Shown piece by piece: positions 1-64,000 of a stretch of 64,000 nt of DNA. Origin of the DNA: Microthyrium microscopicum (taxonomy: Eukaryota); the NCBI GenBank assembly GCA_010405405.1, contig MU004233.1:881122-945121 (forward strand), read 5' to 3'. Both the position numbers and the translations under genes were made by a program. Position 1 is the stretch's first letter, and each line of letters begins with the position of its first letter. The notes below the pieces were generated by a model. It was not told where the DNA came from, did not search any database, and saw only the letters and a list, made by a program, of their open reading frames with translations.

Positions 1-2040
1 TCTGTACTAGGCTCAAAGGAGTCGGGGAATTTCTCGAATTTCATCAATTCCTGGTAAATCATTGAAGACTTGTCTGTGCAAATATACCTGGCAGCTTTCT
101 ATGTGTACAATGATTAGGTCAGAGGCAAACCGTTAGACCCTTTTTAAAAGTGTAACAAACCAGATGGATGAGTGGTATAGATTGCTTCTTTATTCTATGG
201 AAAGCTTCAAGGATAGCCCCTTTCACTGTCCAATCCTTGAGCAGGGATATCACACGCGTCCGGAATTCAGATAATCGGAGCATGCATTTTGCTAGTCAAA
301 ATGCATAATTCCCTCTGTATTGACAATGAAATAAGTATGAATCTACAAGCTGGGACGTCAAAACTGCTACAACGCGCAATCATGAACAAGCTTTCCCAAC
401 AAAGCTTTCCCAATAACCCCACATCATATGCCAATACTCGGTATACAATGCTGTAGTCTGAGGGTATACAGAAAGCCAAGATACATATTGCTTCCGTGCT
501 AAACCCCAGCAGTAGACAGGGTCTATATAGCTGATCTAGGTGTCTCTAGACTAATTGTAATCTACAACCCGATTCTTGGTATTATAGAGTATCGAGAGAA
601 GAGTATGCCGCTCAGCTGGTCACGGAATAATAGATCCTACCAAAGGACTAAAATTGGAAGAATATAAGAAAGTGTTCGTGATGATTACAGTAAACAGATT
701 CGCGGGCTGACCGTTGCAACGGATGTGTAAAGCACAACTCCGCCTTGCAGTCCGCACGGGGACATATACGGCCATATCATGAGTTTAACAATCGTACTCT
801 ATAGCTTAGCCGGAACCCTATTCCATATAAATCTGGGGTGATATAGGCTGCGTGCACGAATCGCCTTGCAAATAGCTCGGGTAATAAAATAAACACTAAG
901 CACGAAATAGGGCCTCGAACATATCTTCAACCTATAAGAAGGTTTGAAATAGATGCTTCTAGTACTACTTACCCTGCTCTGAAGCGATGGTTGTCTGGGA
1001 GTAGGTAGATTATAGGTTTGATTCGTCGCTTCAAGGTTCAAGCACAGCTTGTATCGGTACGCGGGCTCGCATGCCATCTAGCTTTCAAGTTATTTGGGTA
1101 GCGAAGGCCTGGCTACGGTGTCGGTTTGTGTCCGAGTTGCGACTTGCACGAGCATTATAGACTAGCTCATGTATATGAAGGTTCGATTCCGTGGTAAAAT
1201 TTGGCGGCCAAAGTCAGCGAAAATCCGATGCGTTGCGATTCCTTTAGTTACCACTTTGTCAGTTCGTACTGACCAACATCTCCACATCTCGAACAGCGGC
1301 ACCGTTTGGGATCGAGAGTGTAGGATCACATACCTTGTTCTAGAAACGGACCGTCTGAGAAAAGGCTCCATCGCGATATGTTAGAGGACTGATGCCAGCA
1401 ACAGTGCTATATCTGAGTTGCCAATACCATGGTTTCCAACCGTCAACGCGGGACATGTGAGTGCATATCGGGCCAGAGCATAGAAAGGTCACAGCTGCAG
1501 CGTGATATCATGGGTAGCTCCACAGGATGAAGTAGATAGAATAAGATACCTGACGATAATGGGTTGTCAGACAGGAAAAGCTGCTGCTGGGAAGATCTGG
1601 AGCAGAAAGACCCTGAGAAAAGGTTAAATTAGGAGCAACGTGGACGCTAGCAGGGACACCCTTGTACCAGATGCATGCCAAGATACACCAACTCAACCTC
1701 ATTTTATTACAACAGAGCTTGAAAATTTATTCTCTCCAACATTACTCTTCTCTGCCAAACCAACCCGAGTACTCTAACCCCAAGAATCGCCTGCTATCCT
1801 TCATTGACAGCCCATAGCGCTGCCCAAGTAACGAAACGCTGACCTTCCCTTGCCTTTCCGCCGGACCGCTCCGTGAGCACCATCTTTCCCATTAGCACAA
1901 TTGTTCGACAGCATAATTTTTTCTTCCCGTTCAACCCAGACGTGCAATCTGTACACTGTCGCTTTGCGTTCTTGAAAAAACACCCGGTTGTAAAAACACC
2001 TAAATATAGGCAATCTTTCAAATATACCTACCGGTACAAG

Positions 2041-2541
2041 ATGGCATCCCTCCCTCCCTCCGACGAAGCCACCCTCACCCACGTCCAATCCGTACTCCAA
2101 ACCCGCACCCTCTCCTCCCCCATCTACGCCTTCATCCTAACCCCACTCCGCATCACCCATGCCTCACGCGGCCTCATCATCGCACGCCTAGTCCTCGCAG
2201 CCCCCCATCTCAATGCCTCTGGCTCCCTGCACGGGGGTGTATCCGCGACGCTTGTTGACTGGGCTGGCGGATGTGCGATCAGCACCTGGGACTTGCGGAC
2301 AGGCACTGGTGTGAGCGTAGACATCAACATCAGCTACCTGGGTGGTGCCAAGCTTGGGGAAGAGATTGAGATTGAGGGGCGGGCGGATAAGGTGGGTGGG
2401 AGTTTGGCGTTTACGAGTGTGGGGATTTGGAAGGTTGAGGATGGGGGTAGGGGGAGTGCGGTGGCGGTTGGCAGACATACGAAGTTTGTGAGGGGGAGTG
2501 CGTCGAAGAAGGTTGAGGATGCTGTGAAGACTGCTGAATGA
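2041..2541 (+). CDS. PaaI/ACOT13-like hotdog-fold acyl-CoA thioesterase
   Basis: ATG at 2041; motifs HLNASGSLHGGVSATLVD, GVSVDINISYL and GRHTKF typical of the thioesterase superfamily (THEM2/ACOT13); no intron needed. Confidence 0.9.
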   Translation: MASLPPSDEATLTHVQSVLQTRTLSSPIYAFILTPLRITHASRGLIIARLVLAAPHLNASGSLHGGVSATLVDWAGGCAISTWDLRTGTGVSVDINISYLGGAKLGEEIEIEGRADKVGGSLAFTSVGIWKVEDGGRGSAVAVGRHTKFVRGSASKKVEDAVKTAE

Positions 2542-3046
2542 TCTTGCAGACAGTGGGCCTTCCTGGACTCGGTGCAAAGTGTTCGAGCCTTGATGGGCGA
2601 TGGGATGGAAGCCATATCTTTTAGTCAGCATGAGATTTCTCTGTGCGTGCTGGTCTCACTCTAAGTGGCGAGAGTAACTTCGTGGTTCTGTTTAAATTGC
2701 TGGTTTATATCGCCTAGTGCGACCTATCGGCAACAGAATTTCGATACATACTTGGACGTATAATGATAGATAGACATGAAATACAGCTAGACTTTGCTTT
2801 GCATCAAGCGTTTTCATCGATAGCAACATCAATAGCTACAACCTGTTCACTTAATATCTAATAGGTACATCATAGATTCTACATACGCTTCAAAGACATC
2901 GCGCTACCGCTCGCTTTACATGTTACCACGACAATAAAAATCCAAGCATACAAGCACTGTGTACGCTTTCATAAGAACAGGTTCTCCAATTTCCTCATAT
3001 CATCCAGCCATATCATGTTCATAGCACATGACAACATCCGTCTTCA

Positions 3047-6000
3047 TCACTGCGTAATCGCCCGGAGAGCCTGCAACGCTAATCCAAACACCAGCCCTCT
3101 AGCCACGGTCTGCACCTGCAACGCATCAAACACCCGTCCCAGTGCCTCCGCACTCGCTGCCTGGCCCATCACGCTGTTTAGTGCCTGGGGCATGCCGCGC
3201 TCCAGTAATAACTTGCGTGCTTTGGCGCGTAGCTCCTCTCGCTGCTCTGGCGTGCGTTCAGCTGGCCAGGTAGCGCGCTCGGCCTCGGTTGGTAGTGTGT
3301 TGGCGCGTAGGGTCTGGATGTGGGTGGCTAAGCCGGCATCGCTAGTATTGGCGTCGAGGAGAGTATCTTGGAGGAGTTGGCGGATGGAGTCGAGTTGGGC
3401 ATTGCCTGGACGTAGAAGAATTGTTTTTGCGGCGTTGAGGAGGGTGAGACGGACGGACCAGGCGGAGCTGAGCTTGTAAAGCTCTGTAATGGACGCGAGG
3501 CCGAGCTCAACAGCTTGGTGTGTTTCTTTTTCGGAGAGAGGTTTCTGCGCGGGGCGGGCGGGTTTCGAGGCTGGTTCTTCGGGGATTACTGTGGTGCGCA
3601 GAAGGTCGACGTGTGATGAATTGGTGGTGGATGTGGAGTAGCGAGGAGGTCCATCAACCGATTGACGTGACGGTGTATCTTTGGGACGAATTTCATAGTC
3701 GTCAGTGATGCTAGTTGGGGGCGGAGGAAGATTGATGATCTGGTCGCCGCTGAGGACCGGGGTGAACTCTAAGCCGGCCATAGGAGCGATCTTTGACTTT
3801 TCGGAGATGCTTTCTCGTATGCTACTAGGTCGTCGTTCCATTTGAGCGATTGGTGCTGGTTGAGTATCGACTATTGGAGAAGCGGCCCGGAGACTATCCT
3901 GACTTTGACGTGCTGAGGCCGAAACTCCTATTACGCCATCTGCACGAGAGAGGCTTGGTGTCGATATTGATGCTTGCGATCTATTGAGGGCAGGCGAGCT
4001 GGTGATGCTATTCTTTTTGGGTGTTTTGCCCGCTCCCAAAACGCTGTTGACACCTCCCAAGATTGCCTTGCCGCCAGTTGCTACACCTTTTGGTGCTTGA
4101 GAGAACACATCGACCATGCCCTTTCCGACATTCTCAATTGCTCCTAATCCAAAACCTTGTTTTTGTGGAGCTTTGGAAACAGCATTATCCTTTTGAGCGA
4201 ATTCTTTCAGTGCTTGAGAGTCTGCTATAGATGGATGCTGAACAGCATCAAGCAAATACCGTTCCAGATCGTCGCGTAGCTTGGCTTTTGTTGTACCTTT
4301 CCACAGTGGCAACGTTGGATGAGAATCGCTGAACTTCTGTGCTCCGGTGACTTTGGCAATCCGAACAATTCTCTCGTGGAGCGCTTCAAAGTCATTATAT
4401 CTGCGGAATATCATCCATCCCGGATAGTAAGTGGTTGCTGGTTCTATTTGAATCATGTACTCGGTCGGAGGCTTATTTCTGATGGTGGACTTATCGTTGG
4501 GGTCAGAGTCGTCCATGATGAGAATATTAGCCAGATGTAAAGTCAGTGGCGGTGGTTCTCGCTTCTTGCGCTCCTCTTCCTCCAAAAGAGCGGTAGGCCT
4601 GTCTCCTTGAACTAGCTGGTCGAAAGTTGTGAATGTTGACATTCTTTTCGGTTCGGCCGGACGCTCCTCACTGACAGGCAGATCTACTGGCTGTTCGGCT
4701 TTAGATTTTGGTTGCTGGATGGAGACTGGAGGTGAGTTGTCGCTGTGGTGACCATCACTATGTGATGAAGTAGGCGTATACACACCCTGTGTAGTACTTT
4801 CCGAAGCATCATCAGATCGAACGCTTCCAGGGACCTTGGAGATTGTGATACCGGTAGCTGGTGGTTCATCCTTTGTTTTCTTGGCCTCTTCTTCGGCAAT
4901 CATCTGAGTCAGTCTTGCTGCCTCCCGCATGGCATCATCCATGGCCTCTTGTGCCTTGCTGACCACACGCTTGTGTCTCAACTGTTCTGGAGATTCAGTC
5001 TCCTCGTGTTGAGAGTCAGATGCTTCGGAGCTCGTCTTGGCCTTCCCAGATGTCCCTTTGGATGTCATCTCTTCTTTTGGAGCTTCTGCAGGTGGATCTT
5101 CAAGTAGATACACAATCCAGTCATTGATGTATTCTGCCCTAGACCAATTTTGTATTGACCAATCCAAACATACTTTAGAGACGATCTCTCGGAGAAAGAC
5201 CCGAATAAACTCGCAATTGTAAGTTTTGTGATCTAGGAATGTTTCAAGAACATCGTCGGCAACGAGATCGAGCTTCCTAAGCTGATTTTCAGAGTCGACG
5301 AGATATCTTAGATTGCATTCAGGCTTTGCTTCCAAATACAATTCGATAGCCTCCTGTGTGCTTGTGTTTGGATTCAGAGTTACAGCAGCTGTCAACTCGT
5401 TGAGAAAAACTATAAGTATGGAGGTTGAATGGGTTGCAAAGTCGACGAATACATTGGCTGGGCGCTTCCGGTATAAATGGTTCGAAAGCGATAAAAGGAA
5501 GGCTGTGAGCGTTTGTCGGCAGGCATCTGGAAATCTTAACTCTTGCGGAAGCATTGGTGAGTACCACCATTTGACGTAGTCGCGTATAGCAGCATCGGTG
5601 AATTCGTCCAAAGCCATGCGCGTTTCTGCTCGGAATTCCGAGTAATCCAGCTTCTTTCCCTTGACTACCTCAACTCGGTCAAGTCTCTCGATCTCTTCCG
5701 CTTCTTGATCATGATGCTGGCCCCAGGTAAGAGTTCTCTTGACAATGTCTAGACCAATCTCTCGACGCCGTCGCTCTTCTCGAGCTTTGTTCTCAGCATT
5801 GGCTGCCCCACTCTCATGGCCTTCCCATGTCGCATGGAGCACCACCCCGCCAACTACGCCCATGAGAACAAGCCCGACTCGTCCAAGGACGAAGTATGTA
5901 GTGGCGCCCAGGCCAACGAGGCATGCGCCGATCGTCTCATTACTGGCTGTAGATAGGAATTGAAGGGCTTGGTCTGTGAAGGATTGCGCCGTCTCCTGAA

Positions 6001-6136
6001 GACTTGGCGGAGGATGATCTGGTTTGGATATAGGCGCATCTGATGCGAGGGGACTTATAGGTGTATCATCTTGAGGGGGTTCGAGGACGGAAGGAGCTAA
6101 CGTTGGTACCGGCTCAGATGGAGGAATGTCGGACAT
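3047..6136 (-). CDS. PXA + PX domain protein (sorting-nexin-like, N-terminal membrane anchor)
   Basis: About 1030 aa ORF from ATG 6136; hydrophobic segment GACLVGLGATTYFVLGRVGLVLMGVVGGVVL; PXA-like IRDYVKWWYSP; PX signature GWMIFRRYNDFEALHERI. Confidence 0.85.
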   Translation of the reverse strand: MSDIPPSEPVPTLAPSVLEPPQDDTPISPLASDAPISKPDHPPPSLQETAQSFTDQALQFLSTASNETIGACLVGLGATTYFVLGRVGLVLMGVVGGVVLHATWEGHESGAANAENKAREERRRREIGLDIVKRTLTWGQHHDQEAEEIERLDRVEVVKGKKLDYSEFRAETRMALDEFTDAAIRDYVKWWYSPMLPQELRFPDACRQTLTAFLLSLSNHLYRKRPANVFVDFATHSTSILIVFLNELTAAVTLNPNTSTQEAIELYLEAKPECNLRYLVDSENQLRKLDLVADDVLETFLDHKTYNCEFIRVFLREIVSKVCLDWSIQNWSRAEYINDWIVYLLEDPPAEAPKEEMTSKGTSGKAKTSSEASDSQHEETESPEQLRHKRVVSKAQEAMDDAMREAARLTQMIAEEEAKKTKDEPPATGITISKVPGSVRSDDASESTTQGVYTPTSSHSDGHHSDNSPPVSIQQPKSKAEQPVDLPVSEERPAEPKRMSTFTTFDQLVQGDRPTALLEEEERKKREPPPLTLHLANILIMDDSDPNDKSTIRNKPPTEYMIQIEPATTYYPGWMIFRRYNDFEALHERIVRIAKVTGAQKFSDSHPTLPLWKGTTKAKLRDDLERYLLDAVQHPSIADSQALKEFAQKDNAVSKAPQKQGFGLGAIENVGKGMVDVFSQAPKGVATGGKAILGGVNSVLGAGKTPKKNSITSSPALNRSQASISTPSLSRADGVIGVSASARQSQDSLRAASPIVDTQPAPIAQMERRPSSIRESISEKSKIAPMAGLEFTPVLSGDQIINLPPPPTSITDDYEIRPKDTPSRQSVDGPPRYSTSTTNSSHVDLLRTTVIPEEPASKPARPAQKPLSEKETHQAVELGLASITELYKLSSAWSVRLTLLNAAKTILLRPGNAQLDSIRQLLQDTLLDANTSDAGLATHIQTLRANTLPTEAERATWPAERTPEQREELRAKARKLLLERGMPQALNSVMGQAASAEALGRVFDALQVQTVARGLVFGLALQALRAITQ

Positions 6137-6618
6137 GGCGGGTGAAGGACATGGGATCGGATAGGATTGGACAGCAACCAAGGGCGCAAGTGCGAGATAG
6201 TCGGGGTTCGTCAAAGGCAATGGCAGCGCTGATGGAAGTCAAAGACAGAGTTTTTGTTATTAGTACAGGACATAGAAGAGAGGTGGTGAGACTTGAGAAG
6301 CAAGAAGTGGTGGAGAGAGATTGAAGGAGGTGTTGAATTGGCCCTGGAAGCTGCAGCTGTTCTTCCACTCTTTCCCTTTCTCCACATTGGCTCTGGCCAC
6401 AGTATCATAGATTCATCACTCATCCAGCCTCTAGCTACCAACCCTTTTTGCATATTTTCCTGTTATCTTTATTCCTTAAGCTATTGTCACTTAGGTACAT
6501 CAGCTCTGTACAATGCGCACACGACACCGTTCCTACAATGGCTTTGCGAGCACTGTCCGTCGATCATTCCTTAATGTCCCAATACAGCCGACCATCAACT
6601 GCTTGAACGGGAACCAAA

Positions 6619-7164
6619 TCACCTCTCTTTCTCTACTCCTTCTGTCTGAGCTTTATGACGGCTTTTCGCATTCTCCCACCGTTCCATGGTCTCTTTTGAC
6701 CACACTTCCTCTCGCGGATACGATTCCTCATACACGACAGCCGCCTCTGGCAACATGACCCATGGCTGCTTTGTGCTTGTAAAGATGTGGATGTTTGGCT
6801 CCAGTACACCCTAACGGTCCAGTGTTCCACCACGAATGAAGATAAGCCCATCAAGGCCTGGATATGTACTCCATACCACGCTGAGGCATTTCGAACACCT
6901 ATTCATAATTTGCTCCTTGCTCTGGCCGCGCCATGTAGGAGTAGGTGTCTGTAATGGCTCCATGGTCGTCGAGCTGCCTGACGTCGGTATAAGTGTGAGT
7001 GATTCGCATTCCAAAGCGATATTGAAAGCAAATGCGCTGCCTGTTTCACGCTGGCAGTATGTGCAATGACAGCAATGAACTACAATTGGCTTTCTGGTGA
7101 GCTCATAGCGAATTGCTCCGCAGGCACATCCGCCTGTGGTGTTGTATGCTTCGATCGACGACAT
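6619..7164 (-). pseudogene. GFA/CENP-V (Mss4-like) zinc-binding protein with one in-frame TAG at 6811-6813
   Basis: GGCACGAIRY, HCCHCTYCQRETGSAF and RCSKC motifs; the family-typical tail GVLEPNIHIFTSTKQPWVMLP...EEVWSKETMERW continues in the same frame after the TAG, to TGA at 6619-6621. Confidence 0.8.
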
Positions 7165-8511
7165 GTTCTTTGGGGTAAGCTTTCTATTGAAATGATAAGA
7201 TTCGAAAAATGTCACGAGCTATCTAGGACTTCTTGAAGGCTCTGACAGAAGTAGAGCTGCCTATGAACTACATGCACTCCGTAGGGCGTATAAAGCTCAG
7301 CATGCACTACATCTGATCTACCACGACATCCTGCTAGTCTATCGCTCATTCATGCCTACTTAGTCGAGCAATGTTGCCAGAGGCATCCATACGAATAATT
7401 GATACAACATTTGAAGTTCAGTACTAAACATGATCCCGGCATTTGGCTACTTTCATACTCCTCTTGACCTTGTCATAAAGTGCTTTGAGAAAACGCGTTC
7501 TACGTGGTGAAGAGCTTGGAATCTGCTCTATATCAATTCCATTATGGTGAAGCATTGGCCTTTGATACGTCGAATGGCATCAGTACTTTTACTTTACCTA
7601 ATCTCTCAAAGATGGAAGGCTACAGCCCTATTCAGTATCTGATCTCGGGCCGGTTCATACAAAAGCTGAGTTCATTCCCAACAGATAACACATTGAAGTA
7701 AGTCCGCCATATTCGCTCTCAGACCAGCTCTTGAAAAGGCTCAGAAGCTATGTCAAGTTCCTGCATTCGAACCCGGGTTTAAGCTCATCGATTGTGTGGG
7801 CAGTCGAATCCCGCTTCATAGCAACCGACTAATATGACTTTTGTCCACGGAAACCTTCAATTTTATGTCCCCAAGGCAAATCTTAGACTCAGTCTGTGGC
7901 TTTGAACGTAGCAACCCCCCTCAATCCACTTCGAGTAGATGAATATGTCAAACCCTAAGATCCCACTGGCCACGAAGATCTACCACCCAGGTAACCAGCA
8001 CAGATACCACGAATCCCAATCCTTCTCACTGCCCTAGCTTCAGAGCTACAAAGCCACAAAGCTCTTCAAAGGCAATCCTCTTACAGGGTGTCAGATATAC
8101 CATTCACCCAATCACAATCACCAAAGTGTGGCTAAGCTGCTCAATGCCCCTAAAGTCTAATCTATATGTGCTAAACTAGGACACAGTTGATCCCATGAAT
8201 CCATTTACCTCTTGGCGAGGCTTGTTTCTTCTCGGGAACAGCTTGGCATACAAATGACAATGGTGCCCGAGCGATATGTGGGCTGGATTTTGGAAGGATT
8301 GTTCTTATTAGCTCTATTGTTTGCGGCGAGGATTGCAACTTATACCCTCCTATTCCTATCTTGAGACTGTGCATGCTCTGGAGTCTTGTTCTTCCTTGGC
8401 TTTTCATGTATAACGACTCTAAGACCTGGACGCTTTCTAGTTTGCTGCAATTTTGTTCGATTATAGAGGTTTCTGTTCCACCAACCGCCATATCACACAA
8501 AGCCACTTACC

Positions 8512-9988
8512 ATGTCGCTGAAAAAAGATGCAGGTGACACCTACATCGAGCTTGACTCCCGGGTAGGATCACCAAATGACAGAGGCTATAAACCTATAAA
8601 AAAGAAGAGAGGAAATAACATCGAGCATTACTTTGTTAGTGACCCCAGAATTTCCAAGTCTTTCACTAATATGTTGTATAGTTTGGACCTCGCGATATCA
8701 CTCGACATTCCAGAATCCCCTTCTTCTTTCGTATTCATGGCAGCGTCTTACCTCATCTCATCATTCCATTCACGTTATACTCAATATGGACGACTGGAGC
8801 GACTCTGATTCTGCATTTTTACTTCAGGCACCGTATGTCAACATGCCATAACTCAAGGTACACGTACTAACGCCCATTAGACCAATTTGACAATGTTCTC
8901 CTAACAGTCCTTGGTTTCCTCGTCGGTCTTACACTTTCCTTCCGCAATCAAACAGCCTATTCGCGCTACGATGAAGGCCGCAAGTACTGGTCCCAACTCA
9001 CCCTGATATCAAGCAACCTTTCGCGAGTAATCTGGTCTCACGCCAAAGAACGCGAAGGCGAAGAAGGAAAAGAAGACCTCCTAGCCAAAATGTACCTACC
9101 CACCACTCACAACCCATCCCCCTATCCACTAACTCACTCAGAACATTCCTCAACCTCATCAAAGCCTTCTCCCTCGCCGTGAAGCACCGTCTCCGCTACG
9201 AGCCATACACCAACTACCCCGACATCCAACCCTACATCAGCTACCTCGACACCTACAGCCGCGCCGCCACCGCCGCAACACCCATAACAACCCCAAAAGT
9301 CAGCAAACTCATGCGTTTAGGCGAAACCCTCGGCATAACCTTCCTCGAACCAAACCCACGCGCCGCTCTCAAGAATGCGCGCGCGCCTCTCGGAAATCTG
9401 CCGCTGGAGATGCTGGTGCACATGCAATCGTATGTAGACAGCATAATCGCCAACGGCACCTTGAAAGCGAATATCTGCCAAATACAAAGCATTACGTCAC
9501 TGCAGATTCTCAACGACATTGCGTGTGGAACGGATCGTATTGCGAACACGCCTATTCCCATTGCATACAGTATTACGATAGCGCAGATTAGTTGGGCGTA
9601 TATCCTCCTGCTGCCATTCCAGCTCTACAGTAAATTGAAACTACAGACTATTCCGGCGAGTTTGCTGGCGGCGTATATTATTTTGGGCCTGGCGACGATT
9701 GGCACGGAGATTGAGAATCCTTTTGGCGATGGCGTGAATGATTTGCCGCTGGATATCTTTTGTGATAGTATTGCGGAGGAGGTGGATATTTTGATGAGTA
9801 GGCCGGTTATGGGAAGTAGTAAGGCGTTTGGGGTGGATGATAATATGCCGTTGTGGCCGTTGAGTCGCTCGGGGTGGGCGACTTGGGAGGAGAGGAGTGT
9901 GGATGATATTAGGGGCGCGTTGAAGAGTAAGGTTGTGGTGAGGAGACGGGTGAAGACGGATACGGTACAGATTAATCCGAGGGTGTGA
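8512..9988 (+). CDS. Bestrophin / UPF0187 family membrane protein (4 exons)
   Basis: Introns at about 8635-8682, 8833-8880 and 9092-9141; spliced product contains LLTVLGFLVGLTLSFRNQTAYSRYDEGRKYW, DRIANTPIPIAY and EIENPFGDGVNDLPLD. Confidence 0.88.
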
Positions 9989-10191
9989 GGTCTTTGGCGA
10001 ATTACAAATTGGGCACAGGGAGCAGATTGTTGACGAGATTATGAATTGTTGAAGCATTGCGGGTGTAGCATAGGGAGGTTTCATCGAGGAGACAAGGAGG
10101 GTGTCAGTTAGTAGTAGTATTATGTACAAAGAGGTTGTGGTTCAACTCCTGATATGGTACAGCATTCGCTAAATACAGAATTTGACCACGA

Positions 10192-11999
10192 TTACACTTT
10201 TCGTTTCAGAAGGCAATACTCTCCCCATTCCCTCTTAAATTTGTTGAAAGGCGGAATGTCAATAGGAGGAGTCCAAATCAATCTGCCAATCAAGGAGGTA
10301 GCGCCATTATCCAGGAAAGGTTCACATTTTACCTGTTCCCATGTTTTCGTATCATGGACGTAATTTGGTTCCAAGTCGGATGGCTCGGAGGATGGAAAGT
10401 ACGAGTCGACTACAAAGTTGCACTTGGAGATATCCGTCTAGAGTATCATCATTAGCTGTGTCTAATGAAATCAAAAAACTGGTCGTCACTTACATATTTA
10501 CCGAGATCTTCAACATTCTCATCGTTCATGCCTGTTGGTATTGTTCGAGCTCCAACATAGCCACTACGTCCGTCTTGGATTTCGTTGAATTCCCCAGGTA
10601 AAAGTCCGGAGAAAGCGCTCTTGATGAATTTGGCTTTGACTCTTTGCGGAAGGAAGTAAGAAGATGGAAACCGATACCATTCTTTTCCAAGGCAAACAGT
10701 ATCTCCTGGTTGGGCAATTTGTTCCAGAGGCGAATAGACTTTGAGAGGCGCTGAGTACCCCGATACCATACCAGCAGTTCGCAGTGTTGATATGAAAATG
10801 AGTCCAATCAGAGTGCCAATAGTGATGATCAGCTTGAGTGACGCCGGAACTTTGGTAAGTATCCAAAGAGGACGAGCAAGGAGGCCTTTTTGCGGAGGAT
10901 TGCCTATCACTTGCAAGGCGAAGTGAAAAGTGATGGCGGCATTGAATGCGATAAGTGGGTATATCGGGTACATGAATCTTTCTTCTTTGTGAGGCTGGAG
11001 TGTGAAGATCGCAAGCCATAGGAACATTGGAAATGTGTAAGTCAAAAGCGTTCCGGTAAATAATTTGGAGACAGGTCGAATGTTGAACCACGATGGGTTC
11101 TGAGCAATAACAATGGCGACTGGTGAGACCAGTGCGAGTAAGAACCAGCCATGGTAGTTGATGAGCAGATTTTGGATGTACCAGTGCCATGTTTCTGTTC
11201 CATAGATGTCCGGTCCTTTGGACGAACCACCAAAAACATTATACGCAACAATGTTCCATGGAACTGATAGAACTTTATCGTACAACCGTATGTCAATACC
11301 GCTTTGCCAGAACACAATCAGTAGAGCTCTCAGCCCACCAAGAGAGGTTGCTCGTATGAAGGATGTGATAGTTTGGTTGCGGCAAGCCTCGAATGCTTCC
11401 AGGGCCATATATGGGAGAATCAGAGCGCCAGCGAAAGGCCAACCTAGGACTGCGCCAAGAGAGAACCACATGATTCCTGATGGTAGATGTGCATGGTCCT
11501 TTTGCCAGTCCATGAAAGAGGCGGCACCCATCATGGTTGTATACATGGCAAAGCTGCTCGGTAGATAGGCAGTTGATGCATGGAACATACCAGCGCTAGT
11601 CATCATGATAAGCATGAAGAAGAGTGCAATACGAGGATGGATGACTTTGGTGACAACGCTGAAAAATCTTGACTCGGCGAGAGAGCAAACAATAGCCAGA
11701 GCAGTGCGTAAGAAGAAGAACTCTGCTGACTTCGCGGTCGTTCCGAAGATCATTGGCATGATTATTTTGAATGGCGCAATCAGGCTAGCATGTAGTCCAG
11801 CATATGCCCAACTTCTGATAGCATAGACAGGGGAGTATTCCCATGTCTGAAAGCCATATCCGTGATTGAGGTAGTGTGATGCTTCCCAGTAGTTGAAGAC
11901 CTCGTCGCAATCCTGGATGGGGGCCAGCGCCGCAGCTAATAGGTGAGCCAAAAAGAAGTACCAAAAGACGGTACTTCTTGGGATAGCGTCCGGCTGCAT
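10192..11999 (-). CDS. ALG9: Alpha-1,2-mannosyltransferase (GT22)
   Basis: PIQDCDEVFNYWEASHYL, FQTWEYSPVYAIRSW, QPHKEERFMYPIYP and GKEWYRFPSSYFLP; one intron near 10440-10492; last exon ends GEYCLLKRKV*. Confidence 0.95.
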
Positions 12000-12347
12000 C
12001 CTGAATTAAGGCTGGGCGAGTTTGAGGTCATATGAAGGACATTATTTGATGCTCTGATGAAGTTGGACAATTGACAATGCTTTTTGATATTGCTGAGAAC
12101 TGTACAGATGGCAGCGACCAGGGTCAAAGGCGCTTGACCCTTTTAGGCCGCTGGCCCCTGCAGCGATCTACGCTAGTGCTTTCCTTCGCGTTAAAGTTTT
12201 GGACCTCTCCTGCTCCTTAATTTTCTCTTGTTTCGCTTCATCAGGGTGTCTGATACAGAACACTTTGCATTCAAGAGGAATCTGAATATTGCGCAGGTGA
12301 TCTTGTATTATCTCCTACATACAAAACTCCATCGCCAACCATCAAGG

Positions 12348-14405
12348 ATGGATGCGCAAACTGGCGAAACATCAGCACTAGCTGAACAACAAGCACCAGA
12401 AATGATAGTCTTGGACGTGCAGAACCCGTCAGTTGATTTGGCCAATACCGATCCATCCCTCAATATGGGCGAAGAAGATGAAAACAAAGATGAGGTTATG
12501 TTCTCTGTGTTCTCAGAAAGTGCACAGTCTGGCGATATCCCAGCACTAGCTGAACAACAAGCTCCACAAGACATGTTATTGTCGGACGTGCAACATTCAT
12601 CACTTATTGTGGCCAATACCGACCCAACATCCATCACTATGGTCGAAGAAGATGAGAACAAAGCTGAGGTCATGTTCTCAGAGAGCAGCTCAGATGATGA
12701 TAGCGACGACGATGAAGACTCTTCGAGTGAGGACGACTCCTCTAGCGATGAAGAAATCCAGGAATTCACACACAATGACTGGAAGCAAGTGCTAGCCGCC
12801 GCCGATGCACATGAATCTGATGAAGAGCCCACTCCAATCTCCAAAGCCGAGCGCAATGAATGTAGAGAATTTTTGCCTTTGCCCCAAGGTGTGAAAATCA
12901 CATCAGACATGAACCTACAGCCTCTTGGCCAGGTCATTCGCATTGCTGCCAATATTGCTCTCATTCAAGCCGCTAACGATGGTCGCGTCCAGGTTCTTGA
13001 GCCAGGCGCTGTACTATGCCTCCAAGACCGCACCATTTTGGGTGTGGTAAGTGATCTTGTTGGCCGCGTAGAACAACCAAATTACTCTCTAGGATTCTGC
13101 AATGCTGAAGAGCTTAACGAAATAGGAGTGCAAATTGGCACCCAAATATACTACCCGCAAGAACTTGCATCGTTCGTCCAAACTGGGCCACTTCGTCAAA
13201 TGAGAGGAACAGACGGCGTTGAAGCAGCCGCGCTTGCAGATCAAGGTGGTCAAATTGTAGACGAAATAGAGTTTTCGGATGACGAAGAAGAACAACGATA
13301 CAGAGAACAACAGCAGTTTGAAGGACGTCGCGATAAGACACGAGGAAATCAACAAACGCCCCGCGGAAGTCAAAATCCTCGCGCCTTCCCACGAGAACGA
13401 GGTGGCCGTGGACGAGGGCGTAATGGCCCACCACGAGGCCCCTCTGGCCGTGGTGGAAATCACGGCTCTATGCCATTCGCTCCACGCGGTCGTGGTGCTC
13501 AACGAGGACGCGAGTTCACTAAGCGTGGACGCGGCCCTCGTGGTACAAATATGGCTCGAATTCACCCGGACAATCTCCAAGCTGGCCAATCTGACTCACA
13601 GTCATCCATTAACTATGATGATGACGATCATACAGATGGCTACAGACCACTCCGTAGGCCCGATAATTTACACCAGTTGATGCACCAGAACTCGCCACCT
13701 GCACCTGGACGAGGGCAACATAACCAGACTCCTCAAAGTCATCAAAATTACCAGAGTCAGCATAATCATCAGAGTCATCAGCATCACAAGAGTCAGCAGA
13801 ATCATCAGGACCATCAGAATCAGCAGAGTCAGCAGAATCAGCAGAATCAGCAGAATCAGCAGAATCATCAGAGTCATCAGAATCAACAGAGTCGGCAGAA
13901 CCATCAGAACAATCACAATCACCAGAACCACCAACCTCTTCAGCACTATCCAAATCATCAAACTCATCAATACAATACCTTTGATAACCGCGAAGCCATA
14001 GAAGCCAACATCGCCTATACCGAAGCCCGCCGCCAGTATTCTGAGACCCAATCCCAGCTACTCCAGCAACAATCACAGCACCAAAATCAAGAATATACAT
14101 CACCATATGCCACTGTACGCCAGCAATACAGCGAGCCCACCAATTCCTATCGCGGCGACCCACGGAGACAAGACCCTGGCCGCGTACCAGATCCACGAGT
14201 CCAGCGCAGCGAGCATCGTGAACGCTCACCTATTCGCGACTGGTCACCGAGGCGCGATCCACGAATGCGTTCACCACCTCGAGCATTCATGCCACCCGTG
14301 CCGCCGCCACCACCACCCTCGGGCCTAGACGCGGAAACTGTTGCGCGGCTTAGACAGCTGATTGAGCAGGGTCGGCTGGATCCTACACAGGACTTGCGCT
14401 CGTAG
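12348..14405 (+). CDS. NAF1: H/ACA snoRNP assembly factor NAF1-like protein
   Basis: Acidic/Ser tract, then a Gar1/Naf1 core (VLEPGAVLCLQDRTILGVVSDLVGRVEQPNYS...MRGTDG...EIEFSDDEEEQRY), an RGG region and a low-complexity tail; divergent from ALG9. Confidence 0.8.
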   Translation: MDAQTGETSALAEQQAPEMIVLDVQNPSVDLANTDPSLNMGEEDENKDEVMFSVFSESAQSGDIPALAEQQAPQDMLLSDVQHSSLIVANTDPTSITMVEEDENKAEVMFSESSSDDDSDDDEDSSSEDDSSSDEEIQEFTHNDWKQVLAAADAHESDEEPTPISKAERNECREFLPLPQGVKITSDMNLQPLGQVIRIAANIALIQAANDGRVQVLEPGAVLCLQDRTILGVVSDLVGRVEQPNYSLGFCNAEELNEIGVQIGTQIYYPQELASFVQTGPLRQMRGTDGVEAAALADQGGQIVDEIEFSDDEEEQRYREQQQFEGRRDKTRGNQQTPRGSQNPRAFPRERGGRGRGRNGPPRGPSGRGGNHGSMPFAPRGRGAQRGREFTKRGRGPRGTNMARIHPDNLQAGQSDSQSSINYDDDDHTDGYRPLRRPDNLHQLMHQNSPPAPGRGQHNQTPQSHQNYQSQHNHQSHQHHKSQQNHQDHQNQQSQQNQQNQQNQQNHQSHQNQQSRQNHQNNHNHQNHQPLQHYPNHQTHQYNTFDNREAIEANIAYTEARRQYSETQSQLLQQQSQHQNQEYTSPYATVRQQYSEPTNSYRGDPRRQDPGRVPDPRVQRSEHRERSPIRDWSPRRDPRMRSPPRAFMPPVPPPPPPSGLDAETVARLRQLIEQGRLDPTQDLRS
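12361..12680 (+). repeat. Diverged tandem duplication (~150 bp, ~50 aa unit) in the NAF1 N-terminus
   Basis: ALAEQQAP...DVQ...ANTDP...M.EEDENK.EVMFS occurs twice (about 12361-12505 and 12529-12680). Confidence 0.9.
13733..13932 (+). repeat. Coding 9-bp minisatellite (CAG-AAT/AGT-CAT/CAG) encoding (Q-N/S-H/Q)n
   Basis: Runs of cagaatcag / cagagtcat inside the NAF1 ORF. Confidence 0.9.
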
Positions 14406-15332
14406 GTGAGATCAGCCTGTCCTGTGTCGCGGCCTCGAGCTGCTCCTCAGGGTTCCGCATGGCAGATACCGGCGCGACCTATCGCCAGGCCTAGATCAGA
14501 CAACTATTGCACCGTTAAGGAAGATGTTCCCGCCGGGTCATTGGTCATTGCTATAATCCACAGACCTTGCGTTCGCAGTTGGACTCGAGCTGTGCGCTTT
14601 CTAGACACGACAAGGAGGCCTAATATAACGGAAAGAAGGCTGCTTGGAAAGTACTCCAGAATTCACTGATAGCTGAAACGGACTGCTGTATTATTATAAT
14701 CATTGGAAAGGTATCGCTCGTTCTGTAGGACCTGTATTACTATCTGATTTCTATCACTATATTCATTCTCATTATGCTGATATGCGCCGCTTTCTTGTCC
14801 AAGTAATCGAGTCGTTTGGCTGGATACTTCCATCCAGTGCGATCATTGTTGTCGAGAATATCAAATCCAAAGGTAATCAAAGCAGTCATTCTTCAAAAAC
14901 TTCTACGCAGATATGGCAGTTGTTGCCAGTAGCTGAAAAAAGAGCTTGACTCATTAATGGTGATACTAACAGAGTATTCTGTCGCCGTCCCATTCCTCAA
15001 CTCTCGCTATCCTTACATCCAACTCCCCCATCTCTTCCACAACTCTTCCCAACATCCTCTATCAAACCCTCCATCGCCCCTCACCCCATCAGCCCCACTA
15101 CCATCAACCGGTCCCAAACTCCAAGCTCCAAACCCAGCTCAGGGGTATCTACAACGTCAGGCACATCAGCAGGCGATAACTTGGCTGGTGAAAAGCTCAG
15201 TCTCACGGGCTAGCTGCTTTTTTGCTGCGTGGAATGTTCCATACAGGTGCGGGCCGGGTCGCGTGGGTGACGGTGACACCTGTGCGCTGAAGATCTTGTG
15301 TTACCACTGCCAGTGCATTGAGGGCTGCTGGG

Positions 15333-15369
15333 ATTGCACGGGTTGCACGGGTTGCACGGGTTGCACGGG
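15333..15369. repeat. 9-bp tandem repeat (TTGCACGGG) x4
   Basis: gattgcacgggttgcacgggttgcacgggttgcacggg. Confidence 0.85.
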
Positions 15370-15573
15370 CTGAAGATTGGGATGGATGAAGATATATGGG
15401 ATGGGGGAAGTCGGATTGGAGGACGAGGAGGAGTGCTGGAGACGATGTGGATGGGTTGTGGGGATGAAGGATAGTTGGTGATGATAGATTTGTTAAGAAT
15501 ATGGTGGCCTTGGATTGGATATGGATAGTGTACTGTTATATCTACTCCAGTGTAGACTAGTACTTGCCAGATA

Positions 15574-18500
15574 CAGTGCTACAAGAGCTTACTTGTCCTT
15601 CCCCCTAAAATCGTAAATTAGCGGATTATGCCGTAATTGGGTAGATCTTTAGGATAGGATAGGCGTTACAGTGCAAATTTATAGGGCGCCGCCTAGTTAT
15701 AGCCTATTAGCGGCCTCTTAAAACTATCTTTCCTATATACTATATCTTGGTTACTTTTAAAGCTATGCTAACGACGCGGATAGCGGAAGTGTAGTATTTA
15801 ATTACTACTTATTCCTTACTTTAAGATATCTTAAATAGGCAGTATTCCTATTAGTTAATAGCGTTTAAAGCTTTTTAATAGTAATTATATCTTAATAGAG
15901 ATAATTAAGCTATAATCTTAAATTAGGTTTCTAAAGATATTAAAGCTAAAGCAAGTAGAAGGGTAGTATTCCTATTAGTAGAGTCAAAGATCTAGAGTTA
16001 AAGATATTAAATAGCATAGAAATATTAGCGTTAAGGGCTATTTTATTAGTAATTAGATTTAATAGTAGTAAAGAAGCTAAAGATTTAGTATTAGTAACGC
16101 TAATAGGGTGCCGTTTTAAAGTTAATAAAGAAGTAAGAGTGACAACTATAAGATATCCTATTAATCTAGTCTAAAATTATTAAAACATACTTATTTAATA
16201 TTATTTTACCTTTAATAATTCCTTAATATCTTCTATATAACTTCTTACTACTATTTTAGCACTAAAATACTTCTTAATACTATAGTTTATACTTATTAGG
16301 TCTTTAGTCTTATCTAATCTCTAAACTACTATATTTTAATACGCGTTATAAGTAAATATTACGTATTAGTACCTAAAAAGACTATTAGATAGTTATTTAA
16401 GATCTATATAAATATAGGTAGAATTTCTTTACTAAAAATACCTACGCTAGCTTTAAAGGCTTTAGCTATATCTTTTTATCTTAGAGATCTAATTCTTATA
16501 TCTTATACTAAGCTTGTATTGTTATCTATTCTTTATAATAGAGTTAATATAAATACTATTATTCCTAATTATTTATTAATACTACTAGCTTCTTAGGTTT
16601 AACTAGATAAGTGTCCTTTACGATAGAATAGTAAGACTTAAGATATCTTAGAGTATACTACTAATAAATTATATTTTTAAGATATTAATATTACTTAACT
16701 TCCTTTAGTTAAAGTAACCTAAAATATCCCTAACGCTACTTAGGATATTATCTATGAGTATTAATATAGCCTAAACTATGTCTAAGAGACGTATTTACTT
16801 AGAACTAGTACCTAAAATGCTATAATAGATAGTACTTAGCATCCTAAGATATTTTTATCTAATTTTGGCGCCCTAGTTTCTTAGATTAATTCTACGCCTT
16901 TAGCTTTATTAGTACCTAAATTCCCTTCTAAAATTACTATCGTTACTAAGATCTAAAAGCAAGGAATAGCTACTATTAAGAATAAATTCAACTATTTTTG
17001 CTAGAGTTTAGTTATAGCCTTTAAAAAGGCTTAGAAATAGCTTAATTTATGCCTAAAAGAGTAAGGAATAATATATAGTTTAACTATCTTAATATAAATA
17101 TTTTTAAAGTAATAGATAAAGAGAGGAACTAAAGATCTTTAATATAGCTTTAGTATTAATATAGACTTAGTTAATAGGAAGCTTAATAGTATTCTTACTC
17201 TAATTTAACGCTAAATTACTTATTAGTACTAGTCTAATTTCTATAATAACTCTTAACGCATTAGTAATCCTAAATAGGAGATTCTATTTACTATTACTAA
17301 GCTAGAATATCCTCCTCTAGCATTAGTAATAGTAATAGAGATGTTAAAGCAGGTAGATCTATACTATAAAGAATAGCAATAATATATTAATTTTACTTCT
17401 TAATTTATACTATTAGTAGACAAGTATCTTTATATAAAGAAGGAATGTCTAAATAACCTTAATAGAGGGTATTATTATAAAGATCCTTATAATAAATATA
17501 TCTTCTTTAACGCTAAAGATATAAATAATTAGGCTTAAGCACTAGTAAAAGGTAAATATATTATTAAAATACTACCTAATATTATAATAATGAACTTATT
17601 AGAAAGCACTACTATTTAAAAAGCTTGCTATTAATATTAAATAATAACAGTATTAAATTCTACTTCGTAACTTATTTATATTAATATTTACTATAATTAA
17701 GAGAGCTTAAACTTACCTAGTAGGGCCTCTAATAGGGTCTAGAGTAGCTAGAGCTAACATATACGCTCTAGCTTTCTATTATATTATAGTGGATTAGCTA
17801 TAGCTTTAGGTTTAATCCTTAAGCTACTATTAGTCTAAAAATACTATCTAGAAGATGAATTTAATGTATTTAATAGTTAGTGCAATATTAATTTAGGTTT
17901 TTAATAGCGTTTAGTATTTTTAGTAATTATTAAGGCTCTTTAGGATAGAGGATGTTATTTAAGCTATATAGTAGGTAAAGATTATGCTTAGTTTAAGTAT
18001 CTTTTAGTAAGGGCCGCAATATAGGATTTTAATAATATAATTAAATTTTATAAAGAATTTATTACTAATTTCCGTTAATACTATATATATTAGATTTCTC
18101 TTCTTAACAATATTAGTTCTAAGTTAAGTAAGTAAGATTTATAGTAATAGTAGTTTAATATTAAAATCTTATTATAGTATAAAGAAGTTAGAATTAGAAG
18201 TAATAATTAAAGCTATTTCCTAAATATTCTTATATAACTTTAGGCCTTAAAGGATTTTAGCGTTCTTTATAATATAACTACTATATTAAATATACTTTTT
18301 AGCTTACTTCCTACTAAGTACTTCTTTACCTAAAACTTTAATTCTAATACCTAAAAACTACTTAAAAGATAGAGAATTCTTATATATATACTACTAGCAG
18401 TTATTTATCTTTAACTAAGCCTTCAAATTATTAAAAAACTCTTTAATAGAATTAAAATTTAGGTAGTATAGCAGTAGGAATTTTAATTATATCCTTATAG

Positions 18501-19566
18501 TTCTAAATATCTTATAAACCTCTTCGTTATAATAAAAGGACGTATTATCTATAATAATAATACTTTAAGAAAGAGGATAAGGCTAATAGATATCTAGAAG
18601 CTTATTCTTATACTACTAGGCAAAGCTATTATCGTTACTATTAGCTTCGTAGATATTTATTAATAGGATACTATTAACGCCGTATACTAGTAGAATATTA
18701 TACTATTTAGTAGTATTATTAATATTCTTTAATTTCTACTTATTAGGCGTTAAGAAGCTTCTAACATTAGGCTTAATATCTAATTTACTCTACCCTCTTA
18801 TTCTTAAGATATTAGCAATCCTATACCCTACTTTATTAACAAAGATAAGCTATTTAGAAGTATATTTTGATATATAGATATAGTATTTATAATAAGCTTT
18901 AGCAAAACGCTAGGCGGCGATAACCTTTAACTATAAGATATAAGAATATATCTATTAGTATTACTTTATTACTAACCTTCTTTTTAGTATAATTATACCT
19001 ATTTAGGACTTAAGATATAAGCTATTAACTTACTACTAGTCTAAATGTATTAATAATAAACTCATGTATCTTGAATTATATTAAATTAGGTTAATAAAGT
19101 AAATATTTAAATAATACGACCTATATATTATAATCTAATACTAGAAGAGGGCCTAGATATAGTTTTATAGGATCAAACAAGCTTCTAATCTTTAGTATTT
19201 AACGCTAGTATTTTATAATATTCTTATAGCATTTAATAGCTCTAGCGATAGATATCTTATAGTAGCTAAGCTTAATTATATCTTATATCTATTTTTAGTA
19301 GTAGTTATTAAGTTTATATAGTATATTAAAGACTTGTTCGTTGTAGTGTTAAAATACTAAAAATTAAGATATTTAGTAAAAATTTAGCTTTAGGATAGAT
19401 AATATTATAATTTAGGAAGATAATAGAGTTGGTAAGATTAATCTAAGGGGCTACGCCGCTAAATTTGTATATTAATATACTCTTTAGATCTTCTCGCCCT
19501 CTAATCACGCCCTGAAGCGCTATTTTATAATTTAGGGGGGGGGACAAGTAAGCTCTTGTAGCACTG
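15574..19566 (-). mobile_element. RIP-inactivated Tc1/mariner-superfamily DNA transposon, 3993 bp
   Basis: TIR CAGTGCTACAAGAGCTTACTTGTCC at 15574, with its reverse complement ending at 19566; TA duplication at 15572-73 and 19567-68; interior very AT-rich with TpA excess and CpA/TpG depletion; no ORF of 60 aa or more in the track. Confidence 0.95.
18240..19200 (-). pseudogene. RIP-mutated Tc1-type DD34E transposase (boundaries approximate)
   Basis: Minus strand reads LIFVNKVG (from LIFVDEAG, ~18830-18850) and SIIIIDNTSFYYNEEV...KFLLLYYLNFNSIKEFFNNLK (from SVIVMDNASFHH...FLPPYxPDFNPIEEFFxDLK); 34 residues separate the D from the inferred E. Confidence 0.85.
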
Positions 19567-19582
19567 TAGAGTATTGTAAGTA

Positions 19583-19894
19583 CCGTCAAAAAACAGTGAA
19601 TTGAGCAAAGTGAAATGTGGCGGTTTGGGCGTCTTTATGGCTTTTTTACATACCTTATTTTATCTCTAATTTTCTTTGCTGTTTCCCTAGAAAAGTGCTT
19701 TAAATTTATAGAATAAGATACTTCTAATAATCCTACTAATCTGGCCAAAAATCTGAGCCAAAATCCGTTATGATTTCGCCGTTTTCAATTGTTGAAAGAT
19801 TGACTAGCAAAATGATGGACGCCTTTTTGGACGCCACCCTGAATGACGGGCTTCTATTGGCCTTCACTTTGCTCAATTCACTGTTTTTTGACGG
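19583..19894. mobile_element. MITE (312 bp), Tc1/mariner/pogo-type, TA target duplication
   Basis: Perfect 32-bp TIR CCGTCAAAAAACAGTGAATTGAGCAAAGTGAA (19583-19614 and 19863-19894) flanked by TA on both sides; no ORF. Confidence 0.92.
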
Positions 19895-22371
19895 TATTTT
19901 GAGTACAGTGCAATTATATCGACGAGCACAAGTTTTATGATGATACTCTACTCCATGATATCACACTGATAATCTTTTGATATATATCGCGAGCATCATC
20001 ATGTTCTGCCAAACTTCTCTGCATTGCTGACGATAATAAACTTTTAAGTCTAGGCAGTCATGGTTTTTGTGGTTTGTTTATTGAAGAATTGCAAATCTTG
20101 AAACACCTTGTTCGTCAGCAGGCGACGTGGTTGCAATTTGAAATTGGCCCTTAACCTGGACAGTGGGTGGTCAAGGACTCAAGGGTGGTCCAGCGTCACA
20201 AAACCTACTACCTCTTACTTCAATCAAATAATTTTCGTGTCAACCGGAGGAAACTCCAGAAATGGGCTTGAACATTCATTTTCGTAGCTACTTACGCGCG
20301 AAAACACCTTCGGCGATGACAGAAAATGGCAATCCTCAAGAGCACTAGAAAGAAACATACCTACCAAACAGGTTCCAACATGAGCGCGTTTGGATACGGA
20401 AAGACTTGAAAATGCGGAGGATCGACCATAAAAAGCAAGATAATTTAAGGCTCGCGGTAAGAACCGGCGGCGATTGCGCAAGGATTTTTGAGACTTTTCT
20501 TTGGAGATTGCGGGATTCCAAATCCAATGCAGCAGGTCAAGGTCAGGTCAACCGAATCCTCGGTAACAATCAATGTTGCATTGGCGAGCAAGCGAGTTGT
20601 GCGCCAGAACTGGCGGGGTTGAGTTGAGAAACGGAGGAAGGGAACAGATGTGTAACCTTTCAGGGTTCTCTATGGATACACCTCCTTCATCGAATTCCGA
20701 GGATAGGCGATGTACACATCATGGAGGATGCAAGTGTGGTGAACAGGAGAATGGCAGCCAGTAGGAAGTATGCGATTGATGGCGAAGCTAGGCGTGTATC
20801 ATTGGAAGAGGAATTGTGTGTCCAACCAGGGCGACGCGTTACGAAAGCATTATGGAGGTAGTTATATTAAGTGTTGCTTGTAAGGGAGATGGATGTGCAT
20901 GATGTTTATATATGTTAGCTCGGCGGGCGAATGTCAGAGTTTGTAAGTCTGAACGACAAAGCAGATTTGAAACGTGTACGTGTCGCAAAATTCGGAGAGG
21001 AGAGAATTTCTTGGTAGACTGAGCCCGAGATTGAGTAGATGATTGGTATCAAATCAAGACCGTTGCGACGAAGCCATATGTACAAGAACTTTACTTGATG
21101 TTGATACTTTAAAAGATGACTGAAGACTCGAGCTTTAACATCAAGTTGACTGCTCTCACAGCTCTAGTGCTCTAGTGCTCTAGTGTGGTTGGAGATGTAA
21201 CTACTAGGTACCTACTACTTTAGCTGCATATACGTCTTTCTTAGACATTCATTTGAAACATAAACCATACATTGGTAGTTGTCGGTATCGGGTAGTACAG
21301 GTATTCTAATACAGTAATCAGTGATGGACTTGGGAAATGATAATTGAGCAATATAAAGTTACTTTAAGAATAAGAATAAGAATACCAGAAGTCAAGTCAG
21401 GTCCCAAATATGAGTTAATCAAGCTTGTCCAACCGATAACAAAGAAGCAGCGGTTTGACGAGTTACGATGGAGAATAGACAGGAGTTTACTCCGGATCCA
21501 AATCAAGATTGAAGCTGGAAATAAAAGGAAATACCACAAGGAGAAGTGCTCTAGTGGTAGTAGTGGCGATAAGTGCAGATACTATTCAAAGTGGCGTCTT
21601 TACTTGACAGTTGACAGACTGACGGCAGTTTGGAGACTCGAGAGTATTCTATATTCAAAATACTGGTCATTTTATACATACAGTATCCTACTCTAGAGTT
21701 GTACTTGTAGTTGTAGGTATTTTGTCGATTATCGCCTATCTCCTCTCTACAGTATCTGCTATCTCCAAGGCTCAAGCTTGCACTGGTCGACCGACAACCC
21801 CCCCTCCAGACCCCCAGACCAAAACTCTTTGGCTCAACGCTCGTCCCTCAGGTCGCTTTCTCACCACATGCACCAAAACTCCAAAGCCAATTCCCCATCC
21901 CCCCAGCCTTCACCCTGTCTTGCCCCATATCCATCTATCCCCCATTCCCTCTAAACCACCACCAACGACCTCAATCACCCCCATCCCGCACCCAATTCCT
22001 ACCTTAATACACGATCCGACTCGACCTCGTGCTCGACCTCTCTCTCGCGCCCTCATAATTCAACGACACGTCTTGAAACTGCCTTGCCATGCACTTCCCC
22101 GCTTAAGCGAACGCCAACTCAACCACCCACCCTTCTATCGTCGAGTCCACTTTGTCCCATCCGAACCACCCGCATTTTCCTTGTCCATGCCTGCGCAGGC
22201 CCGACGTTCTCGAATGGACCCTGCGCAGCTTCTTGCGACGCAGTAGCTCCAACTTCACCAGTTGATCACACCAGCTGACTGTTGCAAAACCCGCCCAATC
22301 CACTCAGCGAGTTGCTGCTACCTTCCGGCTTACAAACTTTGCCAATAGTGCACCTTTCCGGTATCTGAAGC

Positions 22372-25300
22372 ATGTCAAAGAAACTGCCACATGTCGAGCG
22401 CCATGCCTCAACGGCTAGTTCAGGTGCTGAGAGTTGGACATCGCAAGAGACAATTAAAGGACTGTTTGGCGCTCGGCGGAATACACCAGTCAAGATTGTG
22501 ACGGGTAAGGATGATCGGTAAGTTTGAGTCTTGATTATGCTTTCTTTTCTGGCCAACTATTTTCTTGCCCGCCCTGTGGTATCCGAAAGCGTGTTTTCTT
22601 TGTTCAAGTGAACTGGGTGGTCCGGATCTTGTCCTATCCAAGCTCTTTGTTGCGCCCAATTTCGATGCGCATTGGAATTCAAGTTGGAACAACAATCAAT
22701 GGCTTCATTAGGCGAATCTAGAGTCTCAGGTTGTCCAAGGAGAACTGGCACTCGTTCATGAGCGTTCTTATATTTCTTTGCTGCCATGGAAATGCTGGCG
22801 GTTTGCGAACTGCCGCTTCGGCCATCGTCAGCCGTTGGATCTTGCTGTTCAGAAGCGTCTTTCAGAAGCTTTCTTTCCTTGCCAGAAGAGATCTTGATTG
22901 CTGACAAAAGATACAGAGACGACTCAGAAGTGTCTCCAGGTTCGCAACCAGACTCGGGATACCCCAGAACCAACAAACCTTTACCGAACATGTCGGCGAT
23001 AGCTCCATGGGAGACTGGAGATTCTCCTACCATGGATAGACTTCGGCAGACTTCCGTTGGATCTTCAGGTGGCAGCAATAGGGTTCCTCAAATCCAGAGA
23101 CAACCTCCAACGACCGTTTCGCCGTCGCCTCATTACCCGCTCAGGAACGCAAGTGGCAATCCGGTAACCCCAAATGGGCTCTTCTCGAGCTTTTACGACG
23201 ATTCTTCTGAAGAAATGGCGCAACTTTCGCCTGCTTTTCGACCCGGCAGTTCACAAGAAGACATGGGGTATCCAGAAAATGATCGGAGGCCTTCCGTGGC
23301 AAGCGCAACAACAATCAGCAGTATCGGATCCAAGTCTAGCGCCAGAGGTCCCAATTACCACAAGAAACTGGGCAACTTTTTTGGTGACGACTTTCCTGGA
23401 CTCGAGGCAGTTTCCAGACAGAATTCGGAATCCTCATTGCCACCAAACGCTATCTTGCAATATGCTGGCGGTAACAATAGCAGCAACAATCTGAATCCAC
23501 GAGCCAGGAAAAATTCTGCCAACAATGTACCTCACATTAGTCGCCCAGTTTCACCTGCCAGTTTCGCCGGTCGACCAAAGACACCACATGCCAGTGAGGT
23601 TACGCCTTGGGAGTTTCAAGAAGGCGGAAAGGTAGGATTAGTCGCTATTGCCCACTTTATATATATAAACATGATGCTAAATTATAGCAGGATCTACCTC
23701 CTCCTCCACCTCCACCTCATAGTACAGATCGAGATCGCGCATCATTATCCAAGGCAACTAGAACTCATAACCATCGACTGCACTTTCCCGGGCACAAACA
23801 TACGCGAAGCAAGGACGAACCCACGAATAATGCAACTCCTGGACTGGCTCTACGGCCTTCACTGAGCAGACAAGAGTCAAATGCAAGTTTCGGGCGAGCC
23901 GAACTTTCACATTCTTCCAATGCATCCAACCCGAACCTAAAAGCTAACCTTACACCCCGACCACCTAGCCCAACACCCAGTTTTGCTAGCATCAATACCA
24001 TGTCTCAAAGATCAGGTCATCACAAACGAGGGCTATTTGACAAATATCTACGACGTCGAGACAAACATGGGTTTATTGATAACATTCCCGCAACTATGCC
24101 GGGCTCAACTACGTCCTTGACTGCTAGAAACGGAAAGACGCAGAAACTAGAAACGCTCCCTACCGCTCCAGGCAAAAAGTTTAGCTTTGCCGGAGATGCT
24201 CTCCCACCAGTTCCTGGCCCAGCGACAAAGGACGGGAGAATACGTCCTTTCTTGAAATCGAAAAAGACTGCAGTCAGCATCAATGAGTTTGGGCCTCCAA
24301 CTCGCGATGGCAACGATCCCAACCTCGCACGGGGTCAAGGCAATGCAAAGAACCAATTGAACATGGATTTCGGCGATCTCTCGGATTATGTGAGCAGTAA
24401 ACCACAGGCACCAGAGCCTGTAGATGCTGGAATATTTACAGGACTGGAACCGGAAACTCAAAATCATACCGTCATACCTCCTGCGCGTGAAGAACCAATG
24501 GAGGATGGCAAATGGGCTGCTCCTGATTCATGGGGTGTTGTGGCTACAGTCGACGACAACATGGCTCGATTACGAGAATTTGACGAGAATGGCAATTCGT
24601 TGGAAGAAGACTCGGGTCCACCATATTGTTTGCGAATATTCCGAGGGAATGACACATTTGCTGTTCTGTCAGTTCCTCTCAATACGACTGTGGCAGACAT
24701 CATTGAACTGATACGGAAGAAAACGTACACTCCTACTGATCCAACTAAACTCGAGAACTTTGTTATCGTCATGAAGAAGCATGATGTTTCTCGACAATTG
24801 GAGGGCAACGAGAGGCCCTTGGTGATTCAAAAGCGGCTTCTGGAACAAGCAGGATATGTGGAGGCGGACCGAATAGAAGATGTTGGTAGAGAGGACAACA
24901 GCTATCTTTGCCGCTTCACGTTTTTACCACAAAAGGAAGCTGGCTTTACTACTTTGGACAAGGTTTTGCCAATTGACGAAAAAACTACTGGAAAATACTC
25001 TCACGTCGATCTTCAAGGAAAGAATTTGATCACTATTCCTGTTGTCCTACACAAAAACGCCACAGACATTGTCTCTCTCAATCTCTCTCGAAATCTGGCC
25101 ATGTCAATACCGAACGACTTTATACAAGCTTGTGTCAACCTCCGAGAAATCAAGTTCTGTAGTAATGAGTGCTGGAAAATCCCGCCAAGCTTCACACATG
25201 CCACCCGATTGACAATGCTGGACCTTTCCACAAACCGAATTGAGCAGCTTGAGCATACCGAACTCAACAGATTGTCCCATCTGGCTAGCCTCAGAATCGC

Positions 25301-28300
25301 CAATAACAATCTCACCACACTTCCAAGGTATTTTGGTCAATACAAATTCATGCGGAGTCTAAATATTTCCTCTAATGGCTTCACATCATTTCCAGACGTA
25401 ATTCAGGATATAACATCACTCATAGACCTGGATATAAGCTTCAACCTAATGTCGAAACTCCCCAACCTTGGAAATTTGACATCTCTTGAAAGGTTATGGG
25501 CTACAAACAATCGATTCACAGGATCTTTCCACCCCTCAACTGCAAACCTGATAAATCTGCGCGAAGTTGATATCCGCCACAACGCTTTGGAAGATATTGA
25601 CATCTTTTGCAAAATGCCAAAGCTAGAGTATCTTCTGGTTGGTTACAACAATATCTCCACCTTTGAGGGAAGCTTTCACGCCCTTCGTGGGCTATCTCTC
25701 AACAGCAACCCAGTCACGAAATTCGACATTACGTCTCCTCTACCTTCGCTGGGTAATCTTAGACTGGAGCGAGCCAAATTATCTGCTTTGCCTGATGACC
25801 TCTTTCAAAAGATCCCCAACCTCAACAAGCTTGCCCTTGATAAAAATCATTTCGTCTCCCTATCACCTAATATAGGCAAACTAGTACACTTGGAGTACCT
25901 GACTCTTGCTCAGAATTCTCTGAGTAGTCTCCCCCCTGAAATTGGCCGTTTAGTAGAGCTCAAATACCTGGATATGCGAGAAAACAACCTCAATGTCCTC
26001 CCGCCTCAAATTTGGTTTTTGCGGAAGCTAGAAACCTTGAACCTCTCCTCCAATGTTCTTGGGTCTTTTCCTAAACCTGGGGCTCCGCTTCCTGCATTGC
26101 CAGAAGATACAGTGTATAACTCAGTCGAGTCGAAAGAAGAAGAACTTGGCACGCTTGGCCATCTGCAGTATCGCCGGCCTAGCGCCGCTACTACGGGTTC
26201 GGGCAGTCTGAGCTCATCACCTGGTGCACAGAGTCGTAAGGGCTCAGTAGCGTCACAACTAACGGCATCGAGGAAGCCATCTTTTGTATCGAGAGGATCA
26301 GATGCAACCACTACGACGCTGAACACATTAGCTCCAATCACGAGAAAGGACTCAAGCTTGTCGAATCGTCTAATGTCGACCTTTGCTGGCTCAATGCGAT
26401 ATCTTAACCTGGCAGATAACCGGTTACAAGATGAGGTATTTGATGAAATCGCACTCCTTCCGGAGCTCCGGGTCCTCAACTTATCCTACAACATTCTCTA
26501 CGATCTACCTCCCCGTACTCTCCGGAGATGGACGCATCTTGATGAGCTTTACCTATCTGGTAATGAGTTGCGCTCGCTTCCAGCAGAAGATCTTGACGAA
26601 ATTAACTCACTTCGCGTTCTTCACATCAACTGCAACAAGTTCCAAGTTCTACCAGCTGAGTTAGCCAAGGTTTCCAAACTTGCCATCATGGACGTCGGCA
26701 GCAACGCTCTCAAGTACAATGTCTCCAACTGGCCCTATGACTGGAATTGGAACTGGAACCATCAACTCAAGTATCTTAACATGTCTGGAAACACGCGTCT
26801 TGAAATCAAACCTGGAACCAACAAGCAAACCCCTCGAGGTGACAAAGATCTGACTGATTTCTCATCCTTACAGAAACTTCGGATTCTTGGTCTCATGGAT
26901 GTCACACTTCGATCTCAAGTTCCCGATCAATCGGAGGATCGTCGAGTGCGCACTGCTGGGTCTCAAGTGGGCAGTATGTCGTATGGTATGGCTGATTCTT
27001 TGGGCAAAAACGAACATTTGTCGATACTGGATATGGTCGTTGATCGATTCCGAAGTCATGATGATGAGGTATTATTGGGGCTATTTGATGCTCCAGCTTC
27101 CTCCATGGGCGGCTCGAAAATCGCCAAGTACCTGCACGAGCATTTCAAGCATAGATTTTCGGACGAACTGGAAAAACTGAAAAATCCCGAAATCGCAGCT
27201 GATGCCCTACGCCGGACATTCCTGAACTTGAACAAGGAACTGGCCATTATTATGAACCAGCACAAGGAAAGGGAGAGAAAAAAGCAGTTAGCAGCAGAGA
27301 ACCCAAGTGTTCTCTCTACTACTGAAGCTCCAATCGTCCCTGCTATAGAGCTGTCCGACGAAGATCTTCTGTCCGGGTGTGTTGGTACTGTGCTTTTCAT
27401 CAAAGAGATGCAACTTTTTGTCGCCAATGTTGGTGATGCTACCGCACTATTGGTTGATTCTGAGGGTAACCATCGCGTCATCACTCGCAAACATGATCCA
27501 ACGGAACCTGATGAACGGGCGCGAATTCGAGTGGCAGGCGGTTATGTTTCGAGACAGGGTAAATTGAACGACGTCTTGGGAGTTTCCCGTGCCTTTGGGT
27601 ACATACAGCATTCTCCATCCATGATCGCGGCACCGCATACGGCTCATATTCAAATCACAGACTCCCACGAGATGATAATTCTTGCCTCACAAGAACTATG
27701 GCATTACATGTCCCATGACTTTGCTGTCGACATGGCCCGCACCGAGCGAAGAGACCTCATGAGAGCAGCACAGAAGCTTCGCGATCTAGCGATTGCATTT
27801 GGCGCCTCTTCCAAGCTCATGATTATGATCATTGGCGTAAGCGATCTCAAGAAGAAGGAAGCCCTTCAAGTTCGAACTCATAGTATGTCCATGAGCCCAT
27901 CGGGACTTGCAGACGACTTCTTCCCTCGCAGCCGTGGTCGTAGGGACAAGAATGCGCCTTTCGATTCGCGTCTGGCTCGCCTGGATCAAGAGGTCGATCC
28001 TCCTCAAGGGCAGGTCAGCTTGGTGTTTACCGATATCAAAAACTCTACCTTCCTCTGGGAAACATATCCTATTGCTATGCGATCTGCCATCAGAATGCAC
28101 AATGAGCTCATGCGCCGTCAACTTCGCATCATTGGTGGTTATGAAGTCAAGACTGAAGGTGATGCTTTCATCGTCTCCTTCCCTACCGTTACTTCCGCCT
28201 TGCTCTGGGCATTTACCATGCAAATCCAACTGCTTGAGGTGCCCTGGCCCACTGAGATTCTGAACAGTGTCAACGGCCAAGAGGTTTCTGACCAGGATGG

Positions 28301-29159
28301 CAATGTCATATTCCGCGGCCTTTCCGTCCGCATGGGCATTCATTGGGGCCAGCCAGTGTGCGAAGTTGACCCTGTTACAAAGCGTATGGACTATTTTGGT
28401 CCTATGGTAAATCGTAGCGCTCGTATCAGTAGCGTTGCTGACGGTGGACAAATTACCGTGTCGACGGAGTTCATTAGTGAGATTCAACGTCTGCTCGAAA
28501 CTCACGTCGATGAAGATCGCTCTGGCTCTATGGACTCTGGTGAGGACCCAAGCTTTGTCGACGACGCGCTCGCCCAGCAAATCAAGCGTGAACTCCGCTC
28601 CCTCAGTTCCCAGGGGTTCGAAGTCAAGGAACTCGGCGAGAAACGCCTCAAGGGCCTCGAAAATCCAGAATATATATATCTCATGTATCCACACGCTCTG
28701 AGCAGCCGACTTTTGGTGCAGCAACAACGCGCCGAAGCCGAAGCAGCGCGTTCACTCGCCGGCCAAGGTCTCAAGCCGCAAGACAGTTCGCTGGCAGTCG
28801 ATGTCGATAACGTCTGGGATTTGTGTGCTGTTGCCCTTCGTCTGGAGACTCTCTGTAGTTCACTAGAAAATCCACGCGGCAGCGGACTAAAGCCGCCAGA
28901 GACAGCTTTCCTGGAGCGTATCAAAGAAGGCGGAGGAGAGATCACAGACCGTTTCTTACTGAATATCGTGGAGCACCAAGTATCCAGGATCGAGACGTGC
29001 ATCAACACACTCGCCCTGCGTAATCTGGTCCGCCCATTCAAAAACGGTGTGCAAGCTCAAGCCTGCCCGATTTCAGACATCTTCGCCGAACTCGCAAACT
29101 CCCTCTCCGAACTCAACACCTTGCGCGAAAACGCACAGAATCGCATCACAGAACTCTAG
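22372..29159 (+). CDS. CYR1: Adenylate cyclase (RA domain, LRRs, PP2C-like domain, class III cyclase); exons 22372-22517, 22917-23631, 23691(or 23688)-29159
   Basis: Splice phases close (CG|A; AAG|GAT) with branch sites CTGAC and CTAAA; RA region LRIFRGNDTF...EDVGREDNSYLCRF; LRRs; cyclase motifs VFTDIKNST, YEVKTEGDAF and MDYFGPMVNRSARI. Exon 1 is the least certain part. Confidence 0.95.
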
Positions 29160-29934
29160 ATACCCCGATACATCACAGCCACCATCCTTATCTCTCAAAA
29201 TATCATTTCCACCTCCTCCACCCAAACGACACAAGTCTTTTCTTCCTGTATACCACCAAATCCCCCAAATATCTGCACATATACCCCCCAGCCCCTGACT
29301 ACTACTGTCTATACCTGAATCTATTATTATTATTCGTAGATACCCTTCCCACCTAACGACCCGAAAGACTTGGATGAAACTCGTTTTGCGAAATCTTCCC
29401 TATTATTGTTGGCCTCCTCAGAGCCAGCGGCGGCTCTGGTGGTTATACTATACTTGCTTCTTGTAATTGGCATTGGTGGATATTTTCTGGTGGCATCATT
29501 GCGCATTGGGTGGGTTTTTAGCGTTGTTGTTGTTGGGCTGGGCTGGGTTGGGTTGATATGCGTAGATGGTTAGATAGCCAATTTGATTGGTGTTGATTAT
29601 GTGTATATGCTGATATTGTGTTTTTTGTTGCTGGGTATATATATGGTGATGGCTGATTTATTGATGGTTGTATTTGGGGGATATGGGTGGGTTTGTGATA
29701 TTATTGGATTGTTGCTTAAACAGCCTTCTTCTCCTGCCGCTGCCCGTTCACTATGATTGAGAAATCTACATCAGGCTTTTGGTTGTCGGATCTACCAGAC
29801 GTCTTGTTTTTAAGAAAAAATGAGACGAGAAGGGTTACTGGGCGCTAAATGAACAAGTGTCACTAGGCGGACGCATTCTCCAATTTGACTATTCATAAGT
29901 ACACTGCTACTGCTGAGGAAAGCTATGCCATCGC

Positions 29935-30040
29935 AATCTATGGCTTCTATCACGATCTATGGCTTCTATCACGATCTATGGCTTCTATCACGATCTATGG
30001 CTTCTATCGCACTCTCTGGCTCCCATCGCACTCTCTGGCG
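29935..30040. repeat. 19-bp minisatellite (ATCTATGGCTTCTATCACG) x~4 followed by two degenerate units
   Basis: Directly visible tandem units at 29936-30010, then tcgcactctctggc twice. Confidence 0.9.
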
Positions 30041-31652
30041 GCCCGACGATCAAAATCGTAAAGAGATACATAACCTAACGAATCGTTTTGTGAATTGCTT
30101 CAGCCTAAGTAAAACAGTCACAAAATCTCTCAGCCAGACCGAGGCACTAAATTTACCACCCTGAATACACGAAATTATAACAAAGAAAAAATGACGCCAA
30201 CCTCATAAAAGTAATATAAAGAGTTGCAGTTGCCTAGAATAGTAATTTTCAGAGTGATCGACTGTCTGGATGACATGTCGTTGGGCATTTATAAAAACGT
30301 GGAAGGCAGATGTATGCGGCTCTTTGCCGCAAATCCCGATCCACGTTGCCGGAAAGTTGCATGTCAACTTACAACCTTGGTAGAGTAGTAAGGGATGGGA
30401 ATTGTCGAAACTGGATTCCCTACGGTTCCCTAGGGTTCGAGAATGCAGGATAAAGAAAGGGCATTGAAACGTCATTGGAATCCACAAGGGATTTGGGACG
30501 GGTTGCAGGAAAAGGATGGCAAAGTTATGCGTGATAAGACGGTTTTCTTGGTCAAAGTGACATCACTAGAGGATTATGAGGTAAGAGGATCGAGATCGAT
30601 GAGACTGAACTGGGTCTGGATTTTGGGGATGCGTTTATTCTGGACTCGATTGTTTCAACTGAGCCAGAAACCTAGATGGGAAAAGAAAGATAGGGATGGA
30701 GAGAATGATTCTTGTGACAAATTTAGAGTAAACCGTTGATTGTAAATGATGGTACAAAGAACGAGGCTCTCCACGTGTAGATGCACATTGCAGGCAAGGT
30801 AGGGGCAAGATCTCCAACTTGATTTCCCTTTTCATCATACAATCGACAATGACTCTGTAACAAGATGGATAGATCTACCTATCTTCCTTGTTTTCTATCT
30901 CTCCTGATAATAATTATATCTACCTCATCTACCTCATCTACCTACAATTCACTGGTACCTAAAGCTCCTATCTCTCCTGATATCGCCCTGTCTCCACTCA
31001 AACAGCCATGAATCACATTTCCATGGGACCCATATCAGTTATCGTCCAGCTCCACCTTTTGCCCAACCAAAACTTTGCCATCTCACATTATTCTCAGGCT
31101 CTCAGCCAAATATTTAAGCGCACAGGCCTGCGGTAGACCAGTTTTATTCAGCCTTGCGACTGCTTCTTTTCCAACAGTTTCAAAGTTTTGCGCGAATTTC
31201 GTTCTGTAACAAACGCCATTGCCTTTTTGTCCCAGCACCATCTTCCACGCCTCGTACCAAGAACTTTGTTCCACCGCAAGCTTCTGGTCGTGTTCTGGCG
31301 CGTCACTAGATTGCATCCGCCCAATCACACCCATCCATCCAGCTTGTCGTCGAATATAGCGTTCCACTACATCAAGAGTCGCTTTCGCCCCTTTCCGCCC
31401 AGATTTTCGCCTTTTAAGTTTAATCGATTGAAGCGTCGAATAGCGAGCAAACACATCAATTCCAACGAGTCAAACGATCACACTTGTTTGCATTCCTTCT
31501 ACAGCCAACAACCCTTGCTGTATATCAACTCTTTTCCGACCCGCCGACTGTAACCGCATTGAATCATTCTTCCTTGAATATATCCAACTGGAAGCATTTC
31601 ATGGTTGCGTCAGACGAACATTCACCAACATTATTAGCATTTCTACAACAAA

Positions 31653-32185
31653 ATGTACAACACAATGGAAGACGGACAAGGAAGATTCGCAGAAAGAGTA
31701 AGTTAATCCACCAACAACCATTCTCCACAGTATTGCGGAGACACCCATCGTTCCCAGAAACCTGTCGATCATCCAAACTAACTTTTCCCTCCCTCTAGGA
31801 CGCAGTGTACGAAAAATATCTCCATCTCTCGCAACAATCCCTCCGTCTAAAATTCTCCCTCTCCCACAAAGCCTCCTCCTCCGACTCGCCACTCTCCCGC
31901 CAAACCAGCACGCGCAGCAACTCACACTCGCCCACGCTCTCACCCATCGATGAAGCTACGCCAGCGCTCTATGGCGCTTCACTGCTCAGCGTTGCAGATG
32001 ATCTCAGCGCGCTGATGGAAGTCAACCAGCAGATCAAGGCGACGCTGACAGAACTGCTGAACTGCCCGAGTGTTAAACTAGATCGCGGATACCGTGCGTG
32101 GGTGCAGGAGAGGTTGATGGAGGCGGAGCATGAGATTCGGCAGCAGAGGAGACGGAGGAGTAGCAATGATCGCAGGATGTCATGA
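31653..32185 (+). CDS. Small fungal hypothetical protein (2 exons; intron 31698-31798)
   Basis: ATG 31653, GTAAGT donor, CTAAC branch and TAG acceptor in phase 0; C-terminal LMEVNQQIKATLTELLNCPSVK...WVQERLMEAEHEIRQQRRRRS resembles a motif I recall from ascomycete hypothetical proteins. Confidence 0.7.
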
Positions 32186-34375
32186 ATACAATTCAAAGAC
32201 AACTCGTCAGGATTAAGGGAGAGAACTCCTCCTAATAATCCTTCGTATGGGCGGCGCAGTTACAAAAGCCTTTGTGGATTGCAGAAATAATAGATATGAA
32301 CGGCACACAAAGCAAAGTTGCCCACAGCATGGAAGGAAGAGATGGATTCTTCAACAAACTTGGCATAGCATACCGTACATGATTGTAATAGTCTTAATTT
32401 TCAGTAATTGATACCCCCTTGGTCTACGGACCTCTTTGCTATTCAAACATCATCTCTCATACATCATCTCTCATACATCTGCTCTTATTCATTCATTCTT
32501 CTTGGTTGTACTGTGAGGCAAGGAGCTGAAATAGGAAGGGAAAAAAAAGTTACCCCTCATTTGATACAGTGACGGATTGGGACGCATTTGATTTTCCGCA
32601 AGCGTCAAAATCCATGAGTACATATGCATCTCCATGGTCTGGAATACGAGGTACCTCAGCGCTAAAGTACATATATGTACCTGTATCTGCAAATGCTTGC
32701 TCGTTGTAGTGATGAAGGGGGAAAGTACGGTACCGTAGTGTATCTCTCGTGATATCAGCACTGGTGCATACATGGTATGCCAATCCTGCGAGGCAAGTAG
32801 TATTTATTTCATAGGCTCGCTTCATGGTTCGCTTGGAAAGCTTAAACCTGGTCCGGGGACTTTCCATTGCTAACAATCGAAATTTGACTTTTATCTCCCC
32901 TCTGCCTCTGATGAGAGGTGGGAAGATTTATGCATCAGGTCTCAGGGCTAAACTTGTCATCCAGTTACAGTTGACGATTTATGTACGCAGTAGGATTCTG
33001 CTAGTTCGCTGCAGGCCTAAAGAAGAAGCGGTATTTAGTCATCTACGATAGCCTATAGAGATCAGTATGAAGATTCGGTTGCATGAAGGATGGTTGTCAG
33101 AAATGAGGAACGGGAAAGTGAAATTGGAACGCGTGACAACGGGACTTGATGCTACTACTTAGTAAAGGTATATGCCGGTGGATATGGGAGACGCGTTCAG
33201 TAATTCGCTAGTTTGTAGTTCGGCGACGGGAGGAGATGGGGTACATCGTGACTACTGCGGGTATATTGAGAGCGTCTAAGATCAATCGGAGAAAAGACTG
33301 AGACAAGATGCAAGTCGAGTGAAAGTGTTTCGGTTGTCTATCTTGTAGCAAAATAAGGCAGGTGTGGATGGAATTCGGAGAGTTTATCGAGTCGTTGAAT
33401 TACTTAGAAAACACATGGCTGCAAGGGGAAGGCGCATGGCTTCCTTTCTTCGGTCCCAAGAATCAAGAGTCAAAGCTGCTACCACCCAGCTCAGACAATA
33501 TCCAATGTTCCAACAACCTCAACACGAGATATCGTCAGTTCTTAGACAATTGCATACATCTCAACCATTGGACAAAGCCAAATATGCGGGGTTCACGATC
33601 GCGTCCAATCTGCAACAGCTCTCCAAGTCTTGCCTCTTGCGATGGTAAGTGCTGATCTTCAGGAGTGATATCAACCAAGGACAAGCCAAAATGGAACAAA
33701 GGGCCGGATGCCACGCGAGAGATCTCTGACCAGTGGTGGATTGTCTGGTCGTCAAGCATTATCCACGGCTAATTCAGCCAATTTTGTACTGTCCAGGACT
33801 GCCCCTGGCCGTTAGCACTGTTGGCTGCCAGACAAGATTGGTGGCCACCAAAGTCGACGCCCTTAGTCATGGCCTCCCGTTCCGAAAACGAGCATCCACA
33901 ATCCTCTCGACGAACCCAAAACAAACATTTCCCTCCAAGCTCTGAAGCTACGCTAAGGAATACTGTATGCATCTTTGCCCAGCTGGAGCACCAAAGGAAC
34001 TTCTGCAAAGTTCTGGGGTCCTGGCTCCAAATTCATCCAATCGCCTGCGCTGCCATCATCTCGACAAAGTCTCTCTTGCACTTCTCTTTTCAACCAAACA
34101 GATCAAAGCACTCCTGTAGCCAACCAGGCCTCTCCTCATTTGATACTCTCTCCCTGAGCGATATCATACATGCTTCACAGCTTCGCTCTTGAATTGCTTC
34201 TTCCTCCCCTCTCCTAGCCATTGCGGACTATCCTCACCATCCCTCGCTCCTCGAGCTTCACTCAGTGCTACGCCATGTCTGACTCGTCCCGGATGTCTTG
34301 CTTCCTTCACGTTCCATTGTGATCGTACTCCCTACCCTGTCTCTGCCCGTGCTGGCTCATATTACAGGCCTCGCA

Positions 34376-37300
34376 ATGGCCGCTACGGGCCCCGGACACG
34401 AGCGACCTTTGCCTGATCTGCTCGTGCCTCGACCAGCAAGCCAAGTTAGCCAAAAACTGCGGCCTCTCCACGGCAATAATAATCAGAGCTATGCCTTGAA
34501 CCGCGACTTGGCCCAACACGGCCGCCCCCATAATCCCTCGACCACTTCCCATCGCCGACGAGCTTCATCTCTGCTCGCGAATAGCACATCTGGATCAAAC
34601 AGCAACTCCAAAAAACCCTCTGGCCGCAAAAATACCTCGAGTCGCCAGGGCAATACTGGCTTCATCACCTTGCCTTCAGTTGGCAAGTCTGCGCTCGATT
34701 TTCGCCCTGGACTCCCCGTTCCGCCGGCCATTCGCATGGCTCGGGATACGGATAAACGCGTAAATGCTACTACGACGGGTAGCGACAGAGGAAGAAATGC
34801 TTTACGTTCACAAACCGAGTTGGGAAGAGGAGGACGACAGTTTACAGTCGGCAACATCGGACATAATGGATTGATCTATCTTCGGTATGCAAAGCCCTAG
34901 CAATCAAGCCTCCACGGGTGCTATTTCTAGAATTCATTGTATACTAACATTTATCTGCGCGTTAGACCTGTTATTCGTCCCGCGGCTGAACTACAGGCCC
35001 AAAGAGCACCACTCTATCCCTTTGACGATTCTCTCCTTCCACCCGACCATGGACCTTCCGCCGCGGGCAATCGACGGCGCAATAGCTCCATTGGACATGA
35101 AAGTGTGATATCCAGTATATTTTCGGTGTGGAAGGTGGATGATAAGCAAAAGTCAAGATCTAGTATAGAGATACCCCCGCCTACGCATACCAGAAAAGCA
35201 TCTACACATATCCGATCGCATTCCTTTTCCACAATCGATGAACGACCGAGTATAAGTCGCCAAGGAACATACAAAGTGGTCATTCGATCAAATTCTTCAC
35301 ATCGACGACGAGCAAGAAGAGCGTCAAATGAGAGTCCCGATGTCCCCATGGTACCGGATTCGCTCAACGTTAATATTCCTTCGTTTCGGCTGGGAAAACC
35401 ACATTTTGGTGCCAGGGGCAGCGCAGGAATCAGGAGTTCCATCAACACAAGGAATTCGGAAAAGCACACAAGATCAAGGGTGGAACCAGGGTCATCTCAT
35501 GATATAAACCCCCGAAACCTGTCGACATATGGTTCACATAACAACAATGTGCCACCACCTCTTAATCTAAGACATAGCAGCTCTGATGTTCTAGTTCCGA
35601 GGGCGCCAACTCTTACGCAATCACCGAGATTGTCTTTGTCTGAATTCGCCATGCATGTATTCGACGATTTATCCTTTGACCCTGATGATTCTTCGGTGGT
35701 ACGGTTTTCACCAACGTCAGACGATATAGTCGCTGCTACTCCTTCACGACTCATCGCACACATCACGTCGCCGAGTTTTCTGGATTATGAACTGTTGTCC
35801 GACTTTTTCCTAACCTTCCGAGCTTTTCTTCTTCCCGCGGACCTGGTCTCGTTTATGTTAGCGCGATTACGTTGGTCCGTTGAACGAACTGACGATTTTG
35901 GTCGAATTGTACGTGTGCGGACATTTGTTGCGTTGAGACATTGGATTCTCAATTATTTCTCCGATGATTTCGCGCCAGACTTTGCCTTGAGAGTACACTT
36001 TTGCGACCATGTAAATGTGTTATTCCAAGACTTACAACGGAGATCTGACGGCGGAGCTGGAGATCTGAAAATAATTGGGGAGCTTAAGAAGTGTTGGCGG
36101 AGAACATGTGCTATGTTTTGGCCAACTGGGAATGCCACTGCGGCGATTGATGAGGACATCTTTCCTGGAGGCCGGTTCGAATCAATCTACTGGCGAGGCG
36201 AGGAGGACATTCAACAAGCTGAGACGGCTGAAATCGAGGTTCCGCAAATTGTGACTATTCAACGCAAGAACTCCGAAGGTGCGAAACATCAAGTCAGGGT
36301 CATCGGCCGACAGTCCGTCAAATCCACGGTCCATTCAGCTCGTGCTTCAACGCCACAGATTTCGCCGACGAGCATTCAAAGTCTGCACGTCATTTCATGT
36401 TCGATACCTATCAAGCCCATCTATCGGACGGAACCTTCAGCAACGGCACCGCTTTTTCCACATCCTGTTCTTCGTCCGCTCACACCGGCCTCCAATGCGG
36501 CATACCCTACAGCTCGACATAAACGTAGTGTCAGTTTCAGTGATGCTTCTCGTGATGGCCGACCTTCTGGGGTCACTCAGGAGGAACCATCCGAAAAGCC
36601 AGAGGCCATTGCTGAAGAACACGAAGCCGCTGCTCCGGGAGGTATTGTACACGGGGCTCTATACCAGCCAACCAGTGCATACTTTGAATATAAACCACCG
36701 GCTCAAAAATCAAATCCTCTCACCCTCCAAGTCCCAACGGAAAAAGGCGATCATGGACCCCTGAGTCCTTCTCGGTTAGGGTCCAATGGTGATGGTGTGA
36801 AAAAGCTCTTTGGTAGCATGCGAAGGGCACTGAGCAACAATTTGGGACTCATGTCGCCGACTGGGACGTCTAATAACCATAACTTTTCCTATTCTGCCGA
36901 ACCGCGAGACCACACGTCGCACATTGACGTTGTGCAAGCCCCTGGAGCTCGCCCTGGCCCCAAAACTCAACTGCGACTTGATCTTTTGTGTCTCGCGGCT
37001 GGCAATAGATTTGAAGTGGCTGTTGCCGCGGAGCGAGAGGGAATGGACAGTCCAACACAACATGCTGTTTCTGGAATTCCGGGACTTCATCTGGATCCCA
37101 ACATGCTTTCTGCACTCAATTCTAGTGAAGCTCGATATCATATGAACCGAAGTGTCACCGTTGGAAGTAGATCGATTGTCATTGTTGACGATACAAATCC
37201 AGATCTTCCTGTTATGTCTGGAGCATTGAGTCCTGAACCTGGATCCAACAATCCTACCTCGCCTCGAGGCCTTCGATCACCTTATCATCCTCGCGGTCTT

Positions 37301-39805
37301 CACTTGTCTAGCGATCCAGATGATACGTCGGGCTCACGCGACTCAAAAGGTCGTATCACTCCCACCGCGCCTCTCCGCACCCGCAGTCAAGGACCTCCAG
37401 TTTACATGCCCGGTATGGCAAAGAAATTGTCGACCGGAGAAGTCTATATCCCAACGGGCTTCAAGAAAACAGACTCACGCTTGATGGAGACTGATCGATT
37501 AATTGTTGCTCGTTCTTCTCGCGATATCTTTCGAAACTCCATGCGGTCTGCGTCTTCTCCTACTTCCACTCTACGTAAGTATGCATCATATCATAGTGGG
37601 ATTGCTAGTTTCGCACGCACGAGCTCGGCACAGAACGATAATTCTACCGATCGAGCAAACACAAAATCGCCTGAACCCGAGGCTTCGTCCGACCAGCAAC
37701 CTGTACGGCAATTGCGTAGGAGACCCGGTGGAAACCTCAAGGCGGTCAGCAAGGTCCATGATCTCGAACCAGAAATGCGGAGACGTCATTCGGTAGGGTC
37801 CATGTCAACGATCTCCAAGTCTGGTCGTTCTCTCATGAATTCTTTGATAAGTCCCATGGACGCCAAAGGTGGCGCAGAGTCTGCCCCTGAAGACGATGGT
37901 GATGATGACAAGACAGAGAAGGGCTCGATACGGCGTTCGAAAATGAAAAAGAGTAGCAAGAAGTCCATCTCGCTTATCCAGACTCACTCATCCCAGCCAA
38001 ATCTCCGCCCTTCCTTTGAAGCGGAGGTTGCCAAGCTAAAAGCCTTGCCAGACGATGATGACGATGGCGATGTTGAAAACACCTTGTTGAAGCTTGAAGG
38101 CAAATATGAGAAGAAATCGCCCGAATCAGCTCCACCACCATCGACCCCGATTAGTCTCTTTACACCTCTCGGTCCCGAGGAGCCTGAAGAGGAGAAGCAT
38201 CGCAGACATCATGAGCATGTTGAGGATATTCATCCGGATCATCCTTTGTATGAACTCACTGATGACCATGCTCAAACTAGAAGCATACTTTACCTTTCTG
38301 GAACCACTAACATGACACCACATAAACGAAACCAGTCGAACGCCGATTCTATTGTACCTTACTCTTCTATTCCTCTAATGGAGCGAGAGGGGATGCCATC
38401 TACACCTCTGCGCGTTCGAAATCCAGGCACAGTATCGATAGGGGGCGAGGAGGATCGTGACACTGCTCTTAGAATTGACTCTGGTGCAACACCACCAGTA
38501 CAAGATTCGAAAAAAGGAGCCAGTCAGCCACCACAGACTCCGACTCAGCCTCGAGCGACGAAAGCAAAAAAGCGACTTCCCAAACTCAAGTCTCCTGCTG
38601 GAACCTCGTCCTTCTTACTCGATGATGCCGACGAGTTGAGTGATAATGCATCGGATTCGTCTGACAGTGAAGACGTACGCAGCTTCTTTGACGATGAGGC
38701 TATCGAGGAAGAGAACATAGGCGCTCGACTTGGTCTAGATCCACCCAGACGACTGGACACACCTCCGCATATGATCATTCCATCCTTTGATACACCTTCT
38801 CAAGATTCACCAGCCTCACCGATTCGTCCTAAGCATCATTCCAAGGTCGCCTTACCAACATCACCAGTAGTCCCCCTTGACCAGATGCCCACCGTCCGCA
38901 TTCCAACTCCAACCAAACCACCACCAACCATCGCCGAATCCCCCATCGACTTCAACGAGAAACATCCCCATTTCCACAACAAACCACCCTCTTCCCTCTC
39001 CTCCGACACTCCGCCTGCCCAACCCGCCCATCTCCCATTCATCCTCGCCTACCCTGCCGACCACCTTGCCCAACAATTCACCATCCTTGAGAAAGACGCC
39101 CTTGACGAACTCGACTGGCGCGAACTCATCGATCTCCGCTGGAACCAATCCCCACCACCCGCCAGCGACTGGGTCGCCTACCTACGCACCCCCGACCCCT
39201 TTGGCGTCGGCCTTGTCATCGCCCGATTCAACCTCATGGTCAAATGGGTCATTTCCGAAATCCTGCTCACCGACGCTCCACCCGAGCGCGCGCGCTGTAT
39301 CATGCACTACATCCGCATCGCCGCCCACTGTCGTCGCCTACGCAACTTTGCCACCATGTACCAAATAACAGTCGCACTCCTCAGCGCCGACTGTGCACGT
39401 CTAAAGCACACGTGGGCCCTAGTGCCAGCAGGCGAAATCAGTGTATTGCAAGACTTGGAGCGTGTGGTGCAACCATTACGCAATTTCCATAATTTACGCA
39501 TGGAGATGGAAACAGCCCCGACGGAAACGGGATGTATACCCTTCATTGGGATATATACCCGCGACCTGGTATACAATGCACAAAAACCAGCAGTCATCAC
39601 CAGTGCACCGCAGAACGAATATGAGCCACTCGTCAACTTTGAGCGCCATCATACCGCTGCAGGAATCGTCAAAGGTTTGCTGCGGCTACTAGAGCAGAGC
39701 GGCAGATATGCATTCACGCCAGATCCAGTTTGTCTGGCACGCTGTTTGTGGGTTTCGGCTCTGGAGGAAACTGAGATTCGGCGACGTGCGGAATTGTTGG
39801 AGTAA
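34376..39805 (+). CDS. LTE1: LTE1-like Ras guanine-nucleotide exchange factor (intron 34885-34965)
   Basis: RasGEF-N region (SDFFLTFRAFL...VRVRTFVALRHWILNYFSDDF), long low-complexity linker, C-terminal RasGEF domain (AQQFTILEKDAL, GCIPFIGIYTRDL); start codon inferred. Confidence 0.8.
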
Positions 39806-40810
39806 CAACCTCCTCGAGTTCTCTTCGCACCACATAGTACCATCTGTTTCAACTCTTGTTATTTTATTTTTGGGCTTAATTTTTTTTCGTTTGGACTTGT
39901 TGGCTATAGGAGATAAGAATATACCCCTGCTTGTGCGTGTGGAGAAGACTAGAGTAATGTTTTGCTTGCGTGTAGCCTGGCGCTGGCGAAGCTTGGACGT
40001 GTTGAGTAATGTGGTTTTTATATAATACCCTTTTTTATATGATGTTGACAATCTCACTTGCATATGTAGCGCTCTTGTAATTGATCTTACGTTTTTCGTA
40101 TAGTTGTTCGCTTTCGTCTCTAGTTACAATTGTATCACGCTGTTGTTTAGCCCGCGATCAACGTGCTGTTGTCCAGCTCCGTTCACCGTAAACAAAGCCC
40201 CTTTTTTTCGTTTTCGTCAGATTGGCCAGCCACGACCTTGCCGAAATATGAATAGTGCCATACGGGTAATCACACCGCGGCATCAGTCCGATTCAGTGTT
40301 TGCATGCTCGTTGTATTTAGCCCTTCATTGTACTTAAGTCATTGTCACTGTTGAGGGCTGCGTACTGGCATTGAGCAAAAAGATTATAGACTGCTAGCTC
40401 ATGCGGTAGGTAAGTATGCTTGGGAGAATCAGATTCGTGTATTCGTGCGCAATCGTGTCTGGTTTGATGGATATCTTCGTCAAGTAGCGCAATACCGATG
40501 GAGGGTAACAACTGCACTAAGTCACACGTGAATCGGAATATCTCAGCCCTGGACACCGCTTTACGACATATTCTGTTCACCGCTTAAAGTGATTACAATA
40601 CGCTCAAATGTCATTGAACCGAAATACCGCGGTAGATCGACAGTTGACAAGCCAGTCAAACACACCTACATACAGAGATTCCAAACGAAATGATCATGTA
40701 CATATATTAGAACACTGGAGCTTTGTCAAATCTCAATAATCGCGGTACTTTTCGCCAAACCACCGCTTTGGATTCCATCTAGATCCTATTCTTCATTAGC
40801 AAGATGAGAA

Positions 40811-42742
40811 CTACAACCCAAGTCCTCGAAACGCTTGAACAGCAGAGATTATTTCTAACCCCAAGCCAATAACTTTGGAAACGGCAGAAATAGCAGACTG
40901 GAAGAAATCCTTACTTTTTCGCGTTTTGAGCTCTAGAGCCGCCATCTTTTCTCTCGCTGCTTCACGTTCTCTTTCTAACTGTTGCTCTCTCTCTTGATCA
41001 AGTCGCTGCTGCCATTGCCACTTTTCCTCCTGGGCCCTCCTCGCCTTTTCGGCTTCTTCTTTCTGTTGCTCATGATACTTCTCATACATTCGGCGCTCGT
41101 GTTCGATCTGTTGGCGTATAGCTTCGTCTTTCTCAGTCCGCAGTCGCTCTTCGGTCTTAGCAAGTTTCTCGTTGTATGCTGCCTGCTGCCGAGCATTTCT
41201 TTCATTATCTTCACGGCGCTGCTGCTCATGCGCTTCCTGTCGCCTTCTCAATTCCGATTGAAATTCCTTCATTTCCGCATCCCGCGCATCCAGTTGCTCT
41301 TGATATTGGCGTTTTTGCTCCTCCATCTGACGCTGCAGCTCTTTGAACTGAGCCTCTTTCTCTTCGGCAATCTTTTTCAAGTTGGTTCGGAGAGCATCTG
41401 TCTCGGCGTAAGTCTTGTTTATCTTCGCCTCATATTCTATCTTGTCCTTTTGGAGTTGCTCCTGCCACTTTCCATCATTTTCAGAAATGGCCTCTTTCAT
41501 ATCTTCCTTCAAGCCCTCTAGTTTACGCTGGAATTCTTTCCGTTCCCGGATCAACTCCTGCTGGAGCGCCTGTGCCGCATCTGTATCATCGAGATTACGC
41601 TTTTGGTCGATCAGCTGCCTCTGTATGTCTAATATGACGCGAGCCCGCCTTGCATACAGGTTGTCCACTATCTCCAATGCCGATGCTTTGCTGCCGTCGT
41701 GCTTGACCACCTGGCTGCCGCGGTCAACCATACCGCCCCAAAACCCATTGGTGCCAACCAGCTCATCAATTCGCGCATTACCGGTAGCATCTGGGATACT
41801 GACACCGTTGGTATCTTTCCAGTGCGTGGTGGCCAAAATGACTGAGTTCAAGCTACTCTCGCCACATAGTCGCTTGAACATCCGTAGGTTACGAAGTGCT
41901 GATCCGCCCATTCTGACATCAGATATACGGTGCAAGTAGATGATGCCAGCTAGTTTTGCCTTGTTTGAGTAGGCTGCGGCGAGCCAAAAAGCTACATCCT
42001 TGAGAATCTCTGAGTCGGAGCGATTTGTATCATCAAAGCCTGGGGTATCGACAAGAAATACCCGAGTTCCACGATGCACGAAGTAATAAACACCAACAGC
42101 GGAAGTACCTGACTGGTTAGCGCGAAGTCCGGTTCTAGGCCACACATCCAGATTCGTCAAGTCATGAAACACTCACAAGACTGTAGACCGTGTCCAATCT
42201 CAATTTTATCCTCCACCAGCAGTGAAATGAATGTGCTCTTTCCAGCACCCGTGACTCCCATAACAGCGATGATAATATCATTTTTGCTAAAAGCAATGTC
42301 AATCTCACTTACACAGAGATGTAGGGATGGAAACATACGTGAAACCAATAGAGCTTTCCTGTTGCCGAATACTTTCCGATTGTGATTGTTCCAGCCTAGC
42401 GAGGCTGACAGGTTTCTTTGGGATGGGAGGGCCTCTTGGTGGCAGATTTGGCGTGCCGTCTACTTCTACCCGCGCTGCTGGAGGAGGCCGATAAGAAACT
42501 TCGTTGTCGACATAGCGAGATCCTTCTGGTGGGTAGTATGCGTTCTGACCAAATCTCGAACCGTCATCTTGACGAGGAAAGGTAGATGGTTGTGAATGCC
42601 CCTTGGCTTGTCTATGGGTCAAGAGCGTGTCACTAGACAGCCTGCTGGTAACGGCTGGGTCATCCTGATTATACAACCGAGGTGACATAGTTTGGAAGGG
42701 TTCATCGTTCTCCTGCTGTGCCGGGTGAGGGTGTTTGCCCAT
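40811..42742 (-). CDS. AIG1/GIMAP-like (MMR_HSR1-like) P-loop GTPase with long coiled coil; introns 42287-42338 and 42109-42176
   Basis: Spliced G1 IAVMGVTGAGKST, G2 GLQSCT, G3 LVDTPGFDDT, GIIYLHRISDVRM and atypical G4 TTHW; about 250 aa Q/E/K/R-rich coiled coil; amphipathic/hydrophobic C-terminus. Confidence 0.88.
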
Positions 42743-43656
42743 AATGGATATACTGACGTGCGTGCCACAACAAGTAAAAAGCACTCAACGGATATATTTT
42801 CAAAAAGATTTTAGAAGCTTCTCAATGATGGATGAAGAGACAAAGAGGCTAGACCTTCGTTTTCTAGACCGTTGGGCATGGCTCGAGGCTACGCCCAACG
42901 ACCGCATTTGGTCAATATTTCTCACCATACAATCCCATTTCTGCAACCGAATTGGTCAAGGCAACAAGCTTCCGATGACCTGCACTTAGACTAATGGTGC
43001 TTTTTGGAAGCTTGTATCATACGACACCATCATTTCATTAAAGCTGCGATCTGGACAGGTCACACAACATGTCCTTCTTAATGTTCTTTTGCTTATCGCA
43101 CCAATGACATGCTAGCATTCCGCTCAAGGTGGGACTGTTTTCAGCTACTATTTACCTAGAAGGGAAGATTATTGACCGGTATGCCACTTCTTCTAGATGC
43201 GGGTATATCATAGGCTATAGCCTCGTAACATCTGCACGCTGCAAGTGGCATCACATTGAACACCACCATTCAGGAAGTCGGAGACGGACACGCGTAGCGA
43301 TATCTTCGAGATATGTGCCTAGAAACCGAGACGTGGTTCAATCACTGTGAAGTGCTCCGAATGGACATCACTACATTCTCGAGCTCACTCAGCCTAACCA
43401 CTTACCGAAGAGACGAAGACGCTCTTCCTAGAATTCCACCTGAATACAATCTCCCAGTGGACTGATATCCATGCTTCTAAGTTGAGTAAAAGAGGGGTTT
43501 GAATCTATCATCTTCACTGCAATTCTTGTATCAATCCTGATGCAGTAATTGCCTATATCAAGAGTCAACTCGTCCCAGCGATATGATCAACCTGATTCGT
43601 TGGATTTGAGAAAAGATTGACACATCGCTGGTACAAAGCAAAATCCTATCCAACAA

Positions 43657-44815
43657 ATGTCGATACCATCTGCATTTGCTCCGTCGCGAGTCTCGGCTGT
43701 AGCTCCGAAACTTTCTAGTATAGTGTCGGAATTACGAAAACGACAAGCAGCGGTTGAAACAGGCCCGTCACCAGCCACCATTGAAGTCGACAAGCTCAGA
43801 AAAGCAGCTCAAGTGGTGGTGGCACTGATGGGCGTAACTGGCTCAGGAAAAAGCTCTTTTATTCGCAGGGTTACGTGCAATGATGATATTCGGATAGGTG
43901 GTGGGCTACAATCAAGTCAGAGTTGTCCCAAGCCAATACAAGGAAAAGATTAACAAAGTTATAGTGACCCAGCAAGTGCAGTCCTTCCACTGTGAGATAG
44001 GCCAAGCTCAATTCTCCCTTGTTGATACTCCTGGGTTCAATGATACCTATATATCAGACACGGATATCCTCAAGGAGCTGGCCAGTTGGCTCCTTGAATC
44101 TTATCAGGGAGGCACCAAGCTAAATGGAATCATTTACCTGCATCGAATCTCAGACACGAGGATGGAGGGATCGTCTCTACGCAACCTACGCATGTTTCGC
44201 AAGCTTTGTGGAGACGAGTTCATGAAAAATGTTGTCCTTGGTACCACATTTTGGGATATGGTGAATGAAGAAACTGGTCTCGCTCGTGAGGCAGAGCTGT
44301 TGGATACCGATGGCTTCTTCAAGGAGATGAAAGCTCTTGGATGCGACGTCGTCCGCATAACTAAAGATCGAGATCAAAATCTGAAGCTTCTCACACGTTT
44401 CGAGAACAGTCAACCATCAGTGATGCGCATACAGAGAGAACTTCTAGAAGGAAAGTCACTTGCTGAAACTGCAGCTGCAGCTACCATTAGCCCGGAAATG
44501 GCTGAGTTACAACGGATTAACAATGTCCAAGCTGCTGATGTTCAGTATCAGACCAAGCGACGTGTGACCATATCCTCGCTTGAGATGCTGCTTACTCGAA
44601 AATTGAGGCAAGATGACTTTGAAAATACGATCGAAAAGTTGGCTACTCACCAGGAACAATTGCGTCAAGAAGGGGAAGAACAAGCCAGAGAGCAGCAAGA
44701 ACGACTTGTTGGGTTACGACAGAAACAGAAGAACCAGGCGCAAATATTTCAGGTACAAATGTCGGAGCTGGATGAAAAGCTAAGACGCATGAAAGCGAAG
44801 GAAAACATGGCCTAA
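43657..44815 (+). CDS. AIG1/GIMAP-like P-loop GTPase with coiled coil; intron 43916-43964
   Basis: G1 VALMGVTGSGKSS, GLQSMT, LVDTPGFNDT, GIIYLHRISDTRM and TTFWD; Q/E-rich tail. The donor GTCAGA is weak but the phase closes. Confidence 0.87.
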
Positions 44816-44971
44816 TCCTGCATCAATATACAATCTAGCAAACACCTTGTTGCAGAGAACAGGCTGGATTATATTCATTGAATCGAGAAATGTGAACATA
44901 ACAATGCCAGGCTTGAGTCTTTACAGAGTCCGTGATACTGTATCGTTAGGTCAGAACACTACTTTGTCTAT

Positions 44972-46490
44972 CTAAACCCTCATCATGACTGCATCTTCTA
45001 CAACCTTTTGCCAATCTGTAACATGGAGAAAAAGAGCCTCAGCTACAGTTACTATGGCTAAAGCAAGAGTGACCCCAACCCACAAGCCCATCAAGCCCCA
45101 CTGAAGCCCAAAGGCTGTCCATATAGACATTGGAAGCGCTATGAGGTAGTAGCACGAGAGATTCACCCACCCCCCAAAAGCTGGCTTTCCAATTCCTCTG
45201 AGGATACCATTGCAACATGCAGCCAGGCCATCGAATAAATGCATGAAAGCCACGAGAGGAAGAGCATTTAGAACCAGGTCGACAACTTCTGGGTCATCCG
45301 TGAAAATTGTTGGCCAAAAAGCGCGAAAGGAGAAGAATAGTGTGCCGCTAATGGCTGAACAGATCAAGGACCAGACAAAGACGACACCGGCGCTGGCTTT
45401 GGCAGAATTGGTTGATTTGGCGCCAATGTGTTGTGCGATTGCGGTTGTGCCGGCACTGCTTATGGAGAAGGGAATTTGCCAGAAAGCCGAGTTGAGCGTC
45501 ACCAGGATAGTTTGCGCCGCGAGATTTGCTGTGGATAGTTGAGCGGATGCTATGGTAAGGACCTCGAAGGCGAAGTATTCAGCCTCTACCATGATGAGGC
45601 CCGGTAAGGCCAGTCTTAACATAGGAGTCCATCCCCCTAAAGCCTGGGAAGTTTTGAAGTGCCATATACTCCCGTTTCCTGTTGCATGTAGGTATAGCGT
45701 GAGGTACGCTGAGACGAGGGTCCAAGTGGCTGCGACTGCAATGGGGGCTCCAATGAAGCCCAAGTCAAGACGCTTGAGAGACATGTCAGCCGTGAACGTG
45801 CTTGAGGAGAGATCTATGATATACCCAAACAAGTAGCCAGCTCAAGAATGCGTTTGTACACGCTCCAACACAAAGTATACCGGTCACTGGTAAAAAGAAA
45901 CCATTGGACGTCAAAATCCGCTTGCCAGCTTCAAATACCACAAATCCAGGTATTGCAAGAACGAGAACTCTCAAATACAGCCCAGCGAGAATGGCGACCT
46001 GGGCATCTGGAATGATACGCGAGACAATGGCGGCGGAAAAGAACCACAGCATTGCTATTGGAGTTCCTACGGCACCTAGCAATATGATCATCCTTTGCAC
46101 ATGAAGTCGAGCTAGTTTTGTATTTCCTGAGCCGCAGGCTTGACCACATAGAGTATCTAGGCTTGTCGATAATCCTTGGAAGACAACGAAGCCTGTGATG
46201 TTTGCTGTCGCGATGGCAATGCTTACTGCCCCGAGTTCGACCCTTCCTCCTGAGCTGATAACGAGCAAGCTGGACATGTTTAGGCAGAATTGTAGCAGAT
46301 TGGCTATGATAAGCGGAATAGAGTATGTTCCGAGCAATTTCGATTCCACTTTCCATCCTGATATCATTCTGACAGTTGGACTCTCGAGCAGTGATGTTGA
46401 TTCCGTAGACTGTGGTAAAACGGGAGGAGGAATTGTAATGACTGAACATGTAGTTGAGCTTTTTCTCGTGGCAGGAGTAGGCTTAAACAT
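44972..46490 (-). CDS. MATE family efflux transporter (intron 45773-45824)
   Basis: ELGAVSIAIATANITGF, GLSTSLDTLCGQACG, AEYFAFEVLT and DGLAACCNGILRGIG; multiple TM helices; a probable 5'UTR intron at 46500-46570. Confidence 0.9.
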
Positions 46491-47510
46491 TTTGAACAAC
46501 TACTTTCAAAGTGGTCAGAGACAGGCCGATTATGAAAGTGATACCCATGGTTGTCGGACTTCTCACTTACCTTTTCTCTATTTCCAACGCTTTCCAGCAG
46601 ATATCTTCGGGCGCGAGTTGTATCCAGAAGTGAGCGATTGACTTAATTCAGACCGTATACTATCAAGTCAATCCATGGGTTTTGCGGTCTAGGTCATCGT
46701 CCTGTCGAACGCTGGACAAAAACGTGGACACATGTCGACTGACAAGAGTTTTAGTCATTTTGACAGTCAATACCGCTGATCGGCGAAGTCCTATCTAAAC
46801 CCGGTGAAACTCTTCGTCAAATGGGTTGTTATATGAGTCGTTTTGCAGTGACCACTCGATTGCTGGTTTTCTCTTTGGTACCATCACTATCAAGCAGCCA
46901 CTACATTGCCCGAAAGAGCTGGTTTCAAGTATGCCTGAATACTAGCTTTCGTTCCAGACCATTTATGTAAGTGGGCAATTGATACATGAGTACTGGAACT
47001 GAGATATATCCCCTTTTAGGATTAGACGTAAAGCTTAGAAATGTTGCAAGAACAATCCTTACCTCTCCACCCGCGGTGCACTGTGAGACTCACTTCCTCA
47101 GCCAGTTCTACTGCAGATGAGCCGGATATCCTTTTTGCTAATCTGAAGGAAAATATACGCGCAAATGTCGAAACTAGCACAGACTGGCTTGAGTGACGGA
47201 TTTCATTGCGCTTCTCACATGTCGACACTGGTTTAGATCAATCGATCGTATTACAGCTTAAAGCAAATTTGATAACAGATATGATGCAAATAATATTGAT
47301 TGTAGCTTGAGATCTCAAAATTGCTTAGATTACTTTACCACTATTGGGTTTGATTCATAGATTCCTCCGCTCCGCCTTTGTTTTGAATGTACAAGCCGCT
47401 AATACAATGAGTAAATACAAATATTTCTATCTAGGATCACGAAACAATCGTCACTCTCGCTTTTTGGTCGTTGAATGGCATGAACAAGTCAGGGGGACTG
47501 CAGTGATGAC

Positions 47511-50275
47511 TCATCGTCCAACATATTTGATCTCAAGCTGTCGAAGAGGTGGATAGGTGAGGATTACAGCAGCCAGTGTGATGTAGTTACCAAGGTCGCC
47601 GCCAGCCGGCGCAATGGCTCTTGCTGCAGGTCCAATGAACTATGTGATATGGTCAGCTTTGGCATCTCATAGTAGGTTTTCAATCCAGAAGCCGGGAAGC
47701 GTATGGTAAGACTTACCCATGTGGTATCCATTCCCAAAAGGGAGGTTATAATTGGCCCCTACATTCCAGATATTTGGCCCTTGGATTCCAGCTATTTGGC
47801 CCCCATAGTATCCGAAGCCGAGATATTCTGAAGCTATTCCTAAATAGGAAGTCCGTGATAAAATTTCATGGTGTTGCAGTGGTACTAGAGCATGATTTTG
47901 GTGTCCAAAGAAAAATACTAAAACTACGCCAGCAGCTTTGAAGCTACAATCCTAAGGATTCTGCAATTTTAGGCGTGAAACCACAAGATCTATGGAACCG
48001 TAACTGTATAACATCTCTTCACCGTTTTTGAAGCATAAAACAGTTATTCCGCAAGGTATCTCGACCTCGTTTTTGGTATAATAATGTTGCAATTACTTGC
48101 TACGAGCTCGTCCTTCACGAGATCTACGCCCTCCGCGTTGTGTTATTAGTTAAGCTGAAGCGGCCTAAACAGCTAGAATTTCGGTGTGGTGTTGAGTTTT
48201 GTTGTGATGACGTTGAGGAATTATTACGCGGGGCTTGACGCTAGTGACTGATTCAATGTTATTTTGCTTAAGCTAAGCTGGTTTCAGCTGCCGCTAGTCC
48301 TGTTTAGGCTAAGATTTCGGCTTCGGGTCCCAGGGGGCCAAATAGCTGGAATCCAAGGGCCAAATATAACCTCCCTTCCCAAAAAGCTCATTCCGAAACC
48401 AATGGCCAAGCTCAAACAACCTGCAATACCCAACGGCATTCGATCCTGATCCTGCCATCCCTCCAGATCGTAGCCGCCGTTTCTAGGTCGGAACCATAAA
48501 GCTTCGAATGCGAGGATTGTGCCAAAGCAGACCGTCCAGTAGCCAAGTAGAGAGAGAAAGTCGACTATGACATCAGACAAATGCTCTCTTCCTCCCCAAG
48601 CGAGAGCCAAACTGATGGCAGCTAGTATGGCATTCCAGACAAAACGTGGGACCGCCATGAAGTGCTTCGCCCAAATTTGAATGGACAATGACGAAGAATA
48701 ATAAATGGCAGTGACACAAGCAACTGCAACGGAGTTAGATTCAAAAGCCAAGTCATTGTTTGATCAACATACCAAATGACAATGAGTAAATAACGCAGAC
48801 GAATTTTGCCCATCCGGAGGGAGCCATGGTAGCTAGAATCAATGCACCTATGCCATTCTCGTCATAGATTCCAGACAAAGTGGTGTTGGTGAGGATGATC
48901 CCTCCGTATTGATTTCCAAGGATGAGAACAAAAACCGTGGGGATGAAGAGACCGATCTAATTTGTTAGTTTAGGACTAAATAAGAGTGCTATCGAGACCA
49001 CAACGCGTTAAAAGGACCAAATCGTCATTTCAGCGTGAAATGCCATCCCGCTGCGTGGTAGAGACCAAGCGCGTTAGGAGCAGCAGTACGCTGTGGTATC
49101 AACACAAGGGAATTTTCATAGGATGAACACGTACCCAAGTCAGCCCAAAAACGAGCCATTTGCTGATATTTGCTGGGTAGTGAACATAATAATCACCTGA
49201 AATTGAAGCCCAGCCAGCAACTTGACCGAAAACGAGAGCAAAATAATTCAACGCTGCGCCAGTTTTGGCTCGACCCGAAGAGTATGATAGACCTGGTGTA
49301 GGCGAGAAATATTTCGCTGACTGACCAAACTGGACACAAAGAAGTATCAAAATCAAAATCCATGCAACCTGTTCGTACTTGTGGATAATGCGGAACCCGA
49401 ATAGAGAGATCATGAAGGAGACCACGCATAAGATGACGATTCCTACAGCGATGGAGACTTTGCCTCCGCTGACGGCGCTTATTAATTGACCCGCGACAAT
49501 GCAGTCAACTGTGCCAAAGCCAATATTGATCAGGATGTTGAGTAAGCCGCAGATTTTGGCGCCCCAGATTCCAAAAGCATATCGAGATACAGCAATTTGA
49601 CGAAGACCTGTTTGAGGGGACAGAGTTGCGGTAAAGGAAGGAATGACAGCGCCAATAGCTGTACCAAAGACAGTAATAAGAATTGAATCGTCGACGGACA
49701 AGCGAAAGACCTAAATTGTTAGTCAGAATTAATGGAAGATGAAAAGTCTTAACCATCAAAGCACCGGAGTAGTCAGTATTCTGGTAAAAAGCTTCCTGAT
49801 GCAATGCCATCATGAAAGCAATTCACCAGATTTCAACGACAATGGAGCTGATGATGAGTCTATGCACTACTCACTGGACCCAAAAGACCTAAGGTGATAA
49901 GACCTGGCGTGATGTTCATTGAGAACCAAATCAATATCATCTAAACAATCTTTGTAAGTATTCTTTCATCATTTAAGGTGCCCAACTTACATTGATGATG
50001 CTTGGAGGTCGACGTTCATCTTCAGGAATGCGATCTGCTCCTGTTGTCTCAATTCCAAACTTCTTGTCAAGCCATGCCTCTGCGGCGTTAAGTTTTCGCA
50101 GGATTGAGATCCGTTCACGCATTTCTATGACCTCCAATTCACCACGACCGTGAGTTGTTTTCTCGACCATGCCTTCGTGGATCGACCCTTGCTCTTCATC
50201 ATGATGAGGTTGGACCTTGGTCTTTATTGAAGAAGAAATTTGAGCTTTGGTCATAGTTGTAGAATTATCGTCCAT
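47511..50275 (-). pseudogene. Purine-cytosine permease (NCS1/FCY2-like), 6 exons, interrupted by a transposon in exon 5
   Basis: Exons splice in phase; motifs GLRQIAVSRYAFG, WASISGDYYVHYP and VPRFVW. Removing 47740-48375 plus one TSD copy restores MSFLGMDTTW, and the last exon reads FIGPAARAIAPAGGDLG...YPPLRQLEIKYVGR*. Confidence 0.88.
47740..48375. mobile_element. Non-autonomous Mutator-like (MULE) element, 636 bp
   Basis: 9-bp TSD TTCCCAAAA at 47731-47739 and 48376-48384; TIRs begin GGGAGGTTATA(A/T)TTGGCCC and contain ~22-bp subrepeats TATTTGGCCCTTGGATTCCAGC. Confidence 0.92.
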
Positions 50276-51181
50276 GATTTGATAGAGCTATAACAACCGA
50301 CAGGATGAGATGAAATTTATGAAGATGAGATTATAAACCCAAGTCCACAAACAGATCCAAAGGGCCAATACTTATAACTTCAAGCATCTTACGCGACATC
50401 ATATTCTGGACTCTCTGACGAAGTAACGAATCTTGGAGTAACTGATAAGAACGAAGCGAACTTGATAGATTCGACACAATCGATTTGTGTAGTCGGAAGG
50501 CGCCGTCGTAGATGATGGATTTGAAGCTTGAGCATACTAGACTGCTACCAGCTGATAACCAGGCGACTGGCAACGAACGACAAGGGCTCTCACTGCTATG
50601 TCGTTACAGGTACCTGTCAAAGCCAGGAGGCGGGATGAACCATGCGCAGCTCTGGGCATCCTATCAATAACAGGCGATGTCTGTGGTTCCTGGTGAAGGG
50701 AAAGAAGCAGATTGGGGCTTGTTTGGGCCTAGCGGTTGGCCTAGAATTGGAGCTCAAATAGTACCTGTTTCGAGACTAGCGCCGCGATAGACAATGTGGA
50801 GTAGATCATAAGCAGGAAGCAGCTTATGCTGAAATTTTGCCTAATCCTAGAACTCTGGTGACAGAGAGAGAGACAATCATAGGATAATTGATTCTCCCAC
50901 GAGAAAGTGTGGGGGAAGGTGTGATCTGAATCATTACCTAGCCGTGGGATTGTGATAATGACCAGTTATGAATTAGTGTTCTATGAACCAGCATCGATTA
51001 TCATTGCAAAGGTCTAAAGATCGAGCTAGAAGAGTTGTCTCCGGTTGTCTGTAGTTTCCGGCAAGAAAATCTGTCCAACGTTGTGGGTTATTTAATTATA
51101 TGCCCCGTAGTCCCCATTACGTTGATCACCGTTTCACTCCTTGAGAACTACTTCCGACCTGCTCAATCGATCATACTCGAA

Positions 51182-52388
51182 ATGGGAATCGAAGAAGCAC
51201 TTTCGCATCAGAGTCGGCTGGACCTTAGAGAGGAACTGCTTGCCGCCAATGACAAATTCATCTTGGAGATCCCAAAAGTTGAGCTTCATGTTCACATTGA
51301 AGGCACTTTGACAGTCGACATGAGATGGAAGTTCACTCAACGCAACAGTGCAAAGCTGAAACTATTTTCAAACGGCCCGGAAATGCACAGTCTGGAAGAG
51401 ATTCAGGCTGCAATGCAAGCAACCATGCCAGACCCGACCCGAATGAACAACAATGAAGAACGAGATATCTTTTTCGAATCGTACTTTGAAGGCTTTCAAG
51501 CGTTGCAGACGAAGGAGGATTACTACGACCTTGCCATGAACTACTTTGAGCAGGCGGCCTCCATGAACGTTCGCTACTGTGAGCCTTTCTTCGATCCTCA
51601 GGGACACACAAGCCGTGGAGTGCACTGGGACGTAATGATGGGCGGCTTCAAAGAAGCTCAGATGGAGGCGGAGGAAAGACTCAATGTAAGCACTTTTCTT
51701 TCTCATGTCTCGAGCGATAATCAAATAACACCACGGATAGATCAAGTCGGGCTGGATCATGTGCTTTCTTCGCGATTCTCCTGTCGAGTCAGCCATGGAA
51801 CATTACAAGGCTGCACTGCCATACCGAGACATGATCGTAGGCATTGGTCTTGATTCATGTGAGGAGGATCGACCTCCGGTGCTTTTCGAAGAAGTGTTTA
51901 CGCTGGCTCGACGTGATGGCTTCAAGCTTACAATGCACTGTGACGTGGACCAAAAGGATACTCCCGAGCACATCAGACAGTGTTTGTCAGTTGTTGCAGA
52001 AGGAGGGTTGGACAGAATCGACCACGGCCTGAATATCTCTGACCATCAAAATCTGATAGATTTGGCATTGAAGCGGGATCTCGCCCTTACTATCTGTCCA
52101 TGGAGTTATTTGAGAATGACAACATATGCACAGCTTGGACCGCGCATTCGAGCTCTATACGATGCTGGGATCAAGATAACCATCAACAGCGATGATACAG
52201 CGTTCATGGACGACTGCTGGATTCTGCATAACATGTTAGCTGCCAAACGCTTGTGTGGGTTCAATGATGGGGACATTCTTGTCCTGGCAAGAAATGCCAT
52301 CAACGTCTGTTGGGCACTGCAGTCGGTCAAGGAGAAGATGCACCAAGAACTTGACATGGTGTACAATAAGTTTTACCCCAACCAATAG
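51182..52388 (+). CDS. Adenine/adenosine deaminase family amidohydrolase (intron 51686-51740)
   Basis: PKVELHVHIEGTL, NVRYCEPFFDPQGH, GIGLDS, DRIDHG and ITINSDD; the usual HxxE site reads HCDVDQ. Confidence 0.9.
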
Positions 52389-52427
52389 AATTTGAGTCAA
52401 TTTTCAAACCGACTGAGACATGTGCGA

Positions 52428-54258
52428 TTACAATACCAGCTTGTGCTGTGGGCAGCCAAAGGTGAAGAAATCGTAAGGCTCGTCCTTTTCCATTTGCCAG
52501 ATTTGTTCCAACACCATAACGCCACGATTCAGATTGAAACAGCCCAGACTTTGGTAGTTGGTGAGTAACTCAGTTCGTATCCAGTTTTTAGCCTCTTCGT
52601 CCTTGTGAGATAAAAGCAAACCCGTCTGGAATAATGGCCAAGTCGTTGACACATTCCAGCTCTTCTTCACCGGAGTTGCGCGTACATGATGGTAGATGCT
52701 GTCTATCAGACCCGATGTGTTGAAAACCTCATTTGGGAGCTGGAATATCCGAATCAAGTAAAGAAGTATTCCTTGTCGCCATACTTCTACGATATGGGAG
52801 CGAGGATCGGAATCGTTGTTGACCGCATCCCATTCTTTGACAGCATTGCCAAAGCGTACAGCTTTTTGTATGGTATCTTCGCCAATTTCCGCGGTATTCT
52901 GTTTGTAGAGCACAGTTATGTCTGCAATATATTCCAAAAGATCAATCTGATTCTTGTTAGTGGGTCCTATTGGCCAACTAGCTCGAAAGTTGAATTTCCC
53001 ATATATCTCATTGGCATTTCGTGGAATAGGGTTTGATGGAATATCAAACAACTTATGGGCCAGTAGCAAAAGTGCGAAGGGTTACTTTACCGGGCAAGAG
53101 AAGACGTCAAATCCCCACTCCCTTCCAGATGGCGTTCTGAACTTGTTCAGTGTAGCCTTGATATCCTTGGATGTCCAGTAAGGCATTCTCGAGGTTGTCG
53201 TCGAGCCCATGATGTCGAGCCTATTGCTCTGTAAGTCTGGGACTACACGAATAGCATTTTTGCTTACCATAATATGCGTTGTTCGAAAAAACCTCGGTCT
53301 GTCCCGTCAGATCCATGTAACTTCAAAAGATGACTAGCAGCCTCAAGATGCGTGCCGAATTCGTAACAGTCTCCTGAGCATAGCTTTTGCATCTGTTAGA
53401 GAAATCTTATCAAAGGCTTTTGGGAAAACTTTACATCAAGCTGTGCAAGTAGTAGCATACATGCTAGACACGCTAGATTGTATTCATCCCCAGCGCTCAT
53501 CAAATCCTCTCTGAGAAGCTCCGTGGCCTTGAGTCTTAATTGGAGGCTTTGTATCTTCAACTGGTCTTCGTCGAGTCGATTGCCGAGGTGGCAGGACGCC
53601 AATGCCGCCACTGCACATCTCACAGAGGGTACACTCCGAACCAAGGGTAGAATGTGCGAAGCGTAAGGGGTGTCTTCAGGCCCTTTTCCGAGATAGAATG
53701 CTGTACTGAGCTCGCGGCCGTCTATTATGTGGTCAGTATCACTCGACGCCTTCCTAACATGGGAAATTGAATACAATATTGGACCAAACCCTCAAGACTA
53801 TCTCCAGTCAATTCCAGGACATTGGAAACGCTCCAATTTTGCTGTCGAAAGATGGCGGTAGCTTGTGAATCATTATCTTCTGCACTAGAGGCCGGGCTTT
53901 CGAAAATATGTGTATGAGATTCGGGCGATGTTGTGCTTGACGTGACCATCGCTTGATCACTGTTATTACCCTGAAGTTGTTCGCCATGATTAATATCCGG
54001 GTCGATATCTGGTGTCTCTACCACCTGCGATCTACGCTGCTTTCTGGCGGGAGTCGAATCAACTTCGTCGTCAGCAACCGGCTTCGCCTGGCCAGCCAAA
54101 GGTCCTCGAGCTGCTACACCAACCCAGCGAAAGTTGTAGCCCTCACAAGTGACTCCCCTTTTGCTGCAGCTCGTACACGTCGGCAGACTCCGATCGCACT
54201 TTTTTCCCCGGCGACGACAGGTTTTGCAGGCAGTGCCAAATACATTGGCTTGACTCAT
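52428..54258 (-). CDS. Zn(II)2Cys6 transcription factor with fungal-specific TF domain (5 exons)
   Basis: ACKTCRRRGKKCDRSLPTCTSCSKRGVTCEGY; four GT-AG introns close in phase; WLDIMGSTT and WPLFQTG motifs. Confidence 0.9.
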
Positions 54259-55656
54259 ATTGTAGGGGTGCTGGTTTTCATCTCGAATAGCTCATATCGT
54301 CATTCGTGTGTGATGAGTTTAGTCTGCGAATAACAAACTGGTGTAAGAAGGTTGAAAGTCGAGGCTATCAAGATCCAAAATAAGTTCTCCACTGCTCCAT
54401 TTGAAGATATATGGGACTCGTCACAAAGATAGCTTACTAAGGAGACTAGTTGAATTGCATGCGCTCATCTTCTTTACGAGCAAAAATAAGATAGAGTTGC
54501 GCTGTGAGCTTGCTGGTACGAGAACTGTCACAGATAGTAGAAGTGGAGTTCCCATTTCGGTTAGCGTGATTACACGCGTCTGATCATCGTAACAACATGT
54601 CGTCTTCAACTCTAAGTCACTTCTCTCTACAAACGTCGCTTTTTCAATAGCTCGTTCTGTCGAGTATACGACGACTAGTTGCAAATTCCTGTTTCTTGAG
54701 GAAGGTCAACGTTGCGTGTCGAAGCGGAGACACAGATGCAAAGTATCGAGAGATATTAGAGATTGTATCTCCAACCACAAACATCTACATGCCGAGTGTT
54801 TTTGAAGACCTTTTGAGGCTTGGTCGGAAAACCAACTTCTTTAAACTACGGTAGAGTATTGATCTGAGACATTACTCCGTAATCAACACAATTCTGGAGG
54901 TATTCGATCGCCTGTGATTCATTCCTGGAAATACTGAACACTACACTAGAAGTGCTTTCGTAACATTCGGCTTCAGGCATGTCCTGATCCTGAAATACTT
55001 GAAATCTTATCTTGTCAGAATGATAGGTCTCCAGAAAACCTTCTCTCGAAATGCCGATTGACCGATTCTGCAATAGGCGAGGCAAGGAGGGCTGTCTTCT
55101 ACCAGGTAACTTAATATATCGTTGAGTATAACCGAGCGTATCAATCACATACGCAAAACCATATGTTAATGATCTTAGATGAATTTGCCAGCTACTTCAA
55201 AATTACACGCGGTTTCTTTCCCACATTTTCGTACTTGAGCCGAATACCTGGTTAATGATCCCACAGCATCCTTATTCCATTGGTCAAATCATAAGTTAAA
55301 TGTACTCATTAGTGTATAGCTGAGCTTGTGTCCCGTTCTCCACACTGTCAAATGATCGAAATGCCATCTGCGAGTCCAGGTTCTATCATTTCCGATTTCA
55401 TATTGCATATTTGCCCAATCACACAAGACCAGAGTCGCGCCTAGTAATTTCATACGATCGGGTTATAGCCGTGGTAGGTACTTTATAGCCTTTAGTGTCA
55501 ATGCTCTCCTGATGTTAAATTTTGGCTGCTCCTGTTCATAACACTTTTATGTGGGCTAGCTTTATATCATTTGACAGCCTCACTCTTCAACCTCGGATTT
55601 GACTTTACTGTCCTAGAGATAAATCTTCCATTCCGACTACCAAAAGATCCACCAGT

Positions 55657-56748
55657 ATGCGTTACTCATTAGCTCTCGTTGCTCTCGCAGCCGCCGCCGT
55701 GAACGCGCAAGGCACAGCTCCGGCTGCCGCCTCTCCCGTAGCCGTCAAGGGCAAATGCAAGAAGGTAAAACTCTCCGGTGACGAAACTGCATCATTTTTG
55801 GCAACAACATGATATCAAGAACATTCTAGATGAGTGCGATGCCATTTGAGCAGTAATAATTCAACAGCATTTTAGATACTACTTGGGTGGATTTCAGACT
55901 AATCAAACCACCAGACAAGTGATACGAAGAGTTTCCCAGACCCGTTGAAGCAATTCGCTCCCGGTGCTGCCCAATGGCCTTGCGACATGGGTGCCGCCAT
56001 CCCATTCGGGCCAGTACCGAAAGGATGTGCCAAACTCGAGGTTATCGTTGGTGATTATACACTCTTCTTCTTGAGAGAGAAGTTTAGCTAACGTATAATG
56101 AACAGCTCGAGGCACTAGTGAAGGCGGTGACCTAGGAGTAGTTGTAGGCGATCCACTCGTAGCCAGAGTCGCTCGCGATCTTCCGGGCGTCACAGTGCGC
56201 GGCTACCCAGTTCAGGTACTTTAGGCCATACGGGACATGAAACCAAAGCTAACAGCATGCAGTATCCCGCCTCCGCCATGGGAATGGCCACTGGTATCGC
56301 CGATATCCCTAAGCGCCTTAAGGCGCAAGCTCAAGAATGTCCCGACGAAAAGTTTGTTTTGGCCGGATACTCGCAAGGAGGAAGCGTGGTGATGGGTGCT
56401 CTTTCCAGCGTTCCAGCCGATTTGAGAGATAAAGTGATCGCTGTGGCACTGTATGGCCCAATGGGTGGAGTGTCAGGACTGAGCTCGACATTCAAGAATA
56501 AGACAATTACAAACTGCGCTGTAGGAGATATCGTAAGTACTCTCGGATATGAAGCTTGGCGTTTTTGAGCTACTACAGCACTGACTTTGTTATAGATCTG
56601 CCTCGACCTTAGAAGCGGACCAGGACACACGTCTTATAACGATGAGGGGACAAAGTGGCATGACCGTACAGCGAGCTACATTGCAGCCGCGTATAATGGA
56701 AAGCCAATGGGATGGAAATCCATGGGAAGTCCTACTGCTGCTCTTTAG
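55657..56748 (+). CDS. Secreted cutinase / CE5 esterase (5 exons)
   Basis: Signal peptide MRYSLALVALAAAAVNAQ; ARGTSEGG; nucleophile motif GYSQG; CAVGDIIC and GHTSY supply the Asp and His of the triad. Confidence 0.9.
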
Positions 56749-57510
56749 AAGGCCAGCAGCGATGGGAGTTCACATACGCTAGAGCAATGAAATTTTTCCA
56801 TTCTGATTGGATATCCAGCTGCGTGAAGACATACTAAACCAAATGCCTCTGAGTACCATGTTTAACTAAGTAGCTGATTGCATGGAGCTCTTTGGGTGGG
56901 CTGGTATAGAAGTCAACGTGGAAATTTTAGCATTTGCACTAGCTACTTTTATCTCTTAGAAAGAATGCGTACCGTGATGGAGAAATAGTTTGCTCTGGAC
57001 CATTTCCCAGGCTTTGAAAGCTAAAGTTTATTGCTACCTAGCCTAAATGTAATAACAGAATTGAATGAGCGTCACAAGCCGACGAACCAGCTCCATCATC
57101 ACTGCAGCTTTGTACACCAAGCTCTTGAAATGGAAGTACGAATTTATGATGCCTTGTAGATTTAAACAGCTTTAAAACGGTTGAAAGTTTGAAAGGCAAA
57201 TATAATAGTCATTGGCTACCAACAGCCTATTATCAAAACCAACACCTACTCTGAAGAATCCTGGCTACGTAACCATTAATGTGGAGGCCGAGAATAATAT
57301 GTATGAACAATATAACTGCGGCCATGCATCTTTGCCGCAGAATTCAATTCCCTTCAAGTCAAAGTCAAAGATGTTCTGACAACAGCAGTTGACGTTGATC
57401 TGGACCAAGATGCTATTTTCGCCGTGTTCGTTCACACTAAAAGCCATTGACATTACCTCCTTCGTCATGTTCTGCCTGCTCACCAGCAGGGAAACCTTGG
57501 CATGCGATAC

Positions 57511-58384
57511 CTAAGATATCAATCCCTTAACTTTACTCGTTCCGTGAATCTTCAAATCAAACTTCTGCCTAACTACCCATTGTCAGAAACCGCTTCATCA
57601 ACAGCAGCTAAAACTTACCCGATAAAGTCCTCGATATCTCCCGCGCTCTGCTTTTCAAATGCACTTCCTTTGCATCCCACCAAACCACCGTCACCCACGC
57701 CAACACCAGCGCATGCAATAACCTCCTGTCCCCCAAATCTTTAATCTCCAGCTTTGGCTCATGCAAAGACGTACCAGCAACAACTTCCAACGCCAAAACT
57801 TTACCTTCACAATCCTTCCACTCATACTCTAGCGAACCATGACCTTTACGTTTCCGAAAAATCTGAAACACAGGAGCTTTCCCATCACCTTTCATATTGA
57901 TAATCAATCGCCAATCACCAAGATAATTCTGAGCATGGAACGGAATAAGTGTCACCCATTTCAACCACTTGACATTTCCCTTGATCAACTGACATCCCGG
58001 GCGATAACAATAAAAGCTTCGCGTTTCCGGTGAGAAGGTATAGATGGGCGGCAGCAGTGCTTGTATTCTGGGATTCCACCACTTGCCTGGGACTTCGACG
58101 GAGTACAACTCCTTTGGACTAGTGATCTTGGGATTGCGCTCGTTGAATTTGTGTTTGTAGACTTGGAGGCTGAACGTTAATGAGTCTGCAGCTGAAGATC
58201 GAGGATCGTGATTGAGGGAGTATATCACTTCGTTTTTATGCTGTAGTTTGACGTTGCTTCCTGCTAGGATGAGGGTTGTTCCGGTGATGTTTTGTATGTC
58301 TGTTAATGCGTTTGTCTCTCGGGCGATGGAGTATGATGGGGGAGGAGGATCTAGGCTTGCCTGATCTGTTTGGTGGTCTTCCAT
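57511..58384 (-). CDS. Hypothetical protein (PPPSY motif; probable small last exon after an intron at ~57573-57618)
   Basis: 258 aa ORF with ATG; GTAAGT donor, CTGAC branch and TAG acceptor near the 3' end; EYEWKD and LVLAWV segments. Confidence 0.6.
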
Positions 58385-59550
58385 GATGGAGAATGGTTTG
58401 GGAGTATAACCATTTTATGGCAGGAATCAGATGTAGGCTGCGTGAGATGGAGCGAAAGTTGGAGGTCCTGGGCCATTGCGGCACAGTAAAAGCCTCAGAG
58501 GCTTAGATATTGGATACGGGGTTTTGACTACCCGCCTTGAATTACCGCGATGCATTGTAAGTCTTTGGCTGGGTTCTGCAGTTGTGAAAGCTGACGCCGA
58601 TCCAAGGCGTGTCTTATGCGCGTCCATCTTTGAACAATCCAATAGATGGTATGCTTAGAACATGAGACACGATTCCAATGCATGAGGTTATGGGAAAAGG
58701 AGGCGGCGGCAATCGAGTTGACGCATGGCTAGACGCGCGCTTACCCATCGATATCCTTTTTCACGAGAAACACAAATCAATACACAGCAATTATCACTAC
58801 CAGCGTACCTATCAGCATCTCGTCGATTCAGTGCAGTCATACCAACTATCTTGATCACCATCAAAAACGAAGCGGCAGGATCAATATCAAAGTCAACAAC
58901 AATATCATTCCATCTACTCAATCTAGAGAACGTAAGCATCTCTCCCGAGACAACAAGAAAAACCCAACCAAATCCGACCAATCCAATCGAACGCACGAAG
59001 GCGCATACCCTATTCTCCCAAGAAAACCGCCTAAAACAATAGAAATAAGAGCTGCCAAGCGAAAAGCACAGCGAGTGTGGGGTATAGTTTGTTCATCAAC
59101 ATCGAAGAGATGGTAGTAGTCATTCAAACATTCCTAGTTTGCCAAGATCGAAGAAGAAAAAATAAAAAGCAAACCCCCCAAACCTGAACCGTTGCGCCTG
59201 TGCAAAAAGAATTACAAGTGAAATGTCAAGTCCGGAAGAACGATTGACCACCCAGATCCGTTTGTCCCTGATAGGTGTAGAATATGGCGGGTATTATGAT
59301 CCACGTGGTCGTCGTTATTGTCGTACATGAAGGTTTCTTCCCAAACTCGTTGCAAGTGCGTTAATCAAACAGTAAAAACATAAAAGCGTCAAGTGGCGTG
59401 AAAGCGTGAGTGAAGAGTGGTGGAGAAGATGGTTTGCGTGTGTGAGCAGATATTTGGAGGAATGGCTCGTCTGATGTCGTTCTCACATGTGTACCAGGTG
59501 AGGGAGATCGGGCGGTGTGCGGCATGCGACGAGCACCTGGGGAAAGGAGA

Positions 59551-61750
59551 CTAGATGCGTTGTTCCTCGCTAGTAGCAACCGCAACCAGAGCTTCTAACC
59601 GCCTCATATCGCTGCCCTTATCAGTAGGTGGAACGTAGGCAGTCGGAGGTAAGGTCTCGTAACCCTTTGGCTGGGACGCTTGAGATGGTACCTGTGGGCC
59701 TGGAACCTCGTGCTTGGAGACTTGTTGGTACTGGTATGGCTGATATGCGGGTGCTGACGCAACTTTAGTCTGTTCCTCGCCGCCTTGCATGTGAATAGCG
59801 GGCGCAGGCTCCACATGGCCATTATTTTGTACGATTGCGGGGTGATAGTCTGCGGCGGTTGTCACGGGTGTCGGTGCCCCGTCGCTGCTGATACTATCGG
59901 GAGAGGTCCGCTGCGTGGTTTGACTTTGGGACGCGGCGCTGGCTGGAGGCTGCATGTACCAACCCATCCGTTTGCTCTTCTTAGGAGTTGTAGGTGGCTC
60001 CACTGGAGCCTCGGATGACTGCTGAGGGTATCTAGAAGCGGGTTGAGCATAGGAATCGGCGGCACCAGCGTTGATGTTAGCGGGATTCCACGATCTTGAC
60101 TCTTGGCCCTGGGCTTGAGCGTCCTTGCTGATATCAAGACGGTTTATACCATTCTGTAGAGTTGACGCGCCCCAAGAAATGCGATGGTTGGACTCGGGAA
60201 CTGGCGCAAGAGACGCTTCGGATACATGAGAAGTCGATGGACCATCTAGTTGCATCGGTGAAGGAGGTCTCTGTCCCAATAGTAATGAAGGTGGTGGAGG
60301 TTGATCAAATGTTTCTATACCGGGTAATCGCGGAACTTGACCACCGATCTGTTGTGAATTGAACACTGGCCTGGGTAAGTCTGCGATGTGTTGTGCAGGT
60401 ACATTAGGTTGCAGTCGAGATCCGAGCTGCGTATTGGTATTTGGATGCCACGTCCGTCTCCTCCAGTCCGCTTCGCTTATTGATCCTCGCCGCGAGTCCA
60501 TATTAGAATTTGATGGGGTCGCAATATACGCACTATGTCGAGCAACCGCTGCATTTGACGGCACGGGACTCATATACGAGGATGTATGAGTATCTGGGCT
60601 ATGAGATGACTGAAATGGATTCGAGCCCGGTACAGAAAGCCGTCGACTGGGAGTTTTGGAGCCATAGTACAGAGATCTTGAAATCGAAGAAGCTGGTGAG
60701 CCTAATCCAGAGGAAAATCTGGGAGAGCTGTTTCCATGCGAGTAGGACGCAGATGTAGGTGTACTATATCCAGTAGGTGAACTATTGCCAATTCCATAGT
60801 AGGGTGGCAGCGAAGCACCGGAGCCGGGAGTTGACGTGGGCACATATGTATCAACACTCAACCGGTTTGTTCTTGGCGTTTCAAAGCCTATTCGTCGAAC
60901 CTCGTCGCCTCCATATGTTGAAATCGATGAGGTGGAAGCTATAGAGGTTATGGACGACGAAGATAGATTTCGGCTATGTCCCCGATGAACATGGACAGGA
61001 TTTGGTGCACTACTGAATGTTGAAGCTCTTGATCTGTTCGCGGGTCGCACTCTCTCAGTGCGAATCTGTCGCTGGAAACGAGTGCCTGTGGCAGCGAGCG
61101 AATCAGTGGGTATATCCTCATTCACATGCACAGTCTGTGCGTGTTGCCGAAGATTATCGAGTCTCGAAAAGCGTCTGCTGCAGTGACATTGGAAGGGTCG
61201 TTCGCCGGTATGTTTTCTACGCCAGTTAGTCTCATGTAATCAGAGTTAGATCGAGTGAGACATACCTGATGTGTCGCGCCAAATGTTCACTTCGAGTAAA
61301 GCTCAACTGACAAGGCGGGAAGTCAGTGCAGAAAAAACGCTGTCCCTTCTTCTTCTTGGAAGATCGTCCAGAGTCGCCGTCGGCACTATCCTGTTCTTCA
61401 GAACCATCTTTCAAGTCCTTACTATCAGTCATTTCGACATCTTCGTCGTCCTCCTCTTCGTGAATAGGCAGTGGCGACTCGATAGATCTGGTCTCCATGG
61501 AAAAGTCCTCGCCCATCTTACTATCAGGCCGCTCAGGTGATGTACGGGTAGGAATAGCTGGAAGTGGTTTCTGTCCGACTATTCCGGCGAATGACTCTCG
61601 AGTCGGTGTTTTCGCCGAGGGGTCCTCAGCGGGCGACTCCAGATTCACATGCTGGTTTGTGGCTTGAAGTGGTGGTGGGGTAGCTTGCTCCATGGTGGAT
61701 GGTCGATGGTTTACAGCGACTGAGGTATTGACAGCACGAAACGCAGACAT
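59551..61750 (-). CDS. nsdC: C2H2 zinc-finger transcription factor, NsdC/USV1-like (intron 61217-61265)
   Basis: Spliced [54 protein letters not shown]; also WRRRTWHP and the C-terminal [11 protein letters not shown]; orthology assigned from recall. Confidence 0.8.
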
Positions 61751-64000
61751 GTTTGTTGTTTCAAGAGCTGGCGAACAGCTGCAGGAACGGGACGGGAGTA
61801 AGTTTTATGGCAGGTGGCGAGCAAAAGGTTCCTGGACCTGACGTACGACCAGGCTGGTGGCAGGGGCCTCAAAAAGGGTAAAAAGCTAGAGGCAAGGCTC
61901 GACTCAGTTTGACGTTGACAAGCTGGCCACTCGGTCAAACAGTGCCCTGAGGGAATAAAAGCACAGGGCCAAAGTAGAGATAGATGGAGGGGGATGGGGA
62001 GAGGAAGGTGCCCTATAGTAGAGGTTGATCAATTTAGATCAGAGAGAGGAGCAAGGCTGAAACAGCGCCAGCGGAAAGTTAACAATAGAGAAGACGGGCC
62101 ATGCCCAAGTGGACCGAGAGACGAGGCCCTGAATTAGTTGAGAGGAGGTGAGTTTGGAGATAATGGGGGTTGGCGATATCACTTTCTCAGGGCGCAGGAA
62201 CGGACATGGACAGAAAGTGAGAGGAGATGGCGATATGCGAACAAGGCAAAGTGTGTGCAGTAGCCAGGAACGGAGGATGAATAAAATGGGAAGGGAGCGG
62301 GAAAGGAAGTAATTAGAGAGAAGCCGTGGAAGGGGTTGGAGAATAGATGAGATGTTGGTGGTAAGAAGCCAAGTGGTGGATATGTGGAGAGAGTAGGTTG
62401 GCTGGTGGTGAGAGGCGACTCGGGGCACTGGAGAGGTGGGAGGAGTAAAGTGAGATTGTGAGATGATGCGGCGACTCTGATGTTGAGAGAGTAGAGAGCT
62501 GGTGGGGGATATGCTACCGTAACCAGGCCTGATGGATGCTGCTGGGGCGTACAGGTAGCGGGACCTGTAAGTTGTAAGGTTAGTTAGTAGTAGAGTAGTA
62601 ACTGAGACTAGAGGCGAGAGGCTAGAGTATATCTGCAAGGACTTTGAAGAGGAACAGGTACAAACACAGGTACGGAACTAGCACCAGGATCATAAAAAGG
62701 TACTCTAATCTAGGTCGGATATGGGAGATGGTTGGGAGCCAGACCGTATTACTCTGTCACTCGCCTGTCTTGGTATCTTGGAAGAAACAATAGTGGTATT
62801 AATGAGCATTAGAATATGGTACAGAAGACCGATGGACACATTGGCTACAGGCACACTATCCTAATACTATTCTATTTGTGCTGCACCGTTGTAATAGTTT
62901 TGAAATTGGTGGCCAGAAACCTCACTTTCTAAAAACACAAACACCAAGTACAAACACGGCTTGAGTCGGAACAGGACTTAGACGCGAGATGCAAAAGAGG
63001 AGGCGAGTATAAAACGGTGATAGATTTCAACAGGCAAAAATACAAAAGAGGCTGATAGAAAGCCTCGAGAAGCGAGCCAGAAAAGGAATCTCGGAGGCTG
63101 GCAAGCAGCACGCACGCTGGGCGGGATCGCACTCGATGGGCATTGGCAGCATCAACCAACCCACCCACCACTCTGGCACACCACCATCAACTTTTCAAGA
63201 ATCCATCAAATCCACTTTAATCCTCCAACTACCAACTGCACAAGATGCTTTGCGTCTCCTCTCCTCGCAGCCTCGCAGCATCGCATGGCACTTCCGCCTT
63301 GCGCCCATCCAATCTAATCGCTTACTCGCGCATCTGGTACCTCGACTTCTTACCAACAAAGTCTGATACCAACGCGGCCACTTTCCTTTTGCATGCAAAG
63401 CTAACAATCCTGTGCCTGTACCCCAGCGTAGCGCTTGTTCCTCGACACACACTAAAAATCATTTCACGAGCCTGTCGCCCATCATCAACTGTAGTCTGTT
63501 CCCCAGCCTGGTCAGTTGACGGCCTTGTTTCCGTTTCCTAGCATTTTCTTTGGATGATTATTCTGAGTTGTTTCGTTTTTTTGGCCACGCAAGGCAGAGG
63601 ACGAGGCAACTGCAACATTGCAACACTTGCACTGCTTTTACTGTTGTCGTAATTGAGACCTTTTTAAGAACATCATGGCGCTTTGAGCTTTATTCTGTGA
63701 ATCCTTCCAACTTGTTTCGATCAGAATCAGCGAATAACTTGTCGTTGTTTTGTCGAGTCACTGCACAAACTACGATTTCAACCAGGATGTATGGCGCTTG
63801 CAAGACAGAGATGCATTAAACATCCACACCACTTGTCTCCTAGACGCTGTGGTGATTGATTGTAATGCCGTGAGATGATATTCGAGAATATACATTAGAC
63901 TTCAAATACTCATGGAAAATAAATCTCAAATGCGTAGAACCACTGCGTATAAAAAATGTTGCAGGAGTCGTCGGAAGAACGGCTAGCGGAGGCAGGGACA

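What the first reader, a model, noticed from the sequence alone, without database searches (positions are those of the whole stretch)
40811..44815. Head-to-head pair of divergent AIG1/GIMAP-like GTPases: candidate two-component fungal immunity or membrane-remodelling module
Seen: two paralogous GTPases transcribed divergently from a 914-bp spacer (42743-43656). They share G1/G3 motifs, the GIIYLHRISD.RM.GS.LRNLRMF..LCG block, a non-canonical G4 (TTHW/TTFW) and a phase-1 intron at the identical codon after GLQS. This indicates an old duplication retained as a linked pair. Their ends are asymmetric: the minus-strand copy has a ~135 aa Pro-rich N-terminal extension, a ~250 aa coiled coil and a terminal amphipathic helix, while the plus-strand copy has a shorter coil and no hydrophobic end. 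Known: GIMAP/AIG1 GTPases act in animal and plant immunity and dimerise, and paired head-to-head genes occur among immune loci. Inference: a co-regulated heterodimer (membrane-bound partner plus soluble partner) acting in non-self defence or cell death. I know of no functional description of such a pair in fungi.
Basis: partly seen in the sequence, partly recalled or inferred. Interest (0 to 1): 0.75.

Follow-up and report, generated by a model that had tools for sequence, protein, structure and literature searches.

The report
Conserved head-to-head fungal GTPase gene pair
Two related GTP-binding proteins of an uncharacterised fungal family sit back to back on a shared promoter region, an arrangement kept in distant fungi, and they probably work as a two-part membrane-associated switch of unknown cellular role.

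Summary
Gene A (minus strand) and gene B (plus strand) of Microthyrium microscopicum are paralogous GTPases, 36% identical (E 9e-54), start codons 914 bp apart, each with a phase-1 intron after GLQS. Spliced contigs of a public run confirm all introns and show both genes transcribed. One correction: A's hydrophobic end lies inside a 129-nt intron that is spliced out in those contigs. The transcript seen ends in a mini-exon at 40733-40785, outside the reported span. Both endings are conserved, so a tail-on/tail-off switch is possible but unseen. The pairing is not unique. A- and B-orthologues have consecutive locus tags in Orbilia and two Exophiala species. In metagenome loci, 23 of 62 family copies have a divergent family neighbour, against 5 tandem. 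Partner distances co-vary (Mantel r 0.85). Only the generic G-domain profile passes Pfam's cut-off; AIG1 is sub-threshold. Foldseek ranks GIMAP7/Toc34/GIMAP2 first. A fold of the two G domains gives a G-interface dimer (ipSAE 0.84, best control 0.00), but it cannot tell hetero- from homodimer. An immune role is untested. Verdict: a real, conserved two-gene module of a large undescribed fungal GIMAP/Toc-like family.

The parts
42339..42742 (-). Gene A exon 1: start codon and Pro-rich, predicted disordered N-terminal extension (about 135 aa), with a conserved PxxPxKP motif (PPIPKKP, 42410-42430)
42287..42338 (-). Gene A intron 1, 52 nt, GTATGT..TTTTAG, phase 2
   Evidence: skip in an X1 contig
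42177..42286 (-). Gene A exon 2: strand 1, P-loop GVTGAGKS (42235-42258), ends after GLQS plus 1 nt
42109..42176 (-). Gene A intron 2, 68 nt, GTGAGT..AGTCAG, phase 1, at the same codon as gene B's intron
   Evidence: skip in an X1 contig
40915..42108 (-). Gene A exon 3: G2-G5, signature block GIIYLHRISDVRMGGSALRNLRMFKRLCG (41861-41947), G4 TTHW (41819-41830), long charged helical stalk
40786..40914 (-). Gene A intron 3, 129 nt, GTAAGG..AATAG. If retained, it encodes the hydrophobic tail SKDFFQSAISAVSKVIGLGLEIISAVQAFRGLGL with its stop at 40811-40813 (maximum Kyte-Doolittle 19-residue mean 1.74)
40733..40785 (-). Gene A exon 4 (mini-exon): encodes ..RSRWNPKRWFGEKYRDY plus stop; the ending of the annotated protein P0001 and of the spliced contig
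42743..43656 (.). 914-bp spacer between the two start codons. It holds both 5' UTRs and the presumed bidirectional promoter
43353..43656 (+). Gene B 5' UTR, at least 304 nt (an X1 contig begins at 43353), with four upstream ATGs (uORFs of 34, 4, 2 and 8 codons)
43657..43915 (+). Gene B exon 1: N-terminal helix, P-loop GVTGSGKS (43831-43854), ends after GLQS plus 1 nt
43916..43964 (+). Gene B intron, 49 nt, GTCAGA..TTATAG, phase 1
   Evidence: skip in X1 and X2 contigs
43965..44815 (+). Gene B exon 2: G2-G5, signature block GIIYLHRISDTRMEGSSLRNLRMFRKLCG (44126-44212), G4 TTFWD (44243-44257), helix 256-368, no hydrophobic end

Best explanation
This is a conserved bidirectional two-gene module. 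It encodes a long (A) and a short (B) subunit of an uncharacterised, fungus-wide family of GIMAP/Toc-like (septin-related, TRAFAC-class) GTPases.

Shown:
- The two genes are old paralogues.
- Both are transcribed and spliced as modelled.
- The long/short pair is adjacent in distant fungi.

Inferred:
- The two G domains meet face to face across their nucleotide sites (a G-interface).
- The family's signature loop (RISDxRMxGS) sits on the partner's P-loop and switch I. Its conserved Arg/Lys (A R237, B R152) would then act in trans on the partner's GTP, as in GIMAP7 and Toc34 dimers.
- B keeps the G4 aspartate (TTFWD). The A clade has lost it (TTHW followed by T/K/R). The dimer is therefore probably asymmetric in nucleotide handling.
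- A adds a disordered Pro-rich arm with an SH3-ligand-like PxxPxKP motif, a helical stalk of about 225 aa, and one of two C-termini chosen by splicing: a hydrophobic tail if the last intron is retained, or a short basic-aromatic end if it is spliced.
- The likely job is GTP-controlled assembly of a scaffold on an intracellular membrane. Which membrane, and to what end, is unknown.
For: Paralogy and gene models.

Transcription and splicing: X1 contigs skip all four introns with GT..AG ends. Both genes are covered in the same run.

Conserved pairing.
- Consecutive locus tags: TWF694_006504/006503 (Orbilia ellipsospora), PV11_03317/03318 (Exophiala sideris), H2202_000362/000363 (E. xenobiotica).
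- In Arthrobotrys entomopaga both proteins come from contigs of equal length, 679,305.
- Six further A/B pairs from unnamed contigs have equal lengths, down to 4,403 nt.
- In 76 metagenome loci of the wider family, 23 of 62 copies with at least 3.5 kb of upstream sequence have a divergent family neighbour, against 5 tandem. Of 48 copies with at least 3.5 kb downstream, 2 have a convergent and 3 a tandem neighbour.

Trees.
- Strict A clade: 52 leaves, support 98. Strict B clade: 36 leaves, support 87. The two are disjoint.
- One split separates 9 of 10 metagenome pairs, or 17 of 20 pairs in a second tree.
- Partner distances correlate: Mantel r 0.85, p 1e-4.

Dimer.
- ipSAE 0.84; best of 3 controls 0.00; the runs agree in at least 90% of contacts; partner pLDDT 85.
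- The mark was reached by 51 of 78 solved complexes and 2 of 108 mismatched pairs. On eukaryotes it was reached by 39 of 65 solved pairs with no like complex and by 2 of 126 unrelated pairs.
- The interface is the P-loop, switch I, G3, the signature block and G4 of both chains.

Fold: Foldseek's top hits are GIMAP7, Toc34, GIMAP2, GIMAP1 and GIMAP5.

Tail.
- 25 of 52 A-clade proteins end in a hydrophobic tail after a basic KSK-type motif. 4 of 52 have the spliced WxNPxRW ending. 0 of 11 B-clade proteins are hydrophobic at the end.
- Other family members encode hydrophobic tails with no splice donor at the boundary. They also carry CaaX-like or poly-Cys ends.

GIMAP precedent for heterotypic G-interface regulation: passages in PMC9111091.
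Against: - The complex test cannot tell which family member binds: close cousins passed in 10 of 12 cases in its calibration. Solved GIMAP7 and Toc34 dimers may be remembered by the model. The job also carried ligands, unlike the calibration.
- The tail isoform was not seen. The only contig bridging the last intron is spliced, and contigs drop rare forms.
- Orientation in the named species is not known, only adjacency.
- The deep A/B split has moderate support (82 and 84). Among the independently sampled metagenome pairs only 7 of 10 are split in the second tree, where chance gives about 5. Three pairs have both members on one side.
- The Mantel correlation would also arise from shared species history alone.
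- Pfam AIG1 is below its cut-off for both window proteins.
- VIA-align ties GIMAP7 (Z 14.9) with Arl2 (15.5), EngB and Toc33 (14.2).
- No membrane binding, GTPase activity or phenotype has been measured.
Confidence: 0.55

Rival explanations
1. The two genes are co-regulated but independent. They stay head to head only because they share a bidirectional promoter. Each protein forms its own homodimers or homo-oligomers and acts separately.
For: - G-interface homodimers are the solved state of GIMAP7 and Toc34, the top fold hits.
- The complex test passes close cousins of a true partner, so it does not favour hetero over homo.
- 39 of 62 family copies with enough flank have no divergent family neighbour, so many members evidently work without a linked partner.
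- Three divergent pairs have both members on one side of the tree split.
Against: - Keeping one member of each clade side by side across at least four fungal classes is more than promoter sharing needs.
- Partner distances co-vary.
- The asymmetric G4 (Asp kept in 10 of 11 B proteins, absent in the A clade) and the asymmetric ends fit a division of labour.
Confidence: 0.25
2. One reading: the pair is a two-component immunity or cell-death module. An anchored sensor or executor plus a soluble regulator act against non-self.
For: - The nearest solved folds are immune-associated GIMAPs.
- The family is large and architecturally diverse. There are 1,144 50%-identity clusters at E <= 1e-30. Fusions to WD40, SH3 and a ubiquitin-like domain occur.
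- C-termini vary, including lipid-anchor-like ends.
- A study of Sordariales NLRs met an orthogroup with the same Pfam footprint while hunting NLRs, and excluded it (passage).
Against: - No test here bears on immunity.
- The A G domain is 74-77% identical between Dothideomycetes and Orbiliomycetes. That is strong purifying selection, not the diversification typical of immune receptors.
- The neighbours are housekeeping-type genes: RasGEF, MatE, purine permease, adenosine deaminase. None is an NLR or HET gene.
- Toc GTPases and septins share the same fold without any immune role.
Confidence: 0.12
3. The adjacency is a chance or recent local duplication with no joint meaning.
For: Tandem and clustered copies of the family also occur (5 tandem upstream and 3 tandem downstream).
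Against: - Identity is only 36%.
- Each copy has closer orthologues in other classes than its neighbour.
- Adjacency recurs in other species.
Confidence: 0.03

Closest known systems
Vertebrate GIMAP GTPases, especially the GIMAP2/GIMAP7 and GIMAP6/GIMAP7 partnerships
   Same: - Small G domain followed by helices. It is the best Foldseek match (GIMAP7 3zjc, E 5.6e-11; GIMAP2, GIMAP1 and GIMAP5 follow).
- A family-specific block lies between G3 and G4 and sits in the dimer interface, like the GIMAP 'conserved box' (passages in PMC3100574 and PMC9111091).
- Paralogues regulate each other through the G-interface, and some do not bind GTP.
- Some members have C-terminal hydrophobic anchors and others are soluble.
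   Different: - Pfam AIG1 is below its cut-off for both window proteins.
- Identity to GIMAPs is 12-19%.
- G4 reads TT(H/F)W(D).
- The stalk is much longer and highly charged.
- The genes form a conserved divergent pair.
- The anchor of the long subunit is subject to splicing.
- GIMAPs are stated to be unknown in representative fungi such as yeast (passage in PMC7053062).
Chloroplast Toc33/34 with Toc159 (translocon GTPases)
   Same: - Second-best fold match (Toc34 1h65/3bb1, E 4e-10; Toc33).
- G-interface dimers with an arginine finger (passage in PMC10996617).
- From recall: Toc34 is tail-anchored and pairs with a longer paralogue.
   Different: There is no plastid in fungi and no evidence of a translocon. 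The sequence relation is only at the G1-G3 level (profile E 0.004).
Septins
   Same: Related GTPase class. They form hetero-oligomers of paralogues through G-interfaces, and have C-terminal helical or coiled extensions and membrane-binding helices. Weak Pfam Septin hits occur in 3 of 10 proteins. The Chlamydomonas septin scores Z 12.4.
   Different: Pfam Septin is below its cut-off. There is no septin unique element. Fungi have canonical septins besides this family.
Interferon-inducible GBP and IRG GTPases
   Same: G domain plus helical stalk plus lipid anchor. CaaX-like ends occur in several family members. Weak profile hits to GBP1/2/5 and IIGP appear.
   Different: The G domain is much smaller, and the matches are far weaker than to GIMAP/Toc.

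Membership tests
MMR_HSR1 (PF01926), generic G domain | Profile score above Pfam's gathering cut-off (21.9 bits) | tested here: met
   A 31.4 bits, B 37.0 bits; 10 of 10 proteins scanned pass
AIG1/GIMAP (PF04548) | Profile score above Pfam's gathering cut-off (27 bits) | tested here: not met
   A 21.9 bits, B 24.7 bits. Only 2 of 10 orthologues pass (P0137 34.4, P0167 28.7). The alignment spans profile positions 3-129 of 212
AIG1/GIMAP (PF04548) | G1-G5 GTPase motifs | tested here: inconclusive
   G1 GxxGxGKS, the G2 threonine and G3 DTPG are invariant. G4 is TTFWD in B (Asp kept in 10 of 11) and TTHW without Asp in the A clade. G5 was not identified
AIG1/GIMAP (PF04548) | Conserved box between G3 and G4 that forms the dimer interface and supplies the catalytic arginine | tested here: inconclusive
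   A block in the same place (HRISDxRMxGS) is predicted at the interface, with its R/K on the partner's P-loop. Its homology to the GIMAP box was not shown residue by residue. The numbering of the GIMAP arginine is recalled
AIG1/GIMAP (PF04548) | Fold closest to solved GIMAP/Toc structures | tested here: inconclusive
   Foldseek ranks GIMAP7, Toc34 and GIMAP2 first. VIA-align gives GIMAP7 Z 14.9 (205 aligned, rmsd 3.5), tied with Arl2 15.5, EngB 14.2 and Toc33 14.2. The model's pLDDT is 75
AIG1/GIMAP (PF04548) | C-terminal coiled coil and, in some members, a hydrophobic anchor | tested here: inconclusive
   Long predicted helices. The heptad pattern is weak. The hydrophobic tail is conserved in 25 of 52 A-clade proteins, but it lies in a spliced intron in the window
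Septin (PF00735) | Profile score above the cut-off (26.2 bits) | tested here: not met
   Best 20.6 bits; hits in 3 of 10 proteins, none in the window's two
Conserved divergent (bidirectional) gene pair | Adjacency recurs in distant genomes, with one member of each clade | tested here: met
   Consecutive locus tags in 3 other species; 15 divergent pairs in 76 metagenome loci; disjoint clades
Conserved divergent (bidirectional) gene pair | Co-expression across conditions | not testable with these tools
   Both genes are present as spliced contigs in one run. Contigs give no expression levels, and only one usable run was found
Immune/defence module | Induction by, or phenotype against, non-self; diversifying selection | not tested
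   No population data, challenge data or whole genome was available

The most novel reading that the evidence does not exclude
The pair is the founding example of an ancient two-subunit GTPase machine found across Dikarya. It would be the fungal counterpart of GIMAP and Toc heterodimers. A catalytically competent soluble subunit (B) would be recruited by a long subunit (A) that has degenerated in guanine recognition. A's attachment to membranes would be switched on and off by retaining or removing a tail-encoding intron. The machine would survey or remodel an organelle membrane in defence or stress.
Probability: 0.2. Interest if true: 0.8.

Novelty: new variant of a known kind. Interest (0 to 1): 0.6.

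Why it matters
The family is large: 1,144 50%-identity clusters at E <= 1e-30 and 4,301 at E <= 1e-10. It is spread over Ascomycota and Basidiomycota.

In six literature searches I found no functional description. The only mention was an orthogroup with this Pfam footprint that an NLR survey set aside. GIMAP reviews state that such GTPases are not known in representative fungi (passage).

A conserved long/short gene pair offers a compact, genetically tractable entry point. It could show how septin-related GTPases use heterotypic G-interfaces. A tail encoded in a removable intron would be a simple way to control membrane anchoring.

Tried and rejected
- Whole-genome paralogue and synteny search: no genome is held for this window.
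- Earlier findings of the scan: nothing by place, sequence or words.
- Pfam on separate exons: only sub-threshold P-loop hits. It was replaced by the full database proteins.
- The metagenome scan used generic P-loop and G3 patterns. It returned only distant family members (30-52% identity), none in the strict A or B clade. The orientation of the strict orthologues outside the window therefore could not be read.
There is no sign of close bacterial relatives, but the scan was not exhaustive.
- RNA runs: no RNA holder is listed. Two runs of unrecorded library type were offered.
- X1 contigs give no cover at 42924-43251 in the spacer. This is not used as evidence.
- No contig covers intron 40786-40914 unspliced.
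- Profile search of PDB sequences put Der/EngA (1.7e-7) just ahead of GIMAP4 (8.1e-7) on G1-G3 alone, so it did not settle the family.
- Interface complementarity between A and B (for example A D197 against B E154-S156) showed no clear charge pairing and was dropped.
- Heptad analysis did not establish a coiled coil.
- Schwefel et al. 2010 (PMC2996681) is not held. GIMAP residue numbers are therefore recalled.
- Chance adjacency was rejected (see rivals).
Full report
WHAT IS THERE

Two genes lie head to head in the given span.

- Gene A is on the minus strand, with exons 42742..42339, 42286..42177, 42108..40915 and 40785..40733.
- Gene B is on the plus strand, with exons 43657..43915 and 43965..44815.
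- Translated in a script, these models equal two database proteins letter for letter. They are P0001 (586 aa) and P0121 (369 aa), both named 'P-loop containing nucleoside triphosphate hydrolase protein [Microthyrium microscopicum]'.
- The start codons are 914 bp apart (42743-43656).
- The proteins are 36% identical over 326 residues, E 9e-54.
- They share G1, the G2 threonine, G3 (DTPGF) and the block GIIYLHRISDxRMxGSxLRNLRMFxxLCG. G4 is odd: TTHW in A and TTFWD in B.
- Each has a phase-1 intron right after GLQS.
- Read-through insertions at this same spot in P0044 (A clade) and in P0130 and P0146 (B clade) suggest the intron site is kept in both clades.

TRANSCRIPTS

One public run (X1; library type not on record) holds 76% of the sampled words of the stretch.

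- Laid on 40300-45200, its contigs skip 42109-42176, 42287-42338, 43916-43964 and 40786-40914, each with GT..AG on the coding strand.
- I infer that these contigs come from spliced RNA, that both genes are expressed in that sample, and that all four introns are real.
- The B contig begins at 43353. This gives a 5' UTR of at least 304 nt with four upstream ATGs.

The 'terminal amphipathic helix' of A (SKDFF...GLGL, stop at 40811) is what one reads if the last intron is not removed. That intron is 129 nt, with donor GTAAGG inside the codons K-S-K, a GCTAAT branch-like site and an AATAG acceptor.

- The one contig that bridges the intron is spliced. It ends in a mini-exon encoding RSRWNPKRWFGEKYRDY.
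- Both endings are conserved. Of 52 strict A-clade proteins:
  - 25 end in a hydrophobic stretch after a basic KSK-type motif (maximum 19-residue Kyte-Doolittle mean 1.36-2.24; window 1.74).
  - 4 (P0001, P0004, P0006, P0052) end in WxNPxRWxxGKY.
  - The rest are truncated or end otherwise. One of these, the Orbilia orthologue, ends in a CaaX-like CVIS.
- None of 11 B-clade proteins is hydrophobic at the end.
- In the wider family, hydrophobic tails are encoded with no splice donor at the boundary. CaaX-like and poly-Cys ends also occur (those ORF extensions ignore introns).
- I therefore take the tail to be a real coding feature that the A clade can splice away. The retained form itself has not been seen.

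IS THE PAIR CONSERVED? YES

- A- and B-type best hits carry consecutive locus tags in Orbilia ellipsospora (TWF694_006504/006503), Exophiala sideris (PV11_03317/03318) and E. xenobiotica (H2202_000362/000363).
- In Arthrobotrys entomopaga both proteins come from contigs of equal length.
- Six further A/B pairs from unnamed sources share contig lengths, down to 4,403 nt.
- A tree of 290 core regions was built. It used 223 of 240 proteins with at least 140 aligned residues, plus 67 of 80 locus copies; copies with stops were dropped. It gives a strict A clade (52 leaves, support 98) and a strict B clade (36 leaves, support 87), which are disjoint.
- The metagenome scan returned only more distant members, but these show the same habit:
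  - Of 62 copies with at least 3.5 kb upstream, 23 have a divergent family neighbour and 5 a tandem one.
  - Of 48 copies with at least 3.5 kb downstream, 2 have a convergent and 3 a tandem neighbour.
  - There are 15 divergent pairs, with 716-2263 bp between the G-domain hits.
- One tree split (support 82) separates 9 of 10 such pairs.
- In a second tree of 20 pairs, 17 are split (support 84), including 7 of the 10 metagenome pairs. Chance would split about half. Four of 24 candidate pairs were dropped for short cores.
- For the 17 split pairs, distances among A-side members correlate with those among B-side members (Mantel r 0.85, p 1e-4; r 0.91 for seven metagenome pairs plus the window).
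- Shared species history could produce such a correlation by itself, so it is consistent with inheritance as a unit but does not prove it.

WHAT KIND OF GTPASE

- Pfam's generic G-domain model passes in 10 of 10 proteins. AIG1 is below its cut-off for both window proteins (21.9 and 24.7 against 27) and passes in 2 of 10.
- The B model (pLDDT 75.4) matches GIMAP7, Toc34, GIMAP2, GIMAP1 and GIMAP5 best by Foldseek.
- The independent VIA-align search ties GIMAP7 (Z 14.9, the longest alignment) with Arl2, EngB and Toc33.
- A profile search of PDB sequences aligns only G1-G3 and puts Der just ahead of GIMAP4.
- So the family is GIMAP/Toc-like, but it is not a demonstrated AIG1 member.
- It is large. 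By a limited scan it lacks close prokaryotic relatives.

HOW IT LIKELY WORKS

The two G domains were folded together with GTP and Mg (A 125-365, B 40-280).

- The model scores ipSAE 0.84 in all three runs; the best of 3 controls scores 0.00; at least 90% of contacts are shared between runs; partner pLDDT is 85.
- The mark was reached by 51 of 78 solved complexes and 2 of 108 mismatched pairs. On eukaryotes it was reached by 39 of 65 and 2 of 126.
- The interface is the classic G-interface: P-loop, switch I, G3, G4 and the signature loop of both chains.
- A R237 lies on B's P-loop. B R152 lies on A's P-loop and switch I. This position is R or K in all 24 aligned proteins.
- This mirrors what passages describe for GIMAPs (interface of P-loop, switches and conserved box; GIMAP6 regulating GIMAP7) and for R-fingers in Toc and AIG1 GTPases.
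- Limits: the test passes close cousins. Solved GIMAP and Toc dimers may be remembered by the model. Homodimers were not run. The job carried ligands, unlike the calibration.
- The asymmetry of G4 and of the ends suggests a division of labour, but that is inference.
- A's N-terminal arm carries a conserved PxxPxKP motif. Some paralogues carry an SH3 domain. This is only a lead.

WHAT IS NOT SHOWN

- Nothing tested here bears on immunity or cell death.
- The high conservation of A (74-77% identity to Orbiliomycetes) and the ordinary neighbours (RasGEF, MatE, purine permease, adenosine deaminase) do not look like a fast-evolving immune locus.

LITERATURE

- Six full-text searches found no description of this family or pair.
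- I saw passages only, through term look-ups, of PMC7053062, PMC8857920, PMC10996617, 10.1101/2024.11.26.625400, PMC3764205 (irrelevant), PMC3417536, PMC3100574 and PMC9111091.
- Supplements were not consulted.
- Subscription papers, including Schwefel et al. 2010 and 2013, were not available. Their details are recalled, or taken from citing passages.

VERDICT

This is a real, conserved two-gene module of an undescribed fungal GIMAP/Toc-like GTPase family. A heterodimer is plausible, the membrane anchoring is conditional and unproven, and the cellular role is open.

Noticed in passing
window 16000-20000: AT-rich block (GC 0.24-0.27) with RIP-like dinucleotide indices: TpA/ApT 1.51 and (CpA+TpG)/(ApC+GpT) 0.38, against 0.78 and 1.25 for the whole window. 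Probably a RIP-degraded repeat.
   Followed up: partly
window 34931-39802 (+), 44975-46499 (-), 49102-49710 (-), 50987-52385 (+): The neighbours are a RasGEF protein, a MatE transporter, a purine/cytosine permease and an adenosine deaminase. No NLR, HET or other defence-type gene lies within about 8 kb.
   Followed up: partly
window 40300-40785 and 44816-45200: The spliced contig that carries A's last exon is 6,856 nt long and runs on past 40300. The B contig runs on past 45200, into the convergent MatE gene. Neighbouring convergent transcripts may overlap, or the assembler may have joined them.
   Followed up: no
window 43353-43656: Gene B's 5' UTR holds four upstream ATGs (uORFs of 34, 4, 2 and 8 codons), which may mean translational control.
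   Followed up: no
proteins P0241-P0257 (Aureobasidium melanogenum, Mycena citricolor, Gymnopilus dilepis, Pleurotus djamor, Decorospora gaudefroyi): Annotated proteins with two to four G domains of this family in one chain. In P0241 the first domain is more A-like and the second more B-like. They may be true fusions or merged gene models.
   Followed up: partly
loci L003, L014-L017, L019, L023, L025, L027, L030, L031; L009, L010, L012, L024, L034: Other family members end in a conserved domain (..GTNYI..DG..YRC.S..P......F.IF..) or in Cys-rich zinc-ribbon-like motifs. L010 and L012 have poly-Cys ends. L024, L039, L048, L052, L057, L064 and L071 have CaaX-like ends (introns ignored).
   Followed up: no
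P0091, P0094, P0105-P0119 (for example Cladosporium halotolerans P0118); P0096; P0089: Paralogues are fused to an SH3 domain (C-terminal to the G domain in P0118), to WD40 repeats, or to a ubiquitin-like domain. The A clade carries a conserved PxxPxKP motif that could be an SH3 ligand.
   Followed up: partly
run X2, laid on window 42472-42673 and 43719-43990: A run labelled as a different organism holds two short contigs at least 99% alike to the window, one with gene B's spliced junction. The reason is unknown.
   Followed up: no
P0002, P0003 against window gene A: The A G domain is 74-77% identical between a dothideomycete and orbiliomycetes, while strict orthologues were seen in only a few, scattered lineages (Orbiliales, Chaetothyriales, Elaphomyces, Helotiales, Microthyrium). 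Either conservation is strong with many losses, or transfer has occurred.
   Followed up: no
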